From assembly GCF_030684315.1 (NCBI RefSeq), contig NC_081385.1:24395247-24459246 (forward strand): a stretch of 64,000 nucleotides of DNA. The letters are read 5' to 3'. The position numbers and the translations under genes were made by a program. Position 1 is the stretch's first letter, and each line of letters opens with the position of its first letter. Source of the DNA: Stegostoma tigrinum. Its lineage: Eukaryota. This document shows positions 1 through 64,000 of this stretch, in pieces. Below the pieces are notes generated by a model. It saw only the letters and a list, made by a program, of their open reading frames with translations. It made no database searches and was not told the origin of the DNA.

Positions 1-2270
1 AGTTGAATCTGCCTCCATCTCAATTCCTGGCAAGATCCTAACTACTTGCTATGTGAAAATAGATTTTTCTTACAATGCATTTGTTTCTTTTGCAAATTAC
101 CTTTGTGTGCCTAATCATTCTGGCTGCTTTTATGAGATGGAAAACAATTCTTTTCTGTTCTGTTGAACTCTTTCATGATTTTGAACCTTCTACCAAATTT
201 CTTAATCTTCCTCTCTACGAGGAAAGCAATCCCAGCTTTACCAATTTATTTTCTTAATTGAAGTTCATCATTCTTGAAGCCATGCTAATAAACCTCTCTT
301 TCACCATGTCTAATGCAATTATATCCAATGAATAGAATCCATACAGCATGGAAGCATTACCTTGAGCCAACAAGTCCACATTGATGGTCCCAACAGAATC
401 CCACCAGACCCATCTCTCTAACCCATCATTTCCTAAGGCTAATGCATCTAACCTACACATTCCTGGACACTACTGGCAATTCAGCATGGCCAATCCACCT
501 CACCTGCACACTGTTGGATTGTGGGAGGATTCCAGAGGACCCAGAGGAAATCCACACAGTCACAGGGAGAACGTGCAAAATCACAGACACAGTTTTTCAA
601 GGATGGAACGAACCTGGGTCCATAGTGCTGTGACGCAAACTCTGATGTGAAGCAACAGTGCTAACTACTGAGCCACCATACTGTTCCCCCAAAGCCTTCC
701 ATAACTTGGCACCCAAAACAGTACACCATATTCAAACTGAGGTCTAACTAGTAACTTATACAACTCCAACATCACTTCTTTTTTCCTGTACTCCTTGGCT
801 CTGTTAATAAACCTTAGGATGATTCATTTTAAGATCTGCTGTATCTGCCCTGTCATCGCCAGTAATTCATATTCCCAGGCCTCTCTGCCCCTGCACAGCC
901 TTAAGGATAATGCTTTGTATTTTATACTATATCTTCATGTTCTTTCTACCAAAATGTATTACTCACATTCCTCTGAATTGAACTTCATCTGCCACCTATC
1001 TGCCCACACACAAACCTGTGTGAAAAACTGATCTATGTTCTTGTAGTCTTACACATTACTTCTCACAGTTTATGATGCTTCCAAGCTTTGCGTCATCTGC
1101 AAACTTGGAAATTATCCCCTGCACACCATGATCTGTACGATTAATATACAATCATCTTGATAAATGTGCAATATTATGCAACATCTTAATATATATCAAG
1201 ATAAGCAAGGGTCCCAAAACTGGTAGCCTAGGAACTCCACTATAAAATTTTGTCCAGCCCCAAAAGTTTCTACTATCACTCTTTGTTTCTTGTCACTCAT
1301 CCAGTATTCTATCCATGTTTTTATTGTCATTCTTATTCCACAAGACATAACCTTTTTTCACAATTCTCTTGAACACATTTTGGAGGTCCATGTACACTAC
1401 ATCAACAGCATCACCATCAGCTCTCTCTGCTACTTCTTCAAAAATATTCCAGAAGTAAATTGTACACAATTTTCTGTTAAGAAGTGTGTGCTAGAATATA
1501 CCTAGTCATTCCAATTTTTTCCCTGTGACTATTAATTCTACCAACATAATTATTGCAAGAAATTTTCCCACCACTGTAGTTAAACCAGTAGGTCTGTAAT
1601 TGCTGGGCTTATTCTTACAACTTTTACAGACACTATTCTCCAATCTCCTGATACCACTCCTAAGGCTAAGGAGTACTGAAAGATTATTGCCTGTGTCTCT
1701 GCAATTCCTACTCTCACTTCCTTCAAAATCTTTAGATAAACTTCATCCTCCAAATGCCCTAGTAACTTTGAGCAGAGATTGCCAATCCAATATCTCCTGT
1801 TTATTAACTCTAAACCCTTCTAGCGACTGAGTTGTCCCCTTTGTATTCATGCTTTGGGAAGCATGTTCTTCCTCACTAATACAAATGTAAATATTCATTT
1901 AACAACTTTGCCATGCCCCTTCCTTCATGTGTAAATTCTGGTCCCTAATTGACTCTTCTCAACCTTTTGCCATCCTGATATTATTATTATTACTACTATA
2001 GAAGACTTTAGGATTCCTCTTCATGTTAGCTGCTAGTCTTTCTTTACAATCTCTCTTTGCTACTCTTCTTTAATTTTTCTCCTTCCCTCTGAACCTTATG
2101 TCTTCAGCTTGGTATTCAGTTGAACTTTCTACCTGACACTTGTAAGCACATCTTTTCCATCTTTATCTTAATCTCTCTATGTACTTTTCTTTTAATCTAT
2201 TAAGGTCTACATTTATTTTCCCTCCCTTTGCCTTTTCATGGAGTTTCTCTCAACTCTATCTGAGCCATGT
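1..2270 (-). mobile_element. Old CR1-type LINE ORF2 remnant (interrupted by a SINE)
   Basis: Reverse-complement RT motifs such as gtcatctgcaaac (FADD) and accagtaggtctgtaatt (NYRP); heavily decayed. Confidence 0.65.
330..678 (-). mobile_element. HE1-like tRNA-derived V-SINE
   Basis: Minus-strand head GGTGGCTCAGTAGTTAGCAC (A box) ... CCAGGTTCGTTCC (B box), V-domain core and CR1-like tail. Confidence 0.8.
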
Positions 2271-2854
2271 CTGCTAATCAACAGCAGATCTGCAAAAAAA
2301 TCTGTTCACATTATGACATTGTAATAGTTTAATTCATGGCTTAGTTAGTGAAAATTGAATAAATTAAATGTGCATTGAGAAAAGAACAGAAAACCTTATG
2401 TCTTGGTATTCACAAACTTTGCATCAGTTAAACTTCTCAAGCATTTAGTTACTTGGGAAATATGAATGGAATATTATTCCAGATCTATTATAATCAGTCA
2501 CTTTTCTTGCTGTTCAACTAGTATCGCATGAAAATGCTTTTTCTAAGCAGTCTGGACAAATATGGGAAATAGGAAGGTAATTCTTAATGCAGTGTAATCA
2601 TGATGAAGGCGACACATATGCTTCGGCATTTGATTATTAGAAGCTTAAAAAGGATGCTTATAATGTGCTTTTGCAGCTATTCAAAATTAGCAACAATTAA
2701 CAAACTATATTTCAAAGGTTTAAAGATATTGTAATAATTAACTTTTGTTTATCTGAAGCTAACTTATGTTCATTTTTTAAAGAATTACATGTATTTATGT
2801 GGGCCTTTTAAGCTTTACTGAGGAAAAGATTCCACAGATTTCTGTTTAGCCTTA

Positions 2855-3120
2855 CAGTGTCAGCTGTGTCTTAATTGGCAGAGCTCTCATTTTTGAATCA
2901 GAAAATTGTGAATTCAAGCCCTCTGCTGAGATTTCAGCACAGCAATTTAGGCTGGCATTCACTGCAGTGCTGAGGGAATGCTACACTGTTGCAAGTGTCA
3001 TTTCTTTGAGTAAGAGATAGTAGGCCAAGACTCTGTTTCCTTATCAGGTCAAAGTAAAAGATTCCACACAACAAGGGACTAATCTAAGGATTGTCATCAA
3101 TATTTAACTCCCAATCGTCA
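2855..3120 (+). mobile_element. Deu-domain SINE (SacSINE1/AmnSINE1-related)
   Basis: tRNA-like head followed by gcagtgctgagggaatgctacactgtt...caggtcaaagtaaaagattcc, resembling the Deu core. Confidence 0.65.
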
Positions 3121-4021
3121 TCACAAAATTTCATCATTTCTGAAGTCCCAACCCAAAACATCAACTTTCCTACTCCTCTGATGCTGCCTGGCCTGCCGTG
3201 TTCCTCCAGCTCTACACTGTGTAATCATTAATATGATGCTGTTTATGGAAAGCATCGGTTGACGGGTGCTGAGTGACACCAACAGCTTAGGCTCACTTCC
3301 TGTACTGGTTATGGTAACTATGAAGGTCCAATCCTTCCAAACTCATCCTTCGCCTGTGGTGCCGTGACTCTCAGGTTAAACTCACTACCAATTGTCTCTC
3401 TATCTAATGAGACAGCAGCCTTAAGGAACTATGTGATTTCATGTTGCTGCTTGTGGGAGTTTAGTTTTGGGCAAATAGGTTGCTGTGATGCCTACATCAA
3501 TGACAACACTTCAATAAACATTATCTTTGAACATTCTAAGTTGTTTTCGTTACATTTCTCACTGCTGATGTGAGGCTTTCTTTGTAATCATTGGTTGGTA
3601 CCTTGCAAAACAATTTTAGTCATGGAACATTTCAAGAAATTTCCATGATAACAGAAACCCACGATGAAGCAACAAAATATTGACATTTGAGATCTGCCTA
3701 CTCTTTAATTATTCAGAAAGAAACTCATTCAACTGACATGTGTTAATATAGCTGATTCTAAAAAATTATCGGCACGCCCTGTGTCAATGGATTTACTGTT
3801 TCACTTGCCCTAATCACCGATCCCACTCTAACTATTTCCTTCATGTAATATCATCATACACATAAGAACAGCAAGCATTTCAAAAGAATAAAAGGTTTAT
3901 ACTTTGTATGAAATATAAAGGCGTAAAGTATGATAGATCACTGATTGACGTCTGCGGACTTCTTCGCAGATCATCAGGACTGTTCTGCAGGTAAATCTAA
4001 CTTCGTACTCCACTCTGATTC

Positions 4022-4180
4022 TCAATTACAAAGGCTGCTATAAACCACATTTTAAAATTATATAATGTATTGCTCTAAGCACAACAAGCAAGAAATGCAA
4101 AAACAAAACTACTGACCTTTCCATCTTTGCAGAATTAGTGGTTTTGTCTAACCATACGTTTGAAAGAAGCAGATAAGTAA
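4022..4180 (-). CDS. Candidate terminal exons 8 (4180-4117) and 9 (4037-4022): (V/L)TYLLLSNVWLDKTTNSAKMES-SLCN*
   Basis: Acceptor tacattcag|, donor AAG|GTCAGT, 79-nt intron, acceptor tttatag|. The only open frame begins with an ITIM-like xTYLLL. Confidence 0.45.
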
Positions 4181-7100
4181 CTGAATGTATAAATGACAGC
4201 ACTTTAGTGTGTGACATCCTTTGTTACTATGCTTTGGAAACAAAGGACACTTTTTTATGTGTAATACCAAAATTTTGCACATATAGCCTCATGCGATCAA
4301 TTAAAAACAACTTTTGGATGAAAAAGTATTGTACTTGGGAACTATTTGGAATTTAATATGCCATTAAATTGTATCTTATTTGCCTAAGTAGCAATAAATT
4401 GGCTTTGGGTGTAGTTAAAGTTTATATCATTGATTCCATTACTATGGGATGCTTTTGTTAGTCAATAAATTAATATGTATTAAATTTTTTAAAATAGCCC
4501 TTTCAAATTCCAATACGTAATTCACTTTTTAAAACTATTATTTAAGTCCTTCAGGAAGCAAATATAGACCCAGAACATTAAATTGTTATCAGAGATGGTA
4601 AGGACTGCTGATGCTGGAGTCAGAGATAACACAGTGTAGAGCTTTGTTTTCTGAAGAAGGGCCCTCACCCGAAACGTCACCTTTCCTGCTCCTCTGATGC
4701 TGCCTGGCCTGCTGTGTTCCTCCAGTTCCACACTGTGTTAACACTACATTGTTATGTTTGGAGCTCTCATTTCCACTTACATTTTATCATGCATTTTTTG
4801 TGGGCTTTAGTATCACTGAATAGAAATTCATCTTGGTTTGTAGTGTAGCATTGCCCAGTGCCAGTTATTCATTCCAGCTTTTAGTATATGGTTGAAAGAT
4901 GCAATAACTTTGGTTCATCACAACTGGTCAATAGTCTTTCTAGTCTAACTCATACTCTTAAAAAAAGAACTTGCATTTTAAAAAGTGTCTATAAGATAAA
5001 TAGGTGATTCAAACTCTGCTGTTGAAACCAATAAAATGAGAGGTTTAAATGGACAACACATCAGACGTGGAGGCTGATAGAAAGAGCATTCAAAAACACA
5101 TTAATAGGAAATTAGTGCAGCTAGAAGCCCCTTGATTACAGCATTGGTTTGGTGGGTGTACAGTATCTCATCTAAGAAGAAACGACAACAGAGAAATCAT
5201 AACCAGGAGGCGGGCAATAAATGAATATTTTTTAGGGAGAAATCTGTTTCAATATTCTGTATTTCAAAATTTCAGAAATCCATTTTGGAGTTGAGGTAAT
5301 AGATCAGAAAGGATTATTTATTTTCTGTTTCACGAAATGACCACATTATCAAGAGAAACATAACACCATTTCAAAGTATTTAATATTAAGAGTAGCCTAA
5401 TGGCATTTTCACATTAATTGCTTACGGAACATAAAAGGCAATCAATAACAATTAATTATGAGTTTTATCCTAATTTATTAACTTAAAGATAGATCACACA
5501 TTTGATATTTGCGAACTAAAAAATGCAGGATGAAAAATGGTTTGAGCTGCAGTGCAAGCTGTGAATTGTAGGATGCAACCATGGCGTGTTGACAATAGAG
5601 GATGTATACATTTGAGGTTGGCAGAGTCTTGATCAAGCAGCCCACTATCTCTGGGTCACCCAGGTAAGAAGTACCTTCTTCAAGAAGAGATGGAGTTTAT
5701 GAGGGTCTAATTGTGCATCAGATCAGTATAGTGACTTCCCAGAATATTGTTGGTGGGGAGACTTGGTCAAGAGCTTGATTATCAAGGTAATGCCATTAAA
5801 TTGTTTCTTTATTGAAGATGGTTATTATTTGGCACTTGTGCCATGAATGTTGTTTGCCTCTTATCAGCACAAAGTTGAATGTCATCCATGCCTTGATCCA
5901 TGTGGGCAAGAAATAAAGAATGTACTGATTACCTGAGGAATTCTGAATGAAACTCTTTCACCATGAGTGAACAGTTTATATCTGACCTTATGTTGGAGGC
6001 AAGGTGACTTGTGAACCATTTGAAGATTGCTGGATTTAGGATTCTGGCCTGAGAGACTATGTGGTGATGTCTTGAGGCTAAGGTGCCTGGCCTCCAATCA
6101 CAGCCAGCTTGCTTTGTGTCAGGTAGCATTGCAGTCAATCCCATTGACTTCACTTTGACAGGGGTTCCCTTGTTACCACAAACAATCAAACAGTGTCTCA
6201 ATGTCAAGGACAGCTGCACTCATAAAACCTCTCAAATTCAAATCTGATATTCAAGGCAGCAAGGAGGACTAGAGCTGAATGAGCTCAGGTGGGATCCATA
6301 TGTTCAACAGCAACATACTTTTGGTGTGCAGATATTAAAGCTGAGGCATTCATGCACTATTGCATAATAGGAAATAGAAGACCCATAAAATGGAATTTAG
6401 ATTCATACAGTATCTCTTACCTGCATTATTAGACACTAAAATCTGCGTCTTTAGAAAATGCCAGCTGTCTGACATTCACAACAACTCACAACATATTCAC
6501 TACGTCTGTGGCATCACACATTTCAAACTCTCTGCTTATCAGAAGATAACTGGCAACTGGTTGAAACACCCAGTTCTAAGCTATTAGATATTTTCCGCTT
6601 TGCAATATCTACAACCACCTACTGGCCTGTACCATCAACTATTCTTGGCCTTGTTAGAAAAATCATAATTCTGCCTGCAATGCTGCATGTCTCTCAGTAG
6701 CTGCTCCAATCCTCAGTTAACTATTAAAGTACTGAATGCATGTAATTCTAGTGGAGCTAAATGCAACCATATGAAAAGTATCAGTACATAACATCTACCA
6801 GTAATAGTTAATGCCACATAATTTTCATTGGTGTTTCAATTTGAGTCATATCCAAAGATTTTAAGCAACAAATGTTTCAATATTTTCTCTAGCTCTGACC
6901 AACACTTAGATAATTTCAGTAAATGTGAGTCACAAATCATTTAATATGTTCACCAGTGAATAATATCGTTTTAACATTCTGTTGAATACACATTATGCTG
7001 GCATTTACTTATGTTAAGCTAATAAAATGGATAGAAATGAATGCAGGGGCTTTTTTTGTCAAGTTGAAATCATTTTATTCGTATTGTTCCGATTTCAGCT

Positions 7101-10100
7101 GATCATAATATTTGACAAATCAGAATAAAACCTGGCTCTAAAGCTCATTTATTTGAATTTTGTAGTTTGTGAACATGGTGATTATACACTAAAACATATA
7201 CAGACAAGGCTTCAGACATACTTTAACAACAGAACATAACTTTACCAAACAAAACAAAATGTGGAAAATAAAAGTTATGCATATATATATCAAAGACTCA
7301 GTGTTTACAGTGGAGAATGATATGGAAGCTAGGGAACTTGGGGAAATAAATAGTGATATCTTGAGAAGCGTCTATATTACAGAGGAAGAGGTGGTGAATG
7401 TCTGAAAATGCATAGAGCTAAATAAATCCCCAGGACCTGATCACGTTTTCCCCGAGAACTTTGCAGGCAGTTAAGAAAGTCATTGCTGGGACTCTTGCTA
7501 AGAAATTTGAACCTTGATAGCCACAGGTGAGGTGTTAGAAGATTGGAGGTTGGTTAAAGTGGTGCTATTATTAAAGAAAGGTGGTAAGGAAAAGCCAGGA
7601 AACCATAGACTGATGATCCTAACGTCAGTGGTGGATAAATTGTTGGACGGGACTCTGAGGGACAGGATTTACATAGAAACATAGAAGATAGGAGTAGGAG
7701 GAGGTCATTAGGGTCTTCCAGCCTGCTCTGCCATTCATCATGATCATGGCTGAATGTTCAACTCAATAACCTAATCCTGCTTTCTCCCCATAATCTTTGA
7801 TCCCATTCTAGCTGCCTCTTGAATGCATTCAATGTTTTGGCATCAATTACTTCCTGTGGTAATGAATCTCACAGGCTCACCACTCATTGCATGAAGAAAC
7901 ATCTCCTGATCTGTCTCCTGAATGGTCTATCCCAAATCCTCAGACTGTGACCCTGGTTCCAGACACAACCACCATCAGGGACATCCTGTCTGTATCTACC
8001 CTGTCTAGACCTGTTAGAATTTATAAGTCTCTATGAGATCCCCACTCATTCATCTGAACTCCAGCGAAAATAGTCCTAACCTAGTCAATCTCTCCTCTTT
8101 CGTCAGACCTGCCATCTTCGGAATCACCTTGGTAAACCTTCGCTGCGCTCCCTTTAGCAAGAGCATCCTTCCTCATAAAACGAGGCCAAAACTGCACACA
8201 ATACTCTAGATGTAACCTCACCAAGGCCCTGTATAGCTGCAACAATGCATCCCTGCTCCTGTACTCGAAATTTCTCACAATGAAAGCCAACATATCATTT
8301 GCCTTCTTTACCACCTGCTGCACCTGCATGCTGACCTTCAGTGGCACAAGGACTCCCAGGTCTGGCTACACACCCCCTCTCCAGATTAACAGCCATTCAG
8401 GTGGTAATATTCCTTCTTATTTTTCCCTCCAAAGTGATTAACCTCACATTTATCCAAGTCATACTGCATCCGCCATTGATTTGCCCATGTACTTGGACAG
8501 GCAAGGTCCACTTAGAGATAGGCAACATGGCTTTGTGCATGAGAATTCATTAACCTGGTTGAGCCTTTTGAAGAAGTGATGAAGAAGAATGATGAAGGCA
8601 GAGGGGTGGCTGTTGTCTATGTAGACTTTAGAAAGGCACTCGGCAAGGTTCCACATCGTAGACTGGTTAAGAAGGTTAGAAAACATGGAGTACAGGGAGA
8701 AGTAGCTTCTTAGATGTAAAATTGGCTCAGACGTAGGAGACAAAGGGTGGTGGTGGAATGTTTCTTTTCGGACTAGAAACCTGTGACCAGCAGTGTGCAG
8801 CAAGAATTAGCTCTGGGTATACTGCCTACTGTCATTTATATAAATGATTTGAATGTGAATTTAGGAGGAATGGTAAGTAAGTTTGAGATGGCACCAAAAT
8901 TGGTGGTGTGGTAGATAGCGAAGAGGTACAACAGGACCTTGAAGAGATGAGCAAATGAGCCAATGAGTGGCAGATGGAGTTTTATTTAGATAAATGTGAA
9001 ATGCTGCATTTTGGGAAGGCAAATCATGGCACTTAATGGTAGGATTCTGGGAAGTGTTACTGAACAAAGAGACTTTGGGATGCCGGTGCATAGCTCCTTG
9101 AAAGTGGAGTCACAGGTAGACAGGGTAGTGAAGAAGACATTTGGTATGCTTGCTCTCACTGGTCAGAGAGTATAAGAGTTGAGGGGTCAGCTTTCAGCTG
9201 TTACAGGACATTGGTTAGGCCACTTTTGGAAAACTGCATTCAATTCTGGTATCCCTGTTACAGGAAAGCTGCTGTGAAACTTGAAAGGGTTCAGAAAAGA
9301 TTGGCAAGGTTGTTGGGTAGGAGGATTTGAGCTATAGGGAAAGGCAGAACAGGCTGCCTCCATTTTCCCTGGAGCATCAAAGACTGAGGGGTGACCTTAT
9401 AGAAAATTATGAAATTATGACAGGCATGGATATGGTGAATAGCCAAGGTCTTTTCCCAAGGGTGTGGGAGTCCAAAACTGGAGGGTATAGATTTAAGGTG
9501 AGAGGGGAAAGATTTAGAAGGGGCGTAAGGGACTGTTTTTCTCGTGCAGGGGGTGGTGCATCTGTAGAATGAGCAATCAAGGATGTGGTACATTTGCAAA
9601 GTGTAAAAGGCATCTGAATGGATGTATGAATAGTAAGGGTTTGGAAGGATATGGGCCAAATGCAAGTGAGACTAGACTAACTTAGAATACCTGGTCAGCA
9701 TGGATGAGTTGGGCTGAAGGGTCTGTTTCCATGCTGTGCATGTCTATGACTCTCTGACAGAAAGATCATAACATAGACAACAAAGTTTCAACCTGTTTAC
9801 AATGACATTTGTAACAGAGACTTAATACCAGATAAATATCACTCTTTTCTTAACATTTTACATTTTAAACAGCTGATTCTTTTCAATTTGTTTCTCTTGA
9901 ACTGGTAAGTCCTTTCTTTTAATGATTCCTTTCTAAATCTACTCACAAACTTCTCAATGTTTCAAACTCTTTCATTTCTAACACATAGCAGATCTCTATC
10001 TCTATTCCACAACTTCAAAGTTCCATAGATTAGGAACCACTTCTGCTGAAGTAACTGGTTTCCCTCAAATGAACTGAAAAGCTGTTCTCCTTCCAGGAGG

Positions 10101-13100
10101 GAATAAAAAATGTTCTCTTCTAAACTGAATTCTGATTTCTTCTGAACTAAACTTGCAACCTTCAGTTCTGAAAACAAAACTAAACTAACTGTCTTAATGT
10201 TCTTCCTCTGAAAGTTATAAATCCAACAATGTAAAAAATTATCCATTAACAACTATAGGGTTTATAACTGCAATGCAATCACATTCTTTCTTGGAACTGA
10301 AGTATTTATATCACAGCTCCAACTTGACTTTGTGACCTTTATGAGAAAGAAAATCAACCTGCCTCTATTTTAAAATCCAAATTCCAAAAACATAATAGAA
10401 TATATTTAATAACCTTTTTATCACTTAATTAACATAGTCTTTTGCTCACCTATTAGTGGCAATGCTTTCCATCTGCCAATCACTTAGTTGAGATACTGAT
10501 GTCTGCAGACAAATGCTCAATGCATTAGTCTGACATTTCTGTCTATTGTTTTCATGCTGGCATTATACTATCTGATGTACAAAAGGTTAATGCGCTCATT
10601 AAAGTGGGTCATGAAGGAATACTGTATAGATGTGCTAACTGTTTAACTACCAATTAAATTGAGGTTTCATAGGTGCAATCGTGTCATTTTGGACATCTTT
10701 TATATTCAGAAAGTCATGACTTAAATTTTGCAAAGGTCTGAAAAGAGAATGAGAAATATCAAGAAATGGTGGTCAGATGACATCACTCTTTGGTTACAAA
10801 AGTTTGTAAATTCTAGGAGACCAGAAACACAGAGGGAGGTAAGACATTCCACGCTTCTGAGGTTTTGAAGTGGTAGGTTTTGATTTTGATACACTATCAA
10901 TACTGAGAACAGGAAGTGTATGTAGGACAGTGTATTGGGATCTTGAACTAGACAGGAAAATTGATAACAAATAAAAAAGAATAATCATAAAATGTGAAGT
11001 TAAATTATTTCTGATGTACAACAATAAAATGTTCCAGCTGCACGACAGTAATTTCAACTTTAATTGCACTGCAATGCACTGTCCTTCAGGTATAAGAGCA
11101 GAAATTGCTTTGACAACTCAGCAAGCCTGGAAGCATTTGTGGAAAAAGAGTTAATGTTTCACATGCAAAGACACTTTTTAAGATTCCAAACAGGACTCTT
11201 TGAAATTGAACATTAACTCTGTTTTTCTCTCTGCAGATGCTGTTAGACCTGTTCAGATGTTTTTTATTTCAATTTTCCAGCATTTCCAGTATTTATTTGA
11301 CTATCCTTTAGAAATCTGTTTCAAGGGGCCTGGTTAACTCCTGCATGTAATTTGATCCCAAATTTTGCTTCTAGTTATTTATCAACAACTGAAATATGTG
11401 TAATATTAATTACAGCTTTAATTTCATATTCACAAAGTGCACGGAATGTTTTCACCCTCCAGTCATCCTACACAATTGTCTTGATCGATGTCTTTACAAT
11501 ATTGTCAAAGCCTTTCATTCTACTTTTGCAGATTCCCTCTGCATACTGATATATGAGCCGTTGTTTCGCTATGTTTCTTTCATGTTCAGTTTCCATGTAG
11601 TAACACTTCTGGTTGAATATTAGAGAATATAAAATATCAACATCCTGGTGCTTACCATTGTTCTGGAACTGAACTGGATTAACCATACAAGTACTGCGGA
11701 CACATGAGCACCTCAGAGGCTAGGAATCCTGCAGCAAATAAATCACCTCCTGACTCCCTAAAGCCTGTACACTACTTACAAAGCACAAGTCAGGAGTATG
11801 ATGGGGTACTTGCCTGGAATGAGTGCAGCTCTCTCACACAAGAAACTTGACGTGATCCTGGACAAAGCAGCCCTCTTGATCAGCACCACACAGAAACATC
11901 CACCCCCTTCACCGCGATGCTCAGTAGCAGCACTGTGTACCATCTACCTCAATATTACGAGCAGAATTCAGCATCTTCTAGACTCAAGGCCACTACCATG
12001 AGAAATACAAGGGCAGCAAATACAGAGGAAAATAAGCAGCACCTGCAGATTCCCCTTCAAGCCACTCACAATCCTTCTTTATTTTTCTAGTTTATTCCTA
12101 CGACCTATAATGCTAGACTTCATTTTGCTTATTTTATTTTGTTTCCTAAGAATTTGATTTTAAATATTTGCACTAGTTAACTTTGTCCCTGGGATTGTGC
12201 TACAATGCAACGACTGTAAACTTTTCACTGTACTCACTTGAATACGTTACGATAAAGCTAATTTGATTCAATTCAATTCACTTAGAAATATATTGCTGTG
12301 TTGCTGGGTCAAAATCCTGGCACTCCCTCCATAATGGCATTGTGGATCTACCTACATCTAATGAACTGCAGTGGTATGAGAAGGCAGTTGCTATCATTTT
12401 CTCAAGGGTAGCTAGTGCAAGGTAATAAATGCTGACCCAGCCAGCAATGCTCTTATCCCATGAATCAATTTTGAAAGTCATTGAAGTAAAAGAAAGTTGA
12501 AGTATGGTCAGATTCACCTCTTGCACCAGAGTCCAGCCATGAATGCAAAACAATTAGTAAGTAATAGAAAATGTTGCTTATGTAATATTTGCAAAAAATC
12601 ATGTGGTGTTTCTGGTTTTATTTATTACCTAATTTTCTGGCTTAGCAAATGATCACTCAGGTTTCAAAAGCCATAACACGTGATGAAATTCAAAGGACTA
12701 GGTTTTCAGCTCACTGGCAAGCATTTCTGATGTGGTGAAAATGATAGAAGTAGCCCTACATCACACGTACTGCACCCAAATCTGATACTTCGCATCCCTC
12801 CAGGCGGCATAATGGGCTCAGTTCAATCATCACACTTATGCAGATTCTGGAAGCAGCTGGGCATTTAAATAACCAGCTGCCTACATTGATAAGAGGCTTT
12901 TAGCGCAGCGAAATGTAGGACCCATAGTGTAGAGACTGACCATGTAAGAGTAGGTCTGTTCTCAGTGCATTTCCTTCAGATAGCCAAGATCCCCCATTGG
13001 AGAATTGAAATGCACCTTATGGTTATGGACTATCGATATCTTGGGTGTGGAGTCAGGGATCCTTTGGTCATGATGGGAGTTGTCAGTGTGCTTTGGAACT

Positions 13101-16100
13101 ATCAACAGGGGAGGGCGGTGTGCATAAAAGATTCGGAATTGCTAAGAGGTGTCAAGAAATGTCTAGAACTGTCAGCAGGCATTTAGAAGTGCCAACCTGT
13201 CAAAAATAATCAATCTGTCACAAAGTCCCAGGAATGTCAACAAGTGTCAAGAAGTGACTAAGAGTTCGACAAGCATTAACCTGTCAAGGAGTGTTAAAAT
13301 ATGTTTTCATTAACATGAGTGCTTTTGTAACTACAGTGCAGTCTTTGACATGGAACTTTAAGTAATAGTGTTATATTTTTCCCTTTGGGCATGGGTACTG
13401 AGGATGCTTAATGAGTTGAGATGATTGTAAAAGAAGGAAAAGTGGTGGGTGGAAGTAAGCATGAACTTGGCATATGGAAAGAGAGGACATCAAATATTGG
13501 TAAAAGGCTTTAGGTCGCAATGGATGGCATGGGTAGGGTATTAGAGTGTGTGGGATGATGGGAGTGGGCATTGGTAGGCGTAAAGGATATTTTACATTTT
13601 AAACACAATTTTTAAATGTTGGCAGCAGTACAGTCCTGAGGCAGGCTTTCTGCACAGTCCAACTCAAGAACTTGCAAACTCTTAAACTCTTCCTGGGTCA
13701 CCCAGCCTAATTCCCAAACCAGCCCCTGTCCCCAAAGCAAAAATCAGAAATGCATGGTAGCTGGTTTAAAGGTTAGATTCAGAGCTGGGGCTTTGCCAGC
13801 TTCTATACGCCCGAACCACACACTTGAGTTTGGCTCAAATGTTAGTAAAAAGATCCACAGAGCTTAACCTGATTTGAAAAGAATACAGAAGGCAGTGAAA
13901 GAACCAAACATGCAAAATAAGCTCAGGAGTAAGAACATTTACAAGCACATGATTATAAAGGACTATTGTCACACTGGCTAGTGAAAACCACATTGTTTTA
14001 CAGCTCGCTATTGATCTCAATATAAAGGTTAACACCTATAACCAAAGACTTACTTTACATTTACCTTTCAATTGTCTCTTCCAGATCAGGCAAAAGTATA
14101 TTGCTACCACAATGATAAATCCAATAACACCAATGAGTGAAGTTAGAATGTAAAGCAGCCAATGATCTGTGAAAGAAATAATAATTAATCTTGAAGTAAT
14201 GATGAATGGGAACAGATGCAAAATGTAAATAGAATGTATAATGTTTGAAATGCTTGGAAATATTTCTGCGAATGTCATATGATAGCAAAATTCAAATTTT
14301 TGCTTGACAAAAATAGTATCATTTTCTTCAGAAATCATTATAATTTTTGTGCCTAACATACACTGCAGTTAATAGATAAAACTACACTACATTTGTTTTC
14401 TACTTTCTTTGCACTACATTACAAAGCACTGCAGAAAAGCAGAAGGGCAGCTTAAATAGATCGATTCACAATGTCTTTTAATTTGTAAGTGATTAAGCAT
14501 CAGAAATAGGCTTATTTACTATAGCTTTAAGTAGTTGAATATTTCAATTTTACAAATTCTGAAACAAATAAAGAAGTTGCTATATATAATTAATCCGTGT
14601 GCCTACTTCCTAAAATAATTCTTCTGTAACAAGCATCAAGAGCTTTACACATGCATTAGTACATCGATCCTTACCTCCATGAGAAGCCACCAACGAAACA
14701 CTACCACTTGTCCAGCCATATCTGTTATTTGCTACACACCAGTAGACTCCTGCATCTTGAGATTGGAAGTGAGTCATCGTTAATTTTGAACTGCTTGATC
14801 CAGTTGAAGTGTAGTTTGTCAAATTCTTCAACCATGTTACCATGGCAACTGGGTTACTATCCACAGAGCATCTCAGTTCCACAAATGAATTTTGGGGGAC
14901 AGTGATACTTCTATTGGTCCCGAGATGGTACCTGTCATTGTTTTTCAACTTGTATGTTATTGTTGGATCTAGTGGCCCATCTGCAAGTAAAGAAAATGCA
15001 AACAATTTTTTGTATAAACAATAACTCTCACACACAGATGCAAACTGGCCAATGTACATAACATCTATGCATTACATCTATGTAACACATAACAGAAAAA
15101 TGTTTCAAACTGCTTCACAGAAAAGTCCAGCTAGTGTTAAGGAATAAAGTATAAGGAACAGTAGCTACAACCTTGTCCAAAGAAGAAGGCTGTCAGGATT
15201 GTCTTAAAAGAGAGAGAACGGGGGCGTGGGAGAGAGCGAGAGAGAGATGGGGGTAAATATGGAGGGAAGTTCGTATTTTAACATCTAACATGATATACAA
15301 GGTGGATGAGATTCTGATGAGAATTGACAGGGTAGATAGAAAACAGCTGTTCTCCTCAGTTAGAATTTCAGCAACAAGGAGGCACACTTTTAAAGCTGTA
15401 CAAAGGAGTTTAAAGTGGGTTTGAAGAACTTTTGTTTTCACCAGAAGGTGGTGGGAATCTGGAATGCACTGCCGAGGACAGCAGTTGCGATGGATAATCT
15501 TGTAAAGTACTTTGAAAAAGTCCTTGGATGAGCATTTGAAATTTCAAAGATTCCAGGCTACGGATCTAGTGCTGGAAAGTGGGACTAGTTTAGACTAAAT
15601 ATAGATTTTTTTTGTTAGTGTAGACTTGGTGAGCCAGAGGGCCTCTTCTACATTGCATGATTCTATGATTTAGCATATTTTGAATCAATTATGGATTGGA
15701 GAGGTCAACGTTAGAGGATTGTAGGACTGTTGGAGGTTGCAAAGATGGGCTGGAACAAGGCTATGGAGTCAATAGATTGCAAGGATGAAAATTTTAAAAT
15801 CAAGAGATTGGCAGACTATAAACCAATGCAAGTCAGTACACAGTGACAATAAAGAGAGTGGAACTTGGTGTGGTTAGGATACATATAGCGAAGACGGACA
15901 ATATTGCCAGCTTGTCAGTAAGAGGTTCACAAAAAGGAGCATGGCACAGACACTCCCTGGTTGTAAGCAGACACTAATGATGAGACAATAAGAAAAAAAA
16001 ACAAATTTAAAGTAAATATCTTTATCATTACATTTTATGCAATAGGCAAACTGCTAAGGATCATACTCACACATAACATCTAGTTTGATCTTTTTTGTTA

Positions 16101-19100
16101 CTGGCTGTTTGAAAATGACATGATTTATCTGACACATACAGACAGTTCTATGGTCTGTCACTTGAGGGATGATCTGAAATTGGCTGGTGACAACAGTTCT
16201 ACCATTAACAATTCCTTCCAAGGTTGATACAGTGCTGTTTGTCATCATGTTTGTTCCATTACAGATCCAGGTAAAGGAGATGTTCTCAGAGTACAATCCC
16301 TGGACAGAGCAGGTCAGGACAGACTTTTGTCCAGCAACCAAACTACCATTTATAATGGAAATTTCAGACAGCTCTGAGAGAGGAAAGAAAGAAATACAAT
16401 TTGTAATTTTGGTTAAATTGTATTGCACCTGTAGTTAAGTAAGTTTTCAAACTAGATTAAAGGAATCAAAAATCAAAATGTATGTTAGTGAATTACACTA
16501 ATGTCATTTTAGCTTGCTGCTGTGTCAGGATCTTTTGCCGCAACTTTTCGATAGAAATTGTCTAATTAGAATGACTCATATACCACACTCCTATCCTCTA
16601 CTTTACTTATAAGGTAACTGTAATGCAACAGTAAGACAAGTTGATGGTGTATTAATTGCAGCGGAAACTGGTTCTAAATGAGTATGCATTGATCACTATA
16701 TTTTCGGATTTCTTGCTGTGATTAACATACTTTCAAATTTGCTGATGGTATATTTCTGTCACTTTTTGTTACATTACTTCATGTTTGCCTGGGAGCACTT
16801 TATTTTGAGCCCAATTCCCCTGGGGTATATACTGAGTTCTACTCGAGTGACATCAACAACCGGCACACATACAGGAATGTAAAGGCCACTTGGAGAAGTT
16901 AGAGCTGAAGACAACTGAAGATTATTGGAAATCTTCATGAACACAGCTGCAGGCTTCCACTCAATATCATTGGACAGAAGCCATGTGTAATTTGTAATTT
17001 TCCTTTGTATTACATGTTATATGTAAGGCCTTGTCAAGGTCACTTCGTTTTAGAAAATCCTGTCCTTTAGTAGAATTCAACTTTGATTAAATGACTGCAA
17101 ACCAAGTAGCATTCACTTCTTATTCATAAGATTTTTGTTAACCAATACATTTAATATGTTTACTACTTATCAGTAGAATTGTTTGGTATCTTGTATGTTA
17201 CCTCTAGAGAGCATTTATTGACTAGTGTGTAACTGACAGTTAAAATATGGCAAGATCAATTTCAGAAACAAATTGAGCCAAAATGTTAAACATAAGGGCA
17301 TTGTAACCAAAGATTGATAGGCTCAAAGTTTCCCTTGATGGTAAGTATACTCATTTGCTGGCATGTTTTGTTTCATCAAAAGTATTTTAAAACATGCAGT
17401 TTCAGTTAAATGACTGCTACTTGCCTGCAGATAATCAATTAAACTCCTTAACTGCTTTATCAAGAACAATTTCCATGAAGTAATGTAACAAAAAGTGACA
17501 TAAATATACAATTGGCAATTTTGGAAGTATGTTACATCGACTTGGCATTAATCACAGCAAGGAATCTGAGCAATTTCCATGTTGGTAGTTGGGTCGCTGT
17601 TGTGACTGAATACTAGCTTAGGCAGCATCCTGATGCCGATCAAGGGGCCACACTTACATCTCATTTTAAACACCCACTGCCCCTCTCTGCAGTTTGCACT
17701 CCACAATGACAGTCTGTCAACTGGAATTTCTTTCTATTTTTAAATTGTTGCTATGCCTTCAGAAGATGCCTAAGCCACTAATCAGTCTGCAGATCAAAAA
17801 AAGTGTCACGTTATCAGGCATCAATGAAACAGAGGGTCAGGATACAAAGACGTATGTAACATTGGAGTCCTGATTTAAAATTCAGTAATTGGTGTATGAG
17901 TTTGTGTTCTTTTTTGTTCATGTTGCACAATTGAGTCAAATATTGCAGGTTTCTTTTGTTCACGTTGCACAATTGAGTCAAATATTGCAGGTTTCTTTCT
18001 AGCAATTTTCACTGATTTTAATTGGTATTTTTACATTTTTTCCAATTGCATGAATAAAGCATCTTCATCGACGCAAAACCTCCCACGTATCTCACAGAAT
18101 AATGATGGACATATTTGACACTGAGGCACAGAGCTATATGAATAGGTGATTACTAGCTTCAGCAAACAAGATTGTATTAAAAGAGTTGTAATAGAGAAGA
18201 AATGGAGAAATGAGAGATTTAGGGAGGAATTTCCAAAATGTAGATCCTAAGCAATTGAAAACACAGCTGCCAATGTTGAGTCAAAGCAACTCAGGATGAA
18301 TGAGGGAATTGAAAGAATCTATGAGTGTTATTGGGATAAGGAAAACCACAGAGAGAGAGAGGAGTAAGGTCAATGGAGGATTTGAAAAAAAAAGGGATGA
18401 ACATTTAGAATTCTTGGCATTGGTGAATTGGGAAGCATTGTTAGTCAATGAGCGCATGGTTGGTAGATTATTGGAATACAAGATTTTTTTGTGCAACAGA
18501 TGTGGACAATGTAATTAGCAAAATCTTTTTTTCTGGACTGTCAATTAACGACTAACAGAAAAATTACAAATAACACAAATAGTGCATGGCAAGATGTGAA
18601 ACTCAGAAGAGAAATAATAATCCCAAATAAGCTTTGAGATTCCCAAACAATTGTGAATAGAATCAACCAAGCTATACTGCAAATGTATTGTTTCTCTGCA
18701 AACTAGGTTTCTCATCTCATTTGTGACATAACAAGACAGAGTGCTGCATGTTTTTTTTTATTATTATTCACTAGTAAATCATTCTCCTCCATCTGGATCA
18801 GTCTTATACAATACTATTAAGTACTGAAAGCAGGGTATGATTCCTGCGGTGACTCTTGCAGCTTGAAGCATTCATTACATAGAAATTCTCACATTTACTT
18901 TCTGAAATCTCTGTCCGATATTTCCTTACACCTTATCACAACTTTGTCCAATTTAATTGTAGCCTGTTGATATATAATTTGGTTTCGATAAAGGGTTTGA
19001 AACAAAACATTAATCTAGCTCTTCTTACAGAAATCAAAGAACCAGCTACTTATTTCCAAAATTTGCTGGCTGCATAAAAAGTTGCATTATTGATTCCATA

Positions 19101-20664
19101 TATTTGGTCCTATATTGAAATACTGGACCAACTTTAGATGTATTCACTTTTAAATTGAATTGCAAAGCAACAGATAACAAAGTCTTCAAAAGTTACATGA
19201 GCATGTATGTAAGATAAACAGTTACAAAACTTAAATAAATTCCATAAAATTAAAGGAGCTGATGTCTTGTGGTATGAAGTGAAGAGACAATGAAAGTGGT
19301 AGATGTGCAAAATTCATTTCAGTGATGGCCTTTTTCTCACCATTGGTTCCACAGTGACAAGTTATTGTAAATCTGATTCAGGAAATGATATTACAAACAC
19401 ACAATGAATTGCTTCCCGCATTCTTCCAGCTAGCAATAGTTTGTTTGAATAATCTGGTCTGATATTGAATGTGCTTTCTAACAATGAATTATTTCAGAAA
19501 TGGTTTGGTGTTAATGTCACTGAACCTATCATGAATACAGACTCAGTGTTTTCACCCAGTATAATCAAATGTCTTTCTACTTATTACTTAAAATGTAAAT
19601 ACTTTACCGTAAATTTGTATCTTTGTTCCTTGTCCTTTTCTCTCTAATGGAGGGTAGATATTCGGTACTTGCACCACACAGATATATTTATAAGCAGAAT
19701 GTTGAAAAGAAGCATTTTCAATCTTCAGTGGTGTGGCACAAAGCTTGAAACGAACCAGAGTAACATTAGGAACACAGGTCAGCTTCTTCACCTCATATGC
19801 GGTAATATTCCCTGACGGTGGATCCCTCTTCCAATTAGCATGGACCCAGTCAGCATTAGTTCCATCGTAAATCATAAATGTGCAGTTGATTGACACTAAC
19901 TCTCCTCTCAAGGCAGTGACCAAACGTGGCTGAGTCACCTCACCAATGGAAGGGGCACCTGATGGAATAAAGAAATTCATTTTCAGCTGGCTTCAGTTAG
20001 AATTTCTTACTAAATAAATAGGAAACTTTGAAAACTCCGTATAAACAACAGTGAATTTGAAATACTCTTTGTGTTGGATCACATGTCAAAGACATTATTA
20101 AAAATACCTCTCCTGTCCGATTTAATTCTAAGCCATGCAACGGTTTGTTTCCAGGTTTTCTGCTGTATTTTTTGTTCGTGTTTTGAATTTGTTTCTTTTT
20201 ATTAAACCGAATGGATAGGATGTCATCATCAAAATCCATTGGAGATCTTTATTTCCAGTTCTCTGAAAGTGGCTGCTGTCAAGTTGAACGATGGGCAAAG
20301 ACAGACCCACTTTTAATTGAAATCTAAAATAAAATCCTTTAACTATTCTGAATCCTGTCAGCGTTAGTGTTCACAATCTATATACAAAGTATCGTCTGAA
20401 CTGGAATGTAACTTTTACACAGGTGGCTTAACCCAACTACCGTGATGTGGGCCATTGACCTTAATCGAATTGTCCAAATGACATGGTTGTGTCTCACTTG
20501 CTTTCTCTGCAGTTCCATACCTATAGAAAAGCTGAAACACCTTAGATGGGGTAATCGAAAGCCTACAATGCCAGCACCAAATGAATGTGCCAGTGTTCTG
20601 AGCAGAGCATCTTACCTTGAACTGCTGTTTGCAAAATGAAAAGCAGCTTCAGCGGGAGCTGCAT
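4022..20664 (-). CDS. Copy A: type I membrane Ig-superfamily receptor (leader - VJ-type V - C1-like - I/C2 - TM - tyrosine-motif tail), about 445-453 aa
   Basis: Manually spliced exons 20664-20616, 19958-19608, 16373-16071, 14980-14675, 14166-14054, 11608-11547, 10947-(10850 or stop at 10794), and tentatively 4180-4117 and 4037-4022. The first six introns are GT-AG with matching phases (1,1,1,1,0,2) and there are no stops. The 3' end after exon 7 is uncertain. Confidence 0.85.
4590..4743. mobile_element. Short Penelope-type inverted terminal-repeat insertion with hammerhead motif
   Basis: Head-to-head terminal-repeat fragments; CTGAAGA-AGGG..CCC-GAAACGTC at 4651-4678. Confidence 0.7.
5530..6290 (-). 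mobile_element. Decayed LINE (L2/CR1 group) RT fragment
   Basis: Resembles a reverse-strand RT-region sequence; no intact ORF. Confidence 0.45.
7275..9757 (+). mobile_element. CR1 LINE ORF2 3' part, with a nested opposite-strand CR1 at about 7674-8495
   Basis: KSPGPD- and KAFDKVPH-like motifs, RLRGDLIE, 3' tail ctatgactct; nested ORF 8081-8347 (LYRALVRLHLEYCVQFW). Confidence 0.85.
10794..10947 (-). CDS. Copy A exon 7, cytoplasmic with ITIM-type SQYTVL; either splices near 10850 or reads through to TAA at 10794
   Basis: Acceptor tttcctgtctag| (phase 2); SRSQYTVLHTLPVLSIDSVSKSKPTTSKPQKR, then GMSYLPLCFWSPRIYKLL* on read-through. Confidence 0.65.
11547..11608 (-). CDS. Copy A exon 6, cytoplasmic (KCYYMETEHERNIAKQRLIY)
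   Basis: Acceptor tattcaaccag|, donor CA|GTATGC; phase 0 to 2 exactly bridges exon 5 and exon 7. Confidence 0.72.
11645..12075 (+). mobile_element. LINE 3' fragment (L2/CR1 group)
   Basis: YKAQVRSMMGY...KKLDVILDKAALLI, typical of an ORF2 C-terminus. Confidence 0.6.
14054..14166 (-). CDS. Copy A exon 5, transmembrane segment and basic stop-transfer
   Basis: DHWLLYILTSLIGVIGFIIVVAIYFCLIWKRQLKGKCK; acceptor tttcacag|, phase-0 donor AAA|GTAAGT; no charged residue in the TM. Confidence 0.9.
14675..14980 (-). CDS. Copy A exon 4, I/C2-set Ig domain
   Basis: (Y)GPLDPTI...VELRCSVDSNPVAMVTWLK...QSQDAGVYWCVANNRYG; acceptor cttgcag|, donor G|GTAAGG; 306 nt. Confidence 0.93.
15270..15670 (+). mobile_element. 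CR1 3' end
   Basis: ttcaccagaaggtggtgggaatctggaatgcactgcc ... tail atgattctatgatt. Confidence 0.75.
16071..16373 (-). CDS. Copy A exon 3, C1-like (or CD80-type C2) Ig domain
   Basis: VLTCSVQGLYSENISFTW...VVTSQFQI...CMCQINHVIFKQPVTKKIKLDVM; acceptor ctctctcag|, donor T|GTGAGT; 303 nt. Confidence 0.92.
17912..17995. repeat. 42-bp tandem duplication (2 copies) in copy A intron 2
   Basis: ttttgttcaYgttgcacaattgagtcaaatattgcaggtttc x2, one mismatch. Confidence 0.95.
19608..19958 (-). CDS. Copy A exon 2, Ig V-set domain with germline-joined J-like G strand
   Basis: EVTQP...VSINCTF...ANWKR...LKIENASFQHSAYKYICVV...RKGQGTKIQIY; acceptor ttccatcag|, donor G|GTAAAG; 351 nt, phase 1-1. Confidence 0.93.
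20616..20664 (-). CDS. Copy A exon 1, signal peptide MQLPLKLLFILQTAVQ(G)
   Basis: 49-nt ATG exon ending CAAG|GTAAGA (phase 1), hydrophobic core, conserved in copy B. Confidence 0.9.
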
Positions 20665-20960
20665 CTTTCAAAGTTTCCGAACGTTCCGAAAACTGTTTCA
20701 GTTCCAGCCCTGAAGCAGGAGTGTTGTTCTCGGAGCGTTTGAAACATCAGTACAGATGTTCGGCCGGGGGAATTATTTATATTTCAGCCCGAAACCAGCA
20801 GAAACTGCGAAGTGCCATGGGTTTGAGCTGCTGTAAGGAAGGAAGTTACGTGGGAAGCGAAGAGAGTTTGTTTTTCCTTTCTTCCTGGGTTCTGTCAATT
20901 CTGACGCGGTGACGGGCGAGAAGTATTTTGGAGAAAATTAAAACGTGCAAATGCGAGTGG
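20665..20960 (-). promoter_or_regulatory. Proximal promoter/5'UTR of copy A
   Basis: TATAAA on the minus strand at 20776-20781, conserved in copy B at 40221-40226. Locally CpG-rich, with GGAA (ETS-like) and GAAA-repeat (IRF-like) motifs. Confidence 0.6.
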
Positions 20961-21224
20961 GAACAGAATCCTGCTTTTGTCTTTCTGCTGCACAGGAGTT
21001 GGTCCCAGCTCTGAATGTTGCTGGGATTGACTACAACTCCTGTTTTCAGACCCCAGTTAGATCAGTGCGGGTACGTGACAAGATTTAAAACTGGTTTATA
21101 TTGATTCGCATCTCTCTTCATCCCTTTGTTATCGGTATCATTTTCTTACTATACGCCTGTGCAAACTAAACCCCTCACTTGCTTGAACGTCATCAGTTAA
21201 ATCAGAAAATAGTCATAGCTAATG

Positions 21225-22385
21225 ACTAGTTTTCCGGTTAAAGAAAGATTTATAATGCAGTTCCTCAGGGTTGGTATTGGGGGATCCTTGATTTTCCTGA
21301 TATGTATTAATGTTTGGTGTGGAGGGGAGAATATCCCAGTTTGCAGGTAACGGTGCATTTGGAGGAATTATAAACTGAGGAAGAGAGTATGGAATTCCAG
21401 AATTGCGTCGATAAGTTTGTGGAGTGGACGGATAGGAAGGTGACAGATGAGCTTCAGTGCAGAAAAGTGTAAGGTTTGGAACTTTTGTTTGGAAGAACAT
21501 TGCGAGACAATACAAAGTAGAGGGTGCAATTCGAAAGGGAGTGCAGGAGCAGAGGATCTGAGGCGACATGTGCACAGATCGTCGAAGGTAGCTGAGATAC
21601 CAAGACGTAGAGCTGGATGAACACAGCAGGCCTAGCAGCATCAGAGGAGCAGAGAAATGGAAATGGAATGGAAATTCCATTCTGAAGAGTCAGCCATCCA
21701 GCTCCTCTGATGCTGCTTGGCCTGTTGTGTGCGTCCTGCTATATACCTTGTTATCCCAGATTCTCCAGCATCTGCAGTTCCTGCCATCTTTGAAGGTAGC
21801 TGAACAGGTGGAAAGAACAATTCAGTATTCTGGGCTATATTCAAACAGGCATAAAAATACATAAGCAAGGGCTGTGAAGTTGGGCTTGTACAAGGCACTT
21901 TTTCGATGTTAGCTGGAGTATTGTGTATGGTTGTGCACGCCACTATAGGTAACATGCGAATGTGTGAGAGAGACAGTGCAGAAACAATTTGTAAGACTCG
22001 TTCCAGAAATGAGAAATATCAGCAATGAGGATAGATTGAAGATGTTGGGGCCGTTCTCCCTGGAGAGAAACAGGCTGAGAGGAGATCTGATTGAGATTTT
22101 CAAAATCATTAGCAGGCTGCTTAGAGTAGAGACGGCGAAGCTATTTCCGCTCATACACGTTAGGAGTATGAGAGTGCATAGATTTAAAGTGATGTGTACA
22201 GGAAGCAAAGGTGATGTGTGAAAATGTTTTTCCCTACCAATAAGCAGTTGGGGTATAGATTGTACTGCCTGGAACAATTGAGGCATTCAAAACTCGTTTG
22301 GATGTCATTTTTGATGGTAAGGCCGGACATGAATGTGGAGAAAAGGCAGTGAATTGGCATAAAATAATCAAGCTGGTGCAGGCAT
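21225..22385 (+). mobile_element. CR1 fragment containing a short Penelope-type inverted insertion (about 21595-21790)
   Basis: PQGLVLG-like motif and RLRGDLIEIFK; the insertion is flanked by the direct repeat gaaggtagctga. Confidence 0.8.
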
Positions 22386-23669
22386 TGAGTTGACCCTTTA
22401 CTTACACTGTCATGTTAACGTCCATACACATTTGAAACTGTATCACTGGCAAAAATTCAAATTACTGCATCTTAGAAAGTGACTGTGGGCACTTTCCCCA
22501 TTTTGGTAACAAGAGCTCCACCTTGTGCATAACTGCAACATCACACTGTTAAGATTTCTGATCGAGTGATGGGGCTCTTACGTAACATTCTGATTCAGTG
22601 GTGTTGGCATCTATTTCGGTAACTAACGTCTGTATTCCAAAGATTTTATAAATGTAACAGCAAGATGCTAATGACAAGATAATATGTTTAGTTTGTCATG
22701 ATGATTTAAAAACAAACATTGACCATGACAAAGGGATTATATATCCCCAGCTATTCCCCAATAAAATATAATTGAAGCTTTTACGTCAATGGAAAACGCT
22801 GGGTGGCATTTTGGTCTAATGACTTATGTTATGACTTAACAGGGAGGAGAACGTCAATAACTAAGCCCCATTGTTCCCGAACAAATCGCAAGATTGTAAA
22901 CACCCAATTTAAACTGTCAAGATAAACAAATTACACGACTGCCTGCTATTCAGGACTAAAGCAATTCATATCAAGTCTTACCACACTTATTATTTTTTGG
23001 AGGAGTCAGCATTTATTAAAATTCTTCTTTCTTTTGCGCAAGAAAACTTTAAAATTGGTTCCTTCACTTCTGGTCAGGTAAATTCTGTTTCACTTTACGA
23101 GATATAACTGTTTGTTAGAAAGCACTAAAATGAATATTTGTGACTGAATAAGAGGGGATTAAACAACTTCTGTATTGATTCATTAAGTTCCACAGATCTT
23201 GACTATGTCTTTTCCCCATGTATTATTCAGCATAAACTTTTTTATTTGCGTTGTTTCACTCCAAAGTAAATTGTTTAGGTGTTTTGTTCAATAGTTGCTT
23301 GAAATACTGATTGAGCTGAAACATAGGATTAGTGAACATGGTTGATCTGGAGAAAATGCTGGATTAGATTTATTTTATTCCTTCACATTATAATCATAAA
23401 CCTTATGTCACAAATTGCCAAAACATATGCTTTAAATGTCTACATTCAGTGCAAATAAACAGTATTTAATTGAAATCACTGTTTCATTATGAGAGATAAT
23501 AAATTTGTTAAAATATTGAGTCCATTAGAAAATTCTGTTTTTATCTCTCTCTTTTTTAACTGTGTGGAAACCAGCACCAGGTCAGAGTACCAGACTAACA
23601 CCATCAAACTCAATGGTGGAACTGAGCTACATGACAGAGAGAACCAACTAATGTCAAGCTCATGTATTT

Positions 23670-24095
23670 GTGAGCCATCATCATCCGAGGAAAAAGGCTT
23701 TGACTGTCCACCCTATCTAATCCTCTGATCATCTTGTATGTTTCTATTAAGTCACCTCTTAACCTTCTTCTCTCGAATGAAAACAGCCTGAAGTTCCTCA
23801 GCCTTTCCTCACAAGACCTTCCCTCCATACCAGGCAACATCCTAGTAAATCTCCACGGCAGCCTTTCCAATGCTTCTACATCCTTCCTATAATGCGGCGA
23901 CCAGAACTGTACATAATACTCCAAGTGCGACCGCACCAGAGTTTTGTACAGCTGCAACATGACCTCATGGGTCCAAAACTCAATCCCTCTACCTATAAAA
24001 CCTAACACACCGTACGCCTTCTTAACAACCCTATCCACCTGGGTGGCAATTTTCAGGGATCTATGCACATGGACACTGAGATGTCCCTGCTCATC
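23670..24095 (-). mobile_element. CR1 ORF2 C-terminal fragment
   Basis: ORF 23610-24068: LYKTLVRSHLEYYVQFWSPHY...RRLRGDLIETYK. Confidence 0.9.
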
Positions 24096-24254
24096 TTCAA
24101 CTTCTCACTCACATTTGCTATTACAGGTCAGTCTGTGCAGCGCTGTCACCCAGTCCAGTTTTATGAACTGTTCATCTGTAGTTTCTGTTTCGATTTTGTG
24201 CTATAAACGTTCACATTGTCTCAATGAGTAAATATTGTGAATATGTGTGTGAGT

Positions 24255-24535
24255 TATAGAGTCATAGAGACATACAGCTCAGAAACAGACCCTCAGTCTG
24301 ACTCGTCCATGCTGACCAGATATCCCAAATTAATCTAATCCCATTTGCCAGCATTTAGCCCATATCCCTCTCAACCTTTCCTAACTATCTAGATGCCTTT
24401 TAAATTATGTCATTGTACCTGCCTACACCACTTCCTCTGGCAGCTAGTTGTAGACGTACATCAACATCTGCATGAAAAAGTTGCCCATAAGGTCCTTTTA
24501 AATCTTCACTTCTCACCTTAAATCTGCATCCTTTT
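24255..24535 (-). mobile_element. CR1 3' end
   Basis: atagagtcatagag tail and 3'UTR matching 9480-9757. Confidence 0.75.
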
Positions 24536-25824
24536 GGTGACTAAGAATTTTTGAATACCTCAGGACTTTTAAGCTATGCTACTTTTATTCCTCCCTGTCT
24601 CCAGAGACACGTTGTCTTTAAATTGTATCACTTTTGTCCTGTGAGTATGTGTTTGCAAATTATAACATTGCTTCTTGGAATTAGGTCATAAAATTCCTCT
24701 TTCTTTCATTCAAGAAAATAATCGTGATTGGCTCTTTCATTTTCCAGTGAATAATGTTTAAATTGGAGTCTGAGAGCAACAGTCTAAAAATAAATAAAAA
24801 CATTTTGTTGCAGTTGAATAAGGGGATTCAAAAGAGGGATACCAAATTGCCAAACCACATCTGGTCAGGAGAGCTATGTGACATATACTGTGCAACATTT
24901 TTTCCAACAGGAATCTGACCTTAAATGCTACAATGGATATTGACAGAAATGTGAAAGATATTGAACAGTGCTCCGTTAATTCCTTGAACTCTGCATATCA
25001 TTCAAAAGTATTAAAAACAAGAAAAAAAAATGTTGATGTTTAGCTCACGGGAATTTTGTATCAAAATTATTCTAATTTTCTAGCAATGGAATTAGATTGC
25101 AAAACAAAACCTTTTACTCTAGATATGCCGCTCTAATATTCAGATGTGAGAATTGATAGGAATAATGGGGCAACACTCAGCTTCTAATTAAACACCATTG
25201 TCTTTACTTGGAGTGAACAATACAATCAACTCGTTACTTTCAAGTTTTCAGAATGTTAAGTGGAACAGATAGGACAGATAAATATAAACCATTTGCACTG
25301 GTTGAGGATTTGAGAACTAGGCAGCAAAATCTTAAATTACAGTAAGACTGTCCACAAGTTGAGCAGGATATTACATTGACAATGTTCTATTGTGCTATTC
25401 AAATCATTTTAAGTTATAATTGTCCAGTGAGGCATCCAATTCCCTTTTCAGACTATGGTGTTGGAGACTTCTTGGCAAGGATCACTTGTTTCAATTCCTT
25501 TGGTAATTTAGTGACTTGTTGTCAATATTGCAATTGTCTTCAGGAACTTGATCAGTAAATGTAAGAGCAAGACACTTTTTATAGCCCTGCTACAATTAAA
25601 TACATCAAATCACTTCAGATGCTGACTTCTTTCAAACTGTTGGTTGGAGAATTAAAGACAAAATTAATCTTGTAAGGCATTAATTCTAACACTTCCCGGC
25701 TGCTTTGCATTTGAAAGAGCCAGATTCTCAAATTGTCCAATATCATTAATTAGTGTGATTGTCTTGCAGCATTCAAAGTACTTAGAGTATATTTTCCAAC
25801 GATAATAGATTAATTTTAATCTCA

Positions 25825-26490
25825 TTTATATGGAGTTCAGTAAGGTGTTCAACAATGTTCCTCACGGTAAACTGGTTAGCAAGGTTAGATCACATGGAAT
25901 ACAAGGAAGACTAGCTACTTGGATACAGAACAGACTTGAAGGTAGAAGACAGAGGGTAGTTGTGGAGGGTTGCTTTTCAGGCTGGAGGCCTGTGACCAGT
26001 GGTGTGCCACAAGGATCACTGCTGGGCCCACTGCTTTTCATCACGTATATAAATGATTTGGATGTGAATTTTGGAGTTATGGGTAGTAAGTTGCAGATGA
26101 CACCAAAATTGGAAGTGCAGTGGACAGCAAAGAAGGTTACCTCAAAGTACCAACAGGATCTTGATCAGATGGTGCAACAGGCTGAGGATTGGCAGGCAGA
26201 CTTTAATTTAGATAAATGTGAGGTGCTGCATTTTGGAAAGGCAAATCAGAACAGAACTTATACACTTAATTGTAAGGTAGTGGGGAATGTTGTTGAACAG
26301 AGAGACCTTGGAGTGCAGGCTCATATTTCCTTGAGAGTGGAATTGCAGGTAGACAGGATAGTGAAGAAGGCATTTGGTATGATTACCTTTATTGATTAGT
26401 GCATGAATACAGGAGTTGGGAGGTCATGTTGCATCTATACAGGACATTGGTTAGGCCACTATTGGAATACTGAGTGCAATTCAGGTCAAT
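25825..26490 (+). mobile_element. CR1 RT fragment
   Basis: ORF 25830-26399: VTSGVPQGSLLGPLLF. Confidence 0.9.
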
Positions 26491-27069
26491 TGTGGCAAAA
26501 ATTATTAAGCTTTTGAAAAATAGACGAATTCCCTCATTATTAATAGAAAGAATTGCCTTTGAAGATTTCACTTTTCAGACTTTTTTATGATAACAACCAA
26601 GCTACTTAACAGACAACTAAAACTCCACATTACAGAAAATGTAATTCCTCATCATCTGCCCATTACAACAGAAGGATTGTGGTCAGGTAACCCATGACTG
26701 CCAGGTTGTTACGGAAATATTGAAAGTGTTCATGAGCATGGATAAAAATTCAAATGTTGAAAAGGTTACCACAAACTGGTCAAGGCTAACCAAGGTACAT
26801 TTACCCACATTTCACTTTTCGACAATACATCAATGAAAAATTTTTACATGACATCTCTCACCAAACAGACAGGTAGCCCTGATTATGAAATGATTAGCTC
26901 CTCCTGGCTAAAAAAAAGTTCCACCAAAAAAGTTCCTTACCTTCTCTAACTCTTTTCATTGATCCATTCACAGAATGTGGGCATTGCTATCTGGGCCAAC
27001 ATTTATTGTTGACTCTTAATTTCCCAGATTTATGATGTCATTGTTTTTTTGTTACCACGCCTTTATTGA

Positions 27070-28030
27070 CATGGAAGGAGTAGGGTTAGGACATATGAGC
27101 CCTCAAACCTGTAATGCATTTCAATGTGATTGTGGTTGATCTCTAAGATCAATACCCCAATCCCACCCTCCCCCATATCCCTTTAGCCACAAGAGGTATA
27201 TCAACCAACTTCTTGAAATCACAGTGTTTTGGCCTGAACCACTTTCTGTGGTAGTGAATTCCACAGGCCCACTACTATCTGGGTGAAGACATTTCTCCTC
27301 GTCTGAACCCTGAACAATCTATCCCTTATCATTAACAAGGACTCCTGGTTCTGGACTCCCCCAAACAACAGGAACATCATGACTGCATCTAACCTGTCTC
27401 ATCTGTCAGAGTTTTATAAGTTTCTATGAGATCCACCTCATTCTTCTAATTTCCAGTGAATACAATCCTAACCGACTCAATCTATCTTAATATGCCAGTC
27501 CTGTCATCTGAGGCTGCCTCCACTCTGTCTCAAGAACATCTTTTGTCAGGTAAAAAAGAACTGCACACAATATTGCAGATGTGGCAATATTGTATAATTA
27601 CAGCAAGCCATCCTTGTTCTTATACTTGAATCCTCTTGCTATGAGGGCCATCGTACAGTTTGCCTCCGTTACAGCCTGCTGCTACTTTCAGCGGCTGGTG
27701 CATGAAGACATCCAGATCTCATTCAACATTCCCCTCTCTAAATTTACTGACATACAACTAATAATCTGCCTTCCTTGGTTTTTGCTACCAAACTGGATAA
27801 CCTCACATCTATCCACATTATACAGTTTTGGTGATGATTTTAACCACTCATTCAATCTGTCCAAATCACAGCGCAACATCTCTGCTTCCTCCTCTCAGCT
27901 CACTCTTCCACCTCATTTTGTGTCATCTGCAAATTTTGAAACGTGACATTTAATTCCCTTATCTAAATCATTAAAATGAATCCAGTACCAATCCCTAAAA
28001 TAACTCACTAGACACTGCCTGCGATTCAGA
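27070..28030 (-). mobile_element. Decayed CR1, paralogous to 34340-35570
   Basis: VSKFADDTK; same flanking unique sequence as the copy at 34340. Confidence 0.8.
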
Positions 28031-28051
28031 AAGAAGACTTTTTTATTCCTA

Positions 28052-29350
28052 GATAACAAGTTGTGGAGCTGGATGAACACAACAGGCCAAGCAGCATCAG
28101 AGGAGCAGGAAAGCTGACGTTTTGTGTCTGGGACCTTCTTCAGAAATGGGAGCGGGGAAGGGGATTCTGAAATAAATAGGGAGAGAGGGGAAGGCGTGTG
28201 GAAGGTGGATAAAGGAGCAGATAGGTAGAGAGGAGACGGGCAGGTCAAGGGGACAGGAAAGGAGCCAGTAAAGGCGATTGTAGGTGGAGAGTTACGGTGT
28301 GGGTTGTCAGTCCAGTGAATACGGACAGATCAAGGAGGTGCGATGAGGCTGGTAGGAAGGAGGTGGGGGTGAGGGTTGAGGTGGGAGGAGGGGATAGGTG
28401 GGAAAAAGGATGGATAGGTTAGGCAGGCAGGGACGAGCATGGCTGGTTTTGGGATGCGGTTGGGGGTGGAGGGATTTTGAAGCTTGTGAAGTCCGCATTG
28501 TTACCATTGGGCTGCAAGGTTCCCAAATGAAATATTAGGTACCTTTCCTGCAACCTTCGGGTGGCATCGTTGTGGCATGAGAGCAGGCCTAAGATGGGCA
28601 TGTCATCCAAGGAGTGGGAAGAGGAGTTGAAGTGGTTCGTGACTGGGAGGTGTAGTCGTTTGTCACAAACCGAGTGTAGGTGTTCCACAGAGTGGTCTCC
28701 AAGCCTCCGCTGGGAGGAGGCCACATCGGGAACAACGGATACAGTATACCACATTAGCTGATGTGCAGGTGAATATCTGTTTGATGTGGAAGGTTTACTT
28801 GGGGCCTGGGATGGGGGTAGGTATCAGGGCAGGTGTAGCACTTCCTGCGGTTGCAAAGAAAAGTGCCGGGTGAAGTGGGGCTGGTTGGGAGTGTGGAGAG
28901 GACAAGGGAGTCACAGAGACAGTGGTCCCTCTGGAAGGCAGATAAGGGTGGGGAGGGAATAATGTCTGTGGTAGTGGGGTCGGATTGCAGATGGCGGAAG
29001 TGCCGGACGATGATGCGTTGGATCCGGAGGTTGGTGGGGTGACACATGAGGACGAGGGGGATTCTATTTTGGTTGTTATTGCAGGGAGGGGGTGTGAGGG
29101 ATGAGGCACGGGAAATGTGAGAGACTCAGTCGAGGGCATTTTTGAACACTGTGGAGGAGAATTTTTGGTCCTTGAAAAACAAGGCATCTGGGATGTCCGG
29201 GAGTGGAATGCCACCCCCAACCAATATAAAGGCATAACTAGGGCCCATGCGGACACCCATGGCCACCCCTCTTACCTGAAGAAAATGAGAGGAGTTAAAA
29301 TAGAAGTTGTTGAGGCTTTTGCACAAACTCAAAACATTGGAGGTGGATTT
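28052..29350 (-). mobile_element. Penelope-like element, internally deleted (RT remnant, GIY-YIG remnant, terminal repeat)
   Basis: FLQVRGVAMGVRMGPSYA RT motif; RLGDHSVEHL...LIFHLGTLQPNG endonuclease remnant. Confidence 0.88.
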
Positions 29351-29599
29351 TAGCTCAGATTTTCTCACACATACCTTTCTTGTATTCAGGGATCAGATTA
29401 TGAGTTGACATTAATTTACACTGTCATGTTGATGTCAATGCACATCTGAAACTGCATTACTGGCATAATTCAATATCACCGCATCTTACAAAGGCACTGT
29501 GGGCATTTTCCCTGTGTGGGAATAAGAGCGCCACCTTGTGCATAACTGCAACTTCACACGTTGGATTTCTGACAGGGAGACAGGACTCACTTGTAATGT

Positions 29600-31019
29600 G
29601 ATAATGGGAACTGCAGATGCTGGAGAATCCAAGATAATAAAATGTGAGGCTGGATGAACACAGCAGGCCCAGCAGCATCTCAGGAGCACAAAAGCTGACG
29701 TTTCGGGCCTAGACCCTTCATCAGAGAGGGGGATGGGGTGAGGGCTCTGGAATAAATAGGGAGAGAGGGGGAGGCGGATGAGAAAGAGAAAGAAAGAAAG
29801 ATGGAGAGAAAAGAAGATAGGTGGAGAGGAGAGTATAGGTGGGGAGGTAGGGAGGGGATAGGTCAGTCCAGGGAACACGGACAGGTCGAGGAGGTGGGAT
29901 AAAGTTAGTAGGTAGGAGATGGAGGTGCGGCTTGGGGTGGGAGGAAGGGATGGGTGAGAGGAAGAGCAGGCTGGGGAGGCAGAGACAGGCTGGACTGGGT
30001 TTGGAATGCAGTGGGTGGAGGGGAAGAGCTGGGCTGGTTGTGTAGTGCAGTGGGGGAAGGGGACGAACTGGGCTGGTTTTTGGATGCGGAGAGACCACTG
30101 TCTCCGTGACTCCCTTGTTCGCTCCAACTCCCTCCAACCCCACCACACCCGGCACCTTCCCCTGCAACCGCAGGAAATGCTACACTTGCCCCCACACCTC
30201 CTCCCTCACCCCTATCCCAGGCCCCAAGATGACTTTCCATATTAAGCAGAGGTTCACCTGCACATCTGCCAATGTGGTATACTGCATCCACTGTACCCGG
30301 TGTGGCTTCCTCTACATTGGGGAAACCAAGCGGAGGCTTGGGGACCGCTTTGCAGAACACCTCCGCTCGGTTCGCAATAAACAACTGCACCTCCCAGTTG
30401 TGAACCATTTCCACTCCCCCTCCCATTCTTTAGATGACATGTCCATCATGGGCCTCCTGCAGTGCCACAATGATGCCACCCAAAAGTTGCAGGAACAGCA
30501 ACTCATATTCCGCTTGGGAACCCTGCAGCCCAATGGTATCAATGTGGACTTCACCAGTTTCAAAATCTCCCCTTCCCCCACCCATCCCAAAACCAGCCCA
30601 GTTCGTCCCCTCCCCCCCACTGCACCACACAACCAGCCCAGCTCTTCCCCTCCACCCACTGCATCCCAAAACCAGTCCAGCCTGTCTCTGCCTCCCTAAC
30701 CTATTCTTCCTCTCACCCATCCCTTCCTCCCACCCCAAGCCGCACCTCCATCTCCTACCTACTAATCTCATCCCACCTCCTTGACCTGTCCATCTTCCCT
30801 GGACTGACCTATCCCCTCCCTACCTCCCCACCTATACTCTCCTCTCCACCTATCTTCTTTTCTCTCCATCTTCGGTCCGCCTCCCCCCTCTCCCTATTTA
30901 TTCCAGAACCCTCACCCCATCCCCCTCTGTGACAAAGGGTCTAGGCCCGAAATGTCAGCTTGTGTGCTCCTGAGATGCTGCTGGGCCTGCTGTGTTCATC
31001 CAGCCTCACATTTTATTAT
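29600..31019 (+). mobile_element. Young Penelope-like insertion: inverted terminal repeat + GIY-YIG ORF end + terminal repeat
   Basis: ORF 30106-30699: NVVYCIHCTRCGFLYIGETKRRLGDRFAEH; inverted arms of about 450 bp; TSD ctcacttgtaatgt at 29586-29599 and 31020-31033. Confidence 0.93.
29697..29724 (-). ncRNA. Minimal type I hammerhead ribozyme core in a Penelope terminal repeat
   Basis: Minus strand CTGATGA-A-GGGT-CTAG-GCCC-GAAAC-GTC: conserved core boxes, helix II hairpin and GUC cleavage triplet. Confidence 0.75.
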
Positions 31020-31299
31020 CTCACTTGTAATGTTTTGTTTCAGTGGCGTTGGCATTTACATCTGTAACTAACATCCGTATTCCACCAACATTTTATTAAT
31101 AAAACAGCAAGATGTCAATGACAAGATAATCTGTTTAATCTGTGATGCTTTCAAGACAAATGTTGGTAATGACATTAGGGATATATCCCCTGCTATTCTT
31201 CAATAAAATGCCATAGAATTTCATGCGCTGGTAGAAACAGCTAGATAGGGCTTTGGTTAAGCTCTTAACTCGTGATTTAAAAGCGAGTAAAGGTGAGCA

Positions 31300-31722
31300 T
31301 AGGTTGGGAGGTAGGGGGGAGATAGGTCAGTCCAGGGAGGACAAACAGTTCAAGGGGGTGGGATGAGGTTAATAGGGAGGTAACCAGCCCAGCTCAAATC
31401 CCACCCCCATCTCTTACATACTAAACTCATCCCGCCCCCTTGACCTGTCTGCCCTCCCTGGACCGAGCTATCTCCTCCCTACCGCCCCACCTACATTCAC
31501 CTTTACTGGCCCCATCCCCGCCTCTTTGACCTGTCTGCCTCCTCTCCACCTATCTTCTCCTTTATCCATCTTCTGTCCGCCTTCCCCTCTCTCCCTATTT
31601 ATTTCAGAACCCCCTTCCCTTCTCCTTTTACTGAAGAAGGATCTAGGCCCGAAACCTCAGCCTTCCTGCTCCTCTGATGCTGCTTGGCCTGTTGTGTTCA
31701 TCCAGCTCTACACCTTGTTATC
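31300..31722. mobile_element. Penelope-type head-to-head terminal-repeat fragments at the copy B truncation point
   Basis: Purine-rich then pyrimidine-rich arms, ending ...ctacaccttgttatc. Confidence 0.8.
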
Positions 31723-31939
31723 GATGTTCTGTCACTTGGGGGATGATCTCAAATTCATTGGTAGCAACAGGTTTACCATTAACCATTCCTTTCAAAGTTG
31801 GGACAGTGATATTTGTGGTCATGTTTGTTCCATTACAGATAATACAGATGTTGTCAGCTGCAACCCTTGGACAGAGCAGGTCAGAACAATCTTATATCCA
31901 GCAATCAAACCACCATCCACTTTGGAAATTTCAAGGATC
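31722..31939 (-). pseudogene. Copy B C1-like exon, frameshifted and 3'-truncated
   Basis: LEISKVDGGLIAGYKIVLTCSVQGL...ICNGTNMTTNITVPTLKGMVNGKPVATNEFEIIPQVTEHR, then abuts a Penelope-type repeat. Confidence 0.88.
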
Positions 31940-32819
31940 CTGATGGAGAAGGAAATCATCATTAATGTAATGGTGAACTTTTAAAATATACAAAGCATTG
32001 AACACAATGGCAAAATACCAGAGATTTTTAGTGCTAGTATTCTGAAAGTGTACTCAGTTTCATGTCACAACAACACCTCTGACTGGTCCATGAACTGTAC
32101 GTTTGTACAACGCCTTCAGCCCCCTTTAATTTTTCAAGTTGCTCAATTCAAAAATAAATTGCATCATAGCTTTAGTCTTAACCATGATCAGATGTTAGTT
32201 TATGACACAACTGTTGCTGAAAATTCATTAAATCACCAGAAAGTGATTTTAGTTGTATAAAATACAGATACAAAGTGAAAAATAGTTAGATGTAACAGAC
32301 GTTTCTAAACATGAAGATGACAGACAATTAGTCTGGTAATACTTTCACAGTTACTTGCTTGACAATTCTTAGGTTGAAAACTGAATGTCAGAAATCAGCA
32401 GCTGCTCTGAAAAAGTTGGAAATTTTTTCCAGTGAGGTAACTGAGTGGAACAGCTTCTAGGAAGCAAGTGTGAGGTCGCCTTTGTTTTGTTTTGTTGTGC
32501 GACTGCACTGTATTGATTCAGACTTCTTTCCCTTGCTTAATCTCATTGTTGTGTAATCTGCCTCTGATAGTATCTCACAGAATTCTTCACGAAGTTCTGT
32601 GATAAGGGAATTTCGAGGCCTGCTTTATGGCAGCCAAAGCGAAATGAATTTATGAATTTTGAACAAACTATTGTTCCATGAGAAACAAAGATTGGTTAAT
32701 TAAACTGGAATTTCTTGTGTTGTCCTTCTAGTCTGCTATTCTGAGAAGCTTACAATTCCCAGTATTTGGTAGGATTCATTGATCTAAATAATTCTGACAC
32801 AAGACACTAATCTATCTGC

Positions 32820-33040
32820 TTTGTGTAGAGCTGGAGGAACACAGCAGGCCAGGCAGCATCAGACGAGAAGTAAAGTTGATATTTCAGGCCGGGATTCTTC
32901 TTCACTCATTCTGAAGAAGGTTCCTGACTTGAAACAACAACTTTCCTGCTCCTCTGATGCTGCCTGGCCTGCCATGTTCCTCCAGCTCTGCATTGTGTTG
33001 TCTCTGACTCCAGCATCTGCAGTCCTTGCCATCTCTCAGT
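32820..33040. mobile_element. Short Penelope-type inverted-repeat insertion
   Basis: gtagagctggaggaacacagcagg ... cctccagctctgc arms, plus a terminal tail. Confidence 0.75.
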
Positions 33041-34339
33041 CTGTCTGCTTTGCCTGGCCACATGAATCAACAAGCGTCATCATGGGGTTTTAGGAGACAG
33101 CTTGTGAAATGGTGAGTCCATTTTAAGAAGATAAGGTAGCCTTCTTTACAAAGTGTATAATTTAATTACACAACTGTGATGGTCATACTGTACATTAATT
33201 TACATATGAATGCATAACTTTCTCAAAATTTGAAGGAACTTTTCTGCACACGTGACCAAGCATGTTCTGCCCACAAAAATCACGACAAGTCTACAATGGT
33301 CAATAAATGCACCATCAATCCTCTCTTAGGCATCAGTAAAGTGGTGGAAGGTGCCAATGATGGTCTGTCAAGGGAAACACAAACAGCAATGAACTTGCTC
33401 CAAAACTCACACTGATTAATAATTTTATTTTAAAAAACATATTTCAACTTTATTGATGGCAAGAGTTGCCAGTGAAAATTGCACTTTTGAGAATTTTCTG
33501 ACAATAACCAACCAGACAAAGATGAGAATAGATTAAATATGACTTAACAGACAACTAGAACTCCACGATGCTGGAAATGTAATTTTCCTTTATCTTTCTA
33601 TAACAACTGAAATACTGTGATCAGGTGACCCATGACAGTCAAGACTGTTACAGAAATATTGATTTTGTTTATGAGCACAGATAAAAACTCAAACATTGAA
33701 ACCACATTTAAACTTAGCCAGATTCTGCAATTTTCAAACTGTTGAGAATTTTTTTCAAAAATCCTGAGTGTAGTTTTGAGACTGTTACTTGGAGCTTGAA
33801 GACTTGTACTGAAGAGTCCTGCAAAAACAGTGACATAGTTTAACACAATAGTAGACACTGAGAAATATTGTTTTTCCTTGATAATGTGTTCCAGAAAGTT
33901 GTGTTGGGCCTTCTCTCTGACTCTTGTCCTCTTTGTATATCTCAATGTGTAATATGCCTGAGTTAAAAATGTTTATGGCAAACTGATCAAGATTAGTCAT
34001 GTACATTTACTCAGCTTTCATTTTACAACAATACATCAATGAACATTTTTACATGATGCCAGTTACCAAACAAACATGTAGCCTTGTTTATGAAATGACA
34101 AGTTCCTCCTGGCTTTTCAGCAGTATCCCTTCTCTCTTTCCTGCCATGATAAATCCTTTTGCCTTCTTTGCAGGATCTTGACACAATCCAGGACAAAGCA
34201 GCCCATTTGATCAACATAACAACCGCCATCTTAAAATTTCCTTTCCTCCTCCAATTATTTTTATTTATTCATTCACAGGGTGGTTTTAATTGCCAGGTTT
34301 ATAATTTCATTGTTTGTCTGTTCCTACACTTCTATTTCC

Positions 34340-36040
34340 ATAGAAACAATGAAGGTAGGAGCAGCAGTAAGCCATGTGGCCCCTCAAGCCTGCATCCCCA
34401 TTCAATATGATTGTGGGTGATTGCTAAGGTCTGCTATCCTCCCCAATATCCCTTTAGCCACAAAAGCTATTTCAACCTCTGAAATAATTGCACAGAGACC
34501 AGTATCCCATCACCAAGTCTCCGTTTATTTACTTGCACACAGTACACCGGATGTGGCCAGCCAGCTCCGGAGCCAGTCACTGGAACGGAGGAGATTCCAG
34601 TCTCCTGGTTACATTGGTCAGCCAAGGCTTTCTTGATTAGCTGAGGTTCACAGCCCCAATCAATGATCTCGTAGTTAATGAAGTTAACCTGGTTCCATTT
34701 ACTACAACCTTCATCTTGAAAACAGTGCTTTGGTCTCAATCACTTGCCGTAGCAGTGAATTCTACAGGCTCGCTAGTCCATAAGTGAAGATATTTCTCCT
34801 TATCTCAGCCCTTAGAGCTTTATGTCTTATCTTTAAGCAATGACCCCTGGTTCTGGACCGCCCCAACAATAGGAACATCATTACTGCATCTAACCGGTCT
34901 TGGCCTGTTAGAGTTTTATAGGTATCTATGAGATCCTCCTCATTCTTCTAAATTCCAGTGAATACAATCCTAGCCAACTCAATCTATCCACATACGTCAG
35001 TCTTGTCATCCCAGGCATAATTATGCTGTCCTCTGTCCATTGCAAGAACATCCTTCGTCAGGTAACAAAACTTTAGGTGCAACCTGGACAATGCCCTGTT
35101 ATATTTTTAGCAAGGCTTCCTTTTTCCTGTACTTAAATCCTCATGCTATGAATGCCAACATAAATTTACCTTCTTTATTAACTGCTGCATCTGTGCACTT
35201 AATTTCTAAAGGTAATGCATAAGGATACCCTAGTCTAATTACATGATCGCCTCTCTCAATTTACAGTCATTCAAATAACAATCTGCCTTCCTTTTTTTGC
35301 TACCAAACTAGATAACTTCACTTACATCCATATTATACTGCGTCTGCCATGCATTTGTCTACTCATCACCCTGCCCAAATCACACTGCAACATCTCTGCA
35401 TCTTCGTCACAGCTCACTCTTCCACCCAGTTTTGTGTCATTTGCAAATTTTGAGACATTACATTTTGTTCCGTCATTTAAATCAGTAACATATATTGTGA
35501 TTAGCTGGATTCCCTGTGGTAACCACCAATTACTGTCTGCCATTCAGAAAAAAATATCCATTTATTCCTAGACTTTGTTTCCTGTCTGCTAAAAATGTTT
35601 ATGTTCATCTCAATTCATTACCTCCAATCCCATGCACTTTGTTTCTATGCATTAATCTCTTGTGTGAGACTTTGTTGAAAGCCTTATGAAAGTTCAAAAA
35701 AAAGACTACTCTCACTGGCTCCCCTCACTCAATGCTATTAGCACAACCTCAAGGAATTCCAATAGATTTGTCAAGCATAATTTCCCTTGTTAAGTCCATA
35801 TGGACTGGGTCTGAATCTACATCCCTTATTAAATAGTGGAGTAGCATTAACTACACCCTAATCAGTAGGAACTGTTCCAGTATCTAAGAAACTTTGAAGA
35901 TGACCACCAATGCACTCACTATTTCTAGGGCTAAATTTTTACGTATTCTGGGATAGAGATTATCAGGCTGTAGGGATGTATAGGCTTTGAATCCCATCAG
36001 TTTCCACAACACCACTTCTCTACTAATACAGATTTGCTTC
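34340..36040 (-). mobile_element. Decayed CR1
   Basis: ORF 35322-35543: VSKFANDTKLGG. Confidence 0.8.
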
Positions 36041-39000
36041 CTGTAAGTTCAAGAACACAGCTGTTTTTGTATGTGCGTGATTTATCTTCAGTGCTTATAT
36101 TAATACAGTACAATGGGGGGAACTGTGTATTATGCCAGTCCAAATGATTTGACAGAGAATAAAATTACCTTCACTTGTCCCTGAAACACAGTTTTGATCC
36201 TGTAAATGAAACATTTCCAAATTGAGGCACAGCTTCTGGAGTTTTGCTCAAGCTTTGTGAGTAAATTGAAAATAAAGTAACAACAGGTAGCCTACCTTTG
36301 TGAGTTGTAGTAATCACCATGGCTCCCTGCCAGTCGTATTAATTTGAAATTATTGCAAATTATGCACAGGGAGATAGTGCTCAACAACTGCTTTTCTAAG
36401 GTTTCGGGGTGTAATTTGCAGCCATGATTAATTTTATGATTATTATGGATAGGCTCACTTTTTTGCACTTCTCTAAGAACATAAGATTTATTCTGGTGTT
36501 GGCACAACATTGAATTGACAAATCAATTCCTCACTTGTCATCTCAAACGAATGTTAACATTCAGTTAGATCACAGTTGATCTGTATTTTAACTTCATCTG
36601 CCTGCAGTTTGTTCATGTGCACAGAGGAATCACTATGGTGATTCAGAAGCAATGTGAGCAGGACGGGTTATCCATACTTATAATTTCAGTTTCGATATCT
36701 CTGTGGCTGACTTAGGGCATGAACCAGGGAATAGAACCGTCTGTCTATTCAAGAAAAATGGGATGGACGTCCATGAGATTCTTTTGCTTGTCCATCATAA
36801 CTTCAGCTCGGGAGAAAAGAATGACATAAAATCTTCTTATGCCGCTTTTCCAGTTTTACCCGGTTTCTTCCGTTTATTTTTTGTTAGGATGGGTTTTATG
36901 AATTCACTCATGGTTAAAAAGCAACAAGTTAGCTTTGACAAGATTCATAGATTTGTTCTGGAGAAGCATTTTCCAAGAATGTTGAATAAAGAATTTGCTA
37001 ACCAAAGTGCCGGCTTGTAAATGTGGTCTTTATGGTTTTTTTGTTCTTGCGTACCCCCTTGCTCTGTCAATCACAAAATTGTTTCCTGTATCTGAATGGA
37101 AATCATCTGTGTAAACTGCAAACAAAAGTGACTTGACACTCAACTCTGGGACATTTACTAGAATTAGAAACTCTCATTCTAACATACATTATGTCCCAGG
37201 CCCACAAGTGAAAGATGACAACAGCTGTTGCAACAAGTTGTCCTGTGCATGGAGTGTTCTTCCACAATGGCAGCCTTGTGGCTGCAGTTTCTTTTTATTT
37301 TTAAGTTGTTACAAAGTCTTTAGAGGCTACCCGTATCTCTTATTGGTTTGTAGCTCAATAATTATGTTAGGGATCACGAACCGATGCAGCAGAGGTAAGT
37401 ATACAAAAATGTGCCTGATTTCAGAGTTCTGAATCCAAACAAATATTCAGACAGTGGCGCTTGAAACTTTGTTCTTCTCCCAATGTATCTCACTTGCCAC
37501 AACATTGAATCAACATTTGACACTGAGACACATAGATATGAGGATAGGTCATCAGTAACTGTATCACAGTGACCTGCTTTAAATGTGTTTTAGAAGAGGA
37601 GTACGAAGAGGTGGAGAGAATTAGGAAGGAATTTCCAGGCCTTAGATCCAGATAATTGAAAACTCAACTTCCGATGGTGAGGCAATCAACACTGGATAAA
37701 TAAGTGTTTAAAATGGAAAGATCCCACAGTGTTAATGGACTTTGAAGAATTTGAAATAAAGAATATTCTGTGTGAATTCTAGGCATTGGGAGCCAGTATT
37801 AGTCAGCAGGTTTGTGGCTAAAAGGAATTTGTTGTGAATTAGGATATCACTGTTAAGTTACTTTTATGTGTTACTGATGTGGACAATGCAACCAATAAGA
37901 TAACTTTTTCACTTAGAGTGTCAATGAATAACCAACAGAAAATGACATATAATGGAAACAGTACATGAGAAGGTACAATCCTTCAAAAGACATAATTGTT
38001 CCAAGCAATTATCGAAATTCTTGAGCAACAATAAGTGCAATCAACAAACCTATCTTGAGTTCTGAGATTTTCACCTGCATATGTCGCGGAATAAATTTCT
38101 GCACTTCTTTTTAATATACCATACTGAATCAATCTTTCTGTATCAAGAACAGGAGAACTCTGTAAACTTGTTGTAATACTCCAGATGATCCTTTCAGACT
38201 AAAGTTGTACTCTTTAGGTGAAAATTTGTCATATTTGTTTTCTTAAATCACTGATTGATAATTCCTTACAATTTACCACAACATGTGCTAATTTTGTTGT
38301 GGTTTGTTGATTGTATGACTTGATTCTGGGTAACGGGTTGGAACCAAAACATTACTATTTTCTCCCAAAGATGTTGCCTAAGCAACTGTTTATTTCCCAT
38401 ATTTGCTGTCTTTTTAAAATGTGCTGCAGGGATGATTTCAGACAATTAGCTATATAGTGAAATAATGAAACAACTTTATATACATTGAGGTTTAAATGGA
38501 TGAGATTCAAAGATAAAGTTTTGAAAAACATTGTTAGCAAGTAGATAAGAAAAGCAAGCATATGACTATTATAATTTATAAAAATGAAAGGAGTTTTAAT
38601 TGAACTAATATCAGACAAGCTAATGCCTTTTGCGATGGATGATATGCAAAATTGATTTCATGATGGCCAATATCTCCCCATTGACTCTACAGTGACAAGT
38701 TATCCCAAACCAGGTTCAGAGATAAACACAAATACTACATTAGTTTTTATGCTTTTCTAGGTAGCAATGCTTTAAATAGACTAGTTTGATATTGAGTGTG
38801 CTTGCCTATGATGAATTTCTCGATAAACAATTTGTTGCAAATGAAATTCTGAAGAAGAATCACCCATTTCGAAACATTAACTCTAACTTCTCTCCACATA
38901 TGCTGCACAACCTGCTGAGCTTTTGCAACAATGTTTGGTTTTGTTGTTGGTGCAAATGTTGCTGTATCCATAATGAATGCTCCTCAGTACCATCACTCTT

Positions 39001-39049
39001 TAAAACATCAATGCCTTTCTACATATTAGTTGAAATATAAATGCTTTAC

Positions 39050-39399
39050 CAGAAATCTGTATCCTTGTTCCTTGCCCTCTTCTCTCCAATAGAGGGCAGG
39101 CACTTAGTAGTCTTGCCACACAGATATAATTATAATTAGAATGATGAAAGGAAACATTTTCTACCTCCAGTGATGTGACACACAGTGTCTGAAACCACTC
39201 AGAGTAACATCAGGGATACAGGTCAGCTTCTTCATTTCATAGGAGGTATAAATCATCTATGGTGATTCCTTGTGCCAGGATATACACACTCAGTCAGTGT
39301 CTGTTCCATTTTCAATCCATGCACAGTTTATTGAGACTGGCTCTCCTCTCAAGACGCCGAGCAGATGTGGTTAAACCACCTCTCCAATGAACGGGTGAC
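39050..39399 (-). pseudogene. Copy B VJ exon, disabled
   Basis: HPFIGEVV*PHLLGVLRGEPVSINCAW...D*VCISWHKESP*...KKLTCIPDVTL...(frameshift)...YICVARL...RRGQGTRIQIS; three stops and one frameshift; splice sites retained. Confidence 0.9.
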
Positions 39400-40067
39400 C
39401 TGACAGAATACAGTTCACCATTTTCAGCTGCGTTCAGTTCTTCCAAAAGAAATCAGAAACTTTGAAAACACAATTCAGAAAAGGCTAAACTTGAAATATT
39501 TTTCCTGTTGGATTCAATATAGAAAGCACAATTAAATACAGCAGCCTTTTCTCAGATTTAATTCTAACTTTTGCAATAATTTGTTTCTTGGTTTTCTGCA
39601 ATAGTATGTTTCTCCTGCCATTCTGAATATTTGTGTTAATGTGAAACCATACTGATCAAGACATCACAATTAGGCTGTATTGGGAGATCCTTGTTTCCAG
39701 TGTCTCTGAATTTGTTGGTGTCAATATGAACCACGTGCAAAAAGAGAATCACTTTAATAGAAAATTTAAAACAAAATTGTAAATATTGTGAATCTTGTCA
39801 GCGTTATTAGAGTTCACAATCAATATATAAAGTATCATCTGTAATGGAATGTAACTTTTCCACAGGAGGCTTAATCCAAACACTGTGATGTGGGCCTTTG
39901 AACAGTGATCTCAACTGAATTGTCCAAAAGACATGGTGATATCTCACTTGCTCTCCCTGTAGTTCCACACTATGTAGAAAAGCTGAAATATTATAAAAGG
40001 AGGGAATTGAGTACATACAATGCTGGTACCAAGTGAATGTACTAGTGTTCTCAGCAGAGCAAGTCAC

Positions 40068-40116
40068 CTGGACCTGCTGTTTGCAAAGTGAAAAGCAGCT
40101 TCAGCAGGAGCTGCAT
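40068..40116 (-). pseudogene. Copy B leader exon MQLLLKLLFTLQTAGP(G)
   Basis: 49-nt paralog of copy A exon 1, donor G|GTGACT. Confidence 0.88.
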
Positions 40117-40477
40117 CTTTCAGTGTTTCCAAATGTTCTGAAACTGTTTCCTGTTCCAGACATGAAGCAGGAAAAATGTGGTCTTTTGTGTGTTTGAGAG
40201 ATAATCTACCGAGGGAATAATTTATACTTCAACCTGAAACTGACTAAAGCTGCAAAATGCCATGGAGTTTAGTTGCTCCAAGGACTGAAATTATGTGAGA
40301 CTTTCTCTTTGTTAAAACTGAAATGGTGACAAATCCATTTGGAGAACATGAAAGGTCTGGGTTAAAGGGAACTACATTTTATTATGCTGCAGAGGAGTTG
40401 TGCTGGCTGTAAATGTTGCAGGAAATGATTTCAATTCTCCAATTTGAATTGTGTATATATTTTTTTTTAATGTTTTA

Positions 40478-40820
40478 ATGCATTCACAGGATGAGAGCGT
40501 CACAGGATAGGCAATATTTATTGACCACCCCTGACTGCCCTCTGGCAATTAAGAGTCAACCACATTGCTTTGGGTCTGGAATCATATGTAGGCCAGATCA
40601 GGTAAGGATGGCAGTTTCCTCCCCTAAAAGATATTAGTGAACTAGATGGCTTTTTTCAACAATCGACAATGGATTCGTGGTTATCATTTGACCCTTAATT
40701 CCAGATATTTGTTGAATTCAAATTCCACCATCTGCTGTGGCAGGATTCGAACCCACGTCCCCAGAACATTATTTGAGCTTCTAGATTAACAGTTCAGTGA
40801 TAATACCAGTAGGTCAACGC
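40478..40820 (-). mobile_element. SINE/LINE-tail composite repeat
   Basis: ggattcgaaccc (B-box complement); tail shared with 12280-12460 and 59060-59195. Confidence 0.55.
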
Positions 40821-40844
40821 CTAGTGTGTGCATACATGCATGTG

Positions 40845-40869
40845 TGAGACAGAGAGAGAGAGAGACAGA

Positions 40870-40922
<53 letters not shown>

Positions 40923-40924
40923 GG
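40845..40924. repeat. (AG)n microsatellite
   Basis: About 80 bp of GA repeats with occasional CA. Confidence 0.97.
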
Positions 40925-41169
40925 AGAAGATTTCGCAACATGTTTTTTAGCCATGCAAATTTATTGTCTTTGACAGCAACAATATGATTGTCCACCTTAG
41001 AAATTGTGAGTCAAAGGTCACGTGCTCTGTGGGTCCTTGTGTGACTGATGCGCCCGAACCTAGATTCACATCTCTTCCAGTAAACTTAGCAGGTGTTTCC
41101 AAAAGGTGGAATTGGTCCTTGGCCTTGAGATCATTGGGATTCCTTTCTCTGGTTTCACATCCTGTTGTC

Positions 41170-42600
41170 AACAGGTGTTCTCGAAGAACTGTGTTCCTTC
41201 ACGCAGGAGCATCTTCTAAGTTAGTTTCTTCTGAACAAGGGTGTCCCATATGATGACATCTATCTTGCATTTCTTGAGGAAAATCTTCAGGGAGTCTTTG
41301 AAACACTCCTTTTGTCCTTCTCTTGTTCAAGCACCTTTCTTCAGCTGGGAAAAGAAGATTTACTTTGACCGTCGGACATCAAGTGTCCTAGACACATTGT
41401 CAGCCCAGTGGAGTTGGTTTAGATGACCTTGGCCTTGATGCTGGTGCTATTACCTGCTTCAAAGATGCTGATGTTAGTTCCCATGTCCTCACAACTGATG
41501 TGGAGGATCCAATCCAAACAATGTTGATGGTAGTTCTGAATGATATTTAATTGGTGACTATTGTTAGTCTGAGTTTTGGAGCCATGTTAAAGAATTGAAA
41601 GGATGACTGTCTTATCTGTAGGGAGCTTTGTATCAGAATTAGATGTCACTGTCATCGATGGCTCTCATTCTTAGGTGTCCGAAGGTGGTGCTTGTGGATT
41701 GTGTGTGAAGTTGAACGTCTTCACTGATGTCAGCTTTAGATGAGAGGTAATTCCCAGATAAGGAAAGTGGCCAATGTTTAGAACAATTTCTCTGTTGTTT
41801 TTAATGAAGGAATAAACCAGGACTTGTCTTGGGATGGTTTGACAAAGGACTTGACTCTTTTTGAGTTTGGGGCTTACATCATTTCTTCTGTGCGATTGCA
41901 CAAAGATATTAAGTGAGAATTGGAGATTCTGTTCCAAGGGAGCAGCAATGTGTTGTCCTCTGCTTACGGAAGTTCCTCAGGCAATGTTGGTGTCATGTTC
42001 TTCTTGGGTTTCAACTAGTTTACACTGAAGAGCTTTGTCTATCCTACAGACAATATCCACATCACTAGCAACCTTGTTCTTGACAATGTGAAGAATGGTG
42101 TTAATGAAGATGAAAAAATAGTGAGGGTAAGGACACATCCCTGTTTGACTTCTGTATTGACCTCACAGGATTGTGTCATATTACCATAGCTGAGGGTCAT
42201 CACTGATGTCTTGTCAGGAAAGAGGAGGATATTGATGAATTTCATTGGACTGCTGGCTTTGACAGAGTCTTCCATTGCACTTCCCAACTGACTGAGTCAA
42301 AAGCCTTGGTCAGATCAATAAAGGTCATGTAGAGTGGTTGGTGTTGTTCCTTGTTTCTCTTGGAATTAACGCATGTCCGTAGTTCCACAGTTTGGTCAGA
42401 AGCCATACCACCTTTCCAGAAGGATTTCCTCAGACACTGAGAGAAGGTGTCTAGCAATGATTTGGATGATGATCCTTCCAACGATGGAAAGTTGGGAAAG
42501 TTTTGAATATTTCACACAGCCCATTTTGTCTCCTTTTTTGAAGATGGTGAAGGCAGCTTCCCTGAGATTGGCAAGATTGTGAGTTACTATTCTTCTCATG
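41170..42600 (-). mobile_element. Decayed RTE-clade LINE
   Basis: HQPLYMTFIDLTKAFDSVS, EVKQGCVLTLTIFS and TIFKKGDK motifs in broken frames. Confidence 0.8.
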
Positions 42601-43129
42601 TATGTAGTTTTTTTTTTTATCTATAAACTTCTTTACAAAACAAAACCTCATTGAACTCTATCAGTTAAATTGCTCCTCTTTCTCTTATATGCCTTCCTCT
42701 AGCCCCAACATTTTCCAAAGCCAACGAATAAGACTACCTTGAACCTGCGAAGACTCAGACGAGGTTGTGTACAGCTACATAATGAAATTACACTTAGTGA
42801 ACCCTTTGTACACTCATTGGACTCTCAGTAAAAATTTTGATGTTTCTTTAGGCCCCTTGCTATCAGGTGGTTCCTTTTCAAATTTATCAGGTGGAAGTAT
42901 CAGTTTTCTCATAACATTGAGAACGGCCCAAATTTCTGGCTGTAATTCAAAAGTATGGCTTCTCACCTAGCTTCTTGTTAGGCTGTTAGAGATGCCTTTC
43001 AGCAGTGATTTTCAAATATTTGCTTTTAGTGCACTTGGGGTCAGATTGTGAGCTAACCATTTACTTTGTCACCCTGAGATCAATGCACATCTGAAACTGT
43101 GTCACTGGCACAATTTCAATATTATTGCA

Positions 43130-44538
43130 TAAATGAAAACCAAAAGAATTGTGAACGCAGTTGTTGTCTAGAATTGGAAAAGCTCATCGATTTTGCTTCC
43201 AATTTCCAACCTGCTCTCACTTTCACCTGGTCTATCTCTGACTCCTCTCTTCCCTTCTTCGACAACTCTGTTTCCATTTCTGGGGAACCGGCTACTAATA
43301 TCCATTGTAAACCTACTGACTCCAACAGCTTCCTGGGCTATACATCCTCATACCCAGCTTCCTGTAAAGATTCCATCCCATTCTCTCAGTTTCTCCATCT
43401 CTGTTGTAGAGATTCAGATGAGGCCAACTTTGATGAGGGAGCCTCTGAAATATCAACCGGCTTCCTCAACTGAGGATTCCCCAGCACTGTTGTTGACAAG
43501 GCCCTCAACCAGGCCTGACCAATCTCATGCACTTCCATCCTCACCCCTTCTCTTCCCTCCTGCAACTGCGGTATAGGGTTCCCCTTGTCCTTACATTCCA
43601 TCCCACCAGCACCTACAACCAGAAGATTATCAGATGCCATTTCCATCACCTCCAGCGAGATGCCAACATCAGACACATATTCCCCTCCCCTCCCTTGTCC
43701 ATATTCTGCAGGGACTGTTCCCTCCGGGACACCCTGGCCCATAATTCACTCAACCCCAGCACCCCGCCCCCCCACAGTCCAACGGCGCCTTCCCCTGTAA
43801 CCAGTAAAGGTGCAATACCTGCCCATTTACCTCCTCCCTCGCCGCTATCCAACGTCCCAAACATACCTTCCAGGTGAATCATCACTTCCCATAATCTAGT
43901 CTACTGCATTCGCTGCTCACAATGTGGTCTCCTCTGCATTGGGGAAACAAAGCATTGATTGGGTGACTGCTTCACAGAAATTTTGTGTTCTGCTTGCAAA
44001 ACAGACCCTGAGCTACCTGCTGCCTGCCACTTAAACACTGTTCCCTGGTCAACATCTCTGTCTCTGGCTTGCTGCAGTTTTCCATTGAAGCTGAATGCAA
44101 GCTGGAAGAACAACACCTCATTTTCCACTTGGAGACCCTGTACCCCTCAGGACTCAATATTGAGTTTAATAATTTTAGGGCCTAAACTTTCCCATGTCCT
44201 AGTCCCCTATCTCACACACCAGGCCTTGTTACCACATAGCCTGCCATTACACACAACCTCGTATTAGTCACTAACAGTCCCCATTAACAACTATTCACCC
44301 TCCCAGCCTGAACGTTATCAAATCCTTTGTCTGTCCAAGTGTTCTTCTCTCACTTTGGGCTCTATCCTATTGTTTACTCCCTTCCCCACCCACCTCCCTA
44401 TTTTCTGCATATAAACTGATGTTTTCCCAGCCACCATCAGTTCTGAGGAAGGGTTACCAGACCTGAAATGTTAACTCTGATTTTTTTCTTCACATTTGCT
44501 GCCAGACCTGCTGAGCTCTTCCTGCAATTTCAGTTTTG
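43130..44538 (+). mobile_element. Older Penelope-like element
   Basis: FTWSISDSSLPFFD...HPASCKDSIPFSQF-like RT C-terminus and decayed GIY-YIG; flanked by the direct repeat tttcaatattaYtgca. Confidence 0.85.
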
Positions 44539-47500
44539 TTTCAATATTACTGCAGCCTAACAATATGACTGTAGGCACTTTCCCTGTGTGGGCTATCAGA
44601 TCTCTACCTGCATAACTGCAATATCATTAAATTAAAGTATCTGATAAGGTGCTGGAAATAAATTGTAAAGTTCTGTTTCAGTTTAAATGCATCATTAACT
44701 AGTTCTGTATTTCACTAACATTTTATAAATGAAACAGCTGGATGAAAATGACCAAATAATCCATTCTGAGGAAGGTCACTGGAACCAAAATGTTAACTCT
44801 GATTTCTCTTCCCAGAGCTGCCAGAACCGCTGAACTTTTCCAGCAATTTTTCTTTTTGTTTCAAATAATATGCTTTGCTTGTGGTGATGATTGAAGAACA
44901 AGCATTTGTCAGGTCACCATGGATATATCCCCTGCTCTTCAAAATAGTGAGCAGAACGTTTATACCCATGGAACCAGCTACATATAAAATACGATGTTAA
45001 ATTGAGATTCTGAATTAACTGGAAGTATGCCGCAATAACCAATCTCTCCTAGTCTACAGGTGTCACCAAAGTGTAAATTTCCAATTTAAAAAGCTAAGAT
45101 GGTCACTTTGGTGGATTTACTACTATTCATGACAAAAGCAGTTCACACCATTAACGTGAAAATAGAGTTATTTATTGCAAACCAGCTTATTCCTCAACAA
45201 ATTAGACAACAAAATTTCTACTCTACCATTATGAGTCTTAAACTGCACCATTTAAAACACCAAATGCACACATATTCATCTTTACATAAGATAGCCAAAA
45301 GCAGATGGTTTGACACAAATATTATGGAACATAGTAACAAAGTGTGAAGCTGGATGAACACAGCAGGCCAAGCAGCATCTCAGGAGCACAAAAGCTGACG
45401 TTTCGGGCCGAGACCCTACTCCAGCATCTGCAGGTCCCAATATTTCTATTATGGAAACATAATGCCAGAAGAATCAGGATTCTGAATATCAAAAGCCCCG
45501 AGAACAATGTGAAGAGTTATTTCTCAAAATTCCTTTGATTTTAGGAATGATAATGTGCTGTGGCCTGGACAGTGATCACCATTCTTCGATTTGATAATGA
45601 TCAGTTGGAGCCAGGACATTTCTCACAGTAGCGTTCTTTCTTTTACATTTCCTGGTTTTGTTATCTTTTCAATCGCATAGATAAAGGAAGAGAGATGTTT
45701 TCAGTTTGCCAGGCTTGAATGCCTCTGGCTATACTCAACTGCAGCTTGACTAATCCGAGGGCTGTTAGCAAAGCATTTGTCTTGAACTCAAAATCTCCTG
45801 AAAGCATTCTGGCCGAATAATGTAACAATCCTTCTGCTCCAAAAGCAACATTTGTCTCCTACAGCTAAAAATATTCACCACTTTATTTTTCAAGTTGCAA
45901 AATTCTCTCGTTTTCTTAGCTGTACAGCAATGTCTGATTTCCATTCCAATTTATAGTCTAAAAAGGAGGAGTAAGTGTTTCCCCATTCTCATGCAAAATA
46001 CTAGAGCTCTAACAGAGCAACATTCATTGCACTGAGGCATTAGATACTTGAATTGGTACATGAATCTAGAGGCAAAAGCCTGACCGGCTGAGCTGAAACA
46101 CTGCATCCAGGTGTGAAATATCAGATCCCACAATTCCATTCATTTGTCCTCAATAGGTATAGATTTGTAAATCTAACATAATATGGATATTTTAGCCCCA
46201 GACGGAAAATTGAATATTGAATGTGTTTATTTATATACATTCTATGCTATTCTGAATGTCCCACTGTGTGTTTTGATGGAAATGGGTTACCATATATCAC
46301 TGAAAATTATCTCTCCCATCAACTAAAATAGCTATAGACTCATTCAAATGTTTGTGTCTGATCAGCCATGACTTATTAAATGATGGAGCAGACATGAAGT
46401 GCTGCATGGTTTTGTCCAGTTCATTTTCCAAGAAGCCTTCATGCCAGTTGATAACATTTTGGTTGATCAACATAGAGCTACAATAAACAAAAGGCTTGTG
46501 ACTGAGCAAAATGGAAAATGCTCTTTTAGAAAGGCACCAATCTCTTTGAGAGACTTAACCAACAAACTGCACATGAAGCCAAAACATTGGAATGAGTGCA
46601 AAACATACCAAAAAAACCCATCTACCTAACCCTTAATGAATTATATTTGACTGAGTCAAATTGAAATAATCTGCCATCTCAGAATCCATTGAATCAGATT
46701 GGAAGGAAACCATCCTTGATCCAGAGAAACTACTTCCAAAGAGTTGAAATCAATAGTCTCTTTCAGTCTTTAAAATAGCAGTTATAAATCACCAAAAGGA
46801 AGTTGTCACTGATAATGATCAGAAAAACATTAAAGCTGCAGAAGATTACTAGTGGTGTTTCTGCTGCGTAAGTAACATTGTTTTGTGCACTGAAATCAGA
46901 AATAAGTTGTTCACTTCCCATTCTACAGTGTTCAGCTCTGTGCCGATATTTTTAATAATGAAGTGCCCCACTTTACCGTAAGCAGGAATAAGAAAAATGC
47001 TGCAGGCTCTATAATCACAAAAAAATGCTGGAAAATTCTACAAAATCAGGCAATATTGTGGAGAGAACCGGAGCTAATGTTCCAGAGCATTAGATTTTGT
47101 TCTGATGAAGAATTATTGACCTGAAAGTTTGGTAGGAGTTTTGTTGAGTAACTGGGAGTCTCTCTTACTTGCTCGCAAGTTTGTTATTCAGTAAAATCTT
47201 AGCTGATCTGCCCCAGGTTTCAACTCCTCATTCACAACAGTTCCTCATATTGTTATATTATTCTCACCAGTATTTCAAAATTCTATTTACATTCTTTTTA
47301 AGTATTTTCAGTGATCTAGCCTCCACAACTCTCCAAAGGAGAGAATTCAAACATTTACTACGCTCACAGCAATTCTTTATCTGAATTTCCTTATTCTGTA
47401 TCTTTGTCCCATGGTTTAAGATTCCCCTATAAGTGGAATCACCTTTTCAACATTTACTTCTGCTTCTTTTTTTTTATGTTTCTATTCTGCAGGATAAATA

Positions 47501-48578
47501 TAATCATTAAAAATAAACCAGGCAGTTACAAAAGTACATGGAATTTTGTAAATAGTGGCATAGAGAAACAAAAACAACAAAATTGCAAACCTTCAGAAAA
47601 CACGGGTTCGACCTCAAGTATGTTTTACGTTCTCATGTAATGTATTGGATGTTTTAAACTGAAATGGGAACTTTTACAGGAAGACAGAAGAGAAGGATGT
47701 CAATCCAATGGGTTGCTTTTGTTCTGTTTAGGTCAAGCTTGGTGAATGATCTTGGAGTTGAACTCAAACAGAGAATACAAAGTAGCCCATTTCATTCTTG
47801 ACTTTTTGCTTGTAGATGAGGGACTGACTTTGGGGAAACAGAAAGTATGTTACTCGTTGCAGAATTCATGGACTTTGACCAGTTCATGTGAACACAGTAC
47901 TTATATTGCTGATCCAGCTTCTGGTCGTAGTAACCCATAGCATGATAACGAGTGAAATCAGTGGTGGTTAAATGTCATGGGGTGATAGTTAGATTCTCTC
48001 TTGTTCGATTGTTGATCGGGAGGAGAATCAAAGGTTACAGGGAAAAGGTGGGAAGTGGCTGTAAGGAATATCAGATCAGCCATGATCTTATTGAATGACT
48101 GATCAGACTTGAGGGGCCGAATAGCCTATTCCTGTTCCTCTTCGGTCTAATGGATGCTGGAGGTCTGAATCAAAAACAGAAATATGTAGTTTTGTCAGTT
48201 TTTATGGAGAGTAAGCAAAGTTGGCATTTAGTGTCCCATGACCTTTCTTCAAAGAAGAAAGCCTGAAGAATTTGCTTTACCCTTTGGAGGGTTAGTGCAG
48301 ACCCAATGGGCCAAATGGTGTCTTTCTGCACTGTGGGAATTTTGTGATTCTGAACAAGTACAGCCCAGTGTTGTACAAAGCAAAACAAAGGAGTCCTCAC
48401 TTTCACCATCCCAGAATCTGAACTAAAGAAGGGTCCAGACCTGAAACATCAGCCTTCCTGCTCCTCAGATACTGCTTAGCCTGCTGTGTTCATCCAGCTC
48501 TCCACCTTGTTGTCTCAGCTTCTCCAGCATCGACAGTTCCTATTATCTCAGAATCTGACCTGCTCAGTTCAATGAGGG

Positions 48579-48869
48579 GACCTGGTATTTCCATTGTGGA
48601 TGGTGCTTTGGCTACTGGATGTAAGTCTATGCTGACCTGCTCTGACCAGGGACTGTACTCTGAGAATATCTCCTTTAATGGATCTATGTTTGAGCAAACA
48701 TCATCAGAAACATCACTTCCCCATCCTTTACTGTCAATGGCAAATCAGTTGCCAACAGCAAATTTGAGATCATCCCTCAAGAAACCCACCGTAGCACTGA
48801 CTGTACATGTCAAAAAAAAAGTGATTTTCAAACAACTAGTAATATATGATATCAAACGAGATGCTATGT
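48579..48869 (+). pseudogene. Copy C (inverted) C1-like exon, decayed
   Basis: GISIVDGALATGCKSMLTCSDQGLYSENISF...VIFKQLVIYDIKRDAM, matching copy A exon 3 with internal indels. Confidence 0.85.
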
Positions 48870-49325
48870 GTCACAATTCTCCTCCACAGTATTGCTGTTT
48901 TCAGAAATGGCTAACAGAAAATGCTCCTAGCCAGATAAGCAATTCCTGTTTTTTCTGTGGTTTATGACTGTGTAAACATTCTCCAGTTAATGGCACAAGA
49001 AAGTTAAGACCTCACACTAAAACATGAATCATAGTCCAGACTGAACTTGTACATAATGCTGAGAATGATCTACATTGGTGGGGATGCCCTCCAGGTTTAA
49101 ACACGATCCTGTCTGCTGGTTCAGGAGCATTTTGAAAATGACTTGGCTCCATTTGAGAATAAGTTATGAGTTATCCAGTGCGCTGACTAATTGATAAAGA
49201 AATTAAATCATTTGTTCAGCAAATGATTAATTTGAATTATCCCTGGTCGCTGAATTCACTACATTAGTTCAACCAATGATAATTTCCAAAGACATAATTC
49301 ATTATTCATTTAAGTTGAAAATATG

Positions 49326-49948
49326 ACATTTTGAAAACACTTGCTTTCACACATATATTTTCCCTCAAATCAAGCTCATCATAATGACCCCTGATCTAAC
49401 TTAATCTCTGGAAACACCTTCAAATTGTGCAACATTGCAGACTTGTCCTTCTTCTTCACATGAATTTTGAGCCTTTAAAAACAAAGTTGGAATTTACCTG
49501 ACGACTAGCATTTGAGAAATTTTTTGGAGGCTTTTCAAATTGCCTTATATACTAGACTAGGAATATTGACCATTCAAATAGGAGCAAAATATTGCAGATG
49601 CTGGAAATTTAATATAAAGGCAGAAAGTGCTGAAGACACACAGCAGATGTGACAGAATCTGTGGAGAGAGAAACACAGTTAATGTTTCAAGTCTAGTATA
49701 ACTACTCTTCAGAACTGAGGGGCCATTCAATCAGATTTTGCAAATCGAAAACGTTGATACATAATATATATTCCTGATGTTAATTTGCCAATGTTACGTC
49801 CATATAACTACAGTAAACTCTGATTTTTCTTGTGCAAATAACATTTTGAAAACACTTCCTTTCACACATATATTTTCCCTCAAATCAAAATAATGTCTCC
49901 TGATCTAACTTAATCTCTGGAAACACCTTCAAATTGTGCAACATTGCA
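49326..49948. repeat. Direct repeat of about 110 bp (49326-49440 and 49841-49948)
   Basis: acattttgaaaacact...gaaacaccttcaaattgtgcaacattgca occurs twice, near-identical. Confidence 0.9.
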
Positions 49949-49977
49949 CAAATTCTTTTATTCCATTTTTCTTTTAG

Positions 49978-50259
49978 ATGGTCCATAGTTTCTCACAATA
50001 ATGTATAGGTTGTATGGCAGCAAAATTTACCATCCGGTGACCAATAGAATTGAGATTGTATTGCTCTGTATAGTAACCCTGCCTCTGCTGTGATCTGTCT
50101 GAAGGATCAGCAAAACTGTACTGAGATAGTACAAATGGCAGCTGGATTAAATGGTTCAAAAGTAAAGGAAAGACATTTCCACTCTGAAGATGCAGGAGTC
50201 CACTGGTATATGGCAAACCATAGCTATGGTTGAAGAAACAGTGATACAAGTTGAAAAAG
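49978..50259 (+). pseudogene. Copy C (inverted) I/C2 exon, decayed
   Basis: Acceptor ttcttttag|ATGGTCCA; GP*FLTIMYRL...YHPVTNR...CSV-SNP...HFHSEDAGVHWYMANHSYG*; donor AAG|GTAAGT; matches copy A exon 4. Confidence 0.85.
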
Positions 50260-51539
50260 GTAAGTACAAATTTTAAAACCTTATGAATTTAATGTATAAG
50301 TTATTAAGGTGACAGTCTATTACCTGGAAAGCAAAAGCCCTCTTTCCAGCAATTTACTTTGAAAAAGTGTACTACAATTCTAGATGTAATAGGAAAGGCT
50401 ATATCCTAAAACACTAACAACATATTTCTAGCTCAAAACATGTTCATAAAGAGTCATAAACTTGTGATTAGATATTGATTGGTATGTTTGTACAGATTTC
50501 AGTCTTAAAATTGTCTCTAAAACTGGTGAATTTGAGAACAACTATCAAGGCAATGTATGTTAATAATACTCTGGAATATTGGTAAACACAAGTTATAACT
50601 TCTTAATCAGGAACAGGATGAAAAATGATTAAGAATTTAACATTGGACATATAAAATCTCCAACAATACTTGACTACAAGAAGGAAAAGAACCCAGACTT
50701 AAATGTCGATGACTTGGACAAGATAATTCGATTAATGGTGTTTAATAATTCATAGTGCAATTATGATGCTAATTACAAGAGTAAGCTCTGTCGCCAATTT
50801 AAATGACATTTAATGTATAAATGGGGCAACATCATGAAAATTGTGGGAAACAAAGGACACATTTCAACTTTAGTAAAAGTATCAGGGCTATATTACAGAA
50901 TGGTCATTAATTTTTGGAAATTCACTGTTGGGGGGGAATGTTTTCTTCAATCTAAAGAGTTGGCCAATTTGCACATTAATAACAGAGTGTCTAGTTCGGA
51001 AGCTGTTATTTGAGACTGTACTTTGAAGCAATCTTCAGGCAAATTGCAAAGGACCCGGAAATAAAATTAAATTCTTCTCTCATGTTGAGGGTCACAGGCG
51101 AGGCTCCAGTAAGTTTTTTGTTCCTACCCACAATGCAATAAATTAGATTGATCTTTAGTAGGCCTAAATTATCCAAAGAATCTTCATTTAAGAATTCCAC
51201 AGATATTTTCTAATCGACATGTTCAGAAATGATATTGTACACCTCTGAAGTAGGTGAAACTTGAGCCTCAGTCTCCAACCCCAAAGGAAGGGACACTACC
51301 ACTGATATTTCACAAATTTCTTTCAAGCAACAATTGGTTCTGGACTTGCATTTTGCGAACTATTGTAGTTGCCGCATTCTTTTGGATTCTAACCACACTA
51401 AGCTGATCAGGTCATGCTGAATAATAGGTAACGATGTGGAGCTTCAATCTCAAAGAAAATTTAAGTTATATTAGCATTTTTATTTAAATTAGACATGGTA
51501 AAATAATTCAGCTGTGCACCTAGTGTAATAATTCTACCT

Positions 51540-52125
51540 TCAGAATGCAAGAGCAGGATGTACTGCTGAGGCTGTATAAGGCTCTGGTCAGACTGCATTT
51601 GGAATATTGTGAACAGTTTTGGACCCTGCATCTAAGGATGGATGTGTTGGCTTTGGCTCACAAGAATGATCCTGGCCCAGGTAATGAAGAGCTTGTCATA
51701 TGAGGAGCAGTTGAGGACCCTGGGTCTGTACTCAGTGGAGTTTAGAAGGATAAAGGAGATCTCATTGAGACTTTCATACACTGAGAGGCCTGGATAAAGT
51801 GGATGTGATGAAGATAATTCCACTAGCAGGTGTTTTTAGGACCCAGGGCACAGCATCAGAGTAAAGGGACTTTATAATTGAGCTGAGGAGGAACCTCTTC
51901 AACCAGAGGTTGGTGAATCAGGGGAACTCATTGTCACAGAAGCCTTTGGTGGTTATGTCATTGAGTGGCCTTAAGGCAGAAACAAAAAGGTTGTTGGTTA
52001 ATATGAGCATCAAAGGTTATGTGGAGAAAGCTGGAGAATGGGGTAACAGCCATAATCAAATGGTGGATCAGACTCGATAGGCCGAATGACCTGATAACTC
52101 TCCTATGTCTCATGGACTTGTGGTC
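51540..52125 (+). mobile_element. CR1 3' fragment
   Basis: LYKALVRLHLEYC-like coding remnant and 3'UTR. Confidence 0.8.
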
Positions 52126-53304
52126 TCACACTAAAATCTATGGGTTGAGAAATTTCTAACAGACATTAGAGCACAATGATTCATCCTGCTAATTCTTTAA
52201 ATCCTAAAGCAAACAATTGGTGAGGCTGCCAAAGTAGTCCCCACAAACTGTTTTAAAAGAAATCACGATGGCTGCAGAAATACTTGCAACTGAATTATCT
52301 ACTTCACAGACATAGAAAATCCATATGATTAACAGGAAACCCTCACCCTAATAGAAAATTCAAGCACCAAACTTAAGATAAAAGTTAATAATATGTAAAA
52401 CCCAGACAATTTACATGTTTTTACAGTTTACATCTGATTAGATTTTATTATTTAACATGACAAGGGGGAAAATAATTCAAACTATGGAATGGTCATGGTT
52501 ATTTGAGGCCATTGTTTGTAATGTTCAGCCTTGCAAAAAGAATGATCTGGCAATTAAAAGTAATTTGTTTATGGATGGGTGGTTCTACTAAATTAGCCGA
52601 TGCCTGATGAATGTAGTCTGCCCCAGCAAGATCTCAAACACAAAGGACTACATGCTGCCCTCAAAGAGGAAAACAGTAACTTACTCCATTCACTCTGCAT
52701 GTGGTAGTAGCTATTTTGTCTCATAATTGGTGTTTCATTTGGATCAAAGATGGCAATGTCCCAAAATTGTGTCCTTGGGAGTGATTGGCAGGCTGGATGA
52801 CAGAATGATGTTCTTCAATCTCCACGTTCCATTTTGAGGTGCTGGCCCCATATTCCTGATGATCTTTCAGCTTTCCACCCCCTTTCTATTCATATACCAA
52901 GTCCCTTTGTATACCTCTAATGTCTCCAAATTATCCCTTGAGCTAGGCATTAGTAAATTACACACTGTCCTCATGCAGCCAGCATGGTGATTGGTACTTC
53001 TAACTCTCCACCTCACCACCTCCAGTTCCTCACCACCTTCTTGCTCTCTGTGGCTCTATCCCTCTGTCTGAATTGTCCTCTTTCACCTTCATCATTCCAT
53101 CAGTGACATGGTCTAAAGAATCACAATCCCAGACTTGAGGTTTCCACTTTTCCCAGGGGTCCACAAACTGCTTCCTGAAAAGCTGCCTGCCCATTAAGAC
53201 CCAAACCCACAGGACTGACTGTGGCCCAGTCCCCAAACTGATTTAGGAGGATAGGCCTGATGGAGCATTTTCCAGCTCCCAGCTGATGTCTCCACCACAA
53301 CCTA

Positions 53305-53530
53305 TGAGAGATAGTAGGAACTGCAGATGCTGGAGAATCTGAGATAACAAGGTGTAGAGCTGGATGAACACAGCAGGCCAAGAAGCATCAAAGGAGCAGG
53401 AAGGCTGATGTTTCGGGCCTACACCCTTCTTCAGAAAACATTTCTGAAGAAAGGTCTAGGCCGGAAACATCAACCTTCCTGCTCGACTGAAGCTGTTTGG
53501 CCTGCTGTGTTCATCCAGCTCTACAACCTG
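53305..53530. mobile_element. Short Penelope-type inverted-repeat insertion
   Basis: Arms meet at cttcttcagaaaacatttctgaagaa; each arm carries a decayed hammerhead motif. Confidence 0.8.
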
Positions 53531-55182
53531 TCTAATGCTTCTGAGATCCCTGAACTGGTTACACTTGATCTGCAGGACTGACCATGACCCAACCTTTGCA
53601 CAACAAGGAAACAAACCCTAGAATCTGTATGGGCCAAGCTCCTGACCCTGGGCAACCCCTTGGACTGGAAACAGATGAGTCCTTTAATGGACTAATTTAG
53701 TTTTGGAACATGGTTTGCCAGGACTGGTTGGACTGTCGAGTCAGTTCTGTGCTGTATGACTCTATGATTCTATAATGGCTGCACTAAACACTTACTGACC
53801 ATGGACCTCCTCAACCCCACTCAGTACTGGTCCCATTTGCCTATAAGTCTTGCCCATTGCGTTGAAGCACATGCAGTGCGTTTGCCACATAAGCTGCTGG
53901 CACATTCTGTAGGTATGATATTGCCATACACAACATAAGACCATAAGACATAGGAACAGAAATTAGGCCATTCTGCCCATCAAGTCTGCTCTACCATTCA
54001 ATCATGGCTGATGATGTCCAACCATTTAACTTTTCTGAGCCATTAGGAGCTGCCTATGTCACTGTCTGTGTTAAAAATTATTGCACAACACAGAGGCTGC
54101 TGGCCTGTAAATTACCACTGAAGAGCCTATACACTACAAAAAAATGCATGCCAGAAAACCTGGTAACCCTGAAGGAAGCAAAATGATTGAGCACCCAGAA
54201 CTTAAGCTGAGGGCAATAAGATGCATTGAGCATATGGGCATAAGATATATGTGCATGTCCAAGCATGCAAAGATATCTGGCAGAAACATATTTATGTATG
54301 CTGAGCTCTAACGTGCTCAAGAGAGGAAGGGACAAATGAGTTTGTCTAAAAGTAGCCGCGATGATGTGCTAAGGCTGATGGTTTGGCGATGTCTACTTCT
54401 GTGGATGAAAGTGGGAGAGAACGTTCTCCATTGGGCAAGCTGGGATGTTGTGGAGAAGACAGAGTTGTCTGAAGGACTGGAGATTAAAGAAGTGAGCTGC
54501 TGCTCACTAGTTTCTTGGACAAGAAGAAAATTGGGAGCTGTATAAAAATAAGAAGAGTTCAGCAGGTAATGAAATACAAATACAGGGAAACAAGGTAATC
54601 ACTGTTCATTAACAACAATTTGAACTCACTGGTTATATCTTAAAACAAAAATCAAACTTTTTTTTGTTGGTGAGATTTGATTTTTTCATTTTTGTGTTAT
54701 TTTCCCAACTTTCTCTCCACCGTCCTCACAATATATATCTGCATCCATTGGTTTCATTAATGTTCTTTAAGGAAAGAAATCTGCCATCCTTACCCAATCT
54801 GGTTGACACATGGCTTCAGACCCATGAGAAAACGACTCTCCATAATAGCCTAGACAACTTCTTTGTTGTTGGTGATGACCAATAAATTCTTGCCTGAGAC
54901 AGCCACGTCCTGCAAATGAATTTTAAAGCACTGTTATGATTTGATTGCCCTTTTGTTTGTTCTCTGATCTCAGTGTGGAAGTTTATACAGATCAGTTGAG
55001 CTGGTGGCAGAATCGTTCACATGCCAAACCCATCTTGACTTGTAATAAAGCAAAAACACAGGTAATAGCATGAACTGGGCACCAGATGGCAATGAACTAC
55101 AATCTAAACAAGCCATTAATTACTGAAACATGCAAATTCACATTGCTGCATCCAATACAAACCAATGATATACAGCAAATTG

Positions 55183-55756
55183 AAGAGGGTTCTTGTGGAA
55201 CAGAAGTAGTGACTGTACCTCGGGACCAGGAGACCAATTTTCTAGGCCCACCTGATCCAGAAGTCTGTAATAATATCTCTAGAGCTTGTTTAAGAAAATC
55301 TCTAAGAGGTGGCTTCTTGTGGCACAATAGTATTGTCTGTATTTCTGAGCTGGGAGACCCTGGTTCAAGTCACACTTGCTCCAGAAAAGTGTATTAACAT
55401 TACTGAACTGGTTCATAAGGAAACACTGATAGCAAATTGGGGAGGGCTCTTGGGATGAAGTGATAGCATCTCTGCCTCTGGACCAGGAGGCCTAGGTTCT
55501 CCTGATCCAGAAATGTGGCATAACATCCTTGAACATGTTAGTTAGAAAACATCTACAACAATTCTGTTGAAGCTCCTACCTGTCCCACAGATGAGTAATA
55601 ACACCTCTGAACAGGTTAATTCAAATTTCAGTGGCAAATTGGGAGGGCCTTGTGGTGCAATGGGAATGTCTCAATTTCTGAGTCAGGAGGCCATGCATTC
55701 AAGCACCCAACTGCTCCAGTTATATAATGATCTCAATAGGTTGGTTAGAAAATATT
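55183..55756 (+). repeat. Tandem array of about 4.5 diverged tRNA-derived units of 120-135 bp
   Basis: Units start gagggYYcttgtgg, contain ggttcaagtc-like B boxes and end ttagaaaa; a solo inverted copy lies at about 51200-51305. Confidence 0.7.
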
Positions 55757-57457
55757 GTGTGCCTGATTAACTTGGCAATGCACCAATATTCTGCCTCTGC
55801 TTTAGTATGTTGGAATATAAATTAAAGTTTATATTCCAATAACACTTATGGGTGTGATTAACAATGTAGTAATGATTAGATAATCTGCTTCTTGTGATGT
55901 TGATTGAGGGACTGATAGTGAGATCGCCTGCCTTGTTTCGAATTAGTGCCCTGGAACATTCAACATTCACATGCAGAAGGCAGGCGGTTCCCCGAGATAA
56001 TATCTCATCCCATTGACAGAGGTGCAGGAAGAAAAGTAAGAATTAATTCCCACACCCATCCACCTGCACACATTTGCCAGGAACATATTTCCTCATCCAC
56101 CCCTTTACCAGAATATCAGGACTACGGAAACATGTAAATCAAGTTTACAAAAATTCCCAGATTTTTGAAGCTGTTTAACTGCTATATGTTCAAACAAACA
56201 GATGTTGTGCAATTACATCCAGGAACTATCTATATCTCATATGTGGAAACTGATGAAACGTAAGTTTCAGCCAAATGAAAATTTGTCGCTCAGATTGGAG
56301 CTCAGAACAGGAAGCTCATGATCATTTTGGCAGAAAGAGTGTTTCTGCCAACCTTCTGGCATTTGTTTATGGCGAATGTGAGTATATTGCATGTTAAAAT
56401 ATTAACAATGTGGTCAATGACAGCGTCCCCATAATCATACAGCTGGCCTAATAACAAGGCTAACTATTCCATACAGTCTCTCTGGCCAATTGTTACCTGA
56501 TGGGTCACCTGACAGGCTAATTAGAGTGGTGATATAGTGGCTGAGCTGTTTCCTAGGATATTTTTAAATCTTCTCATCATTCAGCTTATGGTTTTAAAGA
56601 AGGTGGTAAGGTTACTGAATCTGGAGGTATTATCACCTGCCTCCAGCGATATGCCATCCCTAGTCAAAATGTATTTTCTTCCTGTAAGATTTTGCGAGTA
56701 TTGCTAACATATAGGATTCTCCAAGTTATCAGTTTGTCTGGCTCAAAGGAGGCACACTCATTTGAATTACACTCATTTTTAAAACACCCGTTTCAAATAC
56801 ACTCTGTAAACTTCAAAGCCTCTCTGTCAGATACAAAGGCATAAATAAAGGTTTTGAACACTACTGTGTGAACTCACAGCAGCTTCTTTCATATGAGTTA
56901 AACAAGAGCCAATGTGTTTTTGAATTAGATTTAGATTATCTAATGCTTCGATCTATTAACCAAATCTTAAAATAAAGCACATGTAGTTACGAATGACATC
57001 TGTTCCTTAGTGTTCTTGGCGATTGGTCAATATATTTATGTGAATTGTCTGCCACAGTTCCCATCATTGATAAGAGTATATAACATTATTTATACAGCTG
57101 TAACCTGTATCTAAATGCACAACATTTGTTATCAATGGAATGAAAACTCTGGGCCCTAAAAAAATGAGGAACGGATATTTATTTCCATCTGTGTGACTCG
57201 AGCCACAGTGATAAGGTGACATTATTGATCCTCATCCTAACCCAAGCTCAGAAATCACACAATACACACATACCCACACTCTCTGTCCCCCCCCACTCAC
57301 TGAATTTATCTTTGCAGATACATTTTATTTTATTCAAAAAGCACACAATTTATACATAATCAATCAATATGGCATTTTATAAATTTCTACCTTAGAAATG
57401 AACCAGTCTGACTCCAGACTAAAACATAGATTCTTAACAAGGTCTCATACCAAGCAT

Positions 57458-57962
57458 CAATGTGGACTTCACCAGTTTCAAAATCTCCCCTTCCCCTACT
57501 GCATCCCTAAACCAGCCCAGTTGTCCCCTCCCCCCACTGCACCACACAACCAGCCCAGCCCTTCCCCCCACCCACTGCATCCCAAAACCAGTCCAACCTG
57601 TCTCTGCCTCCCTAACCGGTTCTTCCTCTCACCCATCCCTTCCTCCCACCCCAAGCCACACCCCCATCTACCTACTAACCTCATCCCACCTCCTTGACCT
57701 GTCCGTCTTCCCTGGACTGACCTATCCCCTCCCTACCTCCCCACCTATACTCTCTCCACCTATCTTATTTACTCTCCATCTTCGGTCCGCCTCCCCCTCT
57801 CTCCCTATTTATTCCAGGTCCCTCTCCCCATCCCCCTCTCTGATGAAGGGTCTAGGCCTGAAATGTCAGCTTTTGTGCTCCTGAGATGCTGCTTGGCCTG
57901 CTGTGTTCATCCAGCCTCACATTTTATCTTGGAATTCTCCAGCATCTGCAGTTCCCATTATC
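57458..57962 (+). mobile_element. 5'-truncated Penelope terminal repeat
   Basis: Matches 30540-31019 plus the tail; TSD tctcataccaagcat at 57443-57457 and 57963-57977. Confidence 0.92.
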
Positions 57963-58393
57963 TCTCATACCAAGCATGCATTGTCTATCCTAAAATGTCA
58001 CCCCTACCTTATGCTGATAAAATCTTTAGTTGTCTCAGGACTGTGATTTGAGAGGAATTTAGGGATTTGCATATACAAATTAATCAAATAAAGCCTTCTA
58101 ACTGATTAAAGATTTAACAACTCTTAAGTTTGTTTAATACATCCTCAACAATGGTGTGAACCTTTGATCTTTTACTGATAAAATCTGTGCCTCATACCAC
58201 CTTGCTCACTAACACCTGAAGAAAGACTGAGGCTCCGAAAGCTTGTGCTTTCAAAGAAAGCTGTTGGACTCTAACCAGGTGTCGTGTGACTTCTGATCTT
58301 GTCCACCCCAGACCTACACCAGCACCACCACATCATCCTTACCCAATGAATAATGTTCATTTGGACTATTTCCAAACATGGAATTGGAAACAG

Positions 58394-58614
58394 AGATAAT
58401 GGGAACTGCAGATGCTGGAGAATTCCAAGACAATAAAATGTGAGGCTGGATGAACACAGCAGGCCAAGCAGCATCTCAGGAGCACAAAAGCTGACGTTTC
58501 GGGCCTGGACCCTTCATCAGAGGATGATGAAGGGTCCAGGCCCGAAACGTCAGCTTTTGTGCTCCTGAGATGCTGCTTGGCCTGCTGTGTTCATCCAGCC
58601 TCACATTTTATTGT
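58394..58614. mobile_element. Penelope-derived perfect hairpin mini-element
   Basis: 91-bp perfect inverted arms (58429-58519 and 58525-58615); 17-bp TSD catggaattggaaacag. Confidence 0.93.
58493..58520 (-). ncRNA. Minimal type I hammerhead ribozyme core
   Basis: Minus strand CTGATGA-A-GGGT-CCAG-GCCC-GAAAC-GTC. Confidence 0.72.
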
Positions 58615-59715
58615 CATGGAATTGGAAACAGTCAGAATTAAGAATAAATGTTGAAAACTCAAAGGGATGAACTTTACTTTTTTTTAAGCCAGGCCCAAGT
58701 TGTATCATGGTTTTTGGAGGGTGTTTGTCACGAGTCCTGGCAAGTCTTTTTCTTGTATGTGACCATACTCATTTTATTAGCTAACAAGGAGGAACACAGC
58801 AGGCCAGGCAGCAACAGTGGAACAAGAAAGCTGATGTTTCAGGTCTGGACCCTACTTCAGAAAATGCTCCTCTAGCCTGCTGTGTTCCTCCAGCTCCACG
58901 CCTTGTTATCTCAGATGCCAGCATTACTATCTCATTTTATTAGTTAGCCAGCCCACCTCACTCCATCCCAAAGGTAAATCTCACATTCAATTTCAACTCC
59001 ATCTTGCCATATACCATTCCCAGAATTTTCTTTTTCATTAAGTGGATTTTTTTATAAATTCAGTCATGGGAAGTGGGCATCATTGGCTTGTCCAACATTT
59101 ATTGCCCATTCTGAGTTGACCTGTGAATGTTTTTGGTGAGCTACCTTCCTGAATTGCTGTAGTTCCACATGTGGTAGGTAAATTCACAATGCTACTATGT
59201 CTTTTAACCCAGCAACAGACTGCCAGAGACCAGGCAGCCCCAGGCAGGAGGAGGATCCTGTGGTGTTGGCAGTCAGGGACTTCACCTCAATCCGCAGGGA
59301 GGAAGAGAAGCAGCAGACAAGCACGTGGAGCACGATGACCCTTTTTGTCCCAGAAGCTAAAGTGAATCATACCACTGAGAGGATGGCAGCTGTCATAGAT
59401 AGCCAGGCTCAATGCCCTCAGACGCAGCTGGCGATGTGCCCATCTGTGCTCCATCATCCCAAACGTTGGTCCTCAGGGCCGAAGGTATGGTGACAGGAGC
59501 ATAATGGTTGTAAAACCTTGACTGCGGTGCAGGTGTCCCCTCCTCACAAAGAGATAGAACCTTGCCAGGAGACACTCATCAACAGCCTCTGGTCACTTTT
59601 CAAACAGGGCGACTGCAGAGCTGGCTAGGCTTTCCACCTCAGGTCTGCCTATCCCCATCTGATCGTTAGAAGTTCAAGCCAAGGAGATTCAACTTGTTCC
59701 TGACAAGATAACCCT

Positions 59716-62700
59716 CAGCCTATCAAGAAGATAGGTAGAGAGGAGAGTATAGTTGGGGAGGTAGGGAGAAGATAGGTCAGTCCAGGGAGGATGGACAGGT
59801 CATGGGGGCAGGATGAGGTTAGTGGGTAGGAAATGGGGATGGGGCTTGAGGTGGAAGGAGGGGATAGGTGAGAGGAAGCATAGGTTAGGGAGGAGGGGAA
59901 AAGCTGGGCTGGTTTTGGGATGCGGTAGGGGGAGGGGAGATTTTGATAAGCTTCAAAACCTCTCCTCCCACTACCGCATCCCAAAACCAATCCAGATTGT
60001 CTCTGCCTCCCTAACCTGTTCTTCCTCTCACGTATCCCCTCTTCCCACCTCAAGCCGCACCTCCATTTCTTACCTACTAACCTCATCCTGCCCTCATGAC
60101 CTGTCCATCCTCCCTGGACTGACCTATCTTCTCCCTACCTCCCCACCTATACTCACCATTACTGGCTCCATCCCCACCCCTTTGACCTGTCGGTCTCCTC
60201 TCCACTTTTAGAACATAGAACATAGAACAGTACAGCACAGAACAGGCCCTTCAGCCCATGATGTTGTGCTGACCATTGATCCTCATGTATGCACCCTCAA
60301 ATTTCTGTGACCATATGCCTGTCCAGCAGTCTCTTAAATGTCCCCAATGACCTTGCTTCCACAACTGCTGCTGGCAATGATTCCATGCTCTCACAACTCT
60401 CTGTGTAAAGAACCCACCTCTGACATCCCCACTATACTTTCCGCCAACCAGCTTAAAACTATGACCCCTCATGTTAGCCTTTTCTGCCCTGGGAAATAGT
60501 CTCTGGCTACCAACTCTATCTATGCCTCTCATTATCGTGTATACCTCAATTAGGTCCCCTCTCCTCCTCCTTTTCTCCAATGAAAAAATTCCGAGCTCAG
60601 TCAACCTCTCTTCATAAGATAAGCCCTCCAGTCCAGGCAGCATCCTGGTAAACCTCCTCTGAGCCCTCTCCAAAGCATCCACATCTTTCCTATAATAGGG
60701 CGACCAGAACTGGACGCAGTATTCCAAGTGCGGTCTAACCAAAGTTTTATAGAGCTGCGACAAGATCTCACAACGCTTAAACTCAATCCCCCTGTTAATG
60801 AAAGCCAAAACACCATATGCTTTCTTAACAACCCTGTCCATTTGGGTGGCTATTTTAAGGGATCTTTGTATCTGCTCACCAAGATCCCTCTGTTCCTCCA
60901 CACTGCCAAGAATCCTATCCTTAATCCTGTACTCAGCTTTCAAATTCGACCTTCCAAAATGCATCACCTCACATTTATCCAGGTTGAACTCCATCTGCCA
61001 CCTCTCAGCCTATCTCTGCATCCTGTCAATGTCCTGCTGCAGCCTACAACAGCCCTCAATACTGTCAACGACACCTCCAACCTTTGTGTCGTCTGCAAAC
61101 TTGCTGACCCATCCTTCAATCCCCTCATCCAAGTCATTAATAAAAATTACAAACAGTAGAGGCCCAAGGACAGAGCCCTGTGGAACACCACTCACCACTG
61201 ACTTCCAGGCAGAATATTTTCCTTCTACTACCACTTGCTGTCTTCTGTTGGCCAGCCGATTCTGTGTCCAAGCAGCTAAGTTCCCCTGTATCCCATTCCT
61301 CCTGACCTTCTGAATGAGCCTACCATGGGGAACCTTATCAAATGCCTTGCTGAAGTCCAAATACACCACATCCACAGCTCGACCCTCATCAACTTTTCTA
61401 GTCACATCCTCAAAGAACTCGATAAGGCTTGTGAGGCATGACCTGCCCCTCACAAAGCTGTGTTGACTGCATTTAATCAAGCCATGCTCTTCCAGATGGT
61501 CATAAATCCTATCCCTCAGAATCCTTTCTAACACCTTGCAGACGACCGACGTGAGACTTACTGGTCTGTAATTGCCGGGGATTTCCCTATTTCCTTTCTT
61601 GAAGAGAGGAATTACATTTGCCTCTCTCCAGTCCTCAGGTACGACTCCAGTGGAGAACGAGGATGCAAAGATCTTCTCAAGTGGCGAAGCAATTGCATTT
61701 CTCGTTTCCCAAAGCAGCCGAGGACAAATCTGGTCCGGGCCTGGCGACTTGTCAATCTTAATGTTTGACAAAATTTTCAGCACATCAGCTTCCTCTATCT
61801 CTATCCATTCCAGCATGCACACCTGCTCTTCAAATGTTTCATTCACTACAAAGTTCGTTTCTTTCGTAAAGACAGAAGCAAAAAACTCATTTAGGCATTC
61901 CCCTACCTCCTCAGACTCCACACACAAGTTCCCTATGCTATCCCTGATTGGCCCTACTCTTTCTTTGACCATTCTCTTATTCCTCACATAAGTGTAAAAT
62001 GCCTTTGTGTTCTCCCTAATCCGATCTGCCAAGCCTTTCTCGTGCCCCCTCCTGGCTCTCCTCAGACCATTTTTGAGCTACTTCCTCACCTGCCTGTAAT
62101 CCTCTAGAGCTGAGCTTGACCCTAGCTTCCTCCACCTTATGTAAGCTACCTTCTTCCTTTTGACGAGAAGCTCCACCGCTCTCGTCATCCAAGGTTCCTT
62201 TATCTTACCCCTTCTTGCCTGTCTCAGAGGGACATATTTATTCATCACTCGAAACAACTGTTCCTTAAACAGTGTCCACCTGTCGATAGTGCCTTTACCA
62301 TGGAACAATTGCTCCCAGTCCATGCTTCCTAACTCATGTCTAATCGCATCATAGTTTCCTCTTCCCCAATTAAATATCCTCCCATTTTGCCTAATCCTCT
62401 CCTTCTCCATAGCTATGTAGAATGTGAGGCAGTTATGGTCACTATCACCAAAATGCTCTCCCACCACAAGATCTGATACCTGCCCTGGCTCGTTTACGAG
62501 CACCAAGTCTAGAATGGCCTCTCCCCTCGTCGGCCTGTCAACGTACTGAGTTAGGAAGCCCTCCTGAACACACCATATAAAAACAGCTCCATTCAAATCT
62601 TCTGCTCGAAGGAGGTTCCAATCAATATTAGGAAAGTTAAAGTCACCCATTACAACAACCCTACTACGTCCACACTTTTCCAAAATCTGTCGACCTATGC

Positions 62701-63863
62701 TTTCTTCAATCTCCCTGCTGCTATTGGGGGGCCTGTAGTAAACCCCTAATGAGGTGACTACTCCCTTGCTGTTCCTAATTTCCACCCATACTGACTCGGT
62801 AGGCAGATCTTCCTCGACAATGGAAGTTTCTGTAGCTGTGATACCCTCTCTGATTAGTAGTGCTACACCCCCTCCTCTTTCTCCCCCCTCCCTATTCTTT
62901 TTAAATGTTCTAAACCCTGGAAGATCCAGCAACCATTCCTGCTCCTGAGAAACCCATCTCTCTGTTATGGCCACAACATCATAGCACCAGGTACTGATCC
63001 ATGCTCTAAGTTCATCGCTTTTATTCCTGATACTCCTTGCGTTAAAGCAAACACACTTTAACTGATCCCTTGGTTCCTTCCCAGGAAAATCCTCCCCACT
63101 AGCTGGTCTACCTCTTGCTACTGCCTCACCTGCATCAATTCTCACCCCCGGTATACAGCTCAGGTTCCCACCCCCCTGCCATACTAGTTTAAACCCTCTC
63201 GTACTACTCGAGCAAACCTTCCACCCAGGAAATTAGTCCCCTTCCAGTTCAGATGCAACCCGTGCTTCTTGTACAGGTCCCACCTTCCCCAAAGGCATCC
63301 CAAATATATACATATCTGAAGCCCTCCCTCCTACACCAGCTGCGCAGCCACGTGTTAAGCTGCCCCCGCTCCCTGTTCCTCGCCTCGCTATCTCGTGGCA
63401 CCGGTAGTAAACTAGAGAACACTACTCTGTTCGTCCTGCTTTGCAGCTTCCATCCTAACTCCCTGAAATCACTTTTTATATCCTCAATCCTTTTTCTGGC
63501 TATATCATTAGTGCCAATATGTAACACGATTTCTGGCTGTTCGCCCTCCCCTTTTAGAACCTTATACACCCGATCGGAGACGTCCCGGACCCTGGCACCA
63601 GGGAGGCAACGTACCTTCCGGGAATCCCAATCCTGACCACAAAATCTCCTGTTGATTCCCCTAACTATCGAGTCCCCTCACTATCGTGTCCCTTTTCTTC
63701 TCCTCTATCCATTTTCTATCTGCCTCCCCTCTCTCCCTATTTATTTCAGAATGCCCTTCCCCTTCCCCATTTCTGATGAAGGGTCTAGGCCTGAAATGTT
63801 AGCTTTCCTGTTCCTATGATACTGCTTGGCCTGCTGTGTTCATTCAGCTCTACACTTTGTTAG
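59716..63863. mobile_element. Penelope-type inverted terminal-repeat pair split by a CR1 insertion
   Basis: Inverted arms 59716-59950 and 59946-60208; the repeat resumes at about 63690-63863. Confidence 0.8.
60210..63680 (-). mobile_element. Young CR1 LINE: partial ORF1 (SGNH esterase) and near-complete ORF2 (APE endonuclease + RT)
   Basis: PEIVLHIGTNDI; CFNARSI, MGDFNFP, GDSDH; [30 protein letters not shown]. The three ORF2 pieces share one frame, split by two stops; (TTCTATG)n tail. Confidence 0.96.
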
Positions 63864-64000
63864 CCCAGCAAGGAATGCTTCCTAGGTAAAAACTGAAAGA
63901 TCTGTGGATGCTGTAAATCACAAACTAAAATAGAGGTTGCCCAAAAAACTCAGCAGGTCTGGCAGTTTCTGTGGGGAGAAATCAAAGTTAACGTTTCAGG

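What the first reader, a model, noticed from the sequence alone, without database searches (positions are those of the whole stretch)
14054..20664. Non-rearranging receptor with antigen-receptor-like VJ + C1-like domains plus a third I/C2 domain
Seen in sequence: one exon encodes a complete V domain including the J-type diglycine motif (GQGTKIQI), with no 12/23 RSS found nearby. The next exon has C1-set hallmarks (LTCSVQGLYSENISFTW, CQINH..FKQP), followed by an I/C2 exon and an uncharged TM. Established: germline-joined VJ domains occur in NKp30/NCR3, SIRP, CD8, NITR and PRARP; a VJ-C1 pairing is the proposed architecture of the pre-RAG Ig/TCR ancestor; V-C1like-C2 three-domain ectodomains occur in nectins/CADM, generally without a GxGT J motif. 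Inference: this is a chondrichthyan immune receptor family that I cannot match to a named gene, combining features of both groups.
Basis: partly seen in the sequence, partly recalled or inferred. Interest (0 to 1): 0.88.

Follow-up and report, generated by a model that had tools for sequence, protein, structure and literature searches.

The report
Shark VJ-C1-C2 inhibitory receptor gene
This is an intact zebra-shark gene for a cell-surface immune receptor with an antibody-like fused V-J domain and a true C1 constant domain on a Siglec-like stalk and inhibitory tail; databases already predict it under a misleading "Siglec/MAG-like" name, so it is an interesting variant, not a new kind of system.

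Summary
On the minus strand lie five phase-1 exons with GT..AG borders: leader, V with a fused J motif, C1, I-set/C2 and an uncharged TM. Their translations are identical to residues 1-370 of RefSeq XP_048418313.2, "myelin-associated glycoprotein-like", Stegostoma tigrinum.

Contigs from a related species, in runs only guessed to be RNA, skip the introns at these borders.

- **No rearrangement:** V and J share one exon and there is no RSS.
- **Domain 2:** C1-set by Pfam, by profile search (UrIg2, Ig CH, SIRP-gamma) and by Foldseek on an AlphaFold model (MHC II beta2, beta2-microglobulin).
- **V domain:** closest to lambda VL, TCR V-alpha and IgNAR V. It lacks the Siglec arginine and the Siglec cysteine pattern.
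- **Siglec link:** domains 2-3 align collinearly with Siglec-8 and MAG, and the tail, encoded outside the window, carries Siglec-like ITIM and "EYSVV" motifs.

The family occurs in sharks, skates, rays and coelacanth. I found no paper on it. The window also holds two pseudogene remnants.

My reading is an inhibitory receptor that does not bind sialic acid and is a sister to the Siglecs: a new variant of a known kind. The scan had already met a broken paralogue just beyond this window.

The parts
20616..20664 (-). Coding part of the leader exon (MQLPLKLLFILQTAVQ plus the first base of Gly17), followed by a GT donor
   Evidence: It is identical to P0015 residues 1-16. A loose end of the related-species contigs joins a leader sequence to the V exon.
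19608..19958 (-). V exon with a fused J-like G strand (GQGTKIQIY). It has the canonical Cys-Trp-Cys triad, two extra invariant Cys and an invariant PP in the FG loop.
   Evidence: Pfam V-set scores 17.9 bits, below the cut-off. The family V profile hits lambda VL at 2.3e-8 and TCR V-alpha at 3.1e-7. The AlphaFold model has pLDDT 79.7, and its neighbours are VL and TCR V domains.
16071..16373 (-). C1-set domain exon (LTCSV...FTWIC...VCMCQINH)
   Evidence: Pfam C1-set scores 33.7 bits and C2-set_2 26.7, both above the cut-off of 21. PDB hits: SIRP-gamma 1e-6; with the family profile, UrIg2 6e-16 (three C domains summed), Ig CH and SIRP-gamma 2e-11. The model has seven strands including a D strand, and its Foldseek top hits are MHC II beta2, beta2-microglobulin and HLA-DM.
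14675..14980 (-). I-set/C2 domain exon (ELRCSVDSNPVAMVTW...GVYWCVANNRYG)
   Evidence: Pfam Ig_3 scores 47.4 bits and I-set 38.2. PDB hits are contactins and MAG at 2.4e-14. The domain is collinear with domain 3 of Siglec-8.
14065..14166 (-). Transmembrane exon with an uncharged helix, ending KRQLK and followed by a GT donor
   Evidence: In the related-species contigs it splices on to a cytoplasmic exon that is not in this window.
39053..40172 (-). Pseudogene copy 2: leader-like segment (40172-40068, 87% nucleotide identity) and V exon (39395-39053, 73%) with stops and frameshifts
31721..31933 (-). Pseudogene copy 2: truncated, frameshifted C1 exon (79% nucleotide identity)
48587..50232 (+). 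Pseudogene copy 3 on the opposite strand: C1 exon (48587-48869, 75%) and partial I-set exon (about 49950-50232), both with frameshifts and stops

Best explanation
This is an intact zebra-shark gene for a type I membrane protein of the immunoglobulin superfamily. The order of parts is signal peptide, non-rearranging V domain with a fused J-like G strand, a true C1-set domain, an I-set/C2 domain and an uncharged transmembrane helix.

The cytoplasmic tail is encoded beyond the window's start. In the RefSeq product it carries three conserved tyrosine motifs: IIYAFV, VSYADI and SEYSVV.

The gene belongs to a tandemly duplicated family with many dead copies. The family is conserved in sharks, skates, rays and coelacanth.

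Its stalk (part of domain 2, the linker and domain 3) and its tail resemble those of Siglecs. Its V domain is of the canonical antigen-receptor type and lacks the sialic-acid-binding features.

Inferred mechanism: the V domain binds a ligand, probably a protein, through its CDR-like loops, which include a conserved (V/I)(Y/F)PP FG loop. Src-family kinases then phosphorylate the ITIM and ITSM-like tyrosines, which recruit SHP-type phosphatases and damp activation of the cell. This is how SIRP-alpha, the CD33-related Siglecs and PD-1 work.

Shown here: the gene structure, its intactness, the domain classes, intron-skipping contigs of a relative in another species, and the taxonomic spread. Inferred: the signalling, the type of ligand and the expressing cell type.
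For: - **Gene model:** the exons, phases and splice sites are. The product is identical to P0015 (XP_048418313.2) over residues 1-370.
- **Transcripts:** contigs of a related species skip the introns at these exon borders.
- **Domain classes:**, with the models and fold searches.
- **No RSS:**
- **Family:** members, and the invariant Cys, Trp, PP, GxGT and CxCxxxH positions, are.
- **Tail:** the tyrosine motifs are conserved from rays to coelacanth in alignment A1.
- **Siglec link:** domains 2-3 are collinear with Siglec-8 (47.2 bits, residues 134-331 against 126-327) and hit MAG at 1.4e-13. They share DHGT..CQ(I/V) and LDVxYxP. A frog Siglec tail ends in EVEYSVVK.
- **Not a lectin V:** the V has no F-strand arginine and keeps the canonical B-F cysteines.
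- **Duplicates:** pseudogene copies lie in the window, and the scan noted a broken paralogue just beyond it.
Against: - The cytoplasmic exons are not in the window. The inhibitory tail therefore rests on the RefSeq model and on a related species' contig that continues from the TM exon into ...VNVSIEPS.
- The intron-skipping contigs come from another species and could be from a paralogue. Their runs are only guessed to be RNA.
- No ligand, cell type or phosphatase binding is known.
- Codon changes against those contigs are 27 non-synonymous to 8 synonymous. That fits fast immune-receptor evolution, but it also fits weak constraint.
- The domain-2 profile does not detect domain 2 of a frog Siglec, so kinship with Siglecs rests mainly on domain 3, the linker, part of domain 2 and the tail.
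Confidence: 0.72

Rival explanations
1. It is a bona fide Siglec, as the RefSeq names say: a sialic-acid-binding lectin whose V domain has merely diverged.
For: Full-length search of solved structures puts MAG (1.4e-13) and Siglec-8 (1.3e-12) on top, with domains 2-3 collinear. The tail has Siglec-like ITIM and EYSVV motifs. CD22 and MAG have a V / C1-fold / C2 order (PMC5624926, PMC5150538). A W-x-C in domain 2 aligns with the Siglec-8 domain-2 cysteine. Protein-atlas feature neighbours carry the Ig_CD22 family (a lead only).
Against: None of the 19 members has an arginine on strand F. The V domain keeps the canonical B-F disulfide and Trp instead of the Siglec B-E and interdomain pattern. 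The V profile hits VL, TCR V and IgNAR V, and no Siglec V among its best 60; in the single-sequence search Siglec-7 V scores E 1.2. Frog Siglec V and domain 2 score nothing against the family profiles. No Ig_CD22 Pfam hit was listed.
Confidence: 0.07
2. It is a relic of the pre-RAG antigen-receptor lineage, of the UrIg/UrIg2/PRARP kind. The VJ-C1 core would be ancestral, and the I-set domain and ITIM tail later additions.
For: V and J share one exon, with a split leader. The V profile is closest to rearranging V domains, and the alignment runs through the J region. The domain-2 profile's best PDB entry is UrIg2 V-C1-C2-C3 (6e-16), then Ig CH. A Heterodontus isoform is V-C1-TM without domain 3.
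Against: The UrIg2 score is the sum of three weak domains (16-23 bits each), and single Ig or SIRP domains score higher (41-50 bits). The UrIg2 V is not among the top 60 V hits. The best TCR V-alpha score comes from an engineered CDR3 that happens to contain PPL. The GxGT motif is widespread among non-rearranging V domains (PMC11599192). Domain 3 and the tail are Siglec-like. Linkage to the MHC or the antigen-receptor complex was not testable, and no PRARP sequences were on hand.
Confidence: 0.15
3. It is a SIRP-family member (VJ-like V, C1 domains, ITIM tail) in which the third domain was replaced.
For: Domain 2's best single-sequence PDB hit is SIRP-gamma domain 3 (1e-6), and SIRP-alpha is also listed. 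With the profile, SIRP-gamma scores 46.8 bits. The SIRP-alpha V is a structural neighbour at Z 11.1. A SIRP-beta-like cluster is among the atlas structure neighbours.
Against: Domain 3 is I-set, not C1. No SIRP V is among the best 60 V-profile hits. The structural Z-scores are ties with many other V domains. Identity is low, and no orthology evidence exists.
Confidence: 0.1
4. It is a nectin/CADM-type adhesion molecule (V / C1-like / C2).
For: The domain order is the same. VIA-align ties Necl-4 domain 2 (Z 11.8), nectin-4 and PVR domain 2 with the model. Atlas structure neighbours include CADM1 and nectin-4.
Against: No nectin or CADM appears among the best 60 (domain searches) or the 20 (full-length search) sequence hits listed. 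The tail has ITIM-type motifs, not the PDZ-, afadin- or 4.1-binding motifs known for nectins and CADMs (established knowledge). The family is tandemly duplicated with many pseudogenes and changes fast, which is typical of immune receptors.
Confidence: 0.03

Closest known systems
Siglecs (MAG/Siglec-4, CD22, the CD33-related Siglec-8)
   Same: The ectodomain order is V / C1-fold / C2. Domains 2-3 are collinear in sequence, sharing DHGT..CQ(I/V) and LDVxYxP. The TM is uncharged, and the tail has an ITIM plus an EYSxV-type distal motif. Genes lie in tandem clusters with dead copies. In coelacanth there is a possible activating twin with an Arg in the TM.
   Different: The V domain is canonical: B-F disulfide, Trp, J-like GxGT and no essential arginine. 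Domain 2 scores as C1-set by sequence, whereas Siglec domain 2 was predicted to be C2. Frog Siglec V and domain 2 are not detected by the family profiles.
SIRP-alpha/beta/gamma
   Same: A non-rearranging V with a J-like motif is followed by a true C1-set domain. The tail carries ITIMs. SIRP-gamma is the best single-domain hit for domain 2.
   Different: The third domain is I-set/C2 rather than a second C1. The V domain shows no specific similarity to SIRP V.
UrIg / UrIg2 (PMC12227049) and PRARP
   Same: VJ is encoded in one exon with a split leader, next to a C1 domain. They occur in elasmobranchs without rearrangement. UrIg2 is the top PDB entry for the domain-2 profile.
   Different: UrIg2 has nine or more C1-type domains, and no I-set domain or ITIM is described for it. 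Similarity per domain is weak. Linkage to the MHC or the antigen-receptor complex is unknown for this gene. PRARP could not be compared, because neither the paper nor the sequences were on hand.
CD28/CTLA-4 family
   Same: The FG loop has a conserved (V/I)(Y/F)PP, followed by GxGT, at the same distance from the F-strand cysteine as in CTLA-4 (recalled from memory).
   Different: The defining motif is [M/L/I][Y/F]PPPY on a single-V receptor (PMC11599192). Here there are only two prolines, two further Ig domains, and no CD28 or CTLA-4 among the V hits.
Nectin / CADM / PVR
   Same: Three-domain V / C1-like / C2 ectodomain; domain 2 is a structural neighbour.
   Different: No sequence-level hits. 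The tail is ITIM-type. The V has a J-like motif.

Membership tests
Siglec | Essential arginine on strand F of the V domain, which binds sialic acid | tested here: not met
   The F strand reads (Y)xYxC(x)V in all aligned members and has no Arg. The frog Siglec P0031 shows the expected YYFRVE.
Siglec | Non-canonical V cysteine pattern: a B-E intrasheet disulfide plus an interdomain disulfide to domain 2 | tested here: not met
   The canonical B-strand Cys, C-strand Trp and F-strand Cys are invariant, with two further invariant Cys between C' and E. A domain-2 W-x-C aligns with the Siglec-8 domain-2 Cys, but it is absent from coelacanth and sawshark members. The pairing itself is not testable here.
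Siglec | C-type domains 2-3 and a tail with an ITIM plus an ITIM-like motif | tested here: met
   Siglec-8 aligns over domains 2-3 at 47.2 bits, and MAG scores 1.4e-13. Tail motifs are in alignment A1.
Rearranging antigen receptors (Ig/TCR) | V segment flanked by an RSS, with J encoded separately | tested here: not met
   V and J are continuous in one exon. No RSS was found above chance.
Rearranging antigen receptors (Ig/TCR) | C1-set domain directly after VJ | tested here: met
UrIg/UrIg2 | VJ followed by a string of C1-type domains, with linkage to the MHC or the antigen-receptor complex (PMC12227049) | tested here: not met
   There is only one C1 domain, followed by I-set. Linkage is not testable: the window holds only family copies and retroelements.
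SIRP | V plus two C1-set domains plus a tail with ITIMs | tested here: not met
   Domain 2 is C1, with SIRP-gamma as its best hit. Domain 3 is I-set/Ig_3, not C1.
CD28/CTLA-4 | A single V ectodomain with [M/L/I][Y/F]PPPY in the FG loop (PMC11599192) | tested here: not met
   The FG loop is (V/I)(Y/F)PP(L/V)(E/H), with two prolines, and the ectodomain has three domains.
Nectin/CADM | V / C1-like / C2 ectodomain with sequence similarity to the nectin family and an adhesion-type tail | tested here: not met
   The architecture is met and there are structural ties. No sequence hits appear in the listed top hits, and the tail is ITIM-type.
PRARP | VJ-C1-TM receptors of bony fish, amphibians, reptiles and birds (Fu et al. 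2019, as cited in PMC10751288) | not tested
   The paper is not held, and no PRARP sequence was returned by any search.
ITIM-bearing inhibitory IgSF receptors (functional class) | Uncharged TM and [S/I/V/L]xYxx[I/V/L] motifs in the tail | tested here: met
   The TM exon is uncharged. IIYAFV, VSYADI and SEYSVV are in P0015 and conserved in the family. The tail exons lie outside the window.

The most novel reading that the evidence does not exclude
The family could be a surviving intermediate showing that Siglecs and the antigen-receptor-like VJ-C1 receptors (SIRP, UrIg, PRARP) descend from one V-C1-C2 inhibitory receptor. It keeps the ancestral canonical VJ-type V and a sequence-typical C1 domain on the stalk and tail that Siglecs inherited. 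It has been conserved for more than 400 million years in cartilaginous fish and coelacanth, and its conserved YPP FG loop would bind a protein ligand.
Probability: 0.15. Interest if true: 0.7.

Novelty: new variant of a known kind. Interest (0 to 1): 0.45.

Why it matters
**Annotation.** It corrects a systematic labelling problem. About twenty RefSeq proteins called Siglec-5/8/12/13/14, MAG-like or sialoadhesin-like in sharks, rays and coelacanth lack the sialic-acid-binding V domain and should not be counted as lectins.

**Biology.** It adds another non-rearranging VJ-C1 receptor family to the small set used to reason about how antigen receptors arose. It also ties that architecture to the Siglec stalk and tail, so common ancestry can be tested with domain trees and synteny.

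**Limits.** It is not a new type of system. Inhibitory IgSF receptors with VJ-like V and C1 domains are already known (SIRP, PRARP).

Tried and rejected
- **The look-up of encoding contigs:** I could not fetch the DNA beyond the window that holds the cytoplasmic exons, nor the neighbouring genes for synteny.
- **Joined model:** Exons were searched one by one. Full-length searches used the database protein P0015, which matches each exon exactly.
- **Cytoplasmic exons:** I looked in the window by tblastn, by six-frame motif search and by a DNA pattern taken from the transcript's loose end. Nothing was found.
- **Papers:** a search for "PRARP" returned mainly urology papers. The PRARP paper and the 2023 UrIg paper are not held.
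- **Wider homologues:** a word-limited search with the coelacanth protein found only its own cluster.
- **VIA-align:** wide searches did not discriminate for either model. For V, TCR V, MPZ, SIRP V and PD-1 all tie. For domain 2, Necl-4, IgY Fc, CD22 d2, IgM and PD-L1 all tie within Z 1.
- **CTLA-4/CD28 kinship:** rejected. It rests only on a local YPP motif.
- **Expression:** no run on record as RNA holds the zebra-shark locus itself, so expression in this species is not shown.

Full report
**What is in the sequence**

The finding lies on the minus strand. The ORF list and the sequence show five coding exons:

| Exon | Coordinates | Content |
|---|---|---|
| Leader | ATG 20664 to 20616 | signal peptide |
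| V | 19958-19608 | ends ...PNIYPPLERKGQGTKIQIY |
| Domain 2 | 16373-16071 | LTCSVQGLYSENISFTWIC...VCMCQINHVIFKQP |
| Domain 3 | 14980-14675 | ELRCSVDSNPVAMVTW...GVYWCVANNRYG |
| TM | 14166-14065 | uncharged helix, then KRQLK |

All eight intron ends are GT or AG, and all junctions are phase 1, as is usual for IgSF genes. An RSS scan of the whole window gave one chance-level hit far from the gene. V and J lie in one exon, so the gene does not rearrange.

**It is an annotated, intact gene**

A search of 1.8 billion representative proteins with the V exon found only 14 proteins at E <= 0.001, six of them at E <= 1e-24.

Cluster look-up named them. The closest cluster holds XP_020370730.2 (whale shark) and XP_048418313.2 (P0015, Stegostoma tigrinum, "myelin-associated glycoprotein-like"). 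Each exon translation is an exact substring of P0015, at residues 1-16, 18-133, 135-234, 236-336 and 338-370. The split codons between them give G, E, Y and D. The window is therefore zebra-shark DNA, and the gene is the RefSeq model.

Exons were searched separately, and full-length questions were put with the stored protein P0015.

**Intron-skipping contigs in a related species**

No listed run on record as RNA holds the locus itself. Four runs of one study, from a related organism and only guessed to be RNA, hold about 5% of the sampled words of the stretch.

When laid on 14000-19999, their contigs are about 93-97% identical to the exons. They skip 14980->16071 and 16371->19608 in all four runs, and 14168->14684 in one run. 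The skipped ends are CT..AC on the plus strand, which is GT..AG on the gene's strand. The last two joints have 2 and 7 unmatched letters between the two sides.

One 1468-base contig carries the V, C1, I-set and TM exons together. Loose ends continue into a leader (...LQTAVQG) and into a cytoplasmic exon (...VNVSIEPS).

**Cytoplasmic tail**

The tail of P0015 is DPVNVSVEPSPETM...IIYAFV...VSYADIVI...SEYSVVRV. It is not encoded anywhere in the window. Its exons must lie more than 14 kb downstream, beyond position 1. This does not fit another first-stage note that places tail exons at 4022-11608.

**Domain classes**

- **V domain.** It is weak against Pfam V-set, at 17.9 bits against a cut-off of 26. 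A profile of seven family V domains (A4) hits lambda VL (2.3e-8), TCR V-alpha (3.1e-7; 2.8e-5 for a second TCR V-alpha sequence) and shark IgNAR V (1.4e-4). The alignments run through the J region. The first protein that is not an antigen receptor is MPZL1, at 1.4e-3.
  - The best TCR score is inflated by a PPL in the CDR3 of that chain, an affinity-engineered TCR as far as I recall.
  - Antibodies also dominate the PDB. I therefore read the result as "canonical, antigen-receptor-like V" and no more.
  - The AlphaFold model (pLDDT 79.7) has VL and TCR V-alpha as its Foldseek neighbours. VIA-align ties these with MPZ, SIRP-alpha V and PD-1.
- **Domain 2.** It passes Pfam C1-set (33.7 bits) and also the CD80-like C2-set_2 family (26.7 bits); the cut-off for both is 21.
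  - All 12 family members tested hit C1-set.
  - By single-sequence search its best solved relatives are SIRP-gamma domain 3 (1e-6), IgE Fc, SIRP-alpha, IgA and MHC II beta.
  - With a family profile (A5) the best are UrIg2 V-C1-C2-C3 (6e-16, the sum of three 16-23-bit domains), IgG and IgA constant domains (41-54 bits) and SIRP-gamma (46.8 bits).
  - The model (pLDDT 79.5) has seven strands including a D strand. Its Foldseek top 50 are MHC II beta2, beta2-microglobulin and HLA-DM. VIA-align cannot separate these from Necl-4, nectin, PD-L1, CD22 and MAG domain 2.
  - The family keeps the C1 signature C-x-(I/V)-x-H (CQINH).
- **Domain 3.** It is Ig_3/I-set. Contactins and MAG are its best hits.

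**The link to Siglecs**

With full-length P0015 the best solved structures are MAG (1.4e-13) and Siglec-8 (1.3e-12). The Siglec-8 match is one alignment, residues 134-331 against 126-327, so it covers domains 2 and 3 collinearly. The two share ...P..DHGT...CQ(I/V)... and ...(I/V)(K/R)LDV.Y.P at the junction between the domains. A frog Siglec gives the same collinear match, and its tail ends in EVEYSVVK, like the family's SEYSVVRV.

The literature shows that domain 2 of CD22 and of MAG has a C1-type fold although it was predicted to be C2 (PMC5624926, PMC5150538). A V / C1 / C2 order therefore also describes the classic Siglecs.

Against membership:
- No member has the F-strand arginine.
- The V domain keeps the canonical disulfide and Trp.
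- The family V and domain-2 profiles give no significant score on the frog Siglec.

My reading is a sister or mosaic relative of the Siglecs that carries a non-lectin V.

**Other families considered**

| Family | What it is | Why this gene is not a member |
|---|---|---|
| UrIg2 | VJ plus nine or more C1-type domains, linked to the IgH/TCR complex (PMC12227049) | only one C1, weak similarity per domain, linkage untested |
| SIRP | shares VJ-like V, C1 and ITIMs | has a second C1 where this gene has I-set |
| CD28/CTLA-4 | defined by [M/L/I][Y/F]PPPY on a single V (PMC11599192) | the invariant PP here is only a local resemblance |
| Nectin/CADM | shares the domain order and structural ties | no sequence similarity, and a different kind of tail |
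| PRARP | VJ-C1-TM receptors | could not be tested: paper and sequences not on hand |

**Family and locus**

Members were found in many elasmobranchs: Rhincodon, Stegostoma, Hemiscyllium, Chiloscyllium, Heterodontus, Carcharodon, Cetorhinus, Scyliorhinus, Mustelus, Heptranchias, Pristiophorus, and the skates and rays Leucoraja, Rhinoraja, Narcine, Mobula and Hypanus. The coelacanth also has the family. All carry automatic names.

I did not see chimaera, ray-finned fish or tetrapod members, but the searches that reach far were limited.

The window also holds two dead copies:
- a leader, a V and a truncated C1 on the minus strand (40172-39053 and 31933-31721);
- a C1 and a partial I-set on the plus strand (48587-50232).

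Both have stops and frameshifts. The scan had already followed up a broken paralogue about 7 kb beyond this window and reached a similar reading.

Codon changes between this gene and the related species' contigs are 27 non-synonymous to 8 synonymous among the differences listed. That is roughly neutral. It fits a fast-evolving immune receptor but does not prove selection.

**Mechanism**

This part is inferred. An uncharged TM and three conserved [S/I/V]xYxx[V/I] motifs put the protein in the class of inhibitory receptors that recruit SHP phosphatases after tyrosine phosphorylation. This is established for SIRP-alpha, the CD33-related Siglecs and PD-1.

The ligand is unknown. Because the lectin features are absent and the FG loop is invariant, I expect a protein ligand.

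In coelacanth a second form has a 98% identical V-C1 region, a TM arginine and a short tail (P0012 against P0017). This suggests paired activating and inhibitory forms.

**Verdict**

The gene is real and intact, but it is already predicted in RefSeq under misleading names, and I found no paper that describes the family. It is a new variant of a known kind, and of moderate interest.

Noticed in passing
window 14312-14833 (minus strand): Contigs of the related species run unspliced from the I-set exon through its donor into the intron, at lower depth than the spliced contigs. Read through, the frame adds GKDRCTNACVKLLMLVTEELF and then a stop. This would give a secreted form without a TM, but it could also be unspliced pre-mRNA or contaminating DNA.
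   Followed up: partly
P0012 and P0017 (Latimeria chalumnae): Two coelacanth proteins share 98% identity over residues 1-235 (V and C1). One has a long tail with three tyrosine motifs. The other has an Arg inside the TM (ISFAVRAVLVV) and a short tail. They look like a paired inhibitory and activating receptor.
   Followed up: partly
P0003 (Heterodontus isoform X5), P0019 (Hemiscyllium), P0002 (Chiloscyllium): Predicted variants exist: V-C1-TM without domain 3 (all exons are phase 1, so skipping keeps the frame), a model with two V domains, and a 243-aa model that joins V straight to the tail. The last two may be errors of gene prediction.
   Followed up: no
window 28400-30800, 43100-44300, 57400-60200: These are G+C-rich repeats with proline-rich ORFs. 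An ORF at 30106-30699 contains ...VVYCIHCTRCGFLYIGETKRRLGDRFAEHL..., which looks like the GIY-YIG endonuclease of Penelope-like retroelements (from memory, not tested). They separate the V and C1 exons of pseudogene copy 2.
   Followed up: no
window 60251-63145 (minus strand), 25830-26399 (plus strand), 23610-24068 (minus strand): LINE-type ORFs for reverse transcriptase and for an apurinic-type endonuclease (judged by eye, not tested). They are retroelement copies that fill much of the space between the receptor gene copies.
   Followed up: no
window 16373-16071, domain 2: Two extra cysteines lie beside the canonical pair: W-I-C in strand C, and the first C of V-C-M-C-Q-I-N-H. The W-x-C aligns with the Siglec-8 domain-2 cysteine, which I recall forms the interdomain disulfide in Siglecs. 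Coelacanth and sawshark members lack it but keep the CxC. The pairing is unknown.
   Followed up: partly
window 4022-11608: Another first-stage note places alternative cytoplasmic exons of this gene here. The RefSeq tail and the exon that follows TM in the related-species contigs are not in the window at all, so that note needs its own check.
   Followed up: partly
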